A DNA stretch of 63,992 bases, the filler included, from Reclinomonas americana ATCC 50394 (lineage: Eukaryota), in assembly GCA_048213135.1 (NCBI GenBank). It is 15 parts of 15 records of this genome, joined end to end, with 100 filler letters (N's around TTAATTAATTAA, not from the genome) between each part and the next. Parts side by side here need not be neighbours in the genome. Positions count along the whole stretch, not along the records: positions 23,723 to 31,528 come from AFZH01019768.1; 14 more parts are not named here. One strand, 5' to 3'. Under the pieces are notes generated by a model. The model was not told where the DNA came from. It did no database searches and was given only the letters and a program-made list of their open reading frames with translations. This document shows positions 1 through 63,992 of this stretch, in pieces. The position numbers and the translations under genes were made by a program. Numbering within the stretch: position 1 is the stretch's first letter; each line of letters begins with the position of its first letter.

Positions 1-1022
1 TCGGTCGTGACGCGAGGCGCAGCTGCACAGTTCACTCAAGTGGGATCGTGTGCGCAGGCTACCCGGGCGTCGTTGAATTGGATGAGCATTGAGAGCGGTC
101 AGCTGCGCCGAGCGGTGGACAGGTGCTGCGTGGAGATCCTGCGGGCGGACTGTGCGATGTTCGCTTTCCGCTGTGCTGGTGGCAATCAGGCTCAAGCAAA
201 CAATCTTGCACCCAGCTTCAACGAGTTTAGCGTCTACGTAGGCCGCTGACACTCTACTATTTGCGCCACGAAATCCTCTCGAGGCCTCCACGCGTTTGAT
301 TGGCTTTGCCTCCTGAAAGGGAAGATGACTGTTGGAGAAGAACGATTGTCTGCGATAAGGTCATTGTCGGCAATGGACTTGCGGTTCGGGAACGTGAGTG
401 CAGCTGCGGCTAGCGCTGTCCATGACGTCGACGGCATGATCATGACACTCTCTTGTCACCATCAACATGGCGATCTTCATGCACCTGTGTTACTCGTTGG
501 CTTCGTGGAGTTGTTGTTGATGAAAGCTGTCCGCGACGTCATGATCAGCCGAAAAGATGACTCCCCGTCTACTCCCCACGGCGAGTCTTATTTGGCAGTC
601 CTGGTACTTAGCTCAGCCAGCACCACCTGTTCTCGCCACCACCCCACGATTTGCTGACTCAATCCATGGCCACGCTTGCATTTTCGCCTTGGATCAGAAA
701 TTCGAAACGCTGGCGTTAGCCATCGACTGTTTCTCACCTTTGACATCCCATCTTCCACTCAACATAGCAGTGTTCATGCATGCATGCATCTGTGTTGCTG
801 GTTGGATTATTAATGTTGTTGTTGCAGGCTGTCGATGCATATGCATATATCGACGTCGACATCCGCCAAGAAGATGATCATGACACTCTCTTGTCGCCAC
901 GGCGACGTCGATTCCTCTCTGGCAGTCCTGGCATTCTACTCGACCCTCTACAGTACTTGTTTCTCACCAACACACTCACGAACGTCGCTATTTACTGTCC
1001 TGTCACCCCATTACGTTTTCTG

Positions 1023-1471
1023 ATGGGTTTCGAGGGCGCTGAAGGTGGCGGAGGCAGCGGCTCAGGCGCAGCTGCTCCTCCACCTCCTCCACCCGCTGCA
1101 GATGATGATCACGGCGAGGTTGTTCTCGAGCAGCAAGTGATGCGACTCTGTGCGAGTGGCAAGCGCGAGGAGGAACAGTTTGAGTTTTGTGTGGTGCGCG
1201 CTGTGCATCGTCGTCCGTTGTTGGATGTGCAGCCGCCGCGTCCGTGGATGGAGCATGTCGCGGAGGAGTCGAGGGCGATGGCGGGAGAGTATTTGTGTTC
1301 AGTGTGCATGGTGAGGGGGAGGGGGGAAGGAGAGGGAGGGGGGGAGGGAAGGGGGGAGGGAGGGGGGAGAGGGGAGGGAGAGAGAGGGTTGAGAGATAAA
1401 ACAGAGTGTCATGACTCTTGTGTTTCTCTGGATGTCACAACAGTGCAGCTTTCTTCATTACGCGTTTGTGC

Positions 1472-1526
<55 letters not shown>

Positions 1527-4225
1527 AAGGAGAGAGAGAGAGAGAGAGTGAGTGAGCGAGACACACACACATCGCAGGAATGTTTCTCCGATGCGTGGAC
1601 AGTTACTCTCCTTGTCTGCGCGTGGTGTGCGTGTGTGTGAGAGAGAGGAAGACTTCTGCGGCATTGCTTGACTCTTGCATTCTCCTGATGTCACTGCAAA
1701 CACTCTCTCTCTTCTCTCATCTTTTCACGCACGCACTGTCTCTCTCGCACACTTTCCCTGTCGTTTTCCACGTCCTCCACTCCTTGTTTCGCCTCTTATT
1801 CTTCTTCCTACTCTCCTCCTCTCACTGCACTCTTTTCTCTATCTCTCCCAATGGCAGCACTCTCTCACTCTGTCGCTACACTCTCCGTCTCTGTCGTGTC
1901 ACGCACGCCTCCTCGTTGTTGTCTCCTTTTGTTCCTTCTCCTCCTTCTCACTCTTGCTGTCTCCTCTCGCTCCTCCCTCCCGTCCCCCTCCCTCTTCCTC
2001 CCTCTCTCTCACACACTCTTCCTCATCTTGCTTTCTGTTTCTCCTCCCCTCCTGCTGTGTCTTCTGTATTTCCCTCTTCTCACATCCTTACGACGCCCTT
2101 TTGCTCCACAGGATCTGTGCGCTCCGGACTTCGTGTTGTGCGCCAGCGAGTTGCATCACTTGTGTCGGTGAGTAGGCGGCTGTCCGCGTCTGTGTTGCGC
2201 GTTCACGCTGACGAGCTGCATGTGTTGCCAGTGAGCATATTACCGACGCGGAAGTGGATCTGTGCGGCGATGGTGTCACGACTCGTGCCACGGCGCATGA
2301 GGTGCAGCGTCGACTGCGCTTGACGTATGAGAACTTGAAGGTTGCTGCGTTCTCCTTCATGTGTGTGTTCTTTTGGATGACTCATGCGGAGATGATGAAA
2401 ACAGATTGGATGCCCATTGTGTCACGCGCCCATGGTTTGTGTCGTCTCTCTCTCTCTCTCTGTCGCTTTCTCACTGTTACTCTCTCACATACCTTCTCTG
2501 TCTCTCCCCATGTCCTCTCATTCTCGGCGTCATTCTCTCGTTTTCTTCGCTCCCAATCATCCTCTCTCTGTATCTCCCTCTTCCTCTCAAGCCCCTCCGA
2601 TTGTTGGTGTCTTCTCTCGTTCTCTTTGCTCCCTCTCACTATCAGTCTCTCGTCTTCCTTCTCGTCATCCTCTCTCTCCCTCTCCCTCTCCGCTCACTGT
2701 TGATGAACAGACGGTGGGCGACTATTACCGCACGCATGGGCCGTCGCAGTGTCCGTATGCATGCGAGAGGTGTGGACAGCAGATGATACTCGAACGCACG
2801 GCAGAACATGCGTGGAGTGGGTGCTTGCGGGAGTGTCCACTCGGATGTGGAGCGAGGATGGCGCTGTGTGAGATGGTGGAGCACAGCTGGAGTGGGTGCA
2901 TGCGAGCGTGTCCTCGTGGGTGTCAGCAGCAGTGTTCATTGGCCGATATGCAGCGGCATCTGGGTGAGTGTGCATTGAAGGAGAGAAGTGAATGCGTGTG
3001 AATGACACTGATTGTTCTCTTGTGGCAGAAACCGAGTGCCGACTGCAGCACGCAGCATGTCGTGGTGGTGATCTGGGGTGCGGATGGCGTGGTATTATCG
3101 GTGAACGAGCAGAGCATGAGCGAGTGTGTGATGTGTTGCGAGTGGAGCGACCGCTACGAGAGGTGAGGGTTGGAATGACGGGCAGTGGATGCTTGTACGT
3201 GCTCTGACTTGACTTTGGTATGCAGTTGCATGAACGAGTGCGAGAGCTTCCCCAGCTGCACATGCAAGTGCGTGAGCTTTCACAACTGGTGGCTGAAGGC
3301 AGGGAGCAGCTGGTCGCGTGTACTGAGCAACTTGCATCCGAGCGCCGCATGCGTGAAGCTCTTGAGAGAGGTGTTGCTGAGGTCTGTGATGAGAATGCCG
3401 GTTACTTGTTCGGGTGCACCTCCCCTCATTCCGTCTCTTGTACTGCAGCTGCTCGCCCGTTTGGAGCCACTGGAGATGCGCGAACGAGAGATCCTGGAGC
3501 GAGAGGCAGCTGAACGTGAGCGGCTGGTCCGGGAGCAGGAGGAGCGAGAGAGGCAAGCCAGAGAGCGAGCGGAGCGACAGCTTGCGGAGGGAAAATTCGG
3601 CAGCGATCTGCTGAGTGCGGCGGATGGGCGAGTGGTTCTGCGATGGGTGCAGCAGGCGCGAGGAGGCGGTGTTAGTGTGCCCAAGTTGACCTTGTTGTTC
3701 AAGGGCAGTCGAGATGGGTTTGCGGCCGCCACATTCCATCAACGATGTGACAATCGTGGGTGAGTGAGGGAAGGTGGCGGGGAAAGGAGAGAGTTCTTGG
3801 TGGTTGAAGAATGAGCGACTGCGTGCAGAGCGACTCTGACAGTGGTCAAGTCGTCGACAGGACGAGTGTGCGGCGGCTACACGCCTGTGTCGTGGCAGTC
3901 ACCGGCGTCACAAAGTTTCCTTGCCGATCCTTCTGACACCACCTTCTTGTTCGCCGCATCGTGGAGCGGTGCATGTGCACGGCGGTTTGCTCTGAAGGCC
4001 GATCACAAACAAAACGCAGCGGTTCACCGTTTTGACTATGGACCGGCATTCGGACAGTCAGGCGCTCTATTCGTGTCTGACAACTGCAACAGCGACAGCA
4101 GTAGCCACGGCGGTTACCCTGCTACCTCGTACCAGAGCACCGACGGTGGAGCGCTTGATAGCACGACGCTGATGGGATCGGTGACGTTCCAAGTTGCCGA
4201 CTACGAAGTCTTCCTCGTGGAGTGA
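1023..4225 (+). CDS. RING-like/TRAF-type zinc finger - coiled coil - TLDc domain protein, copy 1 (multi-exon)
   Basis: Spliced model: MGFEG...YLCSVCM|DLCAPDFVLCASELHHLCR (RING-like), micro-exon IGCPLCHAPM, TRAF-type fingers (CERCGQQ..EHAWSGC, CPLGC..EHSWSGC, CPRGC..RHL), an E/R-rich coiled coil, then TLDc motifs LLFKGSRDGF..FHQRCD and GGYTPVSW, ending VADYEVFLVE*. GT-AG phases are consistent. Confidence 0.88.
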
Positions 4226-4351
4226 ACGAACAACAACAACGACGACGTCGCTGTCCTCTGTTGTCTCGCCCGCCACTCCGTCGTCGACGTCGACGCATGT
4301 CTTCATAGGCGCAGGACACTAAACTCTGTTCCGTCGTACACCTCGCCGCGA

Positions 4352-4701
4352 ATGGGCTTCGAAGACGCAAACAGCGGCAAAGGCAGTGGATCAGCCTCCG
4401 CTCCTCCTCCTCTGCCACCCGCTCCCCCTGTCGCCGACTGTGCCAGCGAGATCGTTCTCGAGCAACACATCTTGCGACTTGCTGACTCTGAGGAACAGTA
4501 TGAGTTCCGCGTGGTGCGCGATGTGAATCGTCGTCGGCCATCAGAGGCAGCAGGTGAAGATGTGCAGCCACCACGTTTGTGGATGGAACAAGTCGTGCAA
4601 GAGTCGCGGGCATTGGCGGAGGAATACAAGTGTCCAGTGTGCATGGTTAGTGTCCACTCGCTCTTCTCTGTCTCACACACACAGACACACTCATTCTCTC
4701 T

Positions 4702-4738
<37 letters not shown>

Positions 4739-5431
4739 TGTGTGTGTGTGTTCGCATCGATGACTTTTTTCTGGACAACAGGATTTGTGCACTCCAGACT
4801 TTGTGCTGTGCGCCAGCGAGCTGCATCACTTGTGCCGGTGAGTGGAACGAGGCAGCGTAGTGCCTGTTTGCATACATACCTCTCTTGTGCATTTGTTATG
4901 TCGCTCGGTCTCTGGTGTTGTCCAGTTCCTTGCGCAAGTCTCCTGTCAAGATTTGCCATCCTCTCGCGCTTTCTCTCTGTCTTCCTCACTTGGTGTCTGT
5001 CGTTCTCCATTCAGTTGCATCTTATCTCACTTCCCGTCTGTCTCGTTTTCTCATTTTTCGTTCACTGTCTCTCCGTTTCTTCCGCTGAATGCTGTCTTTG
5101 TTGAGTTGCATCCCAAGTCTGTCTGTCTTCCCTCGGCCTCCTCCGTTGTCTCTCTTTTGTACTCTTCATCTTTCTCTGCATGATTTTTTTACACGACCTT
5201 CAGCATCTCGTTGTATGCTCTTCTCTCTCGACTCCGACTTCTCTCTCCTCTCTCTCCTCTCCCTCGTCTCTCTCACACTCTCTCTGCACTGTCTTCCGCA
5301 CTTGGTCTCTGGCGTTCTTTCTTCAGCTGCATCCCAAGTTTGTTTCTTTCTCTTGCACTCTCTCCGCCTTTTTTCGTCACGCTCCATCTGCAGTCTTAGA
5401 GTCTCTTCTGACACATGCTTCTCTCATCCCG

Positions 5432-5472
<41 letters not shown>

Positions 5473-5490
5473 GTCTCTCTCTTCTCTCTG

Positions 5491-5532
<42 letters not shown>

Positions 5533-7806
5533 NNNNNNNNNNNNNNNNNNNNNNNNNNNNNNNNNNNNNNNNNNNNTTAATTAATTAANNNNNNNNNNNN
5601 NNNNNNNNNNNNNNNNNNNNNNNNNNNNNNNNTCTTTCTTTCTCTGTCTCTCTCACTCTCCCTTTCTACCTCTCACTGCACTGGGCTTCCCAAATCCGTC
5701 TCTTCCTACCCCCCCCCCCCCCTTCTGTTTCTCTCTTTCTCCAGCACCTCCTTTCCCTTTTACTGACTCGTGCTTCACAGTGAGCACATTACAGCGGCTG
5801 GCTCTGATCTGTGTGGCGACGGAGCCACATCTTTGGCCACATTGAAGGAGGCACCTCGACGGCTGCAGCTCATGTACACCAACATGAACGTTCCGTCTGC
5901 CTGTCCTCGCTGTGCATCGCCAGTGCTGCTGACATGATGGAGGCCACAGGTAACATGCCCACGATGCCATGTACCGACGGTTTGCTGTCCCCAACTTCCT
6001 TCCACTCAATCTTTCTCTTCTCATCTCACTGCGGATGCCAGACTGTGGGCGATTATTACCGCACGCATGGCCCGTCACAGTGCCTGCACACTTGCAACAC
6101 GTGTGAACAGGAGATGACTCTGGACCGCACGGCGGAGCATGCGTGGAGTGGGTGCTTGCGCGAGTGCCCTCTCGGATGCGGAATGCAATTGGCATTGAAC
6201 GAGATGGTGGAGCACAGCAGAACCGGGTGCATGCGAGCGTGTCCGCGTGGATGTCAGCAGCGATGTTCACTGGCGGATATGCAGCGTCATCTTGGTGAGT
6301 GTGCTTGATGCAGAGGGCGTGCATCCTGACACTAGTTTATCTTGTGCTGCAGAAACGGAGTGCTGCCTCCTGCAGACAGCGTGCCGTGGCAGCGAACTGG
6401 GATGCGAATGGCATGGCGTCGTCGGCGAGCGAGACGAGCATGAGCGACTGTGCGATGTGTTGCGAGTGGAACGACCGCTGCGAGAGGTGAGCGTGATTGG
6501 CATACGACACTTATGCACGCGTTTTGCCTCATGTTTTACATGCACAGCTGCATGGTCGAGTGCACGAACTCTCCCAGCAGCTTGTGGAAAGCAGGGAGCA
6601 ACTTGCTACAGAGCGACGCATGCGCGAAACTCTCGAGAGAGGTGTTGCCGAGGTTTGTTCTGCATTTAGCGTCGTCCACTTATTCTTGCCACCCTAAATC
6701 CTCCTTCCCTTACCGCAGCTGCTCGCCCGTCTCGAGCCGCTGGAGATGCGCGAACGCGCACTGCAAGAACGCGAGGCGGCCGAACGCGAGCGGCAGGCCA
6801 GAGAGCGAGAGGAGCGAGAGCGGCAGATCAGAGCACGGGAGGAGCACGAGCACAGCTTCGAGCTGCTGAGTTCCGCCGATGGCCTGCTGAGTGCGGCCGA
6901 TGCGCGAGTGGTGATGCAGTGGGTGCAGCAGGCGCGTGGCGGCAAGAACGCCCTGCGGTTGACGTTGCTGTTCAAGGCCAGTCGGGATGGCTATTCGGCG
7001 CACGCATTCCATCAGCGGTGCGATGATCGTGGGTGAGTGTGGAGAGGGGGAGGGGGAGAGAGGGATGGGGGGGAGGGGGAGGGAGAGGGGGAGGGAGAGG
7101 GAGAGGGAGGGCAAGGGTGAGTGGTGGAGGGAGGAGAGGAAGAGAAGAAAGAAAGGAAGAAAAAGAAGAAGTACGAAGGAAACAGAGAAGGACAGGCTGA
7201 CAGACAAAGGGAGAAAGACACAAAGAAAGAGGAAAGTAAAAAAGAAAGAAAGAAAGAAAGAGAGGGAAGGAGAGAGATGAGAGTGTAAGATTGAGGGAAA
7301 GAGAGAGCGAAAGAAAGAGAGAGAGAGTGAGAATATTAATGGGAGGGAGTGTGAGAGAGAAAGAAGGAGATGATTGACTTCCGGCGCACAGAGCAACACT
7401 GGTTGTGATCAAGTCATCCAAGGGGCGCGTGTGTGGCGGATACACACCGATCCCGTGGCAGTCGTCGGGCGATCGCGCCGGCGACCCATCCTGTTCCAGC
7501 TTCCTGTTCTCGGCATCGTGGAGCGATGGAGGAGCGCGACGATTCGCGCTGAAAGAGGAGCGGAAACAGCATGCCGTGTTTCACCTCGGCAGACACGGGC
7601 CGATCTTTGGCGGCGGTGGATCCGTCTCCAGTCTGATATCGGGCTCTGGGTGCCTGTCCGTGGCGGACAAGTGCAACAGTAACGGGCAGAGCAGCAGTGC
7701 ACCCGAGTCGTACCAGAGCACGGACGGTGGGGCGTGCAATAGCAAGACGCTGATGGGTGCGCCGTACTTTATGGTGGCGGACTATGAGGTGTATCTGGTG
7801 GAGTGA
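4352..7806 (+). CDS. RING-like/TRAF-type zinc finger - coiled coil - TLDc domain protein, copy 2 (tandem paralogue, spans one gap)
   Basis: Same exon order and motifs as copy 1 (MGFED, YKCPVCM, VTCPRCHVPT micro-exon, TVGDYYRTHGPSQC, LLFKASRDGY..FHQRCD, VADYEVYLVE*). Confidence 0.88.
5533..5632. other. Artificial scaffold gap spacer N44-TTAATTAATTAA-N44 (first of 14)
   Basis: Identical 100-bp spacers start at 5533, 9129, 12719, 16371, 21404, 23623, 31529, 33433, 36101, 45737, 53284, 55950, 58041 and 62260. The 12-mer gives stop codons in all six frames. Confidence 0.97.
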
Positions 7807-7857
7807 ACCATAAGGCGAAGGGGAGATCTGTTACGTATCATGGACTTGGTGTGCACG

Positions 7858-8067
7858 CTGCTGCTGCCGCCAAGACTGGTGTTTGTGTTGGACATGGTCA
7901 TCAAGACAGCTTGTTGGTGAATCGACTGTTGTTGTTATGTTGTCTGCAAGGACGACATCGATTCGCGCGATCTGCTGCTGTAACAACAACAGCAACAGCT
8001 GTCTTGATGACCAAGTTCAACCATACCCAAAACATCAACACAGACACCAATCTTGAGGCAGCAGCAG
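7858..8067. repeat. Imperfect inverted repeat (foldback) just 3' of the copy-2 stop codon
   Basis: ctgctgctgccgccaagactggtgtttgtgttg...tggtcatcaagacagcttgttg (7858-7916) is reverse-complementary to caacagctgtcttgatgacca...caacacagacaccaatcttgaggcagcagcag (7993-8067). Confidence 0.75.
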
Positions 8068-8481
8068 GTTCCTTGTGTGTGTGTGTGTTCGCTCTCGGAG
8101 CTCCGAACAAGTCGAGAACTGCGATCTTCACCGCATAAGCGTGGTTGACCAGTGGATTTGACGCACTTGCATAAGACGCATAGCGTTTTCTGCGATCGTA
8201 CACGGCACATCGAATTCGGGAAAAGGCCACAAGCCAGGCAAAGCAAAGCAAAGCCGGGTCCGGATCCGTGAAGCAAGCAAAGCAGCGTCGTCATTGGCGG
8301 TGTGGTTGAACAGAAGAGGTCAAGGGTCCCATACGCAACAATATGCATCAACCGGTGACCGCCAACAGTGTCGTGTGCTTCCTCTCATTCACCTCTAGAT
8401 CTTCCCCAACATTGTTGTGCTGTCATCTTCGAATTCCCTTTGAGGCCAAGGAGGCAATTGCAAAGCCATGGCCAACCAACA

Positions 8482-8560
8482 ACACTTAATTCACCACATT
8501 CCAATAATGCGATAAAACGCCTACAATTCCCTTGCCGACAATGACCTTGCAATTGGCACA
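8482..8560 (-). repeat. Dispersed ~75-bp repeat, second copy at ~45459-45530 (+)
   Basis: Both copies share the core caaggtcattgtcggcaaggga.ttgt....tcgcattattg.aatgtgg.gaat.aagtg. Confidence 0.75.
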
Positions 8561-8770
8561 AAATCGATCGCCAATTAAATTCCTCGACCTGCAATCCACA
8601 CGCCAAAACAAAGCACGCCCATTCATACAGCTGATCGCCACACAGAAGATTCGCCACCTGGCTTTACATCGCTCACAACGAACCTCACAAACACCGCGCA
8701 ACTTCACACTTGTCCCGCGAAGTGCAACGGTCGAAAAACTTCAAAGTCGCACACACACACACGCTCACAC

Positions 8771-9045
8771 ATGGGCGACTCTGTGGGAGCCTCGGGCTCT
8801 GCAGTTACGCACAACACCACACACTCTCTCACACAGACACACAGATGCTCTCACACACGTGTCGCGCGCGTGTGTGTTGTGTTTGTGTGTGTGATCGCTC
8901 ACTCTCACTCTTCTCTCTGACAGGCACAAGCAGCTGCGCCCAAGCTTCAAATTGCGACTGCCTCGCGGGAGGAGCTCATTGAGTTCACCAAGAAGCAGAG
9001 CACACAATTGCGCGATGTCTTTGCAAAGTATAAGAGTTGCGTTTT

Positions 9046-9080
<35 letters not shown>

Positions 9081-12000
9081 TGTGTGAGAGAGAGAGAGAG
9101 ACGACGCTCTACTCTACTACTCGTTCGGNNNNNNNNNNNNNNNNNNNNNNNNNNNNNNNNNNNNNNNNNNNNTTAATTAATTAANNNNNNNNNNNNNNNN
9201 NNNNNNNNNNNNNNNNNNNNNNNNNNNNTTGCTCAGTTTAATGATTGTTGCCATGTTACTCGACAGCATGCTTTCGCACTCATCTGGATCTTATTGTTAT
9301 CAGCCTTTTTCTCTCATCCGTAATTCCCTTCGTCTTTCTCCCCCTTTCCCTTTCATCTCAATTTCCCTTCCTCCCTCCTCTCTTCCCTCTTATCCCCTTC
9401 CCCCTTCCTCCTTCACCCCCTTCCTCCTTCACCCCCTTCCTCCTTCACCCCCTTCCTCCTTCACTCCCTTCCCCCTTCCCCCATCCACCCTTCCCCTTAC
9501 CTCCTCCCCTCCCACAGGCCACCAAAAATTCCCAAGAACTCGACCAAGCCAACATCAAACTCCGCTCCCGCCTCGAACGCCTCGTGCAAGTCACCGCCGA
9601 CCGCGACTCCGAAGTGGAGCGCCTGGTGGCCGAGGGCAACGCCGCGCGCGAGGCGCACGCCCGCCAACTGGCCGACCTGCAAGCCGAGCTGCAACGCCTG
9701 CGCACTTCGCTGCAGCAGCAGCAGGCCGGCGACAAGTCCGAGTTGGAGGCGCTGCAGCAGGAGCTGGAGCAGACGGCGCAGGAAAAGTCGTCGGCCGAGG
9801 AGGAGATTCGCCAGCTGCTGGGGGCGCACGGCGAGTTGCGCGAGCAACTGGAGGCGGCGAATCGCGAGCGGGACACGCTGGCCGCCGAGCGCACCATGCT
9901 GCAGTCGCGGCTGGAGGTGCTGGGTGGTGACTTTGCGCAGCTGACCACCAGCAGCGACGCCGCCGTGGCGGAGCGCGACGCACGCATTGAGCAGCTGCAA
10001 GCGACGCTCCGGCAAGGCGGACAGGCCGTGTCGCAGCTGGAGAATGCGCTGGCCAGCGCCAAGGGCGAGATGGCGGCGGAGCAGGAGCGCCTCAACGCGG
10101 TGGTGGCGCAATTGAATGCACAGGTGGTGGCGTTGAGTGGGGAGCGCGATGCGCTGGCGACGCGCACCAAGGATCTCGGCGTGCAACTGGCCGGCGTGGT
10201 GGCGGAGCGCGATTCCTACGCCTCGCGCATGCACTCGGAGGAGGCGGAGGCTGGGGAGGCGGCAGCGCGCGCAGCCGCGGTCGAAGCACGCTCGGCCGAA
10301 CAGGCGGCGCAGTTGGCACAGGCGCAGCAGCAGGCGGTGGAGCTGTCGGCGCAGGTGGAGGCGCTGCAGAGCAAGCACAGCAACACCGTGGCCAAGGCCA
10401 AGGAGAAGCTGCAGGAGCTGGTGCAGCAGCGTGATGCGGCACTGGCGTCGGCCGAGGAACACGCCGCCGCACGCGTCGCGGCAGTGGAGGCGTTGCAGGC
10501 GGCTGGCAAGGAGGCCGAGGTGCTGCGCGCGACACTGGAGAGCCATGCAAAGGAGGCGCATGATGCTGCCGAACAGGTGGCTCGCCTGACGGCCGAGTTG
10601 GAGGCGGCGCGCGAGGCGGAGCAGAAACTGAACGAGGCGCGACAAGGCGCCGATGTGCGTCTCCACGAGCAGGCCGCTCTGATTGCGCAGTTGACGGCCG
10701 CCAAGAGTGCCGCTGAGGTGCAAGTCGACGAACTGAATGCGGCGCTGGCGGACGCCACGGCGCGAGCACTGCAGGCGGAGAATGAACTTGCCGAGGCGCA
10801 GGCGCTCTCTGCCTCAGTGGAACAGCAGCTGGCCGAGGCGGCGGCGCAGGTTGTCGCCACCGAGCCGCTGGCCAAGTTGCATGAGCAAATGTCGGAGATG
10901 TCGGGCCGGCACGACGCGCTGCGCAGCGACTTGAAACACGCGCACGATGAGACGGCGGCCGCGCAAGCCCGCGTGGCGGAGCTGGAGCAGGAGGTGCTGG
11001 CGGCCAAGGAGAATGCCAGTGCAGCGCATCAGCGACTCGCCGAGATGGAGCAGGCGGCGCAGGCGCAACTGGCCGCCGTGGCTGAGCACGCTCGTGTGGC
11101 GGTGGAGGCACGTGCGGCGGTGGAAGCGCGACTTGCGGAGGCGGAGGCGCAGGTGCACGCCGCAAGCGAGGAGACGCGCGCTGCAAAGATGCGGCTCGCG
11201 GAGGTGGAGCAGCAGGCTCGGTTGGCGACCGAGGCTGGTGGGGCCAGTGAGGCAAGATTGGCGGCTTTGGAGGAGCAGGCTCGATTGGCCGCCGGGGAAG
11301 CGCAGGTGGCCAAGGCGCGGTTGGTGGAGATGGAGGAGCAGGCTCGACTGGCGACCGAGGCTGGTGGGGCCAGCGAGGCAAGATTGGCGGCATTGGAGGA
11401 GCAGGCTCGACTGGCCACTGAGGAAGCGCAGGCGGCCAAGGCGCGGTTGGTGGGGGTGGAGGAACAGGCTCTGTTGTCTGCTCAGGAAGCGCAGGTGGCC
11501 AAGGCGCGGTTGGTGGAGGTGGAGGAGCAGGCTCGACTGGCCAGTGAGGCTGGTGGCGCCAGTGCGGCAAGGCTGGCGCAGTTGGAGGAACAGGCTCGGT
11601 CAGCCGCCGAGGAAGCGCAGGCGGCCAAGGCGCGACTGGCGGAAGTGGAGCAGCAAGCTCGGTTGGCAACTGAAGCTGGCGGTGCCAGTGCAGTGCGACT
11701 TGCGCAGTTGGAGGAGGAGGTCCGAAGTGCGACCGAGGAGGCGTCCGCGGCCAAGTCGCGACTTGCAGAAGTCGAAGAGCAGGCCCGTGTGTCGAGCGAG
11801 GAGAGGGCCGTGCTCGAGGCGGTGTGTTATTTTTTACCTCCCTTTTTGTGCGGCTTATTCTCACCGCTACTTCTCACAGGAGCTCACCGAAGCCAGACAG
11901 CAAGTGAGCGAGGTGCGGTTTGCTGCATTTTCTTTTGCAGTGAGCGTATCCATCCCTGACTTTCCTGCGATGTTCAGGTGTCTCAGCAGCTTGAGGCAGC

Positions 12001-15000
12001 ACAAAAAGAGTCCGCCGATGCCGCACAGGCCTTGGAGACACTGCGTGCAAAGACCAAGTCGTGGCAGGCGCGAGCGCGTGAGGAAATTGACCACAAGGAC
12101 GCTGAGCTGGCGGCGCTTGCACACGAGAAAGGTTGGTAACAGGAGTCGCAGTGTGGCCGAGAGTGATGAATGCTCATTGCTGTTGGCCGCAGATGTTGCT
12201 GCGCAGGCGTGGGCGGCGCAGACGGAGCAAATCAGCAAGGCGGTGCGCGAGTGCGCCAAGCGACTGGTCGTGATCTCTGCCGAAGATGAGGGCAGCGTCA
12301 GTGGACCGCTGCAAGCGCCGGCTGCCGAATTGAGTGCACTCGCTGCTCGCGTGCAAGTTATCGAGCAGCGTGTGGAGGCACTCAAGTCGACCGCTGCGAC
12401 AGGTACACCTCCGTCGGTTTTGAAATATCATCGTGGCGGGGTTAGAGACTGAACAAATATCTCTGCTGCAGCTTCAGCGAGCTCAGAAAAGGACGCCACG
12501 ATTGCTTCGCTGAACCAAGGTGCTGTAGTTGTTGAGCTCGATGCTTACTTGGTCTCAATCGCCAATGACCTGTCTCTTCCGCAGAAATGGAGTCGATTCG
12601 CTCCAACTTTGATCAGCTGCAGGCGGCGTTTGTTGTCGAGAAGTCGGAGAACGAGGCCAAGGGTAGGAAGGGGGGAATGGGAAGTGAGAGGGAAGGAGAG
12701 GGAGAGAGGATGAAGGGGNNNNNNNNNNNNNNNNNNNNNNNNNNNNNNNNNNNNNNNNNNNNTTAATTAATTAANNNNNNNNNNNNNNNNNNNNNNNNNN
12801 NNNNNNNNNNNNNNNNNNGAGAGACAATGGCAGAGAGAGAGGAGAGAAGCTGGATGTAAGAGACAGAGAGAGAAAAATAGAAGACTGAGAATGAATGAGT
12901 GAGAGACGTGGGATCTGTCTGCATGGTTCTCTCGATCATCATCACCTTGCGGTGGGCTTCTAAATGTCGATCTGAATTTGTTGAATCATGCGTGTTAGGC
13001 GGAGAGAGAACGAGAGAGTGTGTGTGTGCCTGACTGCTCACTCTCATCACTGCAGATGTGGAACTGGCGGACCTGCGTGGCAAGGTTGCCTCCAACGAGC
13101 AGCGCATGCAGCAGTGGAAGCAGAAAGTGGAGGAGATCACCTCTGGTTCGTTGTGCAGCATCAGTTTCACATCTTGCACGCTGCTTATTGCTCTGTTCCT
13201 TTGTGCAGACCAAGCGACGGAGATTGCTCGCCTTGAAACTGAGCATGCGCAACTGACCGAGGAACTAACCGCACTCCGACAGCGCGAGGTGATGCATGCG
13301 CTGCAACAAGTCACTCTCATCCTCCGTCCTCCGTACTGACCTTTTGTTCATCCTGTCGCAGCTGGAGCGACCGAGTGCGCGCAAGTCTGGCTGGAATGTG
13401 ACGAATTGCTTCGAGTTCAAGCAGCGCACGTGGATTCTGGTTACGCCGGACGCCGAAGTGCAGCAGCCAGAGGCTTGGGTGCTGGCGGAGGACTATTACC
13501 GTGGTGTCGCGGACACGCCCGCGCAGATGCAGAGCTTGCTGCAGGGTGTGTCGCGCCTGCGCTCCGAGCAGGACATGATTATCATGGAGGCTCGCATGGT
13601 GAGAAAGGGGGAAGGGGGATGGGGGAAGGGAAGGGGGTTGGAAGAAGGGAAGGGGCTGAGAATGATTAACGGATTACTGGTGTGGAAAGAGAGACGAGGG
13701 GGCGAGGAAACTCATGCAAAGTAAGAATGAGACTGATAGGGATGGGTTGGGAGTAAGAAGGAAGTTGTGATGTAGAAAGGTGGACTGTCGCAGTGAGTGA
13801 GAGAGTGAGAGAGTGAGGTGAGAGAGAGAGAGGAAGAAAAAGAAGGAAGCTGTGATGTACAAGAAAAATGGAGGCAGAGCAACACATGATCGTGCTCTTG
13901 CACCAACACGCGTTCTTGCGCTCACTTGCTCTCCCTGTTGTTCTCTATTATTGTGCCCCACTCTTACTCTCTATCCATCCTCTGTATGATCTCATCGATC
14001 TTTTGTAGCGAGCGCTTGATCCCATTCTCGTAATACTTGTTCTGGTTTGAGAGATTGAACAGAATGCAGTATGAGAAGCAGAAAGGGTTGCATGGTAGAG
14101 AATGGAAAAGTTTGCGCGTGGGACAGAGAAAGTGTATGAGTGACATGATGGAGCGAGAGAGAGAGAGATTGCTGTGAGAGCTGGAAGTAAGTGAGCGCTG
14201 GATTATGTAACCGGAGAGTTCAGCGCCTTCTTGCGCCTGCGGGACACTCATTCGTTTCTCTCTCTCTCTCTCTCTCGCAGCGCAAACGCATCGACGAGGC
14301 CGAGGCGCGAGCGGCGCAAGTTGCCGAGGAGGGACAGCGGTACAAGACCCGCGCAGTGGCGGCTCTCAAACAAAAGACCGAGGATTGTGCGGCGCTGGCC
14401 AAGCAGCTGGATGATGCCACCCGTGCCGAGCAGTTGGCACAGGAGAAGATCTTCAAGCTCAATGCATCGGTTTGTGAAGCCGCGTGATTGTTGCCTGCCT
14501 TTATAGGTGATCTCTCGTCTCACTCACCTCTGCACAGTTGAACGACTACGAGGCGCTGACCAAGGAGATGCAGCATCACACCGAGGACCACTTCTCCAAG
14601 CAGCGTCAGTTGGAGCAGGAGCGCGACCTGGCGAACATTCGGGTGCGTCGTGCACACATCGCTTTTCCCCGTTGCTTGTCGAACCTCATTATGCTGTCGA
14701 CAGGCTGAGAAGCTGGAAGCACAAATGCGCGACATGGATCGCGCCATGGCCGCCCAGAAGGAGGAGGCAGAGACGCGCGCCACTGAAGCGCACGCCGTGC
14801 ATTTGAAGGGTTTGTCACTCCAAATCTCTCTCATACGACGTGTCCACTTTCTTCTCATTTTTCCTTATTGCAGAGGTCACTGACCTGCAGCAGCAGCAAG
14901 CGTTGCGCTGCGAAGAGTTCCGTTCCGAGATTCGTACGCTGCGCGAACGCAATCGCAAGTCGTCGACCGACAAAGATCGCGAGGTGGCGCGTGTTCGCCG

Positions 15001-16237
15001 AAAGTATGGCGAGCGATTGCGTGCACTTGGCGGCGTAATCTCCGACGAGGAGTCGCCAGAGGAGGAGCCGCCGGCCAAGCCGACGGAGGAGGAGGAAATG
15101 CAGAGATTGACATTGGGTAAGTCGCTGGCGAAGGAGACACTCTTCGTCTGTCTCCACAGGAATCCTTATTCCATTGCCACAGGTGTTATTCCGGCGCGCA
15201 CGACGGCAAACGAGGGAGAGAAACCGCGAGCGGTGAGCTGAGAAAGATGAGAGGGTGGAAATGGTCGCGGTCGATATCTCACACGATTTAAACAGGGCGC
15301 GAGCAGGAGTGGCGCGGCAACAGGAAGCAGCGCTGGTGGAGTGAGCGAGGATGGTGAGTGTGAATTATCTTCTACACGTTCTCTTCCTCCACCCTCATCC
15401 GCTCTCCAGGTCGTCGCTTGTCGACTGCCGCCGCGCTCGGCTCTCCTGGTGCCTCGCGACCGACTGTGGAGGTCAAGCACATTGGTGTACAGACAATAGA
15501 TGGAGGTCTGCTTGATGGACATGATCGGAGTTATGTCAGCCGGATGCACGAGTTGTCGACGCCGACAAGAACGCGACCACCTCCAGGTTTCGTTTTTGCC
15601 AAGTCCATCACGTGGTTGTTTTGTGTCGCTCACCTTGTTTCAACAATGCAGCGGGTGACGGTAACATCGATCAACAGGTGGAGTACTTTGCGCAGCTGCA
15701 ATCGCAGCGCGACGAGTCGCTGCGCCAGGCGTTGGAGGAGGCCGAGTTGCGTACTCGCCAAAACAATCACTGGCTGGTTGCGTGTGCATCTCACCACCAT
15801 GTGTCTGCAGAATTCTGCGGAGGGCGCTGCTGGACAGCGAGCACATGCATCAGCTGCGCATGGAGCAGGAGAAGTTCCTGAAGACCGAGATTCGCAAGCT
15901 GGAGAAGATGATCAACCGCGACATTGTGGACATGGAGTATCTGAAGAATGTGATGATCAAGTTCTTCGAGGCGAATGACTCGGATATTCAGGCGGTGAGT
16001 GAGGGGAAGGGAGGGAAGGGAGAGAGGGGAAGGGGCAAAGAAAAAAGGGAGAGGCGTGTGATTTTGTTTGGGAAAGGTGGGAAGAGGGGGAAAGAGGGAA
16101 GGAAGGAAAGGAAGGGAGGGTGGGAAAGACGATGAAGGGATGGTATTTTTGGATACGGAGGGAAGAGAGAATTACAACGCCGGTAGAAAGGGAGCGGTGC
16201 TTGCGCTGGTAGAAGTTACCAGAAACGAGGGGAACAG

Positions 16238-16286
<49 letters not shown>

Positions 16287-16470
16287 GAGACGTACTTAAT
16301 TAGTAGAAGAAAGAAGAGTAGAGTAGAGAGAGAAGAAGGAGGGTGGTCGCGTAGAGAGAGGACGCGTCGTNNNNNNNNNNNNNNNNNNNNNNNNNNNNNN
16401 NNNNNNNNNNNNNNTTAATTAATTAANNNNNNNNNNNNNNNNNNNNNNNNNNNNNNNNNNNNNNNNNNNN

Positions 16471-16511
<41 letters not shown>

Positions 16512-18023
16512 GGAGGAATGCCAATTTTAATGGAGAAAGAAAGAAGTGAATGAGTAGGAAGAGAAAAGGGAATGAGACTGGTGCCGTGAGACTGGAAGCG
16601 CGTTCTTGACAGAGAGAGAGAGAGAGAGAGGAACTGAGATGAGATTTGGGAGATGTGGAGACTCTTGGCGCGTCGGAGGGAGGGGGAATGAGACATCGTA
16701 CAACTGAGAGTGGCAGTCTGACAGGCAGAGGGAAGTGAATGGATGTGGTTTTGAGAATAGGTTGGAGAATGGGAAGAGACAAAAAGGAGCGAGAAGTCAA
16801 GAGTGCAGCGAAAGTACCAGCGTAATCCTGAGCGACATTCGATGCACATAGAGCAGAGAGAAGAACTGAAATGAGAATTGGGAGATATGGAGACTCTTGG
16901 CGCGTCGGCGGGAGTGAGAATGAGACATCGTACAACTGAGAGTGGCTGTCTGACAGGCAGAGGGAAATGATGTGGTTCGGAGAATAGGTTGGAGAATGGG
17001 AAGAGTCAAAAAGGAGTGCGAAGTCAAGAGTGCATCGAAAGGGCCAGCGTGATCCTGAGCGACATTCTGACGCAAGAGTGTAGAGAGGAACTGAGATGAG
17101 AACTTGGGGAGGGGAGGACAGGATAGCCTGAAGAGAAGTCGGATGTGTGTGAGGAGGCCCACGGATGGGAGGGGTGACTGAGACCCAGCAGAGGGTGTGT
17201 CAGAGAAGACAGCGAGTCGGAGCATGGGGAGAACAGCAAGTTATTCAGAAAGAGACAAACTGCAGCTGTCAGAGAGTGCTCGTTTCTTTCTTGCCTTGTT
17301 TTTCGGTCTCTCGTACTTTTCCTCCCTTTGATATCTGACACCTCTCTCCCTTGCAGTCCATGCTGCCGGTAATCAGCTCCCTCCTCCAGTTCACGCCGGA
17401 GGAGCAGCAGCGCGTGTCGGAGAGTTTCCGAGTGTACAATGCGCCGCTGTGGGAGAAGGTAACTTTCTGACCTGCTTTACCTCCCATACGACTCCACTGT
17501 TCTCACTCTCCGTCTCCCAATCCGCAGCTCATCTCACCCAATCCTCTACCGGTGGCACCCATCATACCGCCTCGCAAAAACTCCAAGTTACATACGCTTG
17601 CTTCCCTTCCCTTCTATTGCAAGTCGCTTGACACCCGCGCCTGCTCACAGTGAGCGAACGCAAATGGCTCCACCGCGCTGGGGCTCGCTGGTGCACCTGC
17701 GTGACATACCGGGCGACGGCGAGGACACGGAGGAAGCGCAGCGACTGGCAGCCATCATGGAGCGTGTGCACCACCAGCAGGCGGCCACGGGCGGCAAATC
17801 GCCGACGGTGGTCTCGTCGGTGACGACTCCCACGAACCCATCGAGGAGTCCGTCGTCGACCGAGGATTCGCCTGCAGAACCACCACCACCACCAGCTCCA
17901 CCCGCCGCACCGGCGCAGCAGGAGATGGAGGGTGCAGAGAGTGGAATCGATGAGGAAATGGTAGTACCCGCATCATTAGCGGAGGGTGGTGAGGGAGAGG
18001 AAGGGGCTGCAGCACACTCTTAA
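8771..18023 (+). CDS. GRIP-domain golgin, GCC2/GCC185-like giant coiled-coil protein (multi-exon, spans three gaps)
   Basis: N-terminal exon KLQIATASREELIEFTKKQ resembles the GCC2 N-terminal motif. Very long A/E/Q/R coiled coil (ORF 9245-11959 and later exons). GRIP motif DMEYLKNVMIKFF...|SMLPVISSLLQFTPEEQQRV at 15930-17420. Last exon ends AAAHS*. Confidence 0.82.
11190..11820 (+). repeat. Coding 63-bp (21-aa) tandem repeat within the golgin coiled coil
   Basis: About 10 units of ARLxxxEEQARLAxEx, largely alternating AGGAS and EAQxAK variants. Confidence 0.85.
16631..17110. repeat. Intronic ~230-bp tandem duplication
   Basis: gaactga.atgaga.ttgggagat.tggagactcttggcgcgtcgg... starts at 16631 and 16863, with a partial third copy at ~17088. 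Confidence 0.8.
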
Positions 18024-18448
18024 GTGGGTGTGCCGTGGTTAGGCTGTTGCGGTGCGAAAAATCAATGTAGGTATGAAACGGAATTTCATGTGGGAGAGGG
18101 GAGGGGAGAGGGAGAAGGAGGGAGAGAAAGAGAGAAAGAGAAGGGAAAGAGAGAGGGCGGGCTGGGGAAGAGAATTTGTCTGTGTGTGCGAGGAGAGAGA
18201 GTGAGGCACGTGGTGCCAACATTGAGGCTGCCAGATCAATTCGAAGAACAATGATCCGATGCCGTTGTCAGTCGACCGCACAATCACCACAAGCTCAGTT
18301 CCATTCTGCCCGGCAGTCACTGAGCGTCATGCAATGACGGTCCCGATCCTGATTGCACTTCTCTGTGTATGTCAGTGCTGCTTCTCAGACCCCCTGTTCA
18401 TCATTATGCCTCCGATCTTATTTGCCACACCCTTACCTCCCAATTCAC

Positions 18449-19082
18449 TCACAATTTCGCCCTCATCTGCGCCCCCTTCTTCACATACGCCTCGCGTGCG
18501 GCCAGAATGGCCTCGCAGCGCGCCTTGTCGATTTCGCCCTCCCACGAACCGCCGCTCTTGATGTACGAGCCGACAATGACCGCATCGGCACCGGCGGCAA
18601 AGTACTGCGCCAGATTCTCCGGAGTCGCACCGGAGCCCACCAGTACAGTCATGCGCGAGGGCGAGGAGGCGGCAGCCGTGGCCGTGCGCGCAATGGCCTT
18701 TTCGTCGGCGGCCATGCCCGTGGCCAGGCCTGTGACAATGACGCCGTCGGCGAGGAAAAAGTCGGCGGCCTTGGCCATTTCGCCAATGTCCACGTCTGCG
18801 GGTGAGGAAGTGAGGCAACTTGTCTCGAGAAACAGAAAGGGGGGAAGGGGGGAGCAAACCGGCGGTGATGGCGTGCGACGAGTGCTTCTTCTTAATGTCG
18901 GCAAAGATTCGCACATTCTCCGCGCCAATGTGCCGGCGGTAGCGCAGGAGGCGGCCGGCGTCGGCGACCGCAAAGAGACCTTCGTCGGCCACGTGCGAGA
19001 ACACAAAGCCCTCGACGCGCACAAAGTCGGCGCCGGCGGCGTGCGCGACTGCAATGGCTTCCTTGTTGGCGCCGGCGAGGAC
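18449..19082 (-). CDS. BtpA/SgcQ-family TIM-barrel protein, C-terminal two exons only
   Basis: VLAGANKEAIAVAHAAGADFVRVEGFVFSHVADEG..IFADIKKKHSSHAITA|DVDIGEMAKAADFFLADGVIVTG..VLVGSG..ADAVIVGSYIK are characteristic family motifs. The N-terminal part is not found upstream. Confidence 0.88.
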
Positions 19083-19289
19083 CTGGAAAGAGGGGAAGGG
19101 AGGGGGTGAGGGAGTTGAGAGAGTGAGGAGAGGAAAGCGGGCAAGAGAAGCGGATGACGAGAAAGAAGGAATGAAACCTTCGAGAGACTCCAACTGACTC
19201 ACTGGCACTGAGAGGATGAGAGTGCTGGTGCGAGAGAGAAGAGAGGAGAGAGAGAGAGAGAGGAGGAGGAGGAGAAGAAGAAGAAGAAG

Positions 19290-19321
<32 letters not shown>

Positions 19322-19569
19322 GAAGAAGAACAAGAATGAAGAAGAATAAGAACAAAAGCAAGAACAGGAAGAAGAAGGCGAAGGAGAAGAACAAGAACAC
19401 GAAGGAAAGAAGAAGGAAGGAGGAGGAGAAGAAGGAGAACAAGAACACCAACAACAGCAACAACCAGAAAAAACAGACGAGAAAAGCGGGAGAAGGAGGA
19501 GAAAAAGAACAAGAGGGGAAGAAGATGAAGATCATGGAGAAGAGGAGAGGGAAGAAGAAGAACAGCAGC

Positions 19570-19740
<171 letters not shown>

Positions 19741-19875
19741 AAGAAGACGCACACAAAAGTGAGAGTGACACGAAAACAAACAATCTCTCAACTCTTTCCA
19801 AGCTTGTGCAAACATGCAACCAACAATAGGAAAGAGAGAGAGAGAAAGAGACAGAGAGAGAGAGAGAGAACACAC

Positions 19876-20171
19876 CTGACTCGTAGAGGTGCCAGCGTTG
19901 ATCAGCATTACACCACCACCATTCGTGTTACCACTGCTGTTCGCACTCGAACCGCCTACAAGCAAAAGCACACATCAACCAGGTCAACCGTTCGTGCAAT
20001 CAACCTCACACACACATTCACCCTCATACACGCATCTAAAACCGGAACAAAAGAACAACATGCACTACACGCACACACACCAAGTGTCATTCATACTCCT
20101 CACCATTTACACCACCATTCCCATTGTAGTTTGCAGTATTCGATGTGAAGGTGCAGTTGCTGATGGTCTGC

Positions 20172-20227
<56 letters not shown>

Positions 20228-21075
20228 GAAGATGCACACAAAAGTGAGCGTGAAACGAAGACAAACAATCTCTCAACTCTTGTGCAAACATGTAACCAAC
20301 AATAGGGAAGGGAGAGAAAGAAAGAGAGAGAGAGAGAACACACCTGTAATGTATAGCTATTGGTGCTGATCAACATGACACCACCACCATTGGTGGAACT
20401 GTCGCTATCCGCACTCGCGCGGTAATCTGCAAGCAAAACCCACACATCAACCAGGTCAACCGTACGTGCAATCAACCTTACACACACATTCACTCTCATA
20501 CACGCATCTAAAACCGGAACATAAGTACAACATGCACTACACGCACACACACCAAGTGTCGTTCATGTTACTCACTGCTCACAGAACCACCATTTCCATT
20601 GTTGCTTGCAGTATTCGCCGTGAATGTGCAGTTGATGATGGACTGGGTGAACTATGAGAGTTTTCAATCAACAATCTTGCACCGATAACAATGAGGCATT
20701 CTCGAGACAACACACAGACCTGACTTGAAGCAGAGATCAATAAGGCGCCGCCACCGGCGGTGGAGGCAGAAATTGACGAGTCGGAAGAAACGGAGTTCCG
20801 CGTGCCTCCGTTTGAGTTTTGATCAGCTTGGTTGAACACGAAAGATGATCCACTGATCTGCCAAAGGCAAGCACCTTTTTTAGGCATCAAGCGACGCTCA
20901 ACATGTCATCACAACCCGCACTCACTGTCTGCGTGGCTATACCAGCTCCTGCATAGTACGACCAAATCACTCCTCCACCGACTTGTGAGCCAACGGCATT
21001 TCCAGATCCTTTGTTGTTGTTCCCACCATTTGCATTCGCCGACGCCGTGTTGTTGAGGAAAAGACTGTTCGTGAT
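19876..21075 (-). CDS. Fragment of a Pmp-like (FxxN/GGA) right-handed beta-helix repeat surface protein, in small exons
   Basis: Exons encode ITNSLFLNNTA..GGGVIW, ISGSSFVFNQA..AGGGALLI, SIINCTFTANTASNNG, STNGGGVMLIS, TISNCTFTSNTANYNG and NTNGGGVMLIN. Confidence 0.7.
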
Positions 21076-22202
21076 CTGTAGGAGGGGAAGGGGAAGGGGG
21101 ATAAGGGGGAAGTGAGGGGAAAGAGTGAGAGAAGGGGGAAGGGGGATAAGGGGGACGGGGGATAAGGGGGAAGGGGAAGGGAGGGGGAAGGGAGGGAGAA
21201 GGGAGAGAGAACGGAGGGAGAAGGGAGAGAGAACGGAGGGAGAAGGTAAAGGGAGAAGATCAACGGAGAGAGCAAGGGGAAAGAGCAAGGGGAAGAGCAA
21301 GGGGAAGGGAGGGAAGACGAAGGGGGACGATACGCGGGAAGAGAAGGGCGAAGAAAAGGGGAGAAGAGATGGGGGAAGAGAAGGGGGAAGAGAAGGGGAA
21401 GAGNNNNNNNNNNNNNNNNNNNNNNNNNNNNNNNNNNNNNNNNNNNNTTAATTAATTAANNNNNNNNNNNNNNNNNNNNNNNNNNNNNNNNNNNNNNNNN
21501 NNNTCTCTCTCTCTCTCAGTCTCTCTCTCAGTCTCTCTCTCAGCTCTCTCTCAGTCTCTCCGTCACTCTTTCTCAGTCTCTCTCTGTCTCTCTCTCTCAG
21601 TCTCTCTCTCTCTCAGTCTCTCTCTCAGTCTCTATCTCAGTCTCTCTTCCCCCCTCCTCTCTCTCTCCGTCACTCTTCTCAGTCTCTCTCTCAGTCTCTC
21701 TCTCAGTCTCTCTCAGAGTCTCTTTTTCTCCTTCTGTCTCTCTCAGTCTCTCTCTCAGTCTCTCTCTCAGTCTCTCTCTTTCAGTCTCTCTCTCTCAGTC
21801 TCTCTCTCAGTCTTCTCTCTCAGCCTCTCTCTCAGCCTCTCTCTCTCTCTCTATCTCTCAGTCTCCCTCATTCTCTCGGTCATTTGTTTTCCCGTTCCCT
21901 CCCTTCCGTGCGTGCTTTTTTTCTTTGCGGAGCAAGCATCGCTGAATGTGTTTCCATGTATCAGATCTTCGTCTGCAGTCACTGCCGTCATTGGCATCCC
22001 CCACGCGTGTGTTGCACTCTGCTTCCCTCATCTCCTTGTTCCATATTCCTCCTCCGTCTCTCCCTCTCAATCTTTCTTGCTTCACCATCTCTCACGCTCA
22101 GATTCCACACACACTCTCTCTCAGTCTCTCAGTCTCTCTCCCTCTTGTCTCCCTCTTCTCCCTTCCTTTCCCCTCTTTCTGCGCTGACTCCGAGCTCCTC
22201 AG

Positions 22203-23001
22203 TATCGCCGACCACCTCCAAATCCATGGCGAACTCGTACAACGTGCTGGGTGTGGGTGCGCGATACTTGGCCTCGCCCGTGTTTGGGAGACCAGAGGCT
22301 GCCGCCTCCAAGAAGCTGGCCACCTTCACCTCGGTACGTGCATGCCCAAGTGTGCGCTGCTGATGTGTTGATTTCTGACGAGGCGCGCAGTGTCCACTCG
22401 AGGCGTTTGAAGCGGTGAAGCCATTCTGGCTGCATTCGCACTCGTGTCGCAGTTGTGGGCGAGGTGAGTGGGTGAGGGCTTGATGTGGTTGATGGAAGGC
22501 TCATGGCGTGGGCACGAGCTTGGCCAACGTCGTCAAGCGCTGACCGGCAACTACATGATCATTGGGTAAAAGCAAGTGATTCGGAAGGTGAGACTGTCAA
22601 TCGAACCCTTTGCCATTACTGTCACCTTTTTTCCTACTCTTGCTTTGCTCTTCATGTGCCATCGCGCTCACATGTTGACGTCGCGCACATCCGTGACAAT
22701 GATCTGTCGCCTTTTCTCTTTCTGCTCACCATCACACTCCCTTGTCGGCTCCTTTTGCTTTTATGTTCCTGATCCCGCTCTGCCCTTGCCGTCACACTCG
22801 TCACATATGTCGCCTTTTCTCTCCTCTGCTCCCATGTATACTGTCCATTCCATCCCACATGTCGCCTTTCCTCTTGATGCGCTTCGTGTCATCGAACTTT
22901 CTTCCTCCCTTCCCCCAGCCATGACCATGGCCGACGCCAATGGCCGCCATCGCGCTTCGATCGTTGACACGGTGTTCACTGCGCCGGTGTTCCAGGGCTA
23001 G
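22203..23001 (+). pseudogene. Beta-hydroxyacid dehydrogenase (3-hydroxyisobutyrate/6PGD NAD-binding family) fragment with frameshifts
   Basis: VSPTTS..YLASPVFGRPEAAASKKL is intact. VKP/ILAAF/TRVAVVGE and ANVVK/LTGNYMI require frameshifts. The model ends VFTAPVFQG*. Confidence 0.65.
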
Positions 23002-24187
23002 GCGGGGCGCATGGCGGGGGATCAGTTCAAGCCTCGTGTGGAGTGGTGATGGACGAGGAGTGCTGATTTCCAGTTGTGCAGTGCTGGGTTTGGGGTTGAA
23101 GGATGCGCGGTTGGTGGAGGAGTTGGAGGAGAAGGGGCGTGGAATATGGAGAAGTCAGTGCAGTGAGCAACGAGAGAAGAGTGGGGTGATGGAGAAGTGA
23201 GTTCGCTTCCTGTTTGCTGCGCAGTCAGATCCTGAGTTGGATTGGTCGGCAATCATCATGCAAGTGCGCGAGAGTCGGCTGGTATTCCACCGATGGCTGA
23301 GGAGCTGCATCCGCGTTAGTTGGAGTGGGATGAGAATGAAGATCGCTCGTTGCGATGAAGTGAACGACTGAGGAAACAGTTTACTTTGCCATGAGACGGG
23401 GTATAAAGCAAGGAAGGGGCATAAAGTTGCACTATGCGCGTGAAACCAAGGCAATCGCAGTGCAGGGAGGGCAACAAATGGGAAGTGGGGTGATGCTGGT
23501 ATTCACAATCCAGACCCCCCGGTGCAAAGGAAATTATTTATGAGAGAAACTAAGAGAGACTGAGAGACTGAGAGAGAGACTGAGAGACTGAGAGAGAGAC
23601 TGAGAGAGAGAGAGAGAGACTGNNNNNNNNNNNNNNNNNNNNNNNNNNNNNNNNNNNNNNNNNNNNTTAATTAATTAANNNNNNNNNNNNNNNNNNNNNN
23701 NNNNNNNNNNNNNNNNNNNNNNGCAAAGTAATCGTGCGAACCCGGTCATCGGGTTGATGCTTGTACAGGGCAAGACATCGAGAGAGAAAGAGAGGGACAC
23801 ACAGAAAGAGAAACAAAGAGAAAGAGTGAGAGAGAGGGACACAGAAAGAGAGAGACAAGAGAGAGAGAGAGAGAGTGACAGAGGAAGAGAAGAAAGGGAA
23901 AAGGGAGACGTGAGTGATTCGCAAAGGGATGCGATGGCACAGGCAAGCACGCACGGGAGATGATGAACACATCGAAAAGGACGAAAGAGAGAAGATCTGG
24001 GGACGGAGAAAAGAGAAAAACAGCGCGACGACACGATAGATATGGCATGGCTGCGTTGATAAAGCACTCTCTCCCTTGGAGTGGCTGCTCATGCTCAACA
24101 ACTGGTGAGAATCATCCGAGGGTGCGTCGCATCCGTTCATTGGTGATTGGCTGGAGTTCATCGAATCATTCTCTGTGCTTGTTGCTT

Positions 24188-24226
<39 letters not shown>

Positions 24227-24699
24227 GTGTGTGTGCGTGTGTGTGCGTGTGTGTGTGCTCTGCGACGTGCTTCTGATCACAGTGATTCCTCACAGCTTTC
24301 TTCTCAACAAAATGTACGATTCGGGTTTCACTGCCTTGCCAGCAGCCTCCACTCTCTCCCCCTCGCTGCTCAACTCCTCGCGTGTGCTGCGGGAAAAGAG
24401 TGGAGACAGAGAGGAGAGGGCGGTGGGACGGATGGAGTATGACGTCAATGCAACGCGCAGGGAGTTGATTGGTGGCGTGTACACAACGGGTTGGCCGACT
24501 TCGCTCCTCCCTGTTGGTGGAGATATCAGGTGCGTCGGTGTGACTGGCAGTTCTATGCGCTGTCCCTCTCCGGCGAGAATGGAAGAGAGAGAGATGAGAG
24601 ATGAGAGAGAGAAAGGGATGAGAGAGATAAGAGAGGGAGAGAGATGTGAGAGATGAGAGAGATGAGCTGCTTGTCGGGCATTTCATCGTGTCCTTATAG

Positions 24700-27600
24700 C
24701 GAACGCCAGCACCTCGAGCTCCTGGGTCTCGTGCTCTCCTCCCGCTCTCCTCACCATTCATGGCCTCTTTCGCTCAGTTCCGCCCACCGCCATTCGCGCC
24801 AACTTCGCATTGGTGGCCATCGCCTCGCCCTTCGCGGCGGTGGCTGCGGAGCCTCGCGCCCTGTCCACTCTGCCGATGTGCTACCGGCCTCCAACTACGC
24901 TGTGCCACCTGTTTCCGCCCAACCCGTGGCGGCGGCGATTGTGGAACCAGCAGCTGTGGCTCCGGCTGTTCCTCGCATGTCGACTCTGCAGCTAAAGATT
25001 CAAGCTCTTCACGAGGCCAACACCATGAAGACCGTGCTCCCGCTGGCCAGCGATCCGAGCAACCTCTCCACCCTGGAATGCCTCGTTTCGTTGAATTTGG
25101 GAAGGAAAGAATGTGGGCGAGGTCTCTCGTCTGACACGCTCTCCTCCCCCAGGTTCCTCTGTGGGCCAACCAGACCACAGCTGAGGCTGACTCGGCGGGC
25201 GGTCGTGCCACTGCGCAGCTGGCCGACGACATGTTGGTCAAGTTTGTCAGTCGCGAGAAGCCTACGGATAAGGTACGGCGGTGAAGGCTCAGAATGCACA
25301 GGCCTCTTCTGTGTCTTTCTCTCTTCTTAACGCACTTCTTCGTCTGTCTTCCTCTTCATCTCTCCCTCTTTCATGTGCCCTCATTTGCAGTTTCTCTCTC
25401 TCTTTTCGTCCTCACTCCTCTTTTGCTGACGCCCATCTCTTTCCAGTTCCCTCCTTTCTCTCCCTCTCTACTCTCTTCTATCTCTTGTCTCAGTCTCTTC
25501 CTTTGTCTTTCTCTCTCTTTTCTCTCTCATTTGTCTCTTCTCTCTCTCTTTATTCTCCCTCTCTTCTCTCTCTCTCTTCTCCCCTTTTCTCTCCCTTTTC
25601 TCTCCCTTTTCTCTCCCTTCTCTCTCCCTTTTCTCTCCCTTTTCTCTCTCCCCTTGTCTCTCTCTCCCTTTTCTCTCCCTTCGCTCTCCCTTCTCTCTCT
25701 ATCGCCTTCTCTCTATCTCTGTTGTTTGCTCCACCTTTCCCTTCTCCGTTCACCCACATCTCTGTCTCTCTTTGTCGTTGGTCGTTTCCTCACCGCCTGC
25801 TTGTGCCCTGTTCCACTGTCTTCGATTGCACATGTCTTTCGCCGTCCTTCTTATGTACTGCGCTTATAAGTGGGCTCTCTTCCAGTCAACACCTATGCTG
25901 TCTGTGACCTTCCTCTCCAAGTTGTGAGCATATTTAATGTTTGCATCCTCGTGCGGCGCTGCATCATTCTCTTGTGCGCGCTGGCCATTGTGTGCTTTGC
26001 TGAATCACTGCCTCACGGAATGTGTGTGTGATCAGGTTCTGGTGGTCGCTGGATGGTCCGGCGGTGGCAAGTCCGTGCTGCTGCGCCAGCTCACCACTCG
26101 CCTGCATGCGCGCAACGACACGCTGGTGTTGTCGGCTCGTCTTCCCGCCATTCCTCGTGAAGAAGTGCTGCGCAAGCCAGGAGCGCTGCTGCTTTACCTT
26201 CTGCACGAGGCCAACGAGGCCGTGGAGGACACGAAGATGCAGGTGACAGAGGATGAGGTGAGTATGTTTGTGGGTTGGTTGGCATTCAGATTCGTGGTGG
26301 TTTGTGTGGAGCCGGGAGCATGATGTTGAGTCTCGAGAAGGTCGCTTGCATGTGTCCCTGCACACACATCTTTCTCTCTCTCTCTCTGTCTGCTCACGTA
26401 TTTCACTTCCTATTTTTCTCACTCGACGTCCAGTCTCTTATGCTCCTTATCTCTCCATGTGGAGTCATCTACCTTGCTTCTTCCCAGATACTCTCACTTT
26501 TGCACATTGTTTTTCTCTTGTGATTGTACATGCTCCCCCCGCTCTCTCCATCTTCACTTTGTCTCGCTTTAGGTTGCACAGTCTCATTCTCTTTCACGGT
26601 TTATCTCTCTTCCAAAGGTACTGTTTCTGGTCGCTGTGTCCTTTCTCTCCTCCTCTGTTGAGAATATACTTTCTCTCACTCAGTCTTCTTTCCCCAATGC
26701 GCTCTTCTGTCGTTCTTGCAAGCATCTCCCTCTCTCATAGTTGCTCTCTCTCCCAGTCTCTCTCAGTCTCTCTTTCAGTCTCTCTCTCTTTCTCCGTCTC
26801 TTTCTCTCTCTCGGCCTCTCTTTCTCAGTCTCTCTCTCTCTCCGTCTTTTTCTCTCCTATTGTGCGTCTCTCCCTCTCCCTCCGCCACCACTCGTTTTCT
26901 CACTCTTTCTGTCAGCGTGTATCTCTTCACATTGATGGTTTCTATGCACGCTCTGTTCCTACTTGCCTCACATTTGTCACACCACACAGCTTCGACGCAT
27001 CGGCACCGTTGTGCTGGTGCTCGACGGATATGACGAGTGCAGTGAGGCACCCGGCAACTTGTTTGTCAACCACGAACTCGATGTTGCGTTGCCATGCCAA
27101 GTGGCGTGATATGCACGCATGCAGTGGAGTGAATCGACTCACTCAATCGCGTAGAGTTGGCCCAATGTGCTCCTGGTGGTGTCGGTGCGACGCGAATTCA
27201 TCAGCCGCCTCGGCAACTTCTGGGCTGAAGAGCACTTTGTGCCTGTGGACCCGAAGCTGTCGCGCGCCGAGCGGCTTCGTCAGTCGGAGCGTACGCTTGT
27301 ACGATGTATGCTGCGTCTGTTCTCCAAGGACGACATTGATCTCTTTCTGCACAAGTTGAGTGCCATCGCTGCTCTGCCCTGCTTGTTCACTTGGATTACA
27401 CATTCACTTTTGTGTGAGCAGGTTTGTGGAATCACGAGCGGATCACCCTCGCTCATGGGAGCAGTACAAGCAGCAGATCGAGCGCACGCCGGGATTGGAT
27501 GGACTGGCTTCGTCGGTGAGTTCTTTGTTGGTGATGGAAGGAAATAGAGTGCGCAATGATATCGACGCGAAGAGTGTTGTACGAGAGCGACAAGAAAAGC

Positions 27601-30600
27601 GACATCATAACAAAAGAATATCACATGTCAATGCAGTGGCGGCGGTGGTACTCACTTTCCTCCTTTTCCCCCTTTCCATAACAGCCCCTGATGTTGAATA
27701 TGATTGTTCTGGTAATGGAGGACCTGGAGCGAATGCACGATCACCATGAAGGCGCTGGCGGTACTACTGCACTCTCCACGAATCGTGTGACTCGTGCACG
27801 GTTGTATGAGGCGTTTGCCAAACACAAACTGCGCTGGGAGTTTGAGCATCACCGAGTGCACATTCGTCAGGTGTGCCGTTGGCGGTTGTGGATAACAGTG
27901 TGGAATGCATGCCCTCTTACAAGATCATTCTTGCACAGTTGTATGGCGACGATGAATCGGAAGAGGATTTCTGTCTGCGAGTGTGGGACTTTTGCTCGGA
28001 GCTTGCTGGAGAGATGATGCAACACTCGTTGGTATCTGTGCGGCAGGGAAAGCTTGAGGTCTGTACGTTCAACATGAGAAGTTTGCTACAATTCCTGTTC
28101 CATCTGCGTTTCGTAGCTCACTCTCCTTCATTCATCACAGCACACTCAACAAGCTGTCGCAGAGCAGCATGTGTGGAACAAGTGGTTTGATCGTGATGAT
28201 CCGTTGCAGAACTCCCTCGCTCGTGCTGTTGCGTCGTCATAATGTTCCCTCTCTCGTTGCGATGCATTCCCTGCGTTCTCATTCGAGATACGACACAGGC
28301 GTTGTTGAAGTGGAGTCGACTCGGAGCATCGCAGCAGCGTGTGGAGTTCATGCACAAATCGGTGCTAGAGTACTTTGCCGCTCAGTCGTGGCTGGCTGAT
28401 GTGCGGTTGTTGGCCGATGAGGAGGTGGAGTTGGAGGTGCGTATCGTCGTGCTTCTCTGATCATCCCTGCTGCATGATTGTCAACCTACCTCGGAGCAGG
28501 ATCGGCTCGACAGACTATGCGCCAGCTTCACTGGCCAGCGGACACTGCTCACATCGGATGAAGTGAGTGCATCCTTTCCATCATTCACTCTCGCGACATG
28601 CGCTCATCCCTTCTTCGCTGGATGCAGGGACTTAATTCTATCCTGTCGTTCGTCGCCGAGCAAGTGCAGGCTGATCCGTCTCTCCATGACGTACTGTGGA
28701 AGGCGATTGCTCTTTCACGCACGGAGGAAAGAGTCGCTTCAGTGTCGTCGAGTGCGGCAAGTACACTATGTCTCGCGGAGGTGTCGTTCAGTGGGCGCGA
28801 TTTGTCGGGTGTGCGAATCCCAGGTGCGGATTTGAGAGATGCAGTGATGCACAGGACGGTGTGGAGGGGAGCGGATATGCGAGGGGTGAATGTGTGCATG
28901 GCATTTGCGAGAGAGGCGGATTTCACGGGGGCGTATATGACGGGTATGAAGTGGCCGAGAAAACCAATTGAAGGCCATACGAGTGTGGTGAGCGCAGTGA
29001 CAGTGACACCCGATGGTCAGCACATTGTGAGTGGCAGTGCTGACGGTACTGTACGGATGTGGTCAGTGGCAAGTGGCGAGGAGGTGCGCCGACTGGAAGG
29101 GCACGCAGGTAGGGTGTTTGCAGTGGCAGTGACACCCGATGGCCAGCGCATAGTGAGTGGCAGCAAGGACAAAACTGTACGTGTGTGGTCTGTGGCAAGT
29201 GGCGAGGAGGTGTGCCTACTGGAAGGTCACACAGAGTCGGTGAATGCTGTGGCAGTGACATCCGATGGCCAAAACATTGTGAGTGGCAGCGATGATGAGA
29301 CTGTGCGAGTGTGGTCGATGGCAAGCGGCAAGGAGGTGCGCCGACTGGAAGGCCACACGAGTGCGGTGATTGCAGCGGCAGTGACACCCGATGGTCGGCA
29401 CGTTGTGAGCGGCAGTCGGGACAAGACTGTACGAGTGTGGTCGGTGGAAAGTGGCGAGGAGGTGCGCCGACTGGAAGGCCACGCGAGTACGGTATGGGCA
29501 GTAGCAGTGACACCCGATGGCCAGCACATTGTGAGTGGCAGTGATGACATGACTGTACGGGTGTGGTCGGTGGCAAGTGGTGAGGAGGTGCGCCGCCTGG
29601 AAGGCCACACTGATCATGTACGGGCAGTGGCAGTGACACTCGATGGTCAGAACGTTGTGAGTGGCGGTGGTGACAACACTGTTCGGGTATGGTCAGTGGC
29701 AAGTGGCGAGGAGGTGCGCCGACTGGAAGGCCACACAAGTGTGGTGTGGGCGGTGGCAGTGACACCCGATGGCCAGCACATTGTGAGTGGCAGTCGGGAC
29801 GAGACTGTACGAGTGTGGTCGGTGGCAAGTGGCGAGGAGGTGCGCCGACTGGAAGGCCACACGAGTGAAGTGTATGCAGTGGCAGTGACACCCGACCTCC
29901 AGCACATTGTGAGTGGCAGTGAGGACAAGACTGTGCGGATGTGGTCGCTAGCGAGTGGCGAGGAGGTGCGCCGACTCGAAGGCCACACGGGATGGGTTTC
30001 TGCAGTGGCAGTGACACCCGATGGCCAGCACATTGTGAGCGGCAGTCGTGACAAGACTGTGCGGATATGGTCCGTGGAAAGTGACGAGGAGGTGCGCCGA
30101 CTTGAAGGCCACACGGATGCAGTGTCTCGAGTGGTAGTGACACCCGATGGCCAGCACATTGTGAGTGGCAGTCATGACAAGACTATACGAGTGTGGTCCG
30201 TGGAAAGTGGCGAAGAGGTGCGCCGACTGGAAGGCCACACGAACTTTGTGTGTACTGTTGCAGTGACACCCGATGGCCAGCACATTGTGAGTGGAAGTGA
30301 TGACGAGACTGTACGGGTGTGGTCGGTGGCAAGTGGCGAGGAGGTGCGCCGACTAGAAGGCCACACGAGTGCGGTGACTACAGTGGCAGTAACACCCGAT
30401 GGCCAGCACATTGTGAGTGGCAGTGATGACGAGACTGTACGAGTGTGGTCGATGGCAAGTGGCGAGGAGGTGCGCCGACTAGAAGGCCACACGAGCGGGG
30501 TGTTTGCAGTGGCAGTAACACCCGATGGTTGGCACGTTGTGAGTGGCAGTGGTGACAAGACCGTACGGATGTGGTCTCTGGAAAGTGGCGAGCAGGTGCG

Positions 30601-30883
30601 CCGACTGGAGGGCCACACGGATTGGGTGCGTGCAGCAGCAGTGACACCCGATGGCCAGCACATTATTAGTGGCAGTGATGACAAGACTGTACGGGTGTGG
30701 TCGGTGGCAAGTGGTGAGGAGGTGCGCGGGCTGGAAGGCCACACGGATGGGATGTGTACAGAGGTAGATGGACAGCGTGTTCTTCCAAGTTGGAAGGATT
30801 CACCGCTTGCACACCACGATGGAGAGCTACTGCTGCGCATTCTTGGCTCCTTCCTGCCTGATTTCACCGGCGTGATTGTGTGA
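24700..30883 (+). CDS. NLR-like STAND protein: NACHT-type NTPase - pentapeptide repeats - 14 WD40 repeats (5' end uncertain, probably further upstream exons)
   Basis: Walker A VLVVAGWSGGGKS (G at 26051), Walker B VVLVLDGYDE (27008-27037), sensor LVVSVRRE, PLML, winged-helix EFMHKSVLEYFAAQ, pentapeptide FSGRDLSGVRIPGADL..ADMRGVNV..ADFTGA, then the WD40 array and stop at 30883. Confidence 0.9.
28970..30733 (+). repeat. Fourteen highly conserved 126-bp (42-aa) WD40 repeats in one exon
   Basis: Consensus EGHTxxVxAVAVTPDGQHIVSGSxDxTVRVWSVASGEEVRRL repeated 14 times. Confidence 0.97.
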
Positions 30884-31154
30884 CAAGACAAACGGGAGCT
30901 CGTGTAGCAACCCTTAAATGTCCGCCGACTTAACGGATTATGCAGGCACGCATGGACCCTTGTCCTGTCGTGCATGCAATATGTGCCAAGCCGAACTAGG
31001 TGCTCGGCGTTAACAATGTGCAAAATGACCTCAGCGATCGGATGAATCACAATACAGGTTGTTTGTCGTCGCCGCTGGCTGCACCTATATCTGATGCAGA
31101 TGACCACCCCGGTCAAGGGTTTCGTGTCGTATTCTTCATGGCGAAGAGATGCCC

Positions 31155-31400
31155 TCAATTACTTGAGATATTCGTCGAGAGTACGCTCGTCGAGTTCCTG
31201 AAGTACATGTACTCCGTTGTTGGCTGGTGAGACATGTGTATTCGATGCACGAGATGTCGCTGTATTCTAACGAGTTCACCTGCGCAGTGGATAGCAAAGA
31301 TCACATATTCCGCCCGCAACATCTCCATACAGCACCTGTCCACCACTCGGCGCAGCTGGTTGCTCTCCATGCCCATCTTCTTCAGCGACGTCCGGTGTGC
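31155..31400 (-). other. Coding-like fragment paralogous to window positions ~56-180 (+); function unknown
   Basis: MGMESNQLRRVVDRCCMEMLRAEYVIFAIHCAG aligns without gaps to MSIESGQLRRAVDRCCVEILRADCAMFAFRCAG. Confidence 0.55.
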
Positions 31401-31628
31401 ACATGGGAAAAGGGAAGGGAGGGGGGAAAGGAAGGGATAAGTGGAGAAGGAGGAGACGGGAGGGGAGGAAAAGGGAATGGAGACGGGAGGAGAAGAGAAG
31501 GAGGAGACGGGAAGGGAGGAGAGGAGACNNNNNNNNNNNNNNNNNNNNNNNNNNNNNNNNNNNNNNNNNNNNTTAATTAATTAANNNNNNNNNNNNNNNN
31601 NNNNNNNNNNNNNNNNNNNNNNNNNNNN

Positions 31629-33432
31629 CGCGTCGGTTTGTCTGGACAAGTGGTGGTGTTGACGGTGCCAGTGGCCTCGTTCCCCTTTGCCACGCCGTCA
31701 TTTACACTGTTCAAGAACGCCGACTGCCGCGGAAATGTGGCCACCATCATCAGCGGCTTCAACATCGCGTCTGATGGCACGACCTATACCATCACATGGA
31801 CATGCGACACGACTGGAGAGCCAACACCAACGAAGCAGCAGTTGTGCCTGTCGTCCACTGACCTGGCAGGCTACTTCAGCATGGCATCTGTATCCATTTG
31901 TTGCGTTCCTGCTGGAGATATTCTGATGTCAGGTTTACTTCCTTTTCTTCTAACGAGGTGAATATGCAGATCGTGTCAAGAGCACTTCCGCGCCTTCCAT
32001 ATTCCAGGGCATCAAGTCGCAAACTGTTGTCTTGTCCGGTGGTGACTTCCCATTGCTGGCTACAAGTGCCGCCAATGGCAGCAATCCAGTCACACCTGGC
32101 GGCACATCACTGGCATTCTTCCTTTCACTCGCCACCGACTGTTCGTCGATGGACTCGCGGGCGGCTGCCTTTGTGGTCACTGCGGTGTCGCCGACGCGTA
32201 TTACGGCCACTGTCTCCACCATTTCTGCGGTCTCTCTCGCCTCGTGCACCCTGGATCCGCCTGGCACGTATCAGATTTGTGGTCGGTGTGTTACGGAGGG
32301 AAAGAGGGAAAAGGAGGGGAGGGAGGGGAGGGAGGGGAGGGAGGGAAAGGGGGAAAGGGGACTGGGAGGAACGACGGTGAAGAAAGAGAGGCAAATGGGA
32401 GAGAGGGCATTACCGTTGAGAGATATGGGGCGAGGGGAAATGGTGATAGAGAAAGGGCGTGAGAGTGGATGGTGTGGGGCAGAAAGAACAAAGCAGTGGG
32501 TGCCGGGAGGAGAGGCGAAGGAAAGCGGGAGAGTCTGGTGAGCCACGAAGTAGATTGTCTGTATGTGTGGGAGAAATGGTAGGATGTGAATGAGAGGGTA
32601 GTTGCGAGAGGCAAGAGGACAAAGGAGCAATAGGGAAAGTGAGTGAGAGGCTGCAGGTGGGCCACGTATGTGCGAGAGATACGCGAGGATGTGAACGAGA
32701 GCGCGGTTGCGAGAGGCAAGAGGGCTGAGGAGCAATAGGAAAAGTGAGTGAGAGGCTGCAGGTGAGCCACGTATTTGTGAGAGATATGCGAGGATGTGAA
32801 CGAGAGGGCGGCTGCGTGAGGCAAGAGGGCTGATGAGCAATAGGAAAAAATGAGAGAGAGACCGCAGGAGAAAATGAGTGAGACTTTTGTCATTCTCTTT
32901 CATGTTCAACGAGAAAAGTGGAAGGATAAGAGAGAATGCGATTGATCTATCGACGTTTCACCACCATCGACTATTCATTCCACTGACGACATATCTGCGC
33001 ACAGCTTCCAAGATGGCTCGTATGTGCCTCTCGGTGTGACATTGACCATCACGACCGTCACCGACCCCGATGTCGGCTTCATTTCTCCAAAGTCGTTGCC
33101 TCTCGGTGTGCCAACTACGCTGGTGTTGCATTCGCCATCGCGCACGCTGTCGAATTGTACTCGTTTCAAGGTCGTCGACGCTGGATCCGACTGCAATGGT
33201 CCGGCTTCGGGTGAGTGCTGAGAATGAGAAGATTCTGCGCGGGCGGTGGGTGGAGGAGATCTGTACTCACGGTTCGCCCTCTTTGCATATCTCTCTCTCG
33301 TCAGCGGCCCTTGCGCTTACGGCCTTCCAAGACGGCGTGTTTGATGCGTCGTCATGCTTCTATGGATCTGTTGCTGGCGGCTGTGGACAGTTCAAGGTGC
33401 AGCTCACGAGCTCCAAGTCGGTGTATGCCACA
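31629..33432 (+). CDS. Internal exons of a Thr/Ser/Cys-rich, probably extracellular protein
   Basis: Several open exon-like segments (GQVVVLTVPVASF..TYTITWTCD, FVVTAVSPTRITATV..GTYQIC, LTITTVTDPDVGFISPKSLPLGVPT) with beta-sandwich-like composition. Probably the same gene as the lectin exons across the gap. Confidence 0.5.
32560..32870. repeat. Intronic ~105-bp tandem repeat (about 3 copies)
   Basis: Recurrent aggatgtgaa.gagag...gttgcgagaggcaagagg...gagcaatagg.aaagtgagtgagaggctgcaggtg. Confidence 0.75.
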
Positions 33433-34374
33433 NNNNNNNNNNNNNNNNNNNNNNNNNNNNNNNNNNNNNNNNNNNNTTAATTAATTAANNNNNNNNNNNN
33501 NNNNNNNNNNNNNNNNNNNNNNNNNNNNNNNNACGTTGGAAGGGAAATGATACCTTGTGGCAGTGTGGATGAGAATGCATTGGAGAAGTAGTAATAATGA
33601 GAGGTGTGCCGTGGAGGCTGTGCGTGTGTGGTAAGAGAGGATCGTCAGAGGTGGGAAGGGAATGGATACCTTGTGGCAGTGTGAATGAGAATGCATTGGC
33701 GAGATAGTAACAGTAAGAAGTGTGCCGTGGAGGCAGTGCGTGTGGCAAGTCAGAGGGGGAAAGAGATAGAATAGGTTGTGGTAGTGTGTGGATTGTATGC
33801 CATTGAGAGGGTGATAAAGCGAGCGCTGTCAATGGAGGTTGATTCTGTATGCGAGAGAGAGAGGTTGGAGGGAGAAGAGAAGAAGGACAGTTTGTCAATA
33901 TTTGTGGTATTGTGTGACGACGGTAAGAAGGAGAGAGTGAGATAGGAGGAGGGCATCAGTGGAGATTGTTCTTGTCCTACGAGAGTGAGAGACCGACTGC
34001 GGGGAGGAAAAGATTAGTTGTTCCCATGTGTGATGTGAATGCACCGCATGAGGGGACGGGTTGTGGGTGACAGAAGTGGAAGATTTGAGGAGGGGAATGG
34101 CTGAGACTTTCGGCAGTGTGTGCTTGGGGATTCAACAGATGAGTGACATAGAGGATTGAAGGTCAAATGTGCGTGCGAGGAGAGGAGGTGGGGGACATAA
34201 AGGAAATGTTGAGGTGCTGTTGATGAGAGAAACAACAACAAGTGAGTCAGTCAGAGAGTTTATGTGTGAACAAGAGAGGAGTGGTACGGAGGAGCGGGTT
34301 GGATAGCATGACATTCTCAATCGCATGGTGTCCGCGCCGTACTTGCTGACGTTTGCTTTCTGGTTGTGCGACAG

Positions 34375-35558
34375 ATGAGCACTGGCACTGGCACTCGCTC
34401 CGTGGAGATCACACACCGCTTTGTGCAATCGTTCCCGGCGATTCCCACTGTGCTCTTTGGCATCTCCGCTCTCTCCAATACGATTGAGGGCGACACTGAC
34501 ATTCGCTGCGCGCGACCGTCGGTCACCAATTTTATGCTGACGGTGCAGTGCTCGGCACTCGGCACTGCGCAGTTCGACTCGCTCGTTACCAGTTTCGTGA
34601 GAGAGATTAAGTTCTCATGCACACTTGCATGAAACTCACGACCTGCGTCGCAGATTTCATCGCCATGTACGCGGACCCTGCCGCGACGTACACACACGTC
34701 AACGAATTGCCGCGTCAGAAAGCCGCCAATGAGTGGCTGAGCCTGGCCACCGACAAGAATTTCACCACGGTTTGTTGATGCAAGCAGACCTGTACATGGT
34801 CCTTGGACTCATTCATCGCAACCACGCGGCTGTGTGAGCAGGAGGTGGTGAATGCCCATGCGTTCGGATTCCAGACAATCCCCTCGATTGCGCTGGCGCT
34901 GACGGGTGTGCGGTCCATTCGACTCGATTCGAGAGGCACGGCGCGCAGCGACAACTTTGAGGTGGCCGTCGGTGAGGCGGCCGCGGCCACCTCGCAGGTG
35001 TTGATGACGGTGCGCGGCGATAGTCGCGTGCAGGCGTTGGAGCTGCGTTCCATGCTGGTGGGATCGCGGCTGGCGCCACGGGATAATTCCAGTGGCTACG
35101 TGATGGTTTCGGGAGGTGAGTTTGACTGCGAAGATTTGCCGGCAGTTGTGCACGATTACTGACATGGATCACTGTCATGTTGCACAGAGAGCACGCTCGT
35201 GGGAAACACGCCGGTGGTGGTCACCCTCATCAGCCGTCAGTCAACCCGCGGGTTGAAACAGACTGATTTCCATACCGCCGCGTTCTTGCGCGGATGGAAG
35301 ACGACCGGCACTGGTGCATCGCAGGTCAATCCGTCGATTCTACCGACAGATGTGGTTCCGGCGCAAGGCAGCGCGTCGAGTGGAGCGTACGGGCAGCTGA
35401 CGGTGACGGCGAGTAGTGGGGCGAGAAAGGAGAAGGGAGGGCAAGGAGGAAGGGAGGGAGGGCAAGGAGGAAAGGAGGGAGGGCAAGGGAGAGAGGAGGG
35501 AGGGCAAGGGAGAGAGGAGACATATGTGACGTGGGTGGCGATTGGCATCCCGGCGTGA
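34375..35558 (+). CDS. C-terminal exons with up to three H-type-lectin-like domains
   Basis: RSVEITHRFVQSFPAIPTVLFGISAL..VTNFMLTV and AFGFQTIPSIALALTGV match the recalled H-lectin F..F..P.V...(I/L) pattern. The model ends YVTWVAIGIPA*. Confidence 0.55.
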
Positions 35559-36266
35559 GAGAGGAGAAGGGAGAGGTTTGTGAAAAAGGGGAAGTAGGTG
35601 GTGAATACGCAGGAAAGGAATGAAAACAGAGAGCGTATGGGGCAAGTGGGTGTTGAGGGAAGGGAGGGCGCAAGGGGGAAGGGAGGGAGGGAGGGAGGGC
35701 AATGGAGAGAGGGGGGAGCTCGAGAGACGGAGCGAGGGAGCGAAGGAGCGCGTCTCGCAAATCGTCAGCGTGTGTGGCGCCGGCTGGTCGGTTCTTGACG
35801 CGTGGGTGACGCGATTCAGTGGCTGGCGTGTGTGATGCGCCGCCACCGATGCTTGGCCGCTGGCCGTGGTCGTCGTGCTAGCGCTGCAGCTGACAACCGT
35901 TGTCGATCGTCGACTGCGGCACGGTCAAAACACAACGACAACAATTTTACAAATACAACCAACAACACAGCTGCATGATGATCACTTGAATATACATGAG
36001 TCTGTCAGTGTTGGGATCGTTATTCTTCAAGTGTGCAGCAACGCAAATCGATTAGCAGAGCGAGGAAAAAACCAGCAAGACAGACATTTTAGTTGTGAGC
36101 NNNNNNNNNNNNNNNNNNNNNNNNNNNNNNNNNNNNNNNNNNNNTTAATTAATTAANNNNNNNNNNNNNNNNNNNNNNNNNNNNNNNNNNNNNNNNNNNN
36201 TGTGATAAGGGAAAGGAGTGGTGAGTCGGGGGAGGGAAAAGAGGAGGGCAAAGGGGAGGAACTGAC

Positions 36267-36323
36267 CTTGCGGCGCTTGCGCTTCAGTCGTCGCATACGC
36301 TTCTTCGCCCACTTCGCGCGCAT
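36267..36323 (-). CDS. RPL41: 60S ribosomal protein L41 (eL41), first coding exon; last few codons lost in the gap
   Basis: ATG..MRAKWAKKRMRRLKRKRRK followed by a GTCAGT donor. Confidence 0.93.
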
Positions 36324-36992
36324 CCTTCCTGAGAGAGAGAGAGCGAGGGGAGGAGCGTAAGGAAAAGAGCGACATGACGAGAAACAACACGGAGGAAAAG
36401 GGAGGAGGAGAGGGGAGAGGAGGCAAAGGCGAGGAAAGTGCGAGAGGAAGAAGAGGTGCACACGCGGGAATCGACGCTTGTGGTGTGGAGCGAGCGGCGC
36501 ACAAGAAGTGACATGCACAACACGAGCAGACATGCCGAGCGACTACACCAACAAACAAAGTTCGTCGAGTTTGTCTCTCAATCAGGGTAGTGGGAATGGC
36601 GGTGATCAAAGGTGGAGATAGAGGGCTCGGAAGTGGACGAGGGAGAGTGGGTGGGGAGCGAGTGTGTGGTGTCAATGCGCATGACCATCATGGCAAGACA
36701 CACACGCACGCACACGCGTACACACACGGGCACAACACGAGACGAGTCTCACGAGAGTGGGTGACGCGAAACACAAGCACGACGACAAAAGGAGTCGGTG
36801 TCGAGAGATTCACCCAAACACCAAGAGAATAAGACACACACTCTCTCACACTCCCACACTGACGGGAGCACACTGTGGTCTGTCTATTCAGGAAGTGACA
36901 TGGAAGGAGAGGGAAGGGGAGAGAGGGAGCGCCACGGAGAGGGAGGCGGTTTCCGCTCACGTCACTCACCTCAGGTATTCGGTGAATTGGCA

Positions 36993-39900
36993 ATGACAGA
37001 TCGCGCCGCCGATTCGTCTGAATCATCAAGATCAATGGGCGACGAGGGCGACGACGAGGCACAACGCATCCTGGCCGGCATGCACCCCGAGGCACTGCGT
37101 GTGCTCGCGGAGCTGCATGAGGAGGTCTCTGCGCGGTTACCGCTGGACAGTTGCGTGAGATCAGGCAATGCTCACACAGTCACGAGTGGGGGAGTGAGTG
37201 GGTGGGTGTGTGGGAGAGTGGGAGAGAGTGCCCTTGGTAGTGCGTAGCCACACAGCGCCTGGCGGGTGCTTGTTTGTTTTGTCGCGTGGGTGCTGTTTTC
37301 GGCCATGTGCACATTCACATCATCCACTTGCAGGGGAGGCCGAGGACTTTTTCCGTGACTCGGAGGAGGAGTGGGATGAGGAGGATCGTCCGTATGCGGA
37401 GGATGAGGCGTCGGCGGTGGAGATGGATGTGGCGGTGCATGTGCAGGTGGGAAGGGGAAGATAAGGGGAAGGAGGAAGGGAGGGGGGATAAGGGGAAGGG
37501 AGGGAAGGAGAGGAGGGAGGAGGGAGACAGAGAAGGGAGGGAGATGGTTCTGTAAGGGAGAGAAGAGAGACAGAGAGAGGGAAGGGAGAGAGAGAGGGAG
37601 GAAAGGAGGTGGTTATGAGAAAGATAGCGAGAGAAGGGAAGGGAGAGGGAGAGAATGACAGACAGCAGAGAATGATGCAGAGAGATCCTGAGAAAGAGAG
37701 AGGTGAGGGTGAGGAAGGGAGGGAGATGGTTGTGTAGAGAAGGAGAAAGATAGAGGAAGAAAGGGAGTGAAGAGAGATAAGGGGAAGAGAGAGGAGGGGG
37801 AGACAAAGAGAGAGGGACGGGAGAGAGGGAGAGAGAGAATGACAGCTGGCGTGTGCGAGACAACGAGAATGAGAGGCAGCAGAGATTGATGCAGAGACGG
37901 ATGCAGAGTGATAGAGAGGTTGTGTGAGACAGAGGGAGAGAGAGGAGAGCAGGTGAAAGGGAGGCTGAGAGGGAGGCAGCGGAGAAGGATGCAATGAGAG
38001 CAAGAGATGTTCTAGTGAGAGAGGTGTCTGGGATGAGAGGCAGCGAAGAAGAACGCAGAGAGAGTAAGTGACACAGAGATAGAGAGGTTGTGTGAGCGAA
38101 AGAGAGACATGGATGAGGGAGAGAGAGAGAGAGAGAGACGAGAGTAATGGGAGACTGAGAGGGATTAGAGAGAATGTATGCGTGTGAGAGAGAGAGCAGA
38201 GAAGGATGTAGGGAGCAAGAAAATTGAGTGTGTGGGATACAAAAAAAGAGAGACAGCAGAGAATGATGCAGAGAAAGAAAGGGAGGGTGCATGTGAGAGA
38301 GGGAGAGAGATAGGTGAGGGGAGAGAGACAGGAGAATGATGGGAGAGAGACAGGAGAATGATGGGAGAGAGAATGGAGAGTTTGTGTACGTGGGAACGAG
38401 AGAGTAGAGAAGGATGCAGAGAAAGCAAGTGCATGAGAAAAAGATTAAGGCGTGTGAGAGAGAGAGGAGCGCAAGCGATTCTGTGTGCTGACGGTGGTGG
38501 TTGTGATTGCAGGGCGAGTGGCGTGGCGAGAGTGCTGGTGGCTCGCATTTGGCGGACGCGGAGGCATCTGGAGAGACGACAATGTGGCAACGGAATCCCG
38601 CCTTCCGCTTTCGTTTCGTGACACGAGGGGAGGGAGAGTTGCCCGAGTCGATTCCGCTGCGCATTCGGTTGCGCACGTTGCCAGTGGATGGTGCTGGAGA
38701 AAAGGTGGAAGGGGCGGCGGAGGCGGTGGCGGAAGGAGCAGCACCTGCGGCGGCTGGGTCTTCGTCGCTGTTGGTCTCCTTCTATCTGTTTGATGTGGAA
38801 GCAGGTGAGATTGGAGAAGGAGGAGTGGAGTTGAGAATGGGTGACTGACGATAAGAGCAGGTGCGCCACCGTCGTGGGACCCGGATGCGTTTGATTGTCT
38901 GCTGTATCCGGAGGATGTGGAGGATTTTTACAGGGATAATGGTGAGCGCGGAGAGGAAGAAGGAAGGAAAGGAGACTGAGTGGAGAGGGAGGGGGAGTGC
39001 GTGACATTGTCTCTGTTTTGAGTGGACGATGCAGAAGAAAATTGGTTGTTTTCTATGAGTGGGATGTTTCTGTTTGTAGTGGACGATGCAGAAGAAAATT
39101 AGTTGTTTGCTATGAGAGAGATAAGTGCAGCAGAGAAGTGCTGAGATATTTGCTTTTTGATAGAAGGCCGTGCTGCACTGCAATTATCAAAGCTGTCTGC
39201 GAGTGAGTAAGAGATTCACATCAGTGTGGACAGGCATCATTCAGTCAATATAGCGTGAGGCTCTGTGCTCGGAGATTGTGTCTTTGTATCATGACAAGCT
39301 TCCAGGACACAGTTCACCGATGATTGCGAGTGATCGTGAGCGGATTTAACAGAGATGGTCTGTTGTTGCAGACTCGTCCCGCACGCTGTGTGTTGTGACT
39401 GGTAGATCTTGAGGTGTTGCGAGTGATCGTTGTTATTGTTGTGTGGAAATGTGGTCTCGTTGCTGTGATGGTTGCGATAGATCGTGAGGTGTTTGCACTG
39501 AGATAGAGTGTGACTCCAGACTCTCGCGGGCTGTGTGCTCTTGTGATTGCAGATGCTATGCAGCGAGATTGTGTTGCACAACAGTTTCACCGATGAATGC
39601 GAGTGGATCAGAGATGGTGTGTGGTTGCAGGCTCTTGCAGGTTGTGTGCTGTGATGCAGTGTTGTGCAGAGAGATGTGAATTAGAATTGCACAGACTCTC
39701 AAGGCAAGTCTTGTTTGTTGCTGTGATAGATCGTGAGGGTGAATGCATAGTGGAGTGCATTGAGGTGGAGCAACGTGCTCTAATGATTGCAACCAATAGT
39801 TTTAAGCGCTGAGCGCTTGCGTGTGTGAAACTGCTTCGATGACGTATTTCGCCGCTGATAGTAATAATAGAAACAACACTGATCCATACACTACAATGAG

Positions 39901-40424
39901 CATCTACCAGTGATCGTTGTAACAGCTGAGGATCAGTATTGTGCAGAGTGGTGAAGTGGTTGCAGACCTTGTGATACAGTTTGGAATGAGTGTGAGAGTT
40001 GCTGATGCTTCGCAGTGAGATTACTTGCATGTGTCACGGTATGCACTGCTTTGTTGAGATCAAGTGCACCTCACGACACTGCCACAGGGAAGAACAACAG
40101 TGCACTTGATGTTTAGCGTAATAGAACCTTCGTTGATCCATGAGCATCTGCCAGTGATCGTCAACGAGTCTCGTGCGCTTTCCTTCTGCATCTAAAACTG
40201 TTTGTGCTTGAGATTCGTGTGTGAGACCTCATTCTCTCCCCTCTTCTCTTTCGTCTAACTTCTCTCGTTTTCTGCACGCAGTGGACCTCTTCTGCACGGT
40301 CACCGGCAGAGAGAAGGTGCTGGTACCCGTGACGCTGCGGGCGGGTCACGAGGCGCGCTTCGAGCTGACGATTCTGTCGCCGCCAACAGTGGCCGTGGAG
40401 TTGGTGCCGCCATCGTCAACGTAG
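36993..40424 (+). CDS. Acidic N-terminus plus stand-alone calpain domain III (C2-like) protein
   Basis: VQ|GEWRGESAGG...WQRNPAFRF, VSFYLFD and VLVPVTLRAGHEARFELTILS match calpain-III motifs. No protease core exons seen. Confidence 0.65.
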
Positions 40425-40488
40425 CGCGCGCTGTATGTGTGTGAGGGTCGATGAAATGACAGCACCTTGTTTAATGCTCGTGTGTCTA

Positions 40489-41685
40489 CTACATATGGGC
40501 CTGCATCGGTGGTTGTGCCGCCGCGGCAGGCTGCGGGTGCATGACGGCCACTTGCATGCGGCACCACGACTCAAAGTCGCGGCGCAGCGTGCTCACGGTA
40601 CTTTCGCCGGCCGCGACACGATCCTGCACGCCGCGCACCTCGTGTGCGAGGCTGTTGAACTGCGCCTGCAGCTGTCCACTCGCAATCTGTCGGGGTTCCG
40701 TGCGCGCACTCAGGATGCCTGTTGGCTGTCGCGGTGAGTACCACCTGTGTGTACATGGAGCAAGGTGGTGCGAGACGTAACCGAGCCAGAGCATAATGAC
40801 AATGGTGGCGATGATGCCGACGAAAACGAACGTCGCCACGGACGGAAGCTCGATGAACACGTTTTGCACTTGAGGAGGAACCACTGCCTCAATCATCTGC
40901 ACGGTGTCTGTGGTGCGCATGCGTGCGTCAGTGCACTGCTTCCCTCTCTTCCCGCAACAGTCATCGACTGAACGCAACTCGGAATTTGTGCCTTGGTGCT
41001 CGAGCTCAGGTGGGCGATGAGAACTGCGGTGAGGAGAGTAAGAGTCTATGTGCGCAGAGCGAGATCGATCGTCCTCACGCAACACTTGGTGCCTACTGTC
41101 AGAGCCACACCGATGATCAGCACGACCATGGCCACGGTGGAACGCATGTCGTTGGCGAAGCATCGGCCAAAGATCTTGCCAAAGAGGAAGACGGCAATGG
41201 GCACGCCAAAGAGCAGAGCCGTCAGCGTCAGTGAGAATGCTTGCACTTCGCTCGCCATGAATGCAGAAAAAATTACGATTGTGAATTGAACCGCAATCGG
41301 TGACGGGACGATGTCGGGTATGGGGAGAAATCCGGCAACTCGCTGCAACACGTGGTGCGTTTCGTCTCTGACACCAGTGCATTCGGTCGGTTCGAGAGGT
41401 GCCAGCAGCGTGGATGGAGAGGCCGGCGCGCGATGGACGGGTCGGTAATGAGGAGGCTTACAAGAATGTCGATTCGATATTGCAAGTGGGAGTCCCCGAG
41501 AAAATCTCCACATTAATCTCGGTGGCAAAGAGGAAGTTGCTGACGGTGGCTTGCGCACCAGCTGCTGGCGGGATCCTGCCTGGAGCTGTCAGTATACTAG
41601 TATCCTTGATCATGAGGCGGTCACGGGGATAGTGCCCGCGCCACTTACTCGGCGTATGCAGCTTGTAGTACGTGCCAAACGTCAT
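40489..41685 (-). CDS. Hypothetical multi-pass membrane protein with C-terminal coiled coil
   Basis: Spliced model with hydrophobic segments (FSLTLTALLFGVPIAVFLF, VAMVVLIIGVALTV, FVFVGIIATIVIMLWLG) and QLQAQFNSLAHEVRGVQDRV. Start codon uncertain. Confidence 0.55.
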
Positions 41686-41920
41686 CGACAGCCCGCATTG
41701 CGCAGTGGAGGTCAGCTGCATGCGCAATCATGATATCGAACGACGTCGACGTCGACGTCGCTGCTCTCACCATCATCGCCTCTCTCTCCTCCCACCGAGT
41801 CAGAGATTATCCTGCGTTCGCCACAGCACGATTCACTCGCGAGCGCGATGCTCACCAATGTTTTTCCGCATGCAAAGAGTTTGCCACACAGGACAAGAAT
41901 CGCAACTTCGTTCATTCACA

Positions 41921-43007
41921 ATGCGCGCAAGGCAAACGGCGCTCCTCCCGAGCACCGCTGTGCTCCTACTCCTGCTCGCTCTTCCACTCGTCGCATTATG
42001 CGATCCGCAGACAGCGCAATGTCGTCTGTGCTCGCCGAAACAGGCACTCTTCCGACCACCACATGTGAGTGAGACTCGCAAAGAGAGAGGGAGAAGAGGG
42101 AGAAGAGAGAGAGATCAGAGGGAGAAGGGAGATGAGGGAGAAGAGAGGGTGTGTGTCTCTGTGCCTCTGTATCTCATTGTCGCGCGCGCTCTCTCTCTCT
42201 CTGTCGCGCGCGCCTTCTTTCACTGTCGCTCTCTCTCTCTATCTCCTCTCTCTCTGTCACTCTCTCCTCTCTCTCTCTCTCTGTCGCTCTCTCTCTCTCT
42301 CTGTGATAATGAGAAAGTGCATTTTTTCTTACCAACTCTCCCGCCATGCATGAATCTCACTCTGCTCTTCTTTTTATCTCACTCTCCTCCAAACAGACGC
42401 GTTGGTACGGTCCATTTACGGCGACTGGAATGGGATTCGATGAGTTTGGCGAGTTTGGTGTGTGTTTGCGGGAGGACGATGCGGTGTTTGACGCGACGGA
42501 GAGTGCGATGCGGGAGGCGTCGGTGGGCTCGCGCTTTCATGCGTCGATTGTGGCCAATCGCATCAGCTCTGTGCGGTTGGCGGAGTTGAGGGTGTGTGTG
42601 TGGGGGGAAAGGGGAAGGGTGAGGGCGGAGATGGGGAGAGGTGCTGATTGTGTGTTTGTTTGTGCAGAGGGAGGTTGCTGGCGTGTATGGTGGGGTGGTG
42701 AGTTGAAAGGGAAAGGGGATGGAGAGGGGAAGGGAAAGGGAGAGGGAGTAGAAGGGAACTGGGAGCAGGCGCACTTGAGACGAAAGGAAGAGAAGAAGCA
42801 TGGAGCAGTCCCTTGATTCCAGATAAGAGAGAGAGAGAGAGAGAGCAATGAAGAGGAAGTCGGGAGGAGGGAAGCTAAGGCAGAGCGAGTCGTGGGGCAG
42901 AGAAAGCCGGCGATCAGCATTCGACCGGTTCTTGTGCTTGGAAGATAGCCTCAGTGACGTGGGAGTTGCACTGTTTGCACACGAGAAACAGTTGTTGAAT
43001 CCAATTT

Positions 43008-43038
<31 letters not shown>

Positions 43039-45101
43039 AACGAAGAGGAAAGTCGTGTGCAAGAGGGGAGGTGGGAAACGGAGAGGGAGTGAGAGATGCG
43101 ACAGAGAGAGAGAGAGAGAGAATGCGTTCCACATTCGACCAGTCATGGTGCTTCTTGTGCTTGGAAGATAGCCTCAGTGATGTGGGAGTCGCACTGTCGC
43201 ACACGAGAAGCAGTTCTTGATTCCAAATTGCACAGAGAGAGAGAGAGAGAGAGAAAAGGCTTTCTCAATTCGTACAATGACTGTTTGCTTGTGCTCGGAA
43301 GCTGATTGGCATCATCATTCCTGAGCGCGAGAAACAGTTTCTTGCTTCCAATTTGCAGAGAGAGAGAGAGAGAGAAGACATGCCACTCAAGAAGGCACTG
43401 TAGTTTTGTGCTTCAACTTCGGCCTCATTGAAGTGCAGTCTCTTTGACTGCACCCTTCTCCATCTTCTCTCTCCATCATCTCTCTCTTCATCTCCTTTGC
43501 GCCCTCAAGAGGAGCGATTCTCACCATCATCACAGGCCGCCTCCAACGTTCTGGACTCTACCACTGTGCCACTTCATCCTGGTTGCGTGACGCTCACTCA
43601 GTCGTTTCGCACGACTTCTTCGCCACTGACCACACGCGTGTTGCAGAGGGTGTCATGCAATTTGCAATGGATTACGGCAAGGCGCTGGTGAGAGAGACTG
43701 TGTGTGTATGTGCATGTATGTGCGTCCGTTTGTATAAGTACATGTATGTGTGTGTGCATGTGTTCGTGTGTGCATGTGTTTGTGAATGTGTGTGTGAGAG
43801 AGAGAGAGAGAGACAGGCGAAAAAGGCACACACGCGCGCGCGCTCTCTCTCTCTCTCTCGCACACATCACTTCCTTCCTCGCCTCTCTCACTCTCTCCCC
43901 CCTCTCTCTCTTCCTCCCTCTCTCGCATTGTCATTTCTCTTCCTTCCTCTCCGTTTGCTTCCTCTCCCCTTTCCCTCTCTGCTCCCTTTCCCTCCCTTCT
44001 CACTCTCGCGCTCATTCACTCGCGCTTACTTTGTATATGTGTGAAAGAGACTCTCCTTCACCTCACATGATGCTCACCAACAACCACGCAGCGACCGAAC
44101 TTGCGCATCACCGTGACCTCCACCTCACCACCCATTCTCCTCGCCGTGCCCGAAGAGCCGGCCAGTGAGGTTTGACGCCATGCGCTGTGGCACGAAAAAA
44201 GACGCACGCTGACAGCTCCCACCACAGGTCCTCTTGCGCAGTGGTTTGTACCAGCAGACGGCCACCGCCATTGGTCTGCGCTTGTTCAGGAAGCACTGCA
44301 AGGCGCCGCGTCTGCCGGGCAAGAAAGCACCGTTGGTGCTGGATGTCGGAGTTGTGTACGACTCCCTCTCCATCTCCTTCATGCTCCCGACTCAAATTGT
44401 GTGACGCAACGCAGGCCGGTGTCGGGTACTTTGGTCTGTTGGCGGCCGCCCACGGGTGTCGCGCAGTGCTGGTCGAACCGCACCCGCTGATGGCGTCGCT
44501 GGCGCGTCTGAATGTGCTGCTCAACGGTTTCAACGATCGGGTGACGGTGCTGGAGGCGGCAGCGTGGGATCGCAGTGGCCTCGGTGCTCAGCTGATTGGT
44601 GTTGTTGCGTTGCGGGGGTTTCAGTGGGCGACTGACCGCCAAGAGATGGGAGCTCACTCCTGTACTCGCGATGCAGGACACATTCTCGTCGTACGTCGGC
44701 AAGACATTCGACATTACCGACAATGGTGAGGCAGTGACGGTGGCTCTCGATGACAAGTTCTTGGAGCCGGTGGTTTTGGTGCGTTTGTTGAAGAGCTGTA
44801 CAATCTTTGAATGCATGACTGATTCGCGTGTATACAGGCTCGAATCGATGCGGGAGGTGACGAGAAGAGAGTGCTCACTGGTATGCATCGCCTGTTGTCC
44901 GGCGGCCTGGTGCTCAACATCATTCTCGACCAGAGCATCTATGATGCCAAGGTACTTTGTTGTGTGGTGGGCGGTTAGTTGTGCTGCTCAGTGGCTGACT
45001 TGTCGCGTTGCAGAGCATGACGCAGCGATCGTTGGAGAATAAGATGCTGTGGACACAGCTCAAAGTGCATGGCCAACCGCGTGCAATGAACTGGCGAGAG
45101 G
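41921..45101 (+). CDS. FkbM-family SAM-dependent methyltransferase with signal peptide/anchor
   Basis: N-terminal AVLLLLLALPLVALC. Motifs LVLDVG|AGVGYFGLLAA..VLVEPHP..NVLLNGFNDRVTVLEAAAW, TVALDD and ARIDAGGDEKRVLTGM. Confidence 0.82.
42920..43370. repeat. Intronic degenerate tandem repeat (3 copies)
   Basis: Recurrent cttgtgct.ggaag...cgagaa.cagtt.ttg..tccaa.ttgca followed by (GA)n. Confidence 0.7.
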
Positions 45102-45535
45102 GTGAGTGAAGGGCGAGAGAGGGAGGAGATGTGAGCAGAGAGCGAGAGAGAGAGGTGATGAGAGATGAGAGAGAAAGGGAGAAAGGTGACAGGGAGACAG
45201 AGAGAGGGAGTGAGAGACAGAAGGTGACCGGGCTCTGCGTGTACTCTTACAACTCCAGTGCTATTCCACCCACCGACGGAGAAAGAGAGAGGAAGAGATA
45301 GGGAGAGAGGAAGTGAGAGAAAGAAAGCAAGACAGAGGGAATGAGTGTGCGAGTAGGTGACAGGGAGAGAGAAAGAGAAAGGAAGAGAGAGAGAGAGTGC
45401 CTCCTGAAACGGAAGATGGCTGTTGGAGAAGAGTAACTGTGTGTCTGTTTATTGTTGGTGTGCCAAGGTCATTGTCGGCAAGGGATTTGTCGACATTTGT
45501 CGCATTATTGCAATGTGGCGAATGAAGTGTTTTAT

Positions 45536-45608
<73 letters not shown>

Positions 45609-45611
45609 GAC

Positions 45612-45726
45612 GACGTACGTACGTACGTACGTAGTACGTAGTACGTACGTACGTACGTACGTACGTAACGTAACGTAACGTAACGTACGTACGTACGTAC
45701 GTACGTACGTACGTACGTACGTACGT
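45612..45726. repeat. Self-complementary (ACGT)n microsatellite with an internal (AACGT)n block
   Basis: Direct read of acgtacgtacgt... running into the gap. Confidence 0.9.
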
Positions 45727-45872
45727 CGTCGTTCGTNNNNNNNNNNNNNNNNNNNNNNNNNNNNNNNNNNNNNNNNNNNNTTAATTAATTAANNNNNNNN
45801 NNNNNNNNNNNNNNNNNNNNNNNNNNNNNNNNNNNNCTCTCTCCTCCGTCGTCGTCGTCGTCGTCGTACGAC

Positions 45873-45919
<47 letters not shown>

Positions 45920-46589
45920 AAAGAGACAGACACGCGCACTTTTGTTGAACAGTTATGACTGCAAGTCAATGAACAGAAGTGGCCTCTCGAGCTGCACTTG
46001 TGCTTGTTGTGTGCTGATCGTGTCGGTTGTGGGACTCACTGGTGGTGCGCAGAGTACCTGTCGAGAGTGCCGCCGACGTTTACATCGTTGCGTTGTTTGT
46101 GATGAATAGAGTGAGAAGGAGGGAGGAGGAGGAGGAGGTCGAGAAGATATTCGTATGTCAGTGTTGATTTGCGCTGCCGCTTTCTGTGTTGCATTTTGAG
46201 AGAGAGAGAGAGAGAGAGAACGATGTGAAGGAGGAGGTCGAGAGGCCAGTTGTAATTCCTTGTTGTTCTTTCGCACTCACGCTCTGCGATGCAAGAAAAG
46301 AAGAGAGAAAGAGAGAGATTGTGCGTCCGTGTTGATTCACACCCACGACTGTGTGAAATATGAATGGAGAGAGTGAGAGACAGAGAGAGAGAGAATGCGG
46401 AAGATTCGTTGATATGAACAGCAAGATGAATCGTGTAACGTGAGAAGTATTGTTGTGTATAACGTAGTTGTTGTCTCACTCTCTTCATTTTCCCAACTCG
46501 CACAGAGATCCGATAACCCAATGCAATGTGAGTTGGTGCATTCCTCCTCTCCCTGTGTCTATACTCATCTCTCGCTGTGTGTGATTAGC

Positions 46590-46891
46590 TGGTGGAGATG
46601 ACGGAGGAGGTCTCGGTGGGCTCGCAGCCATTCACCTGGTTCACTCTTGAGGGTGCGGAGGTGGACCGGCTCGGCAAGCCGGCCGTGCCACTGCCGACTG
46701 GCAGTGAGCCCGACAACAATCCCGAGTGCCACTACAGTGGCTCTTCACCGTACCGCATGCCGCTGCTGGCGGATGAGATCCGGCAGTCCATGGGGTACTA
46801 CGGACAGGTGCGTGGTAGTGCGCCGGCGTCGGCGGCCACGATGGCGAAGCCGGAGAAGAAGGAGCGGTTGATGGAACCGAATCCGTGGTGA
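46590..46891 (+). CDS. Terminal exon, probably of the FkbM gene across the gap
   Basis: A TTAG acceptor is followed by a GC-rich open frame LVEMTEEV..MEPNPW*. Linkage to the FkbM gene is inferred. Confidence 0.5.
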
Positions 46892-46944
46892 GCGAGTGAA
46901 AGAGGGTAATGTGTTTGCGATGGTCCTTGATTTTATTTACTTCA

Positions 46945-49900
46945 CTACAACGCGAGAGAAAACATTGGCGGTCGCTGATTGGCAAGCTCTTGCCGCAGCT
47001 TACCGAGACGTTGAGTGAGCGCGTGATTGACAGAAAGCACCCGCTTGGCGTCGTCGTACAGGGTGCAGAGCTCGACTCGGATTGCATCGCTCACGTCTCC
47101 CTGCTTCTCGATCCGCAGCCTGACGATGTCGAACTGTGCCTCAATTATTGCTGGATGCTCGGCGTCGAATGACTTCTTCCGGTTGTTCAGCACGTCACTA
47201 TAGAGCTCGCCAGCCTTCTTCGGATTGCCAGCCGCCTCGTGGCAGCGCGCCAAGTTGATCAGCGCAGCAACAGTGTCGGGATGCATCTTGCCAAGGAGTT
47301 GTCGGCGACCTCGGTAAACCTGCTGGTGCTTTTCGAGAGCGTCATTCTTCTGAACCGAGTCGTCCAGCTCCTGCAGCGACAGTGCCAGGTTGGAGCACGC
47401 ATTGATTGTCTCCAGTCGATCGGGTCCTGCAGTGCTCTCCAACGCCTCCAGCACGCGGCGTTGATGAACCACAGCCTCCGAAATCCGTTTCTGTCGCTGT
47501 AGGAACAACGACAACTGGCTGTACGCAGACACAGTGTCCGAGTGCGTAGGTCCAGACGTGCCCTCCACGTCGGTCACCGCATTGCGCAAGACCTGCTCTG
47601 CTTCCGCCAGTCTGTCCAGCGACTCCAGAGTCCGTGCATAGCTGAAGCGCGCATCGAGCGTGTTCCGGTGGTGTTTGCCGAACGACTGGAGAGAGCGTTC
47701 GATTTCTGCCTCCTGGTGCCGCAGAAAGTCGGCATCGTCAACCTCGCCCAGGTTGTGCCGCACTCGCAACATCTCGCCCTTGAAGAACGTGCGTTGTAGG
47801 TGCTTCTCCCCGCAGTGTTGCAACACCAGTTCCAGTTGGCTCTTCGCATCCGTCAACTTGTTAGCGGACAACAGAATCCGTGCCAGCCCGTAACGAGTGT
47901 CCACAGTCCTGATATCGTGGACACCAAACTGCCTTTCCTGCAGCGCCAAAACCGAGCGCTGCAGTTCCTCAGCTTCACCGAGCTGGCCAGCAACTCGCAG
48001 CATCATCGCCAAGTTCTTGCGAGCGTGAACAGTCGCCGGATGGTTCTCACGGAGGAGTTGCTCTCTTTCTTTGACGATGGATCGCTGAAGCGTAACGGCC
48101 TCCCGGATGCGGTCCAACGAGAACAGTGCCAAGGCGTAGTTGTGTCGCGTCATAATCGTGTAGAGATGCGAAGGACCCAACGCACTCTCCTGATCGGTGA
48201 GCGCGCGGTGGAGCGTGTCCTTGGCCTCCATCACGTCCCCACGGTCACGGAAAATGAGAGCGAGGTTGCTACGTGCTGCGCTCGTCAGTGGATGTCGATA
48301 CCCGAAGGTGTACTCGCTGGCCGCCACCGCTTGTAGCTGCTCGTCAATGGCCATGAGCCAGAAGTTGCGACCGCGGTTGAAGAGCGTGAGTGCGAGCTGA
48401 TTGCGAACGTCGATAGTGTCAGGATGTTTCGCCCCGAGAACGGCCACGTGGTCCGCAAGCACAGCACGCAGTTGTCGCTCCAGCGCTGCGACTTCGTCCT
48501 CCTGCTGGTGCGGTTGCGGCTGCCGACCGGGAGACTTTGCCAGCAGAACCACTTGCTTGTAGCGAGTTGTCGTCGTGTCGGGGTCACAGTCGCCGAAGAG
48601 GCGCCTCTGTTCCGCAAGCACCGTGTTGAACTCACTGGTGGCCTTCTCCGCCTGACCGCACTGATAGTACAGCTCGGCAAGCAAGCGCCGTGCAGCCAGG
48701 GTCTTTCGGTCAGCAGCACCGATGGCCTTCTCCAAGTTGTTGACCACGTCCTTCTGCACCGACAGGGCTTCCTTGTAACGTTGAGCATGCTGCAACGTCT
48801 TCGCCAGCTTCTGTCGCGCCGCGAGAACTGCCGGCGAGGCGTCGGCAGGGTCGACTGATTTCAGCCGGTCGCGGTAGATGTCGTCAATCACCTCTGACCA
48901 GCGGCCGAGGTAAGTCAGAATATCGGCACGCTGGTCGTCGATTCTGTGTGACAATTCCACATTGCTGGTCGCATCGTCACGTTTCTTTCGCAGATCGAGC
49001 AGTTCAAGCGCACGCTCTGCTGCGCGATAGTCATCCTGCCCATTCCATATGAGTGAGCCATTGATTAGCTGCGGCAGCAGTGCTGTCAGCTAACACTCAC
49101 AACCACAATGCGGTTGAACTCGTCACGAGTTGAGCTCTGCGGACGGAAGGCGTACATTCCCAGCAGCACGCCGATATCTTCGCGGAACCAGTCTGCCATA
49201 GGGATATGCTTCTTACCTTCAAGAGCGTCAACAATGAGTACATCTTCAATAAATCTAAATATCTAGACTCTAAATGTCATCAACAGCACAAGCAACTGAC
49301 CATCACTGCGTTCTTGCAGGTCGGAGATAACATTGACCAGTCCTCGCACTCGCGTTGAGAAGGCGTCCGCTGTGTTGCTATCACATGAGCTCTCATTGCG
49401 GTACAGGAAGAAATTCGGAGCACTGCCAAGCATACCGGCGGGATCGGTGTATGCGTCGTCGACAAACTCGCCAAGAGCATGGAGCACATCAAGTGCAAAC
49501 AATGCTCTCTCGTCTTGCACGAGAGATCGGCAATCTGCGATAGAAAATCAGCGCTCAGTGCGCTTAAGAAAATCTCAAGGAAACGTCAAGTCTCAACGCA
49601 CCACGGTACGCTTTGGAGAGCGAACTTTCGATTTTGGCGCGCAGGCGTGGTCCCAAGTGATGGTCCAGTGTCTTCACTACCTTCTCGTCCAACATCTTGA
49701 ATGCCTCCTCCAAGTACTTGCGCACATCTCTGACATTTGTCCACGGAACAGCACCCTCTGCGACGTCGATCGTCAGTCATAAAGTCGAGAACTGAAGATG
49801 CCACTGCAGCTGATCACCCACTTGGATCGGAAGCGGACACATGTACAGTGTTCAACAGAGGCAATCCGCGCAGTGCGCATTCGAATGTGCTTGTCACCAT

Positions 49901-51924
49901 GTCACACAGTTTTTTGTCGTTCTCTCCGATGGCTACAAAATGCACAAAGCACAGTGTGTCCATGTGTCAGTGAGTTTGACGAAGCAGCGCACCACGCGCA
50001 CATTGACACAGATCTACAGCAAACGTACCGGTACGGAAGGCGTCGAATACATCGCGAATGGCGTGAGGCCTGGGGTTTGCAAAGTCGTGAATGAGCGGCG
50101 GGTTGTTCACCTTGCATATCACTGGCTCAGTCATGTGCGTCAGCCGCCAAGTTGCATGGGAAAGCTTGATCAGCCAGTCATCACAGCTCGAATACGAATG
50201 CGTTCTTGAAGCACGTGCAAACTCGCATGTATCACCAGCAGAATTGCAGTCGAGATTGGGCTCCGTTCTCCAGTACGTCAGCAACCACCAAGGCCACGCG
50301 CGAGAGAGCTTGATCATCCATTCCTCGAGCTTGGTAAACGGAGTATCGCTTTCCGACTTGTCCGGATCCACGTCTGGCCACCAAGCAGATGGCAAGTAGA
50401 TCGTGCTGAACAAGTATGCATTCGGAGGAATGCGTTCCGGTTCGTCGTCATAGACTTGAGCCTTGAGGCGCGAAACCTGCGCATGTGCGAGAGGTAACCG
50501 AGTCAGTCAGGTACACGGAAAGCAAGCGCTGTGAGTGTAAGGTTGCAATGACGCACGATCGCCGATGCCAGACTGTGTCCGTGAAGACACACACGATAGC
50601 CTTCGTATTCATGATCAGGCTGGTTGCGAATTTTGATCGCGTCGCCCAAGGCAACGTCGTAAGCATGATCAAAGCGCCACGGTACCATGGAACGGAAACC
50701 AAGGACCACAAGCAGGTTGGTCCACCAGTCCGTTGGCAGTAAAAATCGAGTTCCAGGAATGCACAAATTGATCTCGCGGAAGACAGGGTCGACCTGCAGC
50801 AAGACAACAACAACACCGCAGTTATTAATTTGCCGCAAACACTTGAGAAATGCAGCACAGCCGACTTGAGCGACGAAACTACAATAACATGCATGTCGTC
50901 GGCAGCCACCACCTTTAGCTGACGCAGCCAGTCGCGGACCCAGCCGATGGAGGAGTCCGTAATCTCTGCAAGATTGTCCTCCACCACCGATATTTTCTTC
51001 TGGTCGGTGAGCACAGTCAAGTCGGCCTTGCTGGCGCGGTACTCGTAGATTGCGTACGGCAGCGCAGCTAACGCAGCACGGTATTGTCGTGCAGCCATCA
51101 GGCTTGCGAGGAGTTCATCTCGAATGTGGGTTTGCAGTACATCCGTAACTTTTGTCACTTCGTCGGGCCATCGTTCTTGAGATTTCAGGGGGTCCGAGCG
51201 TGTGTAACGCCCTGCATCCGAGCGGCTGAAAAGCTTCATAGGAAGATGGATACCGATACTATTGGCAGCGAAAACCTGTGCATTGAACGAGGATTAAGCA
51301 GAACTGTGACTCTTGCTGTCAGAGCATTATCAACGCACCAGAACCCCAACACCCATCAGTTCAAGCGACAGCACGTGCATGACGACTTTGCCAACCAGTC
51401 CCAGAGCACCCACGGCAGCGTCGCGAGCAAGCAAAACACCGCCCGCGCCCAAGCGGATCATGAACCGCAACGTTGGTGGTGCCGACGGCCACCACCACTT
51501 GTCCGAAAGCCAGGCAGTGTTCACCATGATACGCTGATAAGTGGAGTTTGTGAGTATCATCATGCATACGTATACGCGCGCATATGTTTGTGAACTACCA
51601 AAGACAAACCTCCTTGAGTGACCACAATACCGACCACTTCAGCACTTTCGAACCCATCGCTCGCCAGCGACTCAGACGCGATAACGGCTCCGCCGCATTC
51701 TTGCCAGCGTCACTCTGTGTGGAGAACAGACGCAGCAGTGGCACGCGACTCGTGACGCGACCATGGATCGGGGGAGTGGAGAGGGGCGCGAGAGTGCGAG
51801 TGGAAATGTTGGCAACGAGTGGGGGACGCATCATCGATATCACACCACGCACGGCGGAGGTGGCACGCACAGCCACCGCGCGAGATGCATGCGCGGCGGC
51901 AGAGTGTATGAGCGCGAACATCAT
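46945..51924 (-). CDS. Putative mitochondrion-targeted alpha/beta-hydrolase (lipase-3-like) fused to kinesin-light-chain-type TPR repeats
   Basis: Exon 1 MMFALIHSAAAHASRAVAVRATS..RLFSTQ is presequence-like and is followed by a hydrophobic exon. Motifs LVVLGFRS and YRVCLHGHSLASAI (GHSLA at 50566-50580). The terminal >2-kb exon has 42-aa TPRs with LG..HP.T motifs. Confidence 0.7.
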
Positions 51925-52312
51925 GGTGGCAACCAATGAGGGGAATGCCGGCGCCGGTGTGCTCACCAAACAACGACCAGCAATGGTGAGGACGCGTGTC
52001 CGCCACTCATTTTTTTCATCCGCGCCTAGCCGCCACTCTCACCACCCACCAGCGAGCATCGTTCCACTGTCCGCGTACACACACACAGCATGGTGGCGCA
52101 AGGCGCGCTCATGACGTCAATATTCCTGCAATAAACGTTTCATGCAAATGGCACTTTCTCGCGCTGCACAAGCGAGTGAGCAAGAGGCACACACCGCCAT
52201 AAGCATTACTCACCACACCCACACACTGCAGCCACACCTCTTTCCCCTCACCACCACCGCAACCTTCACATGTCCCACACTCTGCGACGTTCCTTGCCTT
52301 CTCATCGCAACC

Positions 52313-54111
52313 ATGGAGGTCGCGCTGTGCGCCGCCATGGTCTCCGTCTCCCTCGCCCTCAGCGTCTACAACCGCCGCTTCCACACACCCCCAACCAACA
52401 CCAACAACAGCAACAGCAGCAAACACCGCGCGAGCAGCAAACGCACAGGCCTCCACACACCACTCACCCCACTGCACGTGGACACATCATCGCAGCAGTC
52501 GCCCACCTCCTCCTCCACCTCGCCTCTCGCCTCCTCCACTGCTGACTCACCAGCATCGCTGGCGTCATCGTCGGCCTCAGTGGACGGAGATGATGATGAC
52601 GACGAGGCCAAGTCCTCTGTGTCGTCATCAGCAGCAGTGCAGCAGCAAAAGGCGATGCCAGTGGCGCGAAAACAGCGACAAGAGCGCAAAATGCGACGCG
52701 ACTTTCTCCTCGCGTTTCTCATGTTTGCATGTTGCGGATGCAATCTCAATTTCGTTCTTCTTCTTGTGGATCGCCGACATCTCGACTCGTGTGTATATGT
52801 GTGCAGTGGCCGACACCATTCAGGGACCGTTTTACGCGGAAATGTGCACGTTCTTTGGGATTGCGTCGTTGCGCGAGGCGCAGACGCTGTTTGTGGTCGG
52901 TTACGCCAATCGGTACTTTGCAGTGGCGTTTTTCACGGCCGCCGTGCTGGCGCCGGTGATGGGACCTGTAGTTGACACGTAGTTGCGTGTGCGAGTGTCT
53001 ACATAAGGCGTTGCGTTTCGTTGCTGAGCAGCTTTGCGTAGTGGACGACGCAAGGGAGCGGTGGCGGCGTGCAGCTTGTTCGCCCTCGCCGCCGTGCTCA
53101 AGCACTCGCACAGTCTCACTGTTGGCTACGTGGGTCGGCTGATTGGTGGCTCGGCGGTGGCTCTCGGTCGTCTGTCGTTCGAGTCGTGGTTGTTGTCAGA
53201 GATGTACAATGTTGCGCAGGAGGGAAGGAGAAGAGAAAGAGAGAGAGAGAGAGAGAGGAGAAGAGAAGAGGAGTGGGGGAACGNNNNNNNNNNNNNNNNN
53301 NNNNNNNNNNNNNNNNNNNNNNNNNNNTTAATTAATTAANNNNNNNNNNNNNNNNNNNNNNNNNNNNNNNNNNNNNNNNNNNNCCGTTCTGTCTCTCTCT
53401 GCCTGTCTTGCCTCCTCCACCCTTCCCCTTCCCCTCCCCCCCCCCTTCCCCCCCCATCTCCCCCTCCCAGACCGCCGCCTCTTCGTCGGCATCTTTGTCG
53501 GCGCCATGGCCCAATCCTGCATCATCTTCTTCCTCTTCCTGTGGATGCCATCGCTGATGCGCCCGGGCAGCGCCACCGCCGTGCTCACCACCACCAGCCC
53601 CGTCAGCCCGCTCTTCCTCTTCGCCTCGGTCATGGGCGCCGTCTCCATTGGCGCGCAGCTGCTGGTGGTGGCCTCGGAGCGCTCACTGCTGCCACTCGAC
53701 CGCCTTCCACTCATCCCGTGGGTGGCCAGCACCACCAGCTTCCTCCTACTCACCTTCAACCCCGGCTACAACCTGGCGCTACTGCTCACGCACGTCGTCG
53801 CCATGTCGGTGGGCGCGCAGTGGGTGCTAATGCCCACGCTGCGCGCCGCACAAGTGCCCGACCCGCTGCGATGCACGCTACTCAGCCTGTCGCACCTGGT
53901 CAGCGGCCTCCTCCTCGCCTTCCTCTTCTCCTACAAGCTCGGCCACACCTCGGTGGAGACGCTGTGGCGGTGGCTCTTTGCGATGAACCTGCTCAGCATC
54001 GGCGGGCAGTACTGGGCCTCGGCGCGCCTCCCCCAGGCGCCCTTCAGTCCCGTGTTCTCCGTCGCCGGTGCCGCCACGCGGCCACTGCGGCAGGGGCATC
54101 ATGATTTGTGA
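52313..54111 (+). CDS. MFS transporter, MFSD5/MOT2 (molybdate-anion transporter)-like; spans one gap
   Basis: ADTIQGPFY, GPVVD..GRRKGAV, LKHS..VGRLIGG..LSFESWLLSE, followed by a multi-TM C-terminal exon. Confidence 0.8.
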
Positions 54112-54350
54112 GTGAAGAAGAAAAGAGTGTGTGTGTAACTGCAGAAGGGGGAGATTGAGAGGGAAGGTCGAACAGTGCCTGTTTCGATATCGATATATCG
54201 AATACCACGCAGTGCGTTCCACGCATCCAATGTGCACTCGCGATCGCCGTGTGCACACATACTTGTGGTAGTCAAGCGGACTGGTGACAACGTGGCCGAA
54301 CTGGTGTATGGCCGTTCACCTCAGGTGCGTCGAAGCAGTGACGACATGGA

Positions 54351-54826
54351 CAACAACAACAACAACTTTACTAATCCAAACAGCAACACAGCTGCATGAT
54401 GATCATCAGCTTCGCTTGCTGTCGAGCGCCACGACCATTACATCCGGTCGACGCATTGCGGTGCCGTTGCCAGGATCAACAGGCGGCAGTGACAACTCCC
54501 GTGAGAAACACCATCATCAGCGACAACCACTCGACTGCACCTCAGCTCCTTCCCGGACTTACTTGCATGTTGCCTGGCTATGTTGGTTTTTCCTATATGT
54601 TCTGACACCAACACCTCTTGCTCTCTTTCTCGTTTCCTTTGTGGAATTCGGCGTCAAATCCATGCTTGTCATGAGCCGTGGTTTCTCTTGGAGAAACGCC
54701 AGCATTAGCCATCTCGACTTTTTCTCTTTTTTCCGTGATCACGTGATGTCTCAGTTTTTGGTGCTCACTCAAGATGGTGATCATCATGCAGCTGTGGTGC
54801 TGCCTGGCATATCAAAGTTGTTGTTG
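54351..54826. mobile_element. Candidate MITE-like element bounded by ~50-bp imperfect inverted repeats
   Basis: caacaac..cagcaacacagctgcatgatgatc (54351-54404) versus gatcatcatgcagctgtggtgctg..aaagttgttgttg (54779-54826). The same motif is dispersed elsewhere in the window. No TSD established. Confidence 0.45.
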
Positions 54827-55207
54827 CTGTTGAGGTTGCTGTTGACGATCGCTGCGATCAAGCCCCATTTTCTCGAGACCTCGACGTTCGAATCCGAATT
54901 CGTTTTCTTGCAATTGCTGTTTCCGTGCCATCTCAGTTTCCGGCGCCCACTCAACATGCTGATCCTCATGCACCTGTGCTACTGCTTGACTTACTAAAGT
55001 CGTTGTTGTTACTTTTGTTGTCGACATTTTCTCGACGTTCTCTTGCAATTGCTGTTTCTGTGCCATCTCAGTTTCCCGTGCCCACTCCACAGGCTGATCC
55101 TGTGCAGCTATAATCCGACTTACTTTTGCTTGGAAATGTTGCCGACAATCGACGTCGTATCGTTCGCCGGCAATTTTCCCGCGCAAATCACCATTCACCC
55201 CTTTCCC

Positions 55208-55733
55208 ATGCGACGCGGTCGTTCCACCGCCAAAGACGCGGCCGCCGAGGCCTCCACGCCCACCGACGGCGACAGCAGAGAGGACGACACTGAGCAACAA
55301 CAGCATCAACAACTGCAGCAGCAGCAGTTTGCGGAGGATGAGGGCGAGGAGGAGGAGCCGTCGCAGATCGACCCCACGCTGCTCAAGCCCGCCATGGTCG
55401 ATGATGATGCGTCGGGAGGCTGGTATACTATCTCGGCGGTGGTCGGGCATCGTGTGAGGGTGAGAGCGTGGAAGGGGGGGAAGGGAGGGAAGGGAGAGAG
55501 AGTGTGTGTGTGTGTCTGTGAAAGTGTGTGAGAGAGAGAGAGTGACGTGTGTGGATGTGTGTGTGCAAGAGTGTATGTGTGTGAGAGAGAGAGTGAGTGA
55601 TAGAGTGTTTCTGCGAGAGTGTGAGAGAGAAAGAGAGTGACGTGTGTGGATGTGTTTGTGTGCAAGTGTGCTTGTGTGTGCAAGAGTGTGTTAGAGTGTG
55701 TGTGGATGTGTGTGTGCAAGAGTGTATGTGTGT

Positions 55734-55771
<38 letters not shown>

Positions 55772-55856
55772 TGATAGAGTGTTTCTGCGAGAGTGTGAGA
55801 GAAAGAGTGACGTGTGTGGATGTGTGTGCAAGAGTGCTTGTGTGTGCAAGAGTGTG

Positions 55857-55949
<93 letters not shown>

Positions 55950-57244
55950 NNNNNNNNNNNNNNNNNNNNNNNNNNNNNNNNNNNNNNNNNNNNTTAATTA
56001 ATTAANNNNNNNNNNNNNNNNNNNNNNNNNNNNNNNNNNNNNNNNNNNNTCTCTCTTCGTCCTCGTTGTTGTACGCTCTCTCTCTCCTCCTCCTCCTCTC
56101 CTCCTCTCTCTCTCTCTCTCCCCTCTTTCTCTCTCTCTCTCTCTCCTCTGTCTCTCCCCCTGCGCAGTGGATCGCGCAAGCCGACGTGCAAGCCGACGAG
56201 AAGCTGCAGGAGTACATTAGCACGCTGACACCGGCACAGGCGGCGGAGGTGGATCCCGAGGGTCGGTTCAAGCGAGCGGCCAGGCCGCCGCCCCCGCCCC
56301 CGGCGCCGCCTGCTCGCCCGCTGCAGCCGTCGCAGGGAGCGGGCTCCGACGTCGACTCGCACCGCAGTGGAAAGCGTGGAAAGAAGGGTGCTTCTTCTGC
56401 CGCCGCTCCCGCTCCGGTGAGTAAGGCCTCGCAGCAGAAAAAGCCGGCCAAGAGCAGCAGCAGCAGCAGCAAGGCACCCGGTGCGCTGACGAAGATGATG
56501 AAGAGGACGACGAAGCGCAAGACGGCGAGGAGCGGCAGGAAGTCGCGCGCGTCGAGCTCGTCGGAGAGCGATTCGAGCTCCAGCAGCAGCAGCGGCGGCG
56601 ACGATGCGGAGGACGAGATGGAGGAGGATCAGGAGCCGGAGGAGGATCGGCGTGAAAAGCAGCGTCGCAAGCCGGCACCACCACCACCGCCACGCGCCGC
56701 CCCCAAGAGCGCCAGCCAGGCCACATCCGGTCGCCGTCGCTCCACGCGCGCCGCCGCCGCGCCACAGCCGGCGACGGAGGAGGAGCTGGACCTGGGCATC
56801 AGGCGCCGTTCCACTCGTGTCGCCGCGGCATCGGCCTCGGCCGCACTGCGCGGCAGCGGCGACGACGACTCGGACGACGCGCCAGCCAAGAAGCGACAAA
56901 AGACGGCGCCGGCCAAGAGGACACCACGCAAGAAGCGCCTGCCGCGAATCATCAAGCCGTCCGAGCGCGTCTCGTCGTGGACCTCCGACGACATGTTCTT
57001 TGTCGACTCGATTATCGCCACGCGCGCTGCCACCGTTGCGTTGTCACCCTACCCCAGGCATGGAAGGGCATGGGGTGGTCACTTACAAAAAATCGTGCAG
57101 GCGGCAGAGGGCGGTGGCCGCATGGTGCTCATTCGCTGGGAGGGTTACTCGTCGGGCGACGACACATGGGAGCACGAGTCGGTGCTGGCCAACTACCTCG
57201 TCGACTCGGACGACAATATCATTGGCCCGGCCACCGAGGAGTGA
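55208..57244 (+). CDS. Protein with two chromodomains separated by a long K/R/S-rich linker; spans one gap
   Basis: First chromodomain WYTISAVVGHRVR|gap|WIAQADVQADEKLQEY. Second FFVDSIIATR..VLIRWEGYSSGDDTWEHES. Confidence 0.8.
55860..55949. repeat. (GT)n microsatellite
   Basis: Pure GT run up to the gap. Confidence 0.95.
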
Positions 57245-57480
57245 CCAAGCAAAGAAAAAGCAGGAGGAATCTATCTGTGTGTGTTTTTTGGTGTGTGTGT
57301 GGTGTTTCCTTTTCAATGCTTCTCGCTGCTGCTGCATGGAGGAACGGGTGAGAAAAAAAGAAAGAAAGAAAGGGTGAGGGGGGAAATCGTGTCGCAATGT
57401 CGACACTGAAGAGAAATCGTCAATGAAATTGGACCGTCATTCATTCGAACACAAGTCGGAGTATTCTTTGAGTTTTTGAC

Positions 57481-58140
57481 ATGGCGCTGAGCGAGGTTTG
57501 TGTCTCTCAGTCTGTGTGTGTTTGTGTTTGTGTGTGTGACTGACTGACAGTGTGTGCACGCAGGAGTACATCAAGGCCGGGTGGCTGACCAAACAAGGTA
57601 ACAAAAAGTCACTCTCTCTCTGTGTTGCACTCTCTCACTCTCTCTTGCATGGATGCAGGCGGCAACTTTAAGAACTGGAAGAAGCGCTTCTTTGTTGCGT
57701 TTGCTCTCTCTGTGTGTGTGTGTGAGTGTGTGTGAGATGATTGATTGATTGCATGCATGCATTGTGATGTGTTGTATGTAGGTTCTGACGACGAAATCGC
57801 AACTCAAGTACTATGTGCAGCCGTCGGATTCGGAGCCGCGTGGTGTAGTGAGCTTGCCTCCGAGTGTGAGTTGGATGAGGGAAAGGGAGAGGCAAAGGAG
57901 AAGAGGGAGGGGAGAGAGAAGAAGCAGAGGGAAGAGAGGGAGACTGAGGAGAGAGGCAACAAGAGGGAAGAAGCGAGCATGCGAGAGAGAGAGAGAGAGA
58001 GAGAGAGGAGGAGGAGGAGGAGGAAGGAAGCGACGAAGTANNNNNNNNNNNNNNNNNNNNNNNNNNNNNNNNNNNNNNNNNNNNTTAATTAATTAANNNN
58101 NNNNNNNNNNNNNNNNNNNNNNNNNNNNNNNNNNNNNNNN

Positions 58141-58177
<37 letters not shown>

Positions 58178-59982
58178 TGGAGAGAGAGAGGCAACAAGAG
58201 AGAAGAAGAGAGCAAGCGAGAGAGAGAGAGGTGGAGGGAGGAGGAAGGAATGCAAAGCTTGAAGAGAACGAGAGGAACAGGCTTGAGCCGCTGTCGCACG
58301 GAAGCAGGAAACCTGAGTGACGCACAGAAGCGGAGAGAGAACTGGAGGCAAGCAGCGGAGGGAGCAGGAAGAGAGAAGAAAGAGAGAGGAGGGTATGCAG
58401 AGCTTGAAGAGAACGAGATGAGCAGACTTGGACCATTGACGTACATAAGCTGAGAGAGATAGTGAGAACGAGAACAGGCGCCAGGGGAGGAGAGAGAGAA
58501 CAAGAAAGGGTTTTCGCGTCCCAGTCTGTGCCTCCATTTGTCTCGCTCTCTCGCCACTTTCTCTCTCTCGCAAACATAGCTCTATACATCAGCGGTTCAT
58601 GCCTGGTCCTCTCGCTCTCTCACAGCTTCAATCTCTTACTCTGCATTGCGTCCTGAGAGAAGGAGCACAGAAAGCGCGAACAGGGAGAAAACAGAAACTT
58701 TTGGCAGAGAGGACTGTACTTGGCGCCGGGACTGTGAGGATCTGTGAGGAGGGACGAGGGACTCAGGGATACGTAATGCAGAAGAGGGAGACTTAGAGAG
58801 CGTATTGAGTTGAGAAACGTGCGAGACTCATGAAGCGGCATTGCATATCGGAGCAGAGTAATCCTTTTACAGACAGTTGCTTACTCGCTGTCCTTCACAT
58901 GTCGACAGGGCGATGTGAAGCGCGCCGACGACGAGATTGGCAAGGCGCTGTCGTTGCGGCTGCCGACGCAGAAAGGTCGCGTGTATTTCATGTACGATCA
59001 TGAGAGTTTCGTTGCTTCTCCCTTGTCCTCTCCTCTCCTCTCGCTTTCCCCTCCCGCCACTCACTCTCGTACATCGCAGACAAACCAGCAGACTCCGACA
59101 AGGAGGCCAACATCAGCGACTGGATTCTCAAGTTAAACGAGACCAGCTCGAGTTGGGTGGCGCGACAGACGCAGGCGTCGGGGCAGGCATATAGACCACC
59201 GACGACAGTGGTTGCTGATCAGATGGTTAGTCAACGAGACACTCTCCTTCCTCGTTCTCCAACACACTCACTCTTGTCGCGGTAGGTGGCGACAGCCGCA
59301 GCCTCGGGTCAGAGGCCACACATCGTGCCAACGACGCACGCCGTGGGCACTGTGGTGGCATCGCCGACGAGTCCCACCACATACGTACCGGTGCCAGTGG
59401 CACCGCATCTGCAGCCGGTGACCTTGGCGGCACCGGCCACCGCCGCTGCGCCATCGTATGGTTCGCAAAACTATCTCTGACAGACTTCCCGATGATTCGT
59501 TGTTCTCACCGGTCACCACAGGTGGCGGTGGCTTTGGTGCCGTCGCTCCGGCGCAACCGGCGGCCTACGGCGCCCCTGCGCCAGCTGCGCCGCCGACGTA
59601 TGCCTACGGAGCGCAGCAGACGCCAGCGTCGGTATACGGGTACGGTGCGCCGGCGTCGCCTCCGCAGCAGCCGGCGCCCGCGTACAATTATGAGGCCTCG
59701 GCGACCACCACTACTACCACCACCACCACGGCGTACGCGCAGCCGAACCTGCCGTCCTACCCGCCAATCTCAATGCCGGGACAGGGGCCGCCAAACCAGT
59801 ACGCTGCGTACTCGACGGCCTACGGAGGCATGAGCCAGATGCATGCCACACAGGCGCAGGCCGCCAATCCGCCGCCTATTGCTGGCATGTCAAACGCCGG
59901 TGCGTACCAGCCGTCTGGCAATCGCCCCGTGAATAGTGCGGGACCGCAGCCGGGAGCGTTTGGTGCCGTCAATCGCCAGTGA
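57481..59982 (+). CDS. N-terminal PH-domain protein with Pro/Ala/Tyr/Gln-rich tail; spans one gap
   Basis: MALSE|EYIKAGWLTKQG|GNFKNWKKRFF|VLTTKSQLKYY..EPRGVVSL..GRVYF..DWILKL, then a low-complexity tail. Confidence 0.88.
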
Positions 59983-60095
59983 GGTGGGAGGGATGTTGAG
60001 TGTGTTGGTCCTTGTCTCGCCGGCGATGTAAGGAATTTTTGTCAAGGAGGGCGCTACGTGTGTGCCTTTGTATGTTGTTTGGTGTTCAATTAATA

Positions 60096-61561
60096 TCATT
60101 GACAAATACACGCCGCCGGCTCGGGCTCGGTCAGCACTGGAATCGTGCGCAGTAGCGAGATTTTCTCGTCTTGTGGTGCGGGCTGTGCGAAAAAAGTGAG
60201 GTGCAGCAAGAGAAAGGGAAAGGAGGAGAAGGAGACGATGACGACGCAACCAGCAAGTAGCCCAGCCACTCGTTGAAGCGTGGGTCGCGGTCGGCCAGTG
60301 CGTTGAAATCGGCCTCGTTGAGTTTTCCGGAGGGGCTGCCGGTGGCCTGGTGGTGGGAGGGAAAGTAGGAAAGGGGGAGAGAGAGGGTGAGGGAGAAGGG
60401 AGAGGGAGGGAGGGAGAGGGAAGGGGGAGAGAGAGGGAACGGGGAGATGGAGGGAGATAGAGAGCAAGGTAGACAGACAGTCGGACAAGCAGGAAGACGA
60501 CAGAGAGAGAGAGAGAGACAGACACACACAGAACACACAAGAGAGACAGACAGCCACAAAGAGGGAGGGAGGGAGAGAGAGACTGAGACTGGCAGGCACC
60601 CAGAAACAGGCAGAGACACAAGAACACACACAAAACTAAGAGACAGACAGCCACAAGAACACAGACAGGCAGGCACACAGAACCATTCAGGCACAGAGAG
60701 ACAGACACACAGACACGCACACAGACGCACAGAGAAAGACAGGCAGCCACGGGGAGAGAGAGAGAGAGCAAGGTAGACAAACAGACGGACAGGCAGGTAG
60801 ACAGAGAGAGACAGGCACACAGAAAGACGTAGGCACAAGGAGACAGACAGGTCTCTCTCTCTCTCTCTCTACTCTCCTTGTCTGTCCAGCCAAGATACAC
60901 ACACACACGCACAGAGGCAGACCGACAGACACAGAAGGAGGACAAGTGAAGGAGAGGAGGGCTTCCAAACCAACACACCTCGGCAAAAAACCCAGTCAGC
61001 ACACGGTTCAACCCGGCCTCCACAAACGGCTCGAGCAGTGTATTCAACTCGTTCAACTCCTCCGTGTTCGACTTGAACGTCTGCGTCAGCGCATACTGCA
61101 CCACCACACCAACAATGTGTCACGAAACGAGAACAAACTCACGATCAATAACAATCCAAAAAAACCTTGAACTGCTCCATCTGGCCACGGTAGATGCGCT
61201 GCAAGTCGGTGAACGACACAAACTCGTCGCCATCCACATCCAGCATACGGAAGATCACTGCCAGCACATGCATGTGAGTGCACGCACACCTGAACGATTA
61301 AGAGTATGCAACGCACATGCTCTCCTCATTTCCGTGGAGCCCTGCATGCGCACCGCCTCGATTGTGATGTAGTCCTCCTGTCGCAGCACAAATCAGCGAG
61401 GCACGAATGGCGAGAGAGAGAGAGAGAGGATAGACACAACACGCAACAAAGCGCAGCATGTCCGTGCTCGACACGTCGCCGACATCAAAGCACCGCTCCG
61501 CCGGCATCACCACGTGTCGCCACTCCTCCAAATACAACTTCAAGAACGATTGTGTTGACAT
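60096..61561 (-). CDS. NCS/recoverin/calcineurin-B-like EF-hand protein ending in a CaaX-like motif (5' end missing)
   Basis: SFLKLY..ERCFDVGDVSSTDMLRF|EDY, IFRMLDVDGDEFVSFTDL, SGKLNEADFNALA..DP, and C-terminus AACICQ*. Confidence 0.75.
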
Positions 61562-61707
61562 CTGGAGAGCGAAGAAGAGTGAGCGACGGCAGGAAGCAGA
61601 GGGGAGGAGAAGAACGCACCGCAGGCATGCCATCCGAGGTTGCCGTGTCTGTTGAATAAGGGAAAGTGAGTGATGAACAAGCATCATGACTCGCTCTCTC
61701 TTCTCCA

Positions 61708-62171
61708 GAGCTTGAGAAACGAGCAATGCCTTGAGAGACAGACAGAACAGAAAGCAGGGTCTCTCTCGAGCTTGAGAAACGAGCGATGCCTCCAGCGTGC
61801 AAGAGAGAGAAAGAAGAAAGGCGAAGTTCTTCTCTCTTGAGCTTGAGAAACGAGCGATGCCTTGAGAGACAGACAGAACAGAAAGCAGGATCTCTCTCGA
61901 GCTTGAGAAACGAGCGATGCCTTCAGCGTGCAAGAGAGAGAGAGAAGGAGAATGGTGAAGCTCTTCTCCTGAGCTTGAGGAACGAGCAATGCCCTGAGAG
62001 ACAGAGAGAACAAAGCAGAAACGCATTGATCTCTCCCGAGCTTTAGGAACGAGCGATGCCTCCAGCGTGTAAGAGAGAGAGAGAGAAGGAAGGTGAAGTT
62101 CTTCTCTCTTGAGCTTGAGGAACGAGCGATGCCTTGAGAGACAGAGAGTCTCTCTCGAGCTTGAGGAACGC
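61708..62171. repeat. Higher-order tandem repeat: 23-bp core GAGCTTGAG(A/G)AACGAGC(G/A)ATGCC x8 with alternating A/B linkers
   Basis: Cores at ~61708, 61768, 61839, 61899, 61971, 62038, 62111 and 62157 (last one partial). Confidence 0.85.
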
Positions 62172-62405
62172 TTGAGTTACATGATTGAACGCCCAAGTCA
62201 TCGCCTAAACAGCTTAACCCGACGCCTTAAGGTGTTGCCTCTCTCTCTCTCTCTCTCCTNNNNNNNNNNNNNNNNNNNNNNNNNNNNNNNNNNNNNNNNN
62301 NNNTTAATTAATTAANNNNNNNNNNNNNNNNNNNNNNNNNNNNNNNNNNNNNNNNNNNNAAACAGGCACAATTAAAAAACTACATTGTTATTATGTTATC
62401 GTTAC

Positions 62406-63992
62406 CTCTCCAGCATGCGGTTCGTGTGTGACGAGCGGCGATTGTGTTGCAGAGGTGGCAAGCCTGGCGCCGCCGTAAACGACGACTGGCGCAGACGAGT
62501 GGCTGCGGTAGGTGTGGTGAACACGTAAACAAACAAGCAACCATCATCATCATCATCATCACCCTAACCTTCGTCAGTCTCGTTGATCACTGGCGCCGAT
62601 CGCACCAACCAGCCTGATGGAATAACACCTGGTGGGAGAGTGTACAGTAAGCACACACAGTCGCAAACGAAAAAAGAATCACTGTCGTGCGCAACTCTGA
62701 CCAGGCAGTGGCGGAGGAGCAACTGAGCGAGAATAAGGGGCGACAGTCAGTGGGACTCTTCACGGTGAAATCATCGCAGACGACACCACACAACGCAACT
62801 CAGTGCGGGCGGCGACGCAGGAACGAATGCACTGGCAAAATGCGTGGTGACGGGCGAGCGAATCTGGCGTGGCGACATCGAGAGCGGCGGGGAGGCGGAC
62901 GGAGGGGAGCCGGGAAGACCGTGATACGAGTAGCCAATGATCGGCATCAGCTGCGCGACATCATCATGCATGTTGAGGGAGCTGTTGAGAGTCACCGGTC
63001 CTGCTCCGCCTAATAATGACACTTTTTTTTGAGTCACAACACCGATAGCAAGTAAAAGAGCCAGTAAGCAACACGCTGCGCACCGGCACCACCAGTGATG
63101 AGTTGCGGCAGTCGGCGAAGGCGAGGCAGATTCGGCTGCGTGACAACACACGAGTGAGACAGAATCACATGCAAGCATGCAGATGGCATACATATGCACC
63201 CTGCGTCCCACAGTTTCCTCGGGCGCACGGTGACGAATGGCCTGCACATGCAGCGGAACGAGATCGTGCATCGCTACAATGGGGGCCGCCATTGGAGGCG
63301 CCACACTTGTGAAGCGCGCGGCAATAGGAGACACGGCTGCCAAGAGTCGTGTGTCAACAATATGAGGAACCACAAAACTGAGCATTTTCTGCCACGTACC
63401 AGGCACAACCACAAGCAGCGACTTGTCGTCTGCAACAATCGTGGCCACTGGCTTTGGCGGTGTCATAGGTGACAGCATAGCGCCCTCACCCGCATCCACG
63501 CCCTTCATGTCGTTCGCATCCACGCCCTTTGCTTCGCCAGCATCCATGCCCTTTGTCGTCCCGGCGGCTGCTCGCAAGTCACGAGTTATTCACCTCACCA
63601 TCTCCGACTGACAAGCACACACATGCACTCACCAAGAGCTTTCTCCATCAACAGCTCCTCTTCCTCCTTCATGGTCTTGCGCAGCTTGCGACGAGCGCAG
63701 CACACGCACCAGAGTACAAGCAGACTGACGACAACGACGCCGGCAATGATAACAGTCCACCACCAGCACATGAATCCCGAACAGCTCACATCGTCCGCTG
63801 ATGTCGTCACCGAGTCGCCAGTGCTGCTGCCTGGTGTGGTCGGGTTCGTGGTGGAGGAGCCGCCATCGGTGGTCGACGGTGGATCCAATTCGGGATCGCC
63901 ACCGACATCGACAGGCACTGGCACGACGGTGCCGGCGGCGGACGCCTCAGGGCTCGCCGGAGTCACCACGCGGAAAATACCCGAGCCGCCAA
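62406..63992 (-). CDS. Single-pass type-I-like membrane protein, internal portion
   Basis: S/T/P/G-rich stalk, TM WWWTVIIAGVVVVSLLVLWCVCC, basic stop-transfer ARRKLRK, then several low-complexity cytoplasmic exons. Confidence 0.65.

What the first reader, a model, noticed from the sequence alone, without database searches (positions are those of the whole stretch)
28970..30733. Concertedly evolving WD40 array with hypervariable ligand-face positions (HET-E-like diversified receptor)
Seen: 14 repeats are almost identical except the two residues after GHT/GHA (SV, GR, ES, SA, ST, DH, SV, SE, GW, DA, NF, SA, SG, DW), the residue after V (S, F, N, I, W, R, W, Y, S, S, C, T, F, R) and the two around D in SGSxDx. 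All lie in one exon of an otherwise intron-rich gene. Established: equivalent top-face positions are positively selected and shuffled in Podospora HET-D/E/R. Inference: two 7-bladed propellers forming a recombination-diversified non-self sensor in a protist.
Basis: partly seen in the sequence, partly recalled or inferred. Interest (0 to 1): 0.7.

Follow-up and report, generated by a model that had tools for sequence, protein, structure and literature searches.

The report
Repetitive WD40 sensor of protist NLR-like gene
The 14 near-identical repeats are real and form the double-propeller sensor end of an NLR-like switch protein in an intron-rich protist, varying fastest at the known ligand-contact positions, but this type of receptor is already known from fungi and bacteria.

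Summary
Observation confirmed. Window 28970-30733 holds 14 in-frame 126-bp WD40 units (83% nt, 77.5% aa identity). Variation is concentrated in unit codons 5, 6, 8, 24 and 26, exactly as listed.

The array is the intron-free last exon of a hand-built 12-exon gene (24977-30883, 1226 aa). The gene encodes a NACHT-type P-loop NTPase, a short pentapeptide-repeat spacer and the WD40 array.

My own codon-model test favours positive selection: M2a versus M1a gave LRT 48-57 and omega about 8-10. Sites 6, 8 and 24 are the published R1-2, R1 and D-1 top-face hotspots. None of 75 null simulations reached the observed LRT.

AlphaFold2 and PDB 2YMU support two 7-bladed propellers.

Concerted evolution and repeat shuffling are not shown. 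The unit tree is star-like and unit ages are homogeneous, which fits a single amplification burst. No HET domain was found. No reads or whole genome were available.

The same five positions are the most variable in most of 62 repetitive database homologues. The scan has also noted a cyanobacterial counterpart. Verdict: a new member of a known kind.

The parts
24977..25084 (+). Putative exon 1 with candidate ATG (36 codons); donor GTTTCGT. The 5' end is uncertain and further upstream exons are possible.
   Evidence: Hand model; reading frame and splice signals. No Pfam domain in upstream ORFs.
25153..25272 (+). Putative exon 2 (40 codons), the pre-P-loop segment
   Evidence: Joins in phase to exon 3. 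The spliced model has no internal stop.
26036..26257 (+). Exon 3: start of the NACHT-type NTPase, with Walker A GWSGGGKS at 26051-26074
   Evidence: Pfam on the enclosing ORF gives nSTAND_NTPase5 E 2.8e-5, AAA_16, and NACHT E 0.0047, all below curated cut-offs. tblastn of P0024 and P0057 hits 26033-26314. Motif located.
26990..27082 (+). Exon 4: Walker B VVLVLDGYDE at 27008-27037; donor GTTGCGT
   Evidence: tblastn of P0057 residues 142-172 hits 27002-27094.
27155..28562 (+). Exons 5-11 (27155-27354, 27422-27515, 27685-27870, 27924-28037, 28141-28227, 28299-28436, 28500-28562): remainder of the NOD module and helical arm
   Evidence: Spliced model aa 76-588 aligns colinearly with P0024 residues 34-536 (blastp E 5e-30, 27% identity) with no internal stop. 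P0024 carries Pfam NACHT at residues 35-151 (32.1 bits, cut-off 26.7).
28628..30883 (+). Exon 12, intron-free (2,256 bp): linker, pentapeptide spacer, WD40 array, tail and stop codon
   Evidence: Single ORF 28562-30883; acceptor ATGCAG at 28627.
28772..28885 (+). Pentapeptide-repeat segment between the NOD arm and the propellers; the repeat-like sequence runs on to about 28969
   Evidence: Pfam Pentapeptide PF00805 29.8 bits (cut-off 20.2) on residues 49-86 of window:28628-29000. All 45 listed hits of the linker search carry PF00805.
28970..30733 (+). 14 tandem 126-bp WD40 units. Units 1-7 form propeller 1 and units 8-14 form propeller 2. Hypervariable codons in each unit are 5, 6, 8, 24 and 26 (bases 13-18, 22-24, 70-72 and 76-78 of the unit).
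30734..30751 (+). Truncated 15th unit (6 codons) that supplies the end of strand d of the last blade
   Evidence: The last strand in the model, E589-594, covers it.
30752..30883 (+). Non-repeat C-terminal tail (predicted disordered) and stop codon
   Evidence: pLDDT is below 50 for model residues 595-642.

Best explanation
The array is the sensor domain of an NLR-like STAND protein of an intron-rich protist. The gene encodes a short N-terminal region of unknown function and a NACHT-type P-loop NTPase with intact Walker A and B motifs. These are followed by a helical arm, a short pentapeptide-repeat beta-helix spacer, and 14 WD40 blades that fold into two 7-bladed propellers.

The 14 blades arose by amplification of one intron-less 126-bp unit, most simply in a single burst. 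Since then the scaffold, including a complete Asp-His-Ser-Trp tetrad in every blade, has been held by purifying selection. The three to five residues per blade that point out of the top face have been driven apart by positive selection. Each blade therefore offers a different contact surface.

By analogy with other NLR/STAND proteins (inferred, not shown), a ligand bound on the propeller faces releases the NTPase for nucleotide exchange and oligomerisation, which triggers a downstream response. The ligand and the output are unknown.
For: Array and variable positions.

Domain order:
- Walker A and B motifs, and a spliced model of 1226 aa with no internal stop.
- Colinear alignment with P0024 (E 5e-30), which carries NACHT and pentapeptide domains above the Pfam cut-offs.
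- Pentapeptide above cut-off in the window itself.
- 14 WD40 matches.

Selection:
- At the 37 background codons dS is 0.337 and dN 0.076. At the 5 variable codons pN is 0.55, giving dN about 0.99.
- M2a versus M1a gives LRT 48.4 on the ML tree and 57.1 on an NJ tree. Omega is 10.4 or 8.2, on 7-9% of sites. Sites 6, 8 and 24 have posteriors of at least 0.95.
- None of 75 M1a-null simulations reached the observed LRT. This includes 25 with independent genealogies every 3 codons, whose maximum was 24.3.

Face mapping:
- Strands in the model place position 8 at the start of strand a, 24 at the end of strand b, 5 and 6 in the d-a loop and 26 in the b-c turn.
- The published rule names R1-2, R1 and D-1 as top-face hotspots (PMC3419727, passages).

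Fold:
- pLDDT 86.7, 56 strands, and a confidence dip exactly at the unit 7/8 boundary.
- The best structural match is 2YMU, a solved 14-repeat double propeller (Foldseek E 4.6e-59; phmmer E 5e-154).
- The double-propeller protein Pwp2 (5i2t) matches with TM 0.80.

Single burst: a star-like tree, no distance decay, and homogeneous synonymous distance to the consensus (p 0.69).
Against: - No RNA data support the splice model, and its 5' end is uncertain. No effector domain was found.
- NACHT is below the Pfam cut-off on the window's own exons (17.2 bits against 26.7). Membership rests on homology to P0024.
- The codon models are my own implementation, run on only 14 short sequences.
- Recombination inflates the LRT: 10 of 25 heavy-recombination nulls exceeded 5.99.
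- Positions 5 and 26 were not assigned to the positive class.
- Selection on synonymous sites would lower dS and exaggerate the ratio.
- One mosaic statistic (SSCF) is significant (p 0.0145 without the variable codons) and 66 of 136 site pairs fail the four-gamete test. Some gene conversion therefore cannot be excluded.
- An immune or non-self function has no direct evidence.
Confidence: 0.6

Rival explanations
1. HET-E-type dynamics. The repeats are kept alike by ongoing concerted evolution (unequal crossing-over or gene conversion within and between paralogues). This process also shuffles variable cassettes and produces repeat-number and repeat-order polymorphism among strains.
For: - High internal identity and the same hypervariable spacing as the Podospora positions 11, 12, 14, 30 and 32 (PMC12222747 passage).
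- SSCF mosaic statistic p 0.0005, or p 0.0145 without the variable codons.
- 66 of 136 informative site pairs show all four gametes.
- The array is intron-free in a gene with 11 introns upstream.
Against: - Pairwise dS among units is about 0.34, with no near-identical pair; the maximum nucleotide identity is 0.897.
- The tree is star-like.
- Neighbouring units are no more alike than distant ones.
- Synonymous distance to the consensus is homogeneous across units (p 0.69).
- The longest-tract statistic MCF is not significant (p 0.30 and 0.37).
- Four-gamete failures are expected from recurrent mutation at this level of divergence.
- No paralogue or allele was available to test exchange.
Confidence: 0.2
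2. An ordinary, recently amplified propeller with no immune role. After amplification the blades differentiated so as to grip one fixed, asymmetric partner. The fast change at the contact positions is a one-off adaptation rather than continuing diversification against varying targets.
For: - Highly repetitive propellers arise continuously in all lineages, and WD40 blade counts peak at 7 and 14 (PMC9218822, passages).
- The single-burst signature.
- The same five positions are the most variable in most repetitive homologues, whatever their source: 46 of 62 have at least 4 of their top 5 positions among them.
Against: - The array is fused to a NACHT-type STAND NTPase. This is the architecture for which repetitive sensors have been linked to immunity or allorecognition in fungi and proposed in bacteria (PMC4986451 and PMC9218822, passages).
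- Omega of about 8-10 is high for simple differentiation.
Confidence: 0.15
3. A decaying or misassembled locus. The array is a pseudogene remnant or an assembly chimera of several WD40 genes.
For: - The scaffold has N gaps nearby, at about 23.6 kb, 31.5 kb and 33.5 kb.
- Illumina assemblies are reported to misassemble such arrays (PMC12222747 abstract).
- An earlier scan note reports a damaged NACHT-like gene elsewhere in this genome.
Against: - The 2.3-kb frame is uninterrupted, and there is no internal stop in the 12-exon model.
- There are no indels among the units.
- Background dN/dS of 0.23 shows constraint.
- The longest exact internal repeat is only 43 bp, so the units are individually resolvable.
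Confidence: 0.05

Closest known systems
WRAP-type highly repetitive WD40 propellers on bacterial STAND ATPases (Nostoc punctiforme protein, PDB 2YMU)
   Same: - 14 near-identical WD40 blades at the C-terminus of a STAND NTPase, folding into two 7-bladed propellers.
- 2YMU is the best structural and sequence match among solved structures (Foldseek E 4.6e-59, 44% identity over 580 columns; phmmer E 5e-154).
- The background on this protein comes from PMC9218822 (passages).
   Different: - The window gene is eukaryotic and spliced, with 11 predicted introns.
- It has 42-aa units with dS of about 0.34. WRAP is described as lacking synonymous differences (PMC9218822 passage).
- The window gene has a pentapeptide spacer.
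- No TIR partner gene was seen.
Podospora anserina HNWD genes (het-d, het-e, het-r) and other fungal NLRs with high internal conservation
   Same: - NACHT plus a WD40 sensor made of 126-bp units.
- Hypervariable codons with the same spacing as five of the seven high-dN/dS positions (11, 12, 14, 30, 32).
- A predicted double propeller (PMC12222747, abstract and passages; PMC4986451, passages).
   Different: - No HET domain was found.
- Unit identity is lower here: 67-90% amino acid, against 'over 80% to 100%' in HNWD.
- All 14 blades are canonical, rather than 11 plus 3 cryptic ones.
- Concerted evolution and length polymorphism are not shown here.
Highly-Repetitive (HR) WD40 proteins of Hu et al. 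2017 (PMC5587647)
   Same: - Internal identity of 0.775 exceeds their 0.7 cut-off.
- Diversity is concentrated at predicted hotspot sites.
- Every blade has a full tetrad.
- They report HR WD40s mainly in bacteria (50%) and fungi (36%), with none in animals or plants, and high internal identity in about 2% of protist WD40s (passages).
   Different: That survey is a catalogue. I did not see this gene or its domain order in the passages I read, and I did not open the supplementary lists.
Database proteins with the same domain order: P0024 (metagenome) and, less surely, P0118 (EukProt, Rhabdomonas costata) and P0019
   Same: - P0024 has NACHT, pentapeptide and 12 WD40 repeats, and aligns colinearly with the spliced model.
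- P0118 and P0019 align from the pentapeptide-like linker through the array, at 44-46% identity.
   Different: - P0024 is only 27% identical over the NOD region.
- The pentapeptide match in P0118 is below the cut-off (17.4 bits against 20.2), and no NACHT hit was obtained on its partial N-terminus.
- No close relative (over 45% identity in the linker) exists in the collection.

Membership tests
Highly repetitive / high-internal-conservation WD40 propeller | Internal repeat identity of at least 0.7 (Hu 2017), or median above 60% (Pereira & Lupas 2022) | tested here: met
   Mean pairwise unit identity is 0.775 for amino acids, range 0.667-0.905.
Highly repetitive / high-internal-conservation WD40 propeller | Dyrka 2014 HiC criterion: over 85% identity over at least 100 aa | tested here: met
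   Met only marginally. The best 100-aa self-window is 0.87 (offset 5 units), with 0.86 at offsets 1 and 4. The mean is 0.75-0.80.
Highly repetitive / high-internal-conservation WD40 propeller | Residual variation concentrated at top-face hotspot positions (R1-2, R1, D-1) | tested here: met
   The highest entropies are at codons 6, 8 and 24, followed by 5 and 26. The rule is from PMC3419727, and strand positions come from the model.
NLR-like STAND NTPase of the NACHT type | P-loop NTPase with Walker A and Walker B motifs | tested here: met
   GWSGGGKS at 26051-26074 and VVLVLDGYDE at 27008-27037.
NLR-like STAND NTPase of the NACHT type | Match to the NACHT profile (PF05729) above its curated cut-off | tested here: inconclusive
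   A single exon scores 17.2 bits against a cut-off of 26.7, and nSTAND_NTPase5 scores 24.4 against 34. The spliced protein could not be given to the Pfam tool. It aligns at E 5e-30 with P0024, whose residues 35-151 pass the NACHT cut-off.
NLR-like STAND NTPase of the NACHT type | Tripartite order: N-terminal effector, NOD, C-terminal repeat sensor | tested here: inconclusive
   The NOD and sensor are present in that order. The roughly 76 aa before the P-loop exon and all upstream ORFs of at least 90 aa have no Pfam match. The 5' end of the gene is uncertain.
Podospora HNWD family (HET-D/E/R) | N-terminal HET domain | tested here: not met
   No HET hit, or any other hit, in the 14 upstream ORFs scanned between 21946 and 25355 on both strands. 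Caveats: only ORFs of at least 90 aa were scanned, and short exons would be missed.
Podospora HNWD family (HET-D/E/R) | Hypervariable codons at positions 10, 11, 12, 14, 30, 32 and 39 of the 42-aa repeat | tested here: met
   Five sites with identical spacing (n, n+1, n+3, n+19, n+21) correspond to positions 11, 12, 14, 30 and 32. The register offset of 6 is inferred and was not checked against a Podospora sequence. The equivalents of positions 10 and 39 are only mildly variable here, at 0.59 and 1.15 bits.
Podospora HNWD family (HET-D/E/R) | Concerted evolution of repeats within and between paralogues, with repeat-number polymorphism | not testable with these tools
   No whole genome, no sequencing runs listed, and no close paralogue in the protein collection or in scan notes. 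Evidence from within the array does not require it.
Pentapeptide repeat | Match to PF00805 above its cut-off | tested here: met
   29.8 bits against a cut-off of 20.2, on residues 49-86 of window:28628-29000.
Double 7-bladed WD40 propeller | 14 blades folding as two separate 7-bladed rings | tested here: met
   The AlphaFold2 model has 56 strands, with the only internal stretch of pLDDT below 50 at residues 298-300, the unit 7/8 boundary; pTM is 0.53. The best matches are 2YMU and the tandem-propeller protein Pwp2 (5i2t, TMq 0.80). Model coordinates could not be inspected directly.

The most novel reading that the evidence does not exclude
This gene is one element of a lineage-specific innate-immunity or allorecognition repertoire in a unicellular, intron-dense protist. 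NLR-like switches and stand-alone repeat proteins (WD40, ankyrin, TPR) would each carry freshly amplified repeat sensors whose contact residues are under continuing diversifying selection. That would make it an independent protist counterpart of the fungal and bacterial NLR systems. The intron-free state of the array in an otherwise intron-saturated gene would then mark repeated birth and turnover of sensors.
Probability: 0.2. Interest if true: 0.6.

Novelty: new member of a known kind. Interest (0 to 1): 0.35.

Why it matters
Repeat sensors that are almost identical except at their contact residues mark fungal allorecognition NLRs and candidate bacterial NLR-like systems. Finding the same design on a NACHT-type gene of a protist, with a statistically supported excess of amino-acid change at the three canonical top-face hotspots, extends this receptor logic to another eukaryotic lineage.

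It also gives a compact case for study: 14 blades, three to five variable residues each, and a solved structure at 44% identity. It could be used to ask what such propellers bind.

The finding does not change the picture. Surveys already list repetitive WD40 proteins in protists, and the same variable positions recur in most repetitive homologues.

Tried and rejected
- **Whole genome.** None is held for this window, so paralogue counts and within-gene versus between-gene repeat comparison could not be done.
- **Sequencing runs.** None was listed for window:24500-31000, and no RNA holder was listed. Strain variation, splice junctions and assembly checks against reads were therefore not possible, and read laying was not used.
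- **Linker and pentapeptide search.** A search with residues 1-118 of the last exon found 45 proteins, all at 45% identity or less. No orthologue or close paralogue was found.
- **Scan-note look-ups.** The DNA look-up found nothing. The protein look-up found only a cyanobacterial analogue.
- **tblastn of 120 homologues on the upstream region.** This found only weak exon hits (E 0.003-0.04). The exons were therefore set by hand from reading frame and splice signals. The first two attempts had a wrong last-exon start and a wrong ATG position, which were corrected.
- **Upstream effector domain.** None was found in the ORFs scanned.
- **Neighbouring TPR ORF (46948-49089, minus strand).** I checked it for repetitive repeats. 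Self-identity is only 0.18 at a 42-aa offset, so it is not of the repetitive type.
- **Composition as a sign of foreign origin.** GC3 is 0.583 in the array and 0.650 in the upstream coding sequence. This difference is too small to interpret.
- **Mapping residues on model coordinates.** Coordinates are not exposed, so mapping rests on the DSSP strand positions and the published hotspot rule.
Full report
**1. What is in the sequence**

Tandem Repeats Finder reports a single array at 28970-30745. It has period 126 bp, 14.1 copies, 83% matches and no indels. It lies inside one open frame, 28562-30883.

Translating from 28970 gives 14 complete 42-residue WD40 units. A 15th unit breaks off after six residues into a non-repeat tail. 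Pfam WD40 matches 14 stretches (E 2.3e-169).

The residue lists in the finding are reproduced exactly by unit positions 5+6 and 8. Entropy per position is 1.8-3.2 bits at positions 5, 6, 8, 24 and 26. It is at most 1.15 bits at each of the other 37 positions.

His3, Ser21, Asp25 and Trp31 are invariant in all 14 units. Every blade therefore keeps the structural tetrad.

Mean pairwise identity is 0.827 for nucleotides and 0.775 for amino acids. The longest exact internal repeat is 43 bp. The units are thus individually distinguishable.

**2. The gene around the array**

Reading frames and splice signals upstream give a 12-exon model, 24977-30883. It has 11 introns of 53-763 bp and encodes 1226 aa without an internal stop.

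The model contains these features:
- Walker A motif GWSGGGKS (26051-26074).
- Walker B motif VVLVLDGYDE (27008-27037).
- A pentapeptide-repeat segment above the Pfam cut-off (29.8 bits against 20.2).

On single exons the NTPase matches are all below their cut-offs: nSTAND_NTPase5 at E 2.8e-5 and NACHT at 17.2 bits against 26.7. However, the spliced N-terminal 589 residues align colinearly with database protein P0024 (model aa 76-588 against P0024 34-536, E 5e-30, 27% identity). In P0024, residues 35-151 pass the NACHT cut-off and residues 505-532 are pentapeptide repeats.

The protein order is therefore short N-terminus, NACHT-type NOD, helical arm, pentapeptide spacer, then 14 WD40 repeats.

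No domain was found in the roughly 76 residues before the P-loop exon, or in upstream ORFs of at least 90 aa. The 5' end is uncertain.

All 11 introns lie in the first 1,425 coding bases. The last exon of 2,256 bp has none. No RNA data could be found to confirm any junction.

Four of the 11 donors are of the GTT type: GTTGCGT twice, GTTGAGT and GTTTCGT. This matches the shifted-donor class that earlier notes report for this genome.

**3. Fold**

AlphaFold2 was run on the array with 43 homologues as the alignment. The model has mean pLDDT 86.7 and pTM 0.53, with 56 strands (14 x 4). The only internal stretch with pLDDT below 50 is residues 298-300, exactly the boundary between units 7 and 8. 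The tail is disordered.

The best Foldseek match is PDB 2YMU, titled 'highly repetitive propeller structure' (E 4.6e-59, 44% identity over 580 columns). The tandem-propeller protein Pwp2 (5i2t) matches with TMq 0.80. By sequence, 2YMU is also the top solved structure (E 5e-154).

PMC9218822 (passages) describes that protein as 14 blades folding into two 7-bladed propellers on a STAND ATPase. Two 7-bladed propellers are therefore well supported here.

**4. Where the variable residues sit**

In the model, the strands of each unit cover positions 8-13 (a), 19-24 (b), 28-33 (c) and 39-2 (d). The variable positions fall as follows:
- Position 8 opens strand a.
- Position 24 closes strand b.
- Positions 5 and 6 lie in the d-a loop.
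- Position 26 lies in the b-c turn.

Wu et al. 2012 (PMC3419727, abstract and passages) define three top-face hotspots. R1 is the residue after the first V/L/I of strand a. R1-2 lies two residues before it. D-1 is the residue before the tetrad Asp. In this unit these are positions 8, 6 and 24.

**5. Selection**

By Nei-Gojobori counting, the 37 background codons have dS 0.337 and dN 0.076 (ratio 0.23). The five variable codons have pN 0.55, which gives dN of about 0.99. That is about three times the background dS.

I wrote a codon-model likelihood program in the script box and obtained these results:

| Analysis | Result |
|---|---|
| M0 | omega 0.54 |
| M1a, ML tree | lnL -861.62 |
| M2a, ML tree | lnL -837.40; LRT 48.4; omega 10.4 on 7% of sites |
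| Sites in the positive class | 6 and 8 (posterior 1.00), 24 (0.946) |
| Same data, NJ tree, scaled branch lengths | LRT 57.1; omega 8.2 |

Recombination between repeats can produce false positives. I therefore simulated M1a-null data through the same NJ pipeline, 25 sets per scenario:

| Null scenario | Maximum LRT | Sets above 5.99 |
|---|---|---|
| Independent coalescent tree every 3 codons | 24.3 | 10 of 25 |
| One coalescent tree | 8.1 | 1 of 25 |
| Star tree | 5.1 | 0 of 25 |

None of the 75 sets reached 57.

The caveats are as follows:
- The implementation is my own.
- There are only 14 short sequences and few replicates.
- Selection on synonymous sites was not modelled.
- Positions 5 and 26 were not placed in the positive class.

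**6. Concerted evolution or one burst?**

The maximum-likelihood tree of the units is almost a star. Most internal branches are at most 0.027, against terminal branches of 0.05-0.23.

Identity does not fall with distance along the array: 0.828 for neighbours and 0.81-0.84 at all other distances.

The number of synonymous differences from the consensus is homogeneous across units (mean 4.07, variance 3.15, chi-square p 0.69). No pair is more than 89.7% identical.

A Sawyer-type permutation test gives mixed results. The sum-of-squares statistic is significant (p 0.0005; p 0.0145 without the variable codons). The longest-fragment statistic is not (p 0.30 and 0.37). Sixty-six of 136 informative site pairs show four gametes, which recurrent mutation at this divergence can also produce.

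The simplest history is a single amplification followed by divergence. Ongoing homogenisation or shuffling is neither needed nor excluded. The decisive comparisons, with alleles and with paralogues, could not be made.

**7. How general the pattern is**

I built a profile of the window's unit and applied it to the 165 stored database proteins. Of these, 117 had at least 6 ungapped 42-aa units, and 62 of those had mean unit identity of at least 0.6.

In 46 of the 62, at least 4 of the 5 most variable positions are among 5, 6, 8, 24 and 26. All 62 share at least 2. These proteins are the window's own best hits, so the sample is biased. It includes named fungal and bacterial proteins.

The literature agrees:
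- Hu et al. 2017 define HR WD40 proteins (identity of at least 0.7). They find them in bacteria (50%) and fungi (36%), find none in animals or plants, and note high internal identity in some protist proteins. They also note diversity at hotspot sites (PMC5587647, passages).
- Pereira and Lupas 2022 find highly repetitive propellers in all kingdoms, with WD40 blade counts peaking at 7 and 14 (PMC9218822, passages).
- Dyrka et al. 2014 show enrichment of such repeats in fungal NLRs (PMC4986451, passages).
- The Podospora positions used for repeat classification (10, 11, 12, 14, 30, 32, 39; PMC12222747 passage) include five with exactly the spacing seen here. The register is inferred.

This scan has also recorded a cyanobacterial 14 x 126-bp counterpart on other DNA, and stand-alone WD40 gene arrays with variable faces elsewhere in this genome. 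I did not test either of these notes.

One full-text search for NACHT, WD40, protist, NLR-like and pentapeptide listed no paper describing this domain order in a protist. That is one search of one library, not proof of absence. I did not open supplementary tables of the surveys, and they may list similar proteins.

**8. Verdict**

The sensor-face and double-propeller readings hold, and positive selection at the three canonical hotspots is supported within the limits stated.

The gene is an NLR-like NACHT-pentapeptide-WD40 protein, not a member of the HNWD family. Concerted evolution, repeat shuffling and a non-self-recognition role remain unshown.

It is a new member of a known kind of receptor, of moderate interest mainly because of its host lineage.

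Noticed in passing
window 46948-49089 (-): A 714-aa open frame with strong TPR_12/TPR_10 matches (E 9.6e-48 and 4.6e-34), the kind of TPR often found on NLR-like proteins. Its repeats are diverged (self-identity 0.18 at a 42-aa offset). Its upstream exons were not worked out.
   Followed up: partly
window 3815-4222 (+) and 7378-7803 (+): Two ORFs about 3.5 kb apart each match the C-terminal part of the TLDc domain (E 1.7e-11 and 1.4e-14). This suggests a tandem duplicate pair of TLDc genes.
   Followed up: no
window 18375-19574 (-): Two overlapping frames match adjacent parts of the BtpA family profile (positions 87-158 and 169-251). This points to a spliced or frameshifted BtpA-like gene.
   Followed up: no
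window 10935-12449 (+), repeats 11191-11772: A 505-aa open frame holds a 63/126-bp tandem repeat (7.7 copies of 63 bp, 69-88% matches) and has no Pfam match. It may be a coiled-coil-like repeat protein.
   Followed up: no
window 25085, 27083, 27355, 28228 (intron starts of the NLR-like gene): Four of the 11 predicted donors begin GTT (GTTTCGT, GTTGCGT, GTTGAGT, GTTGCGT) and each follows an exon that does not end in G. This matches the shifted-donor class that earlier notes report for this genome. The junctions are predictions only.
   Followed up: partly
window about 23620-23720, 31530-31630, 33440-33530, 53290-53380: Runs of N (1,232 in the window) and abundant GA/TC-rich low-complexity tracts. 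The scaffold is a gapped draft, so the gene's 5' region and its neighbours may be incomplete.
   Followed up: no
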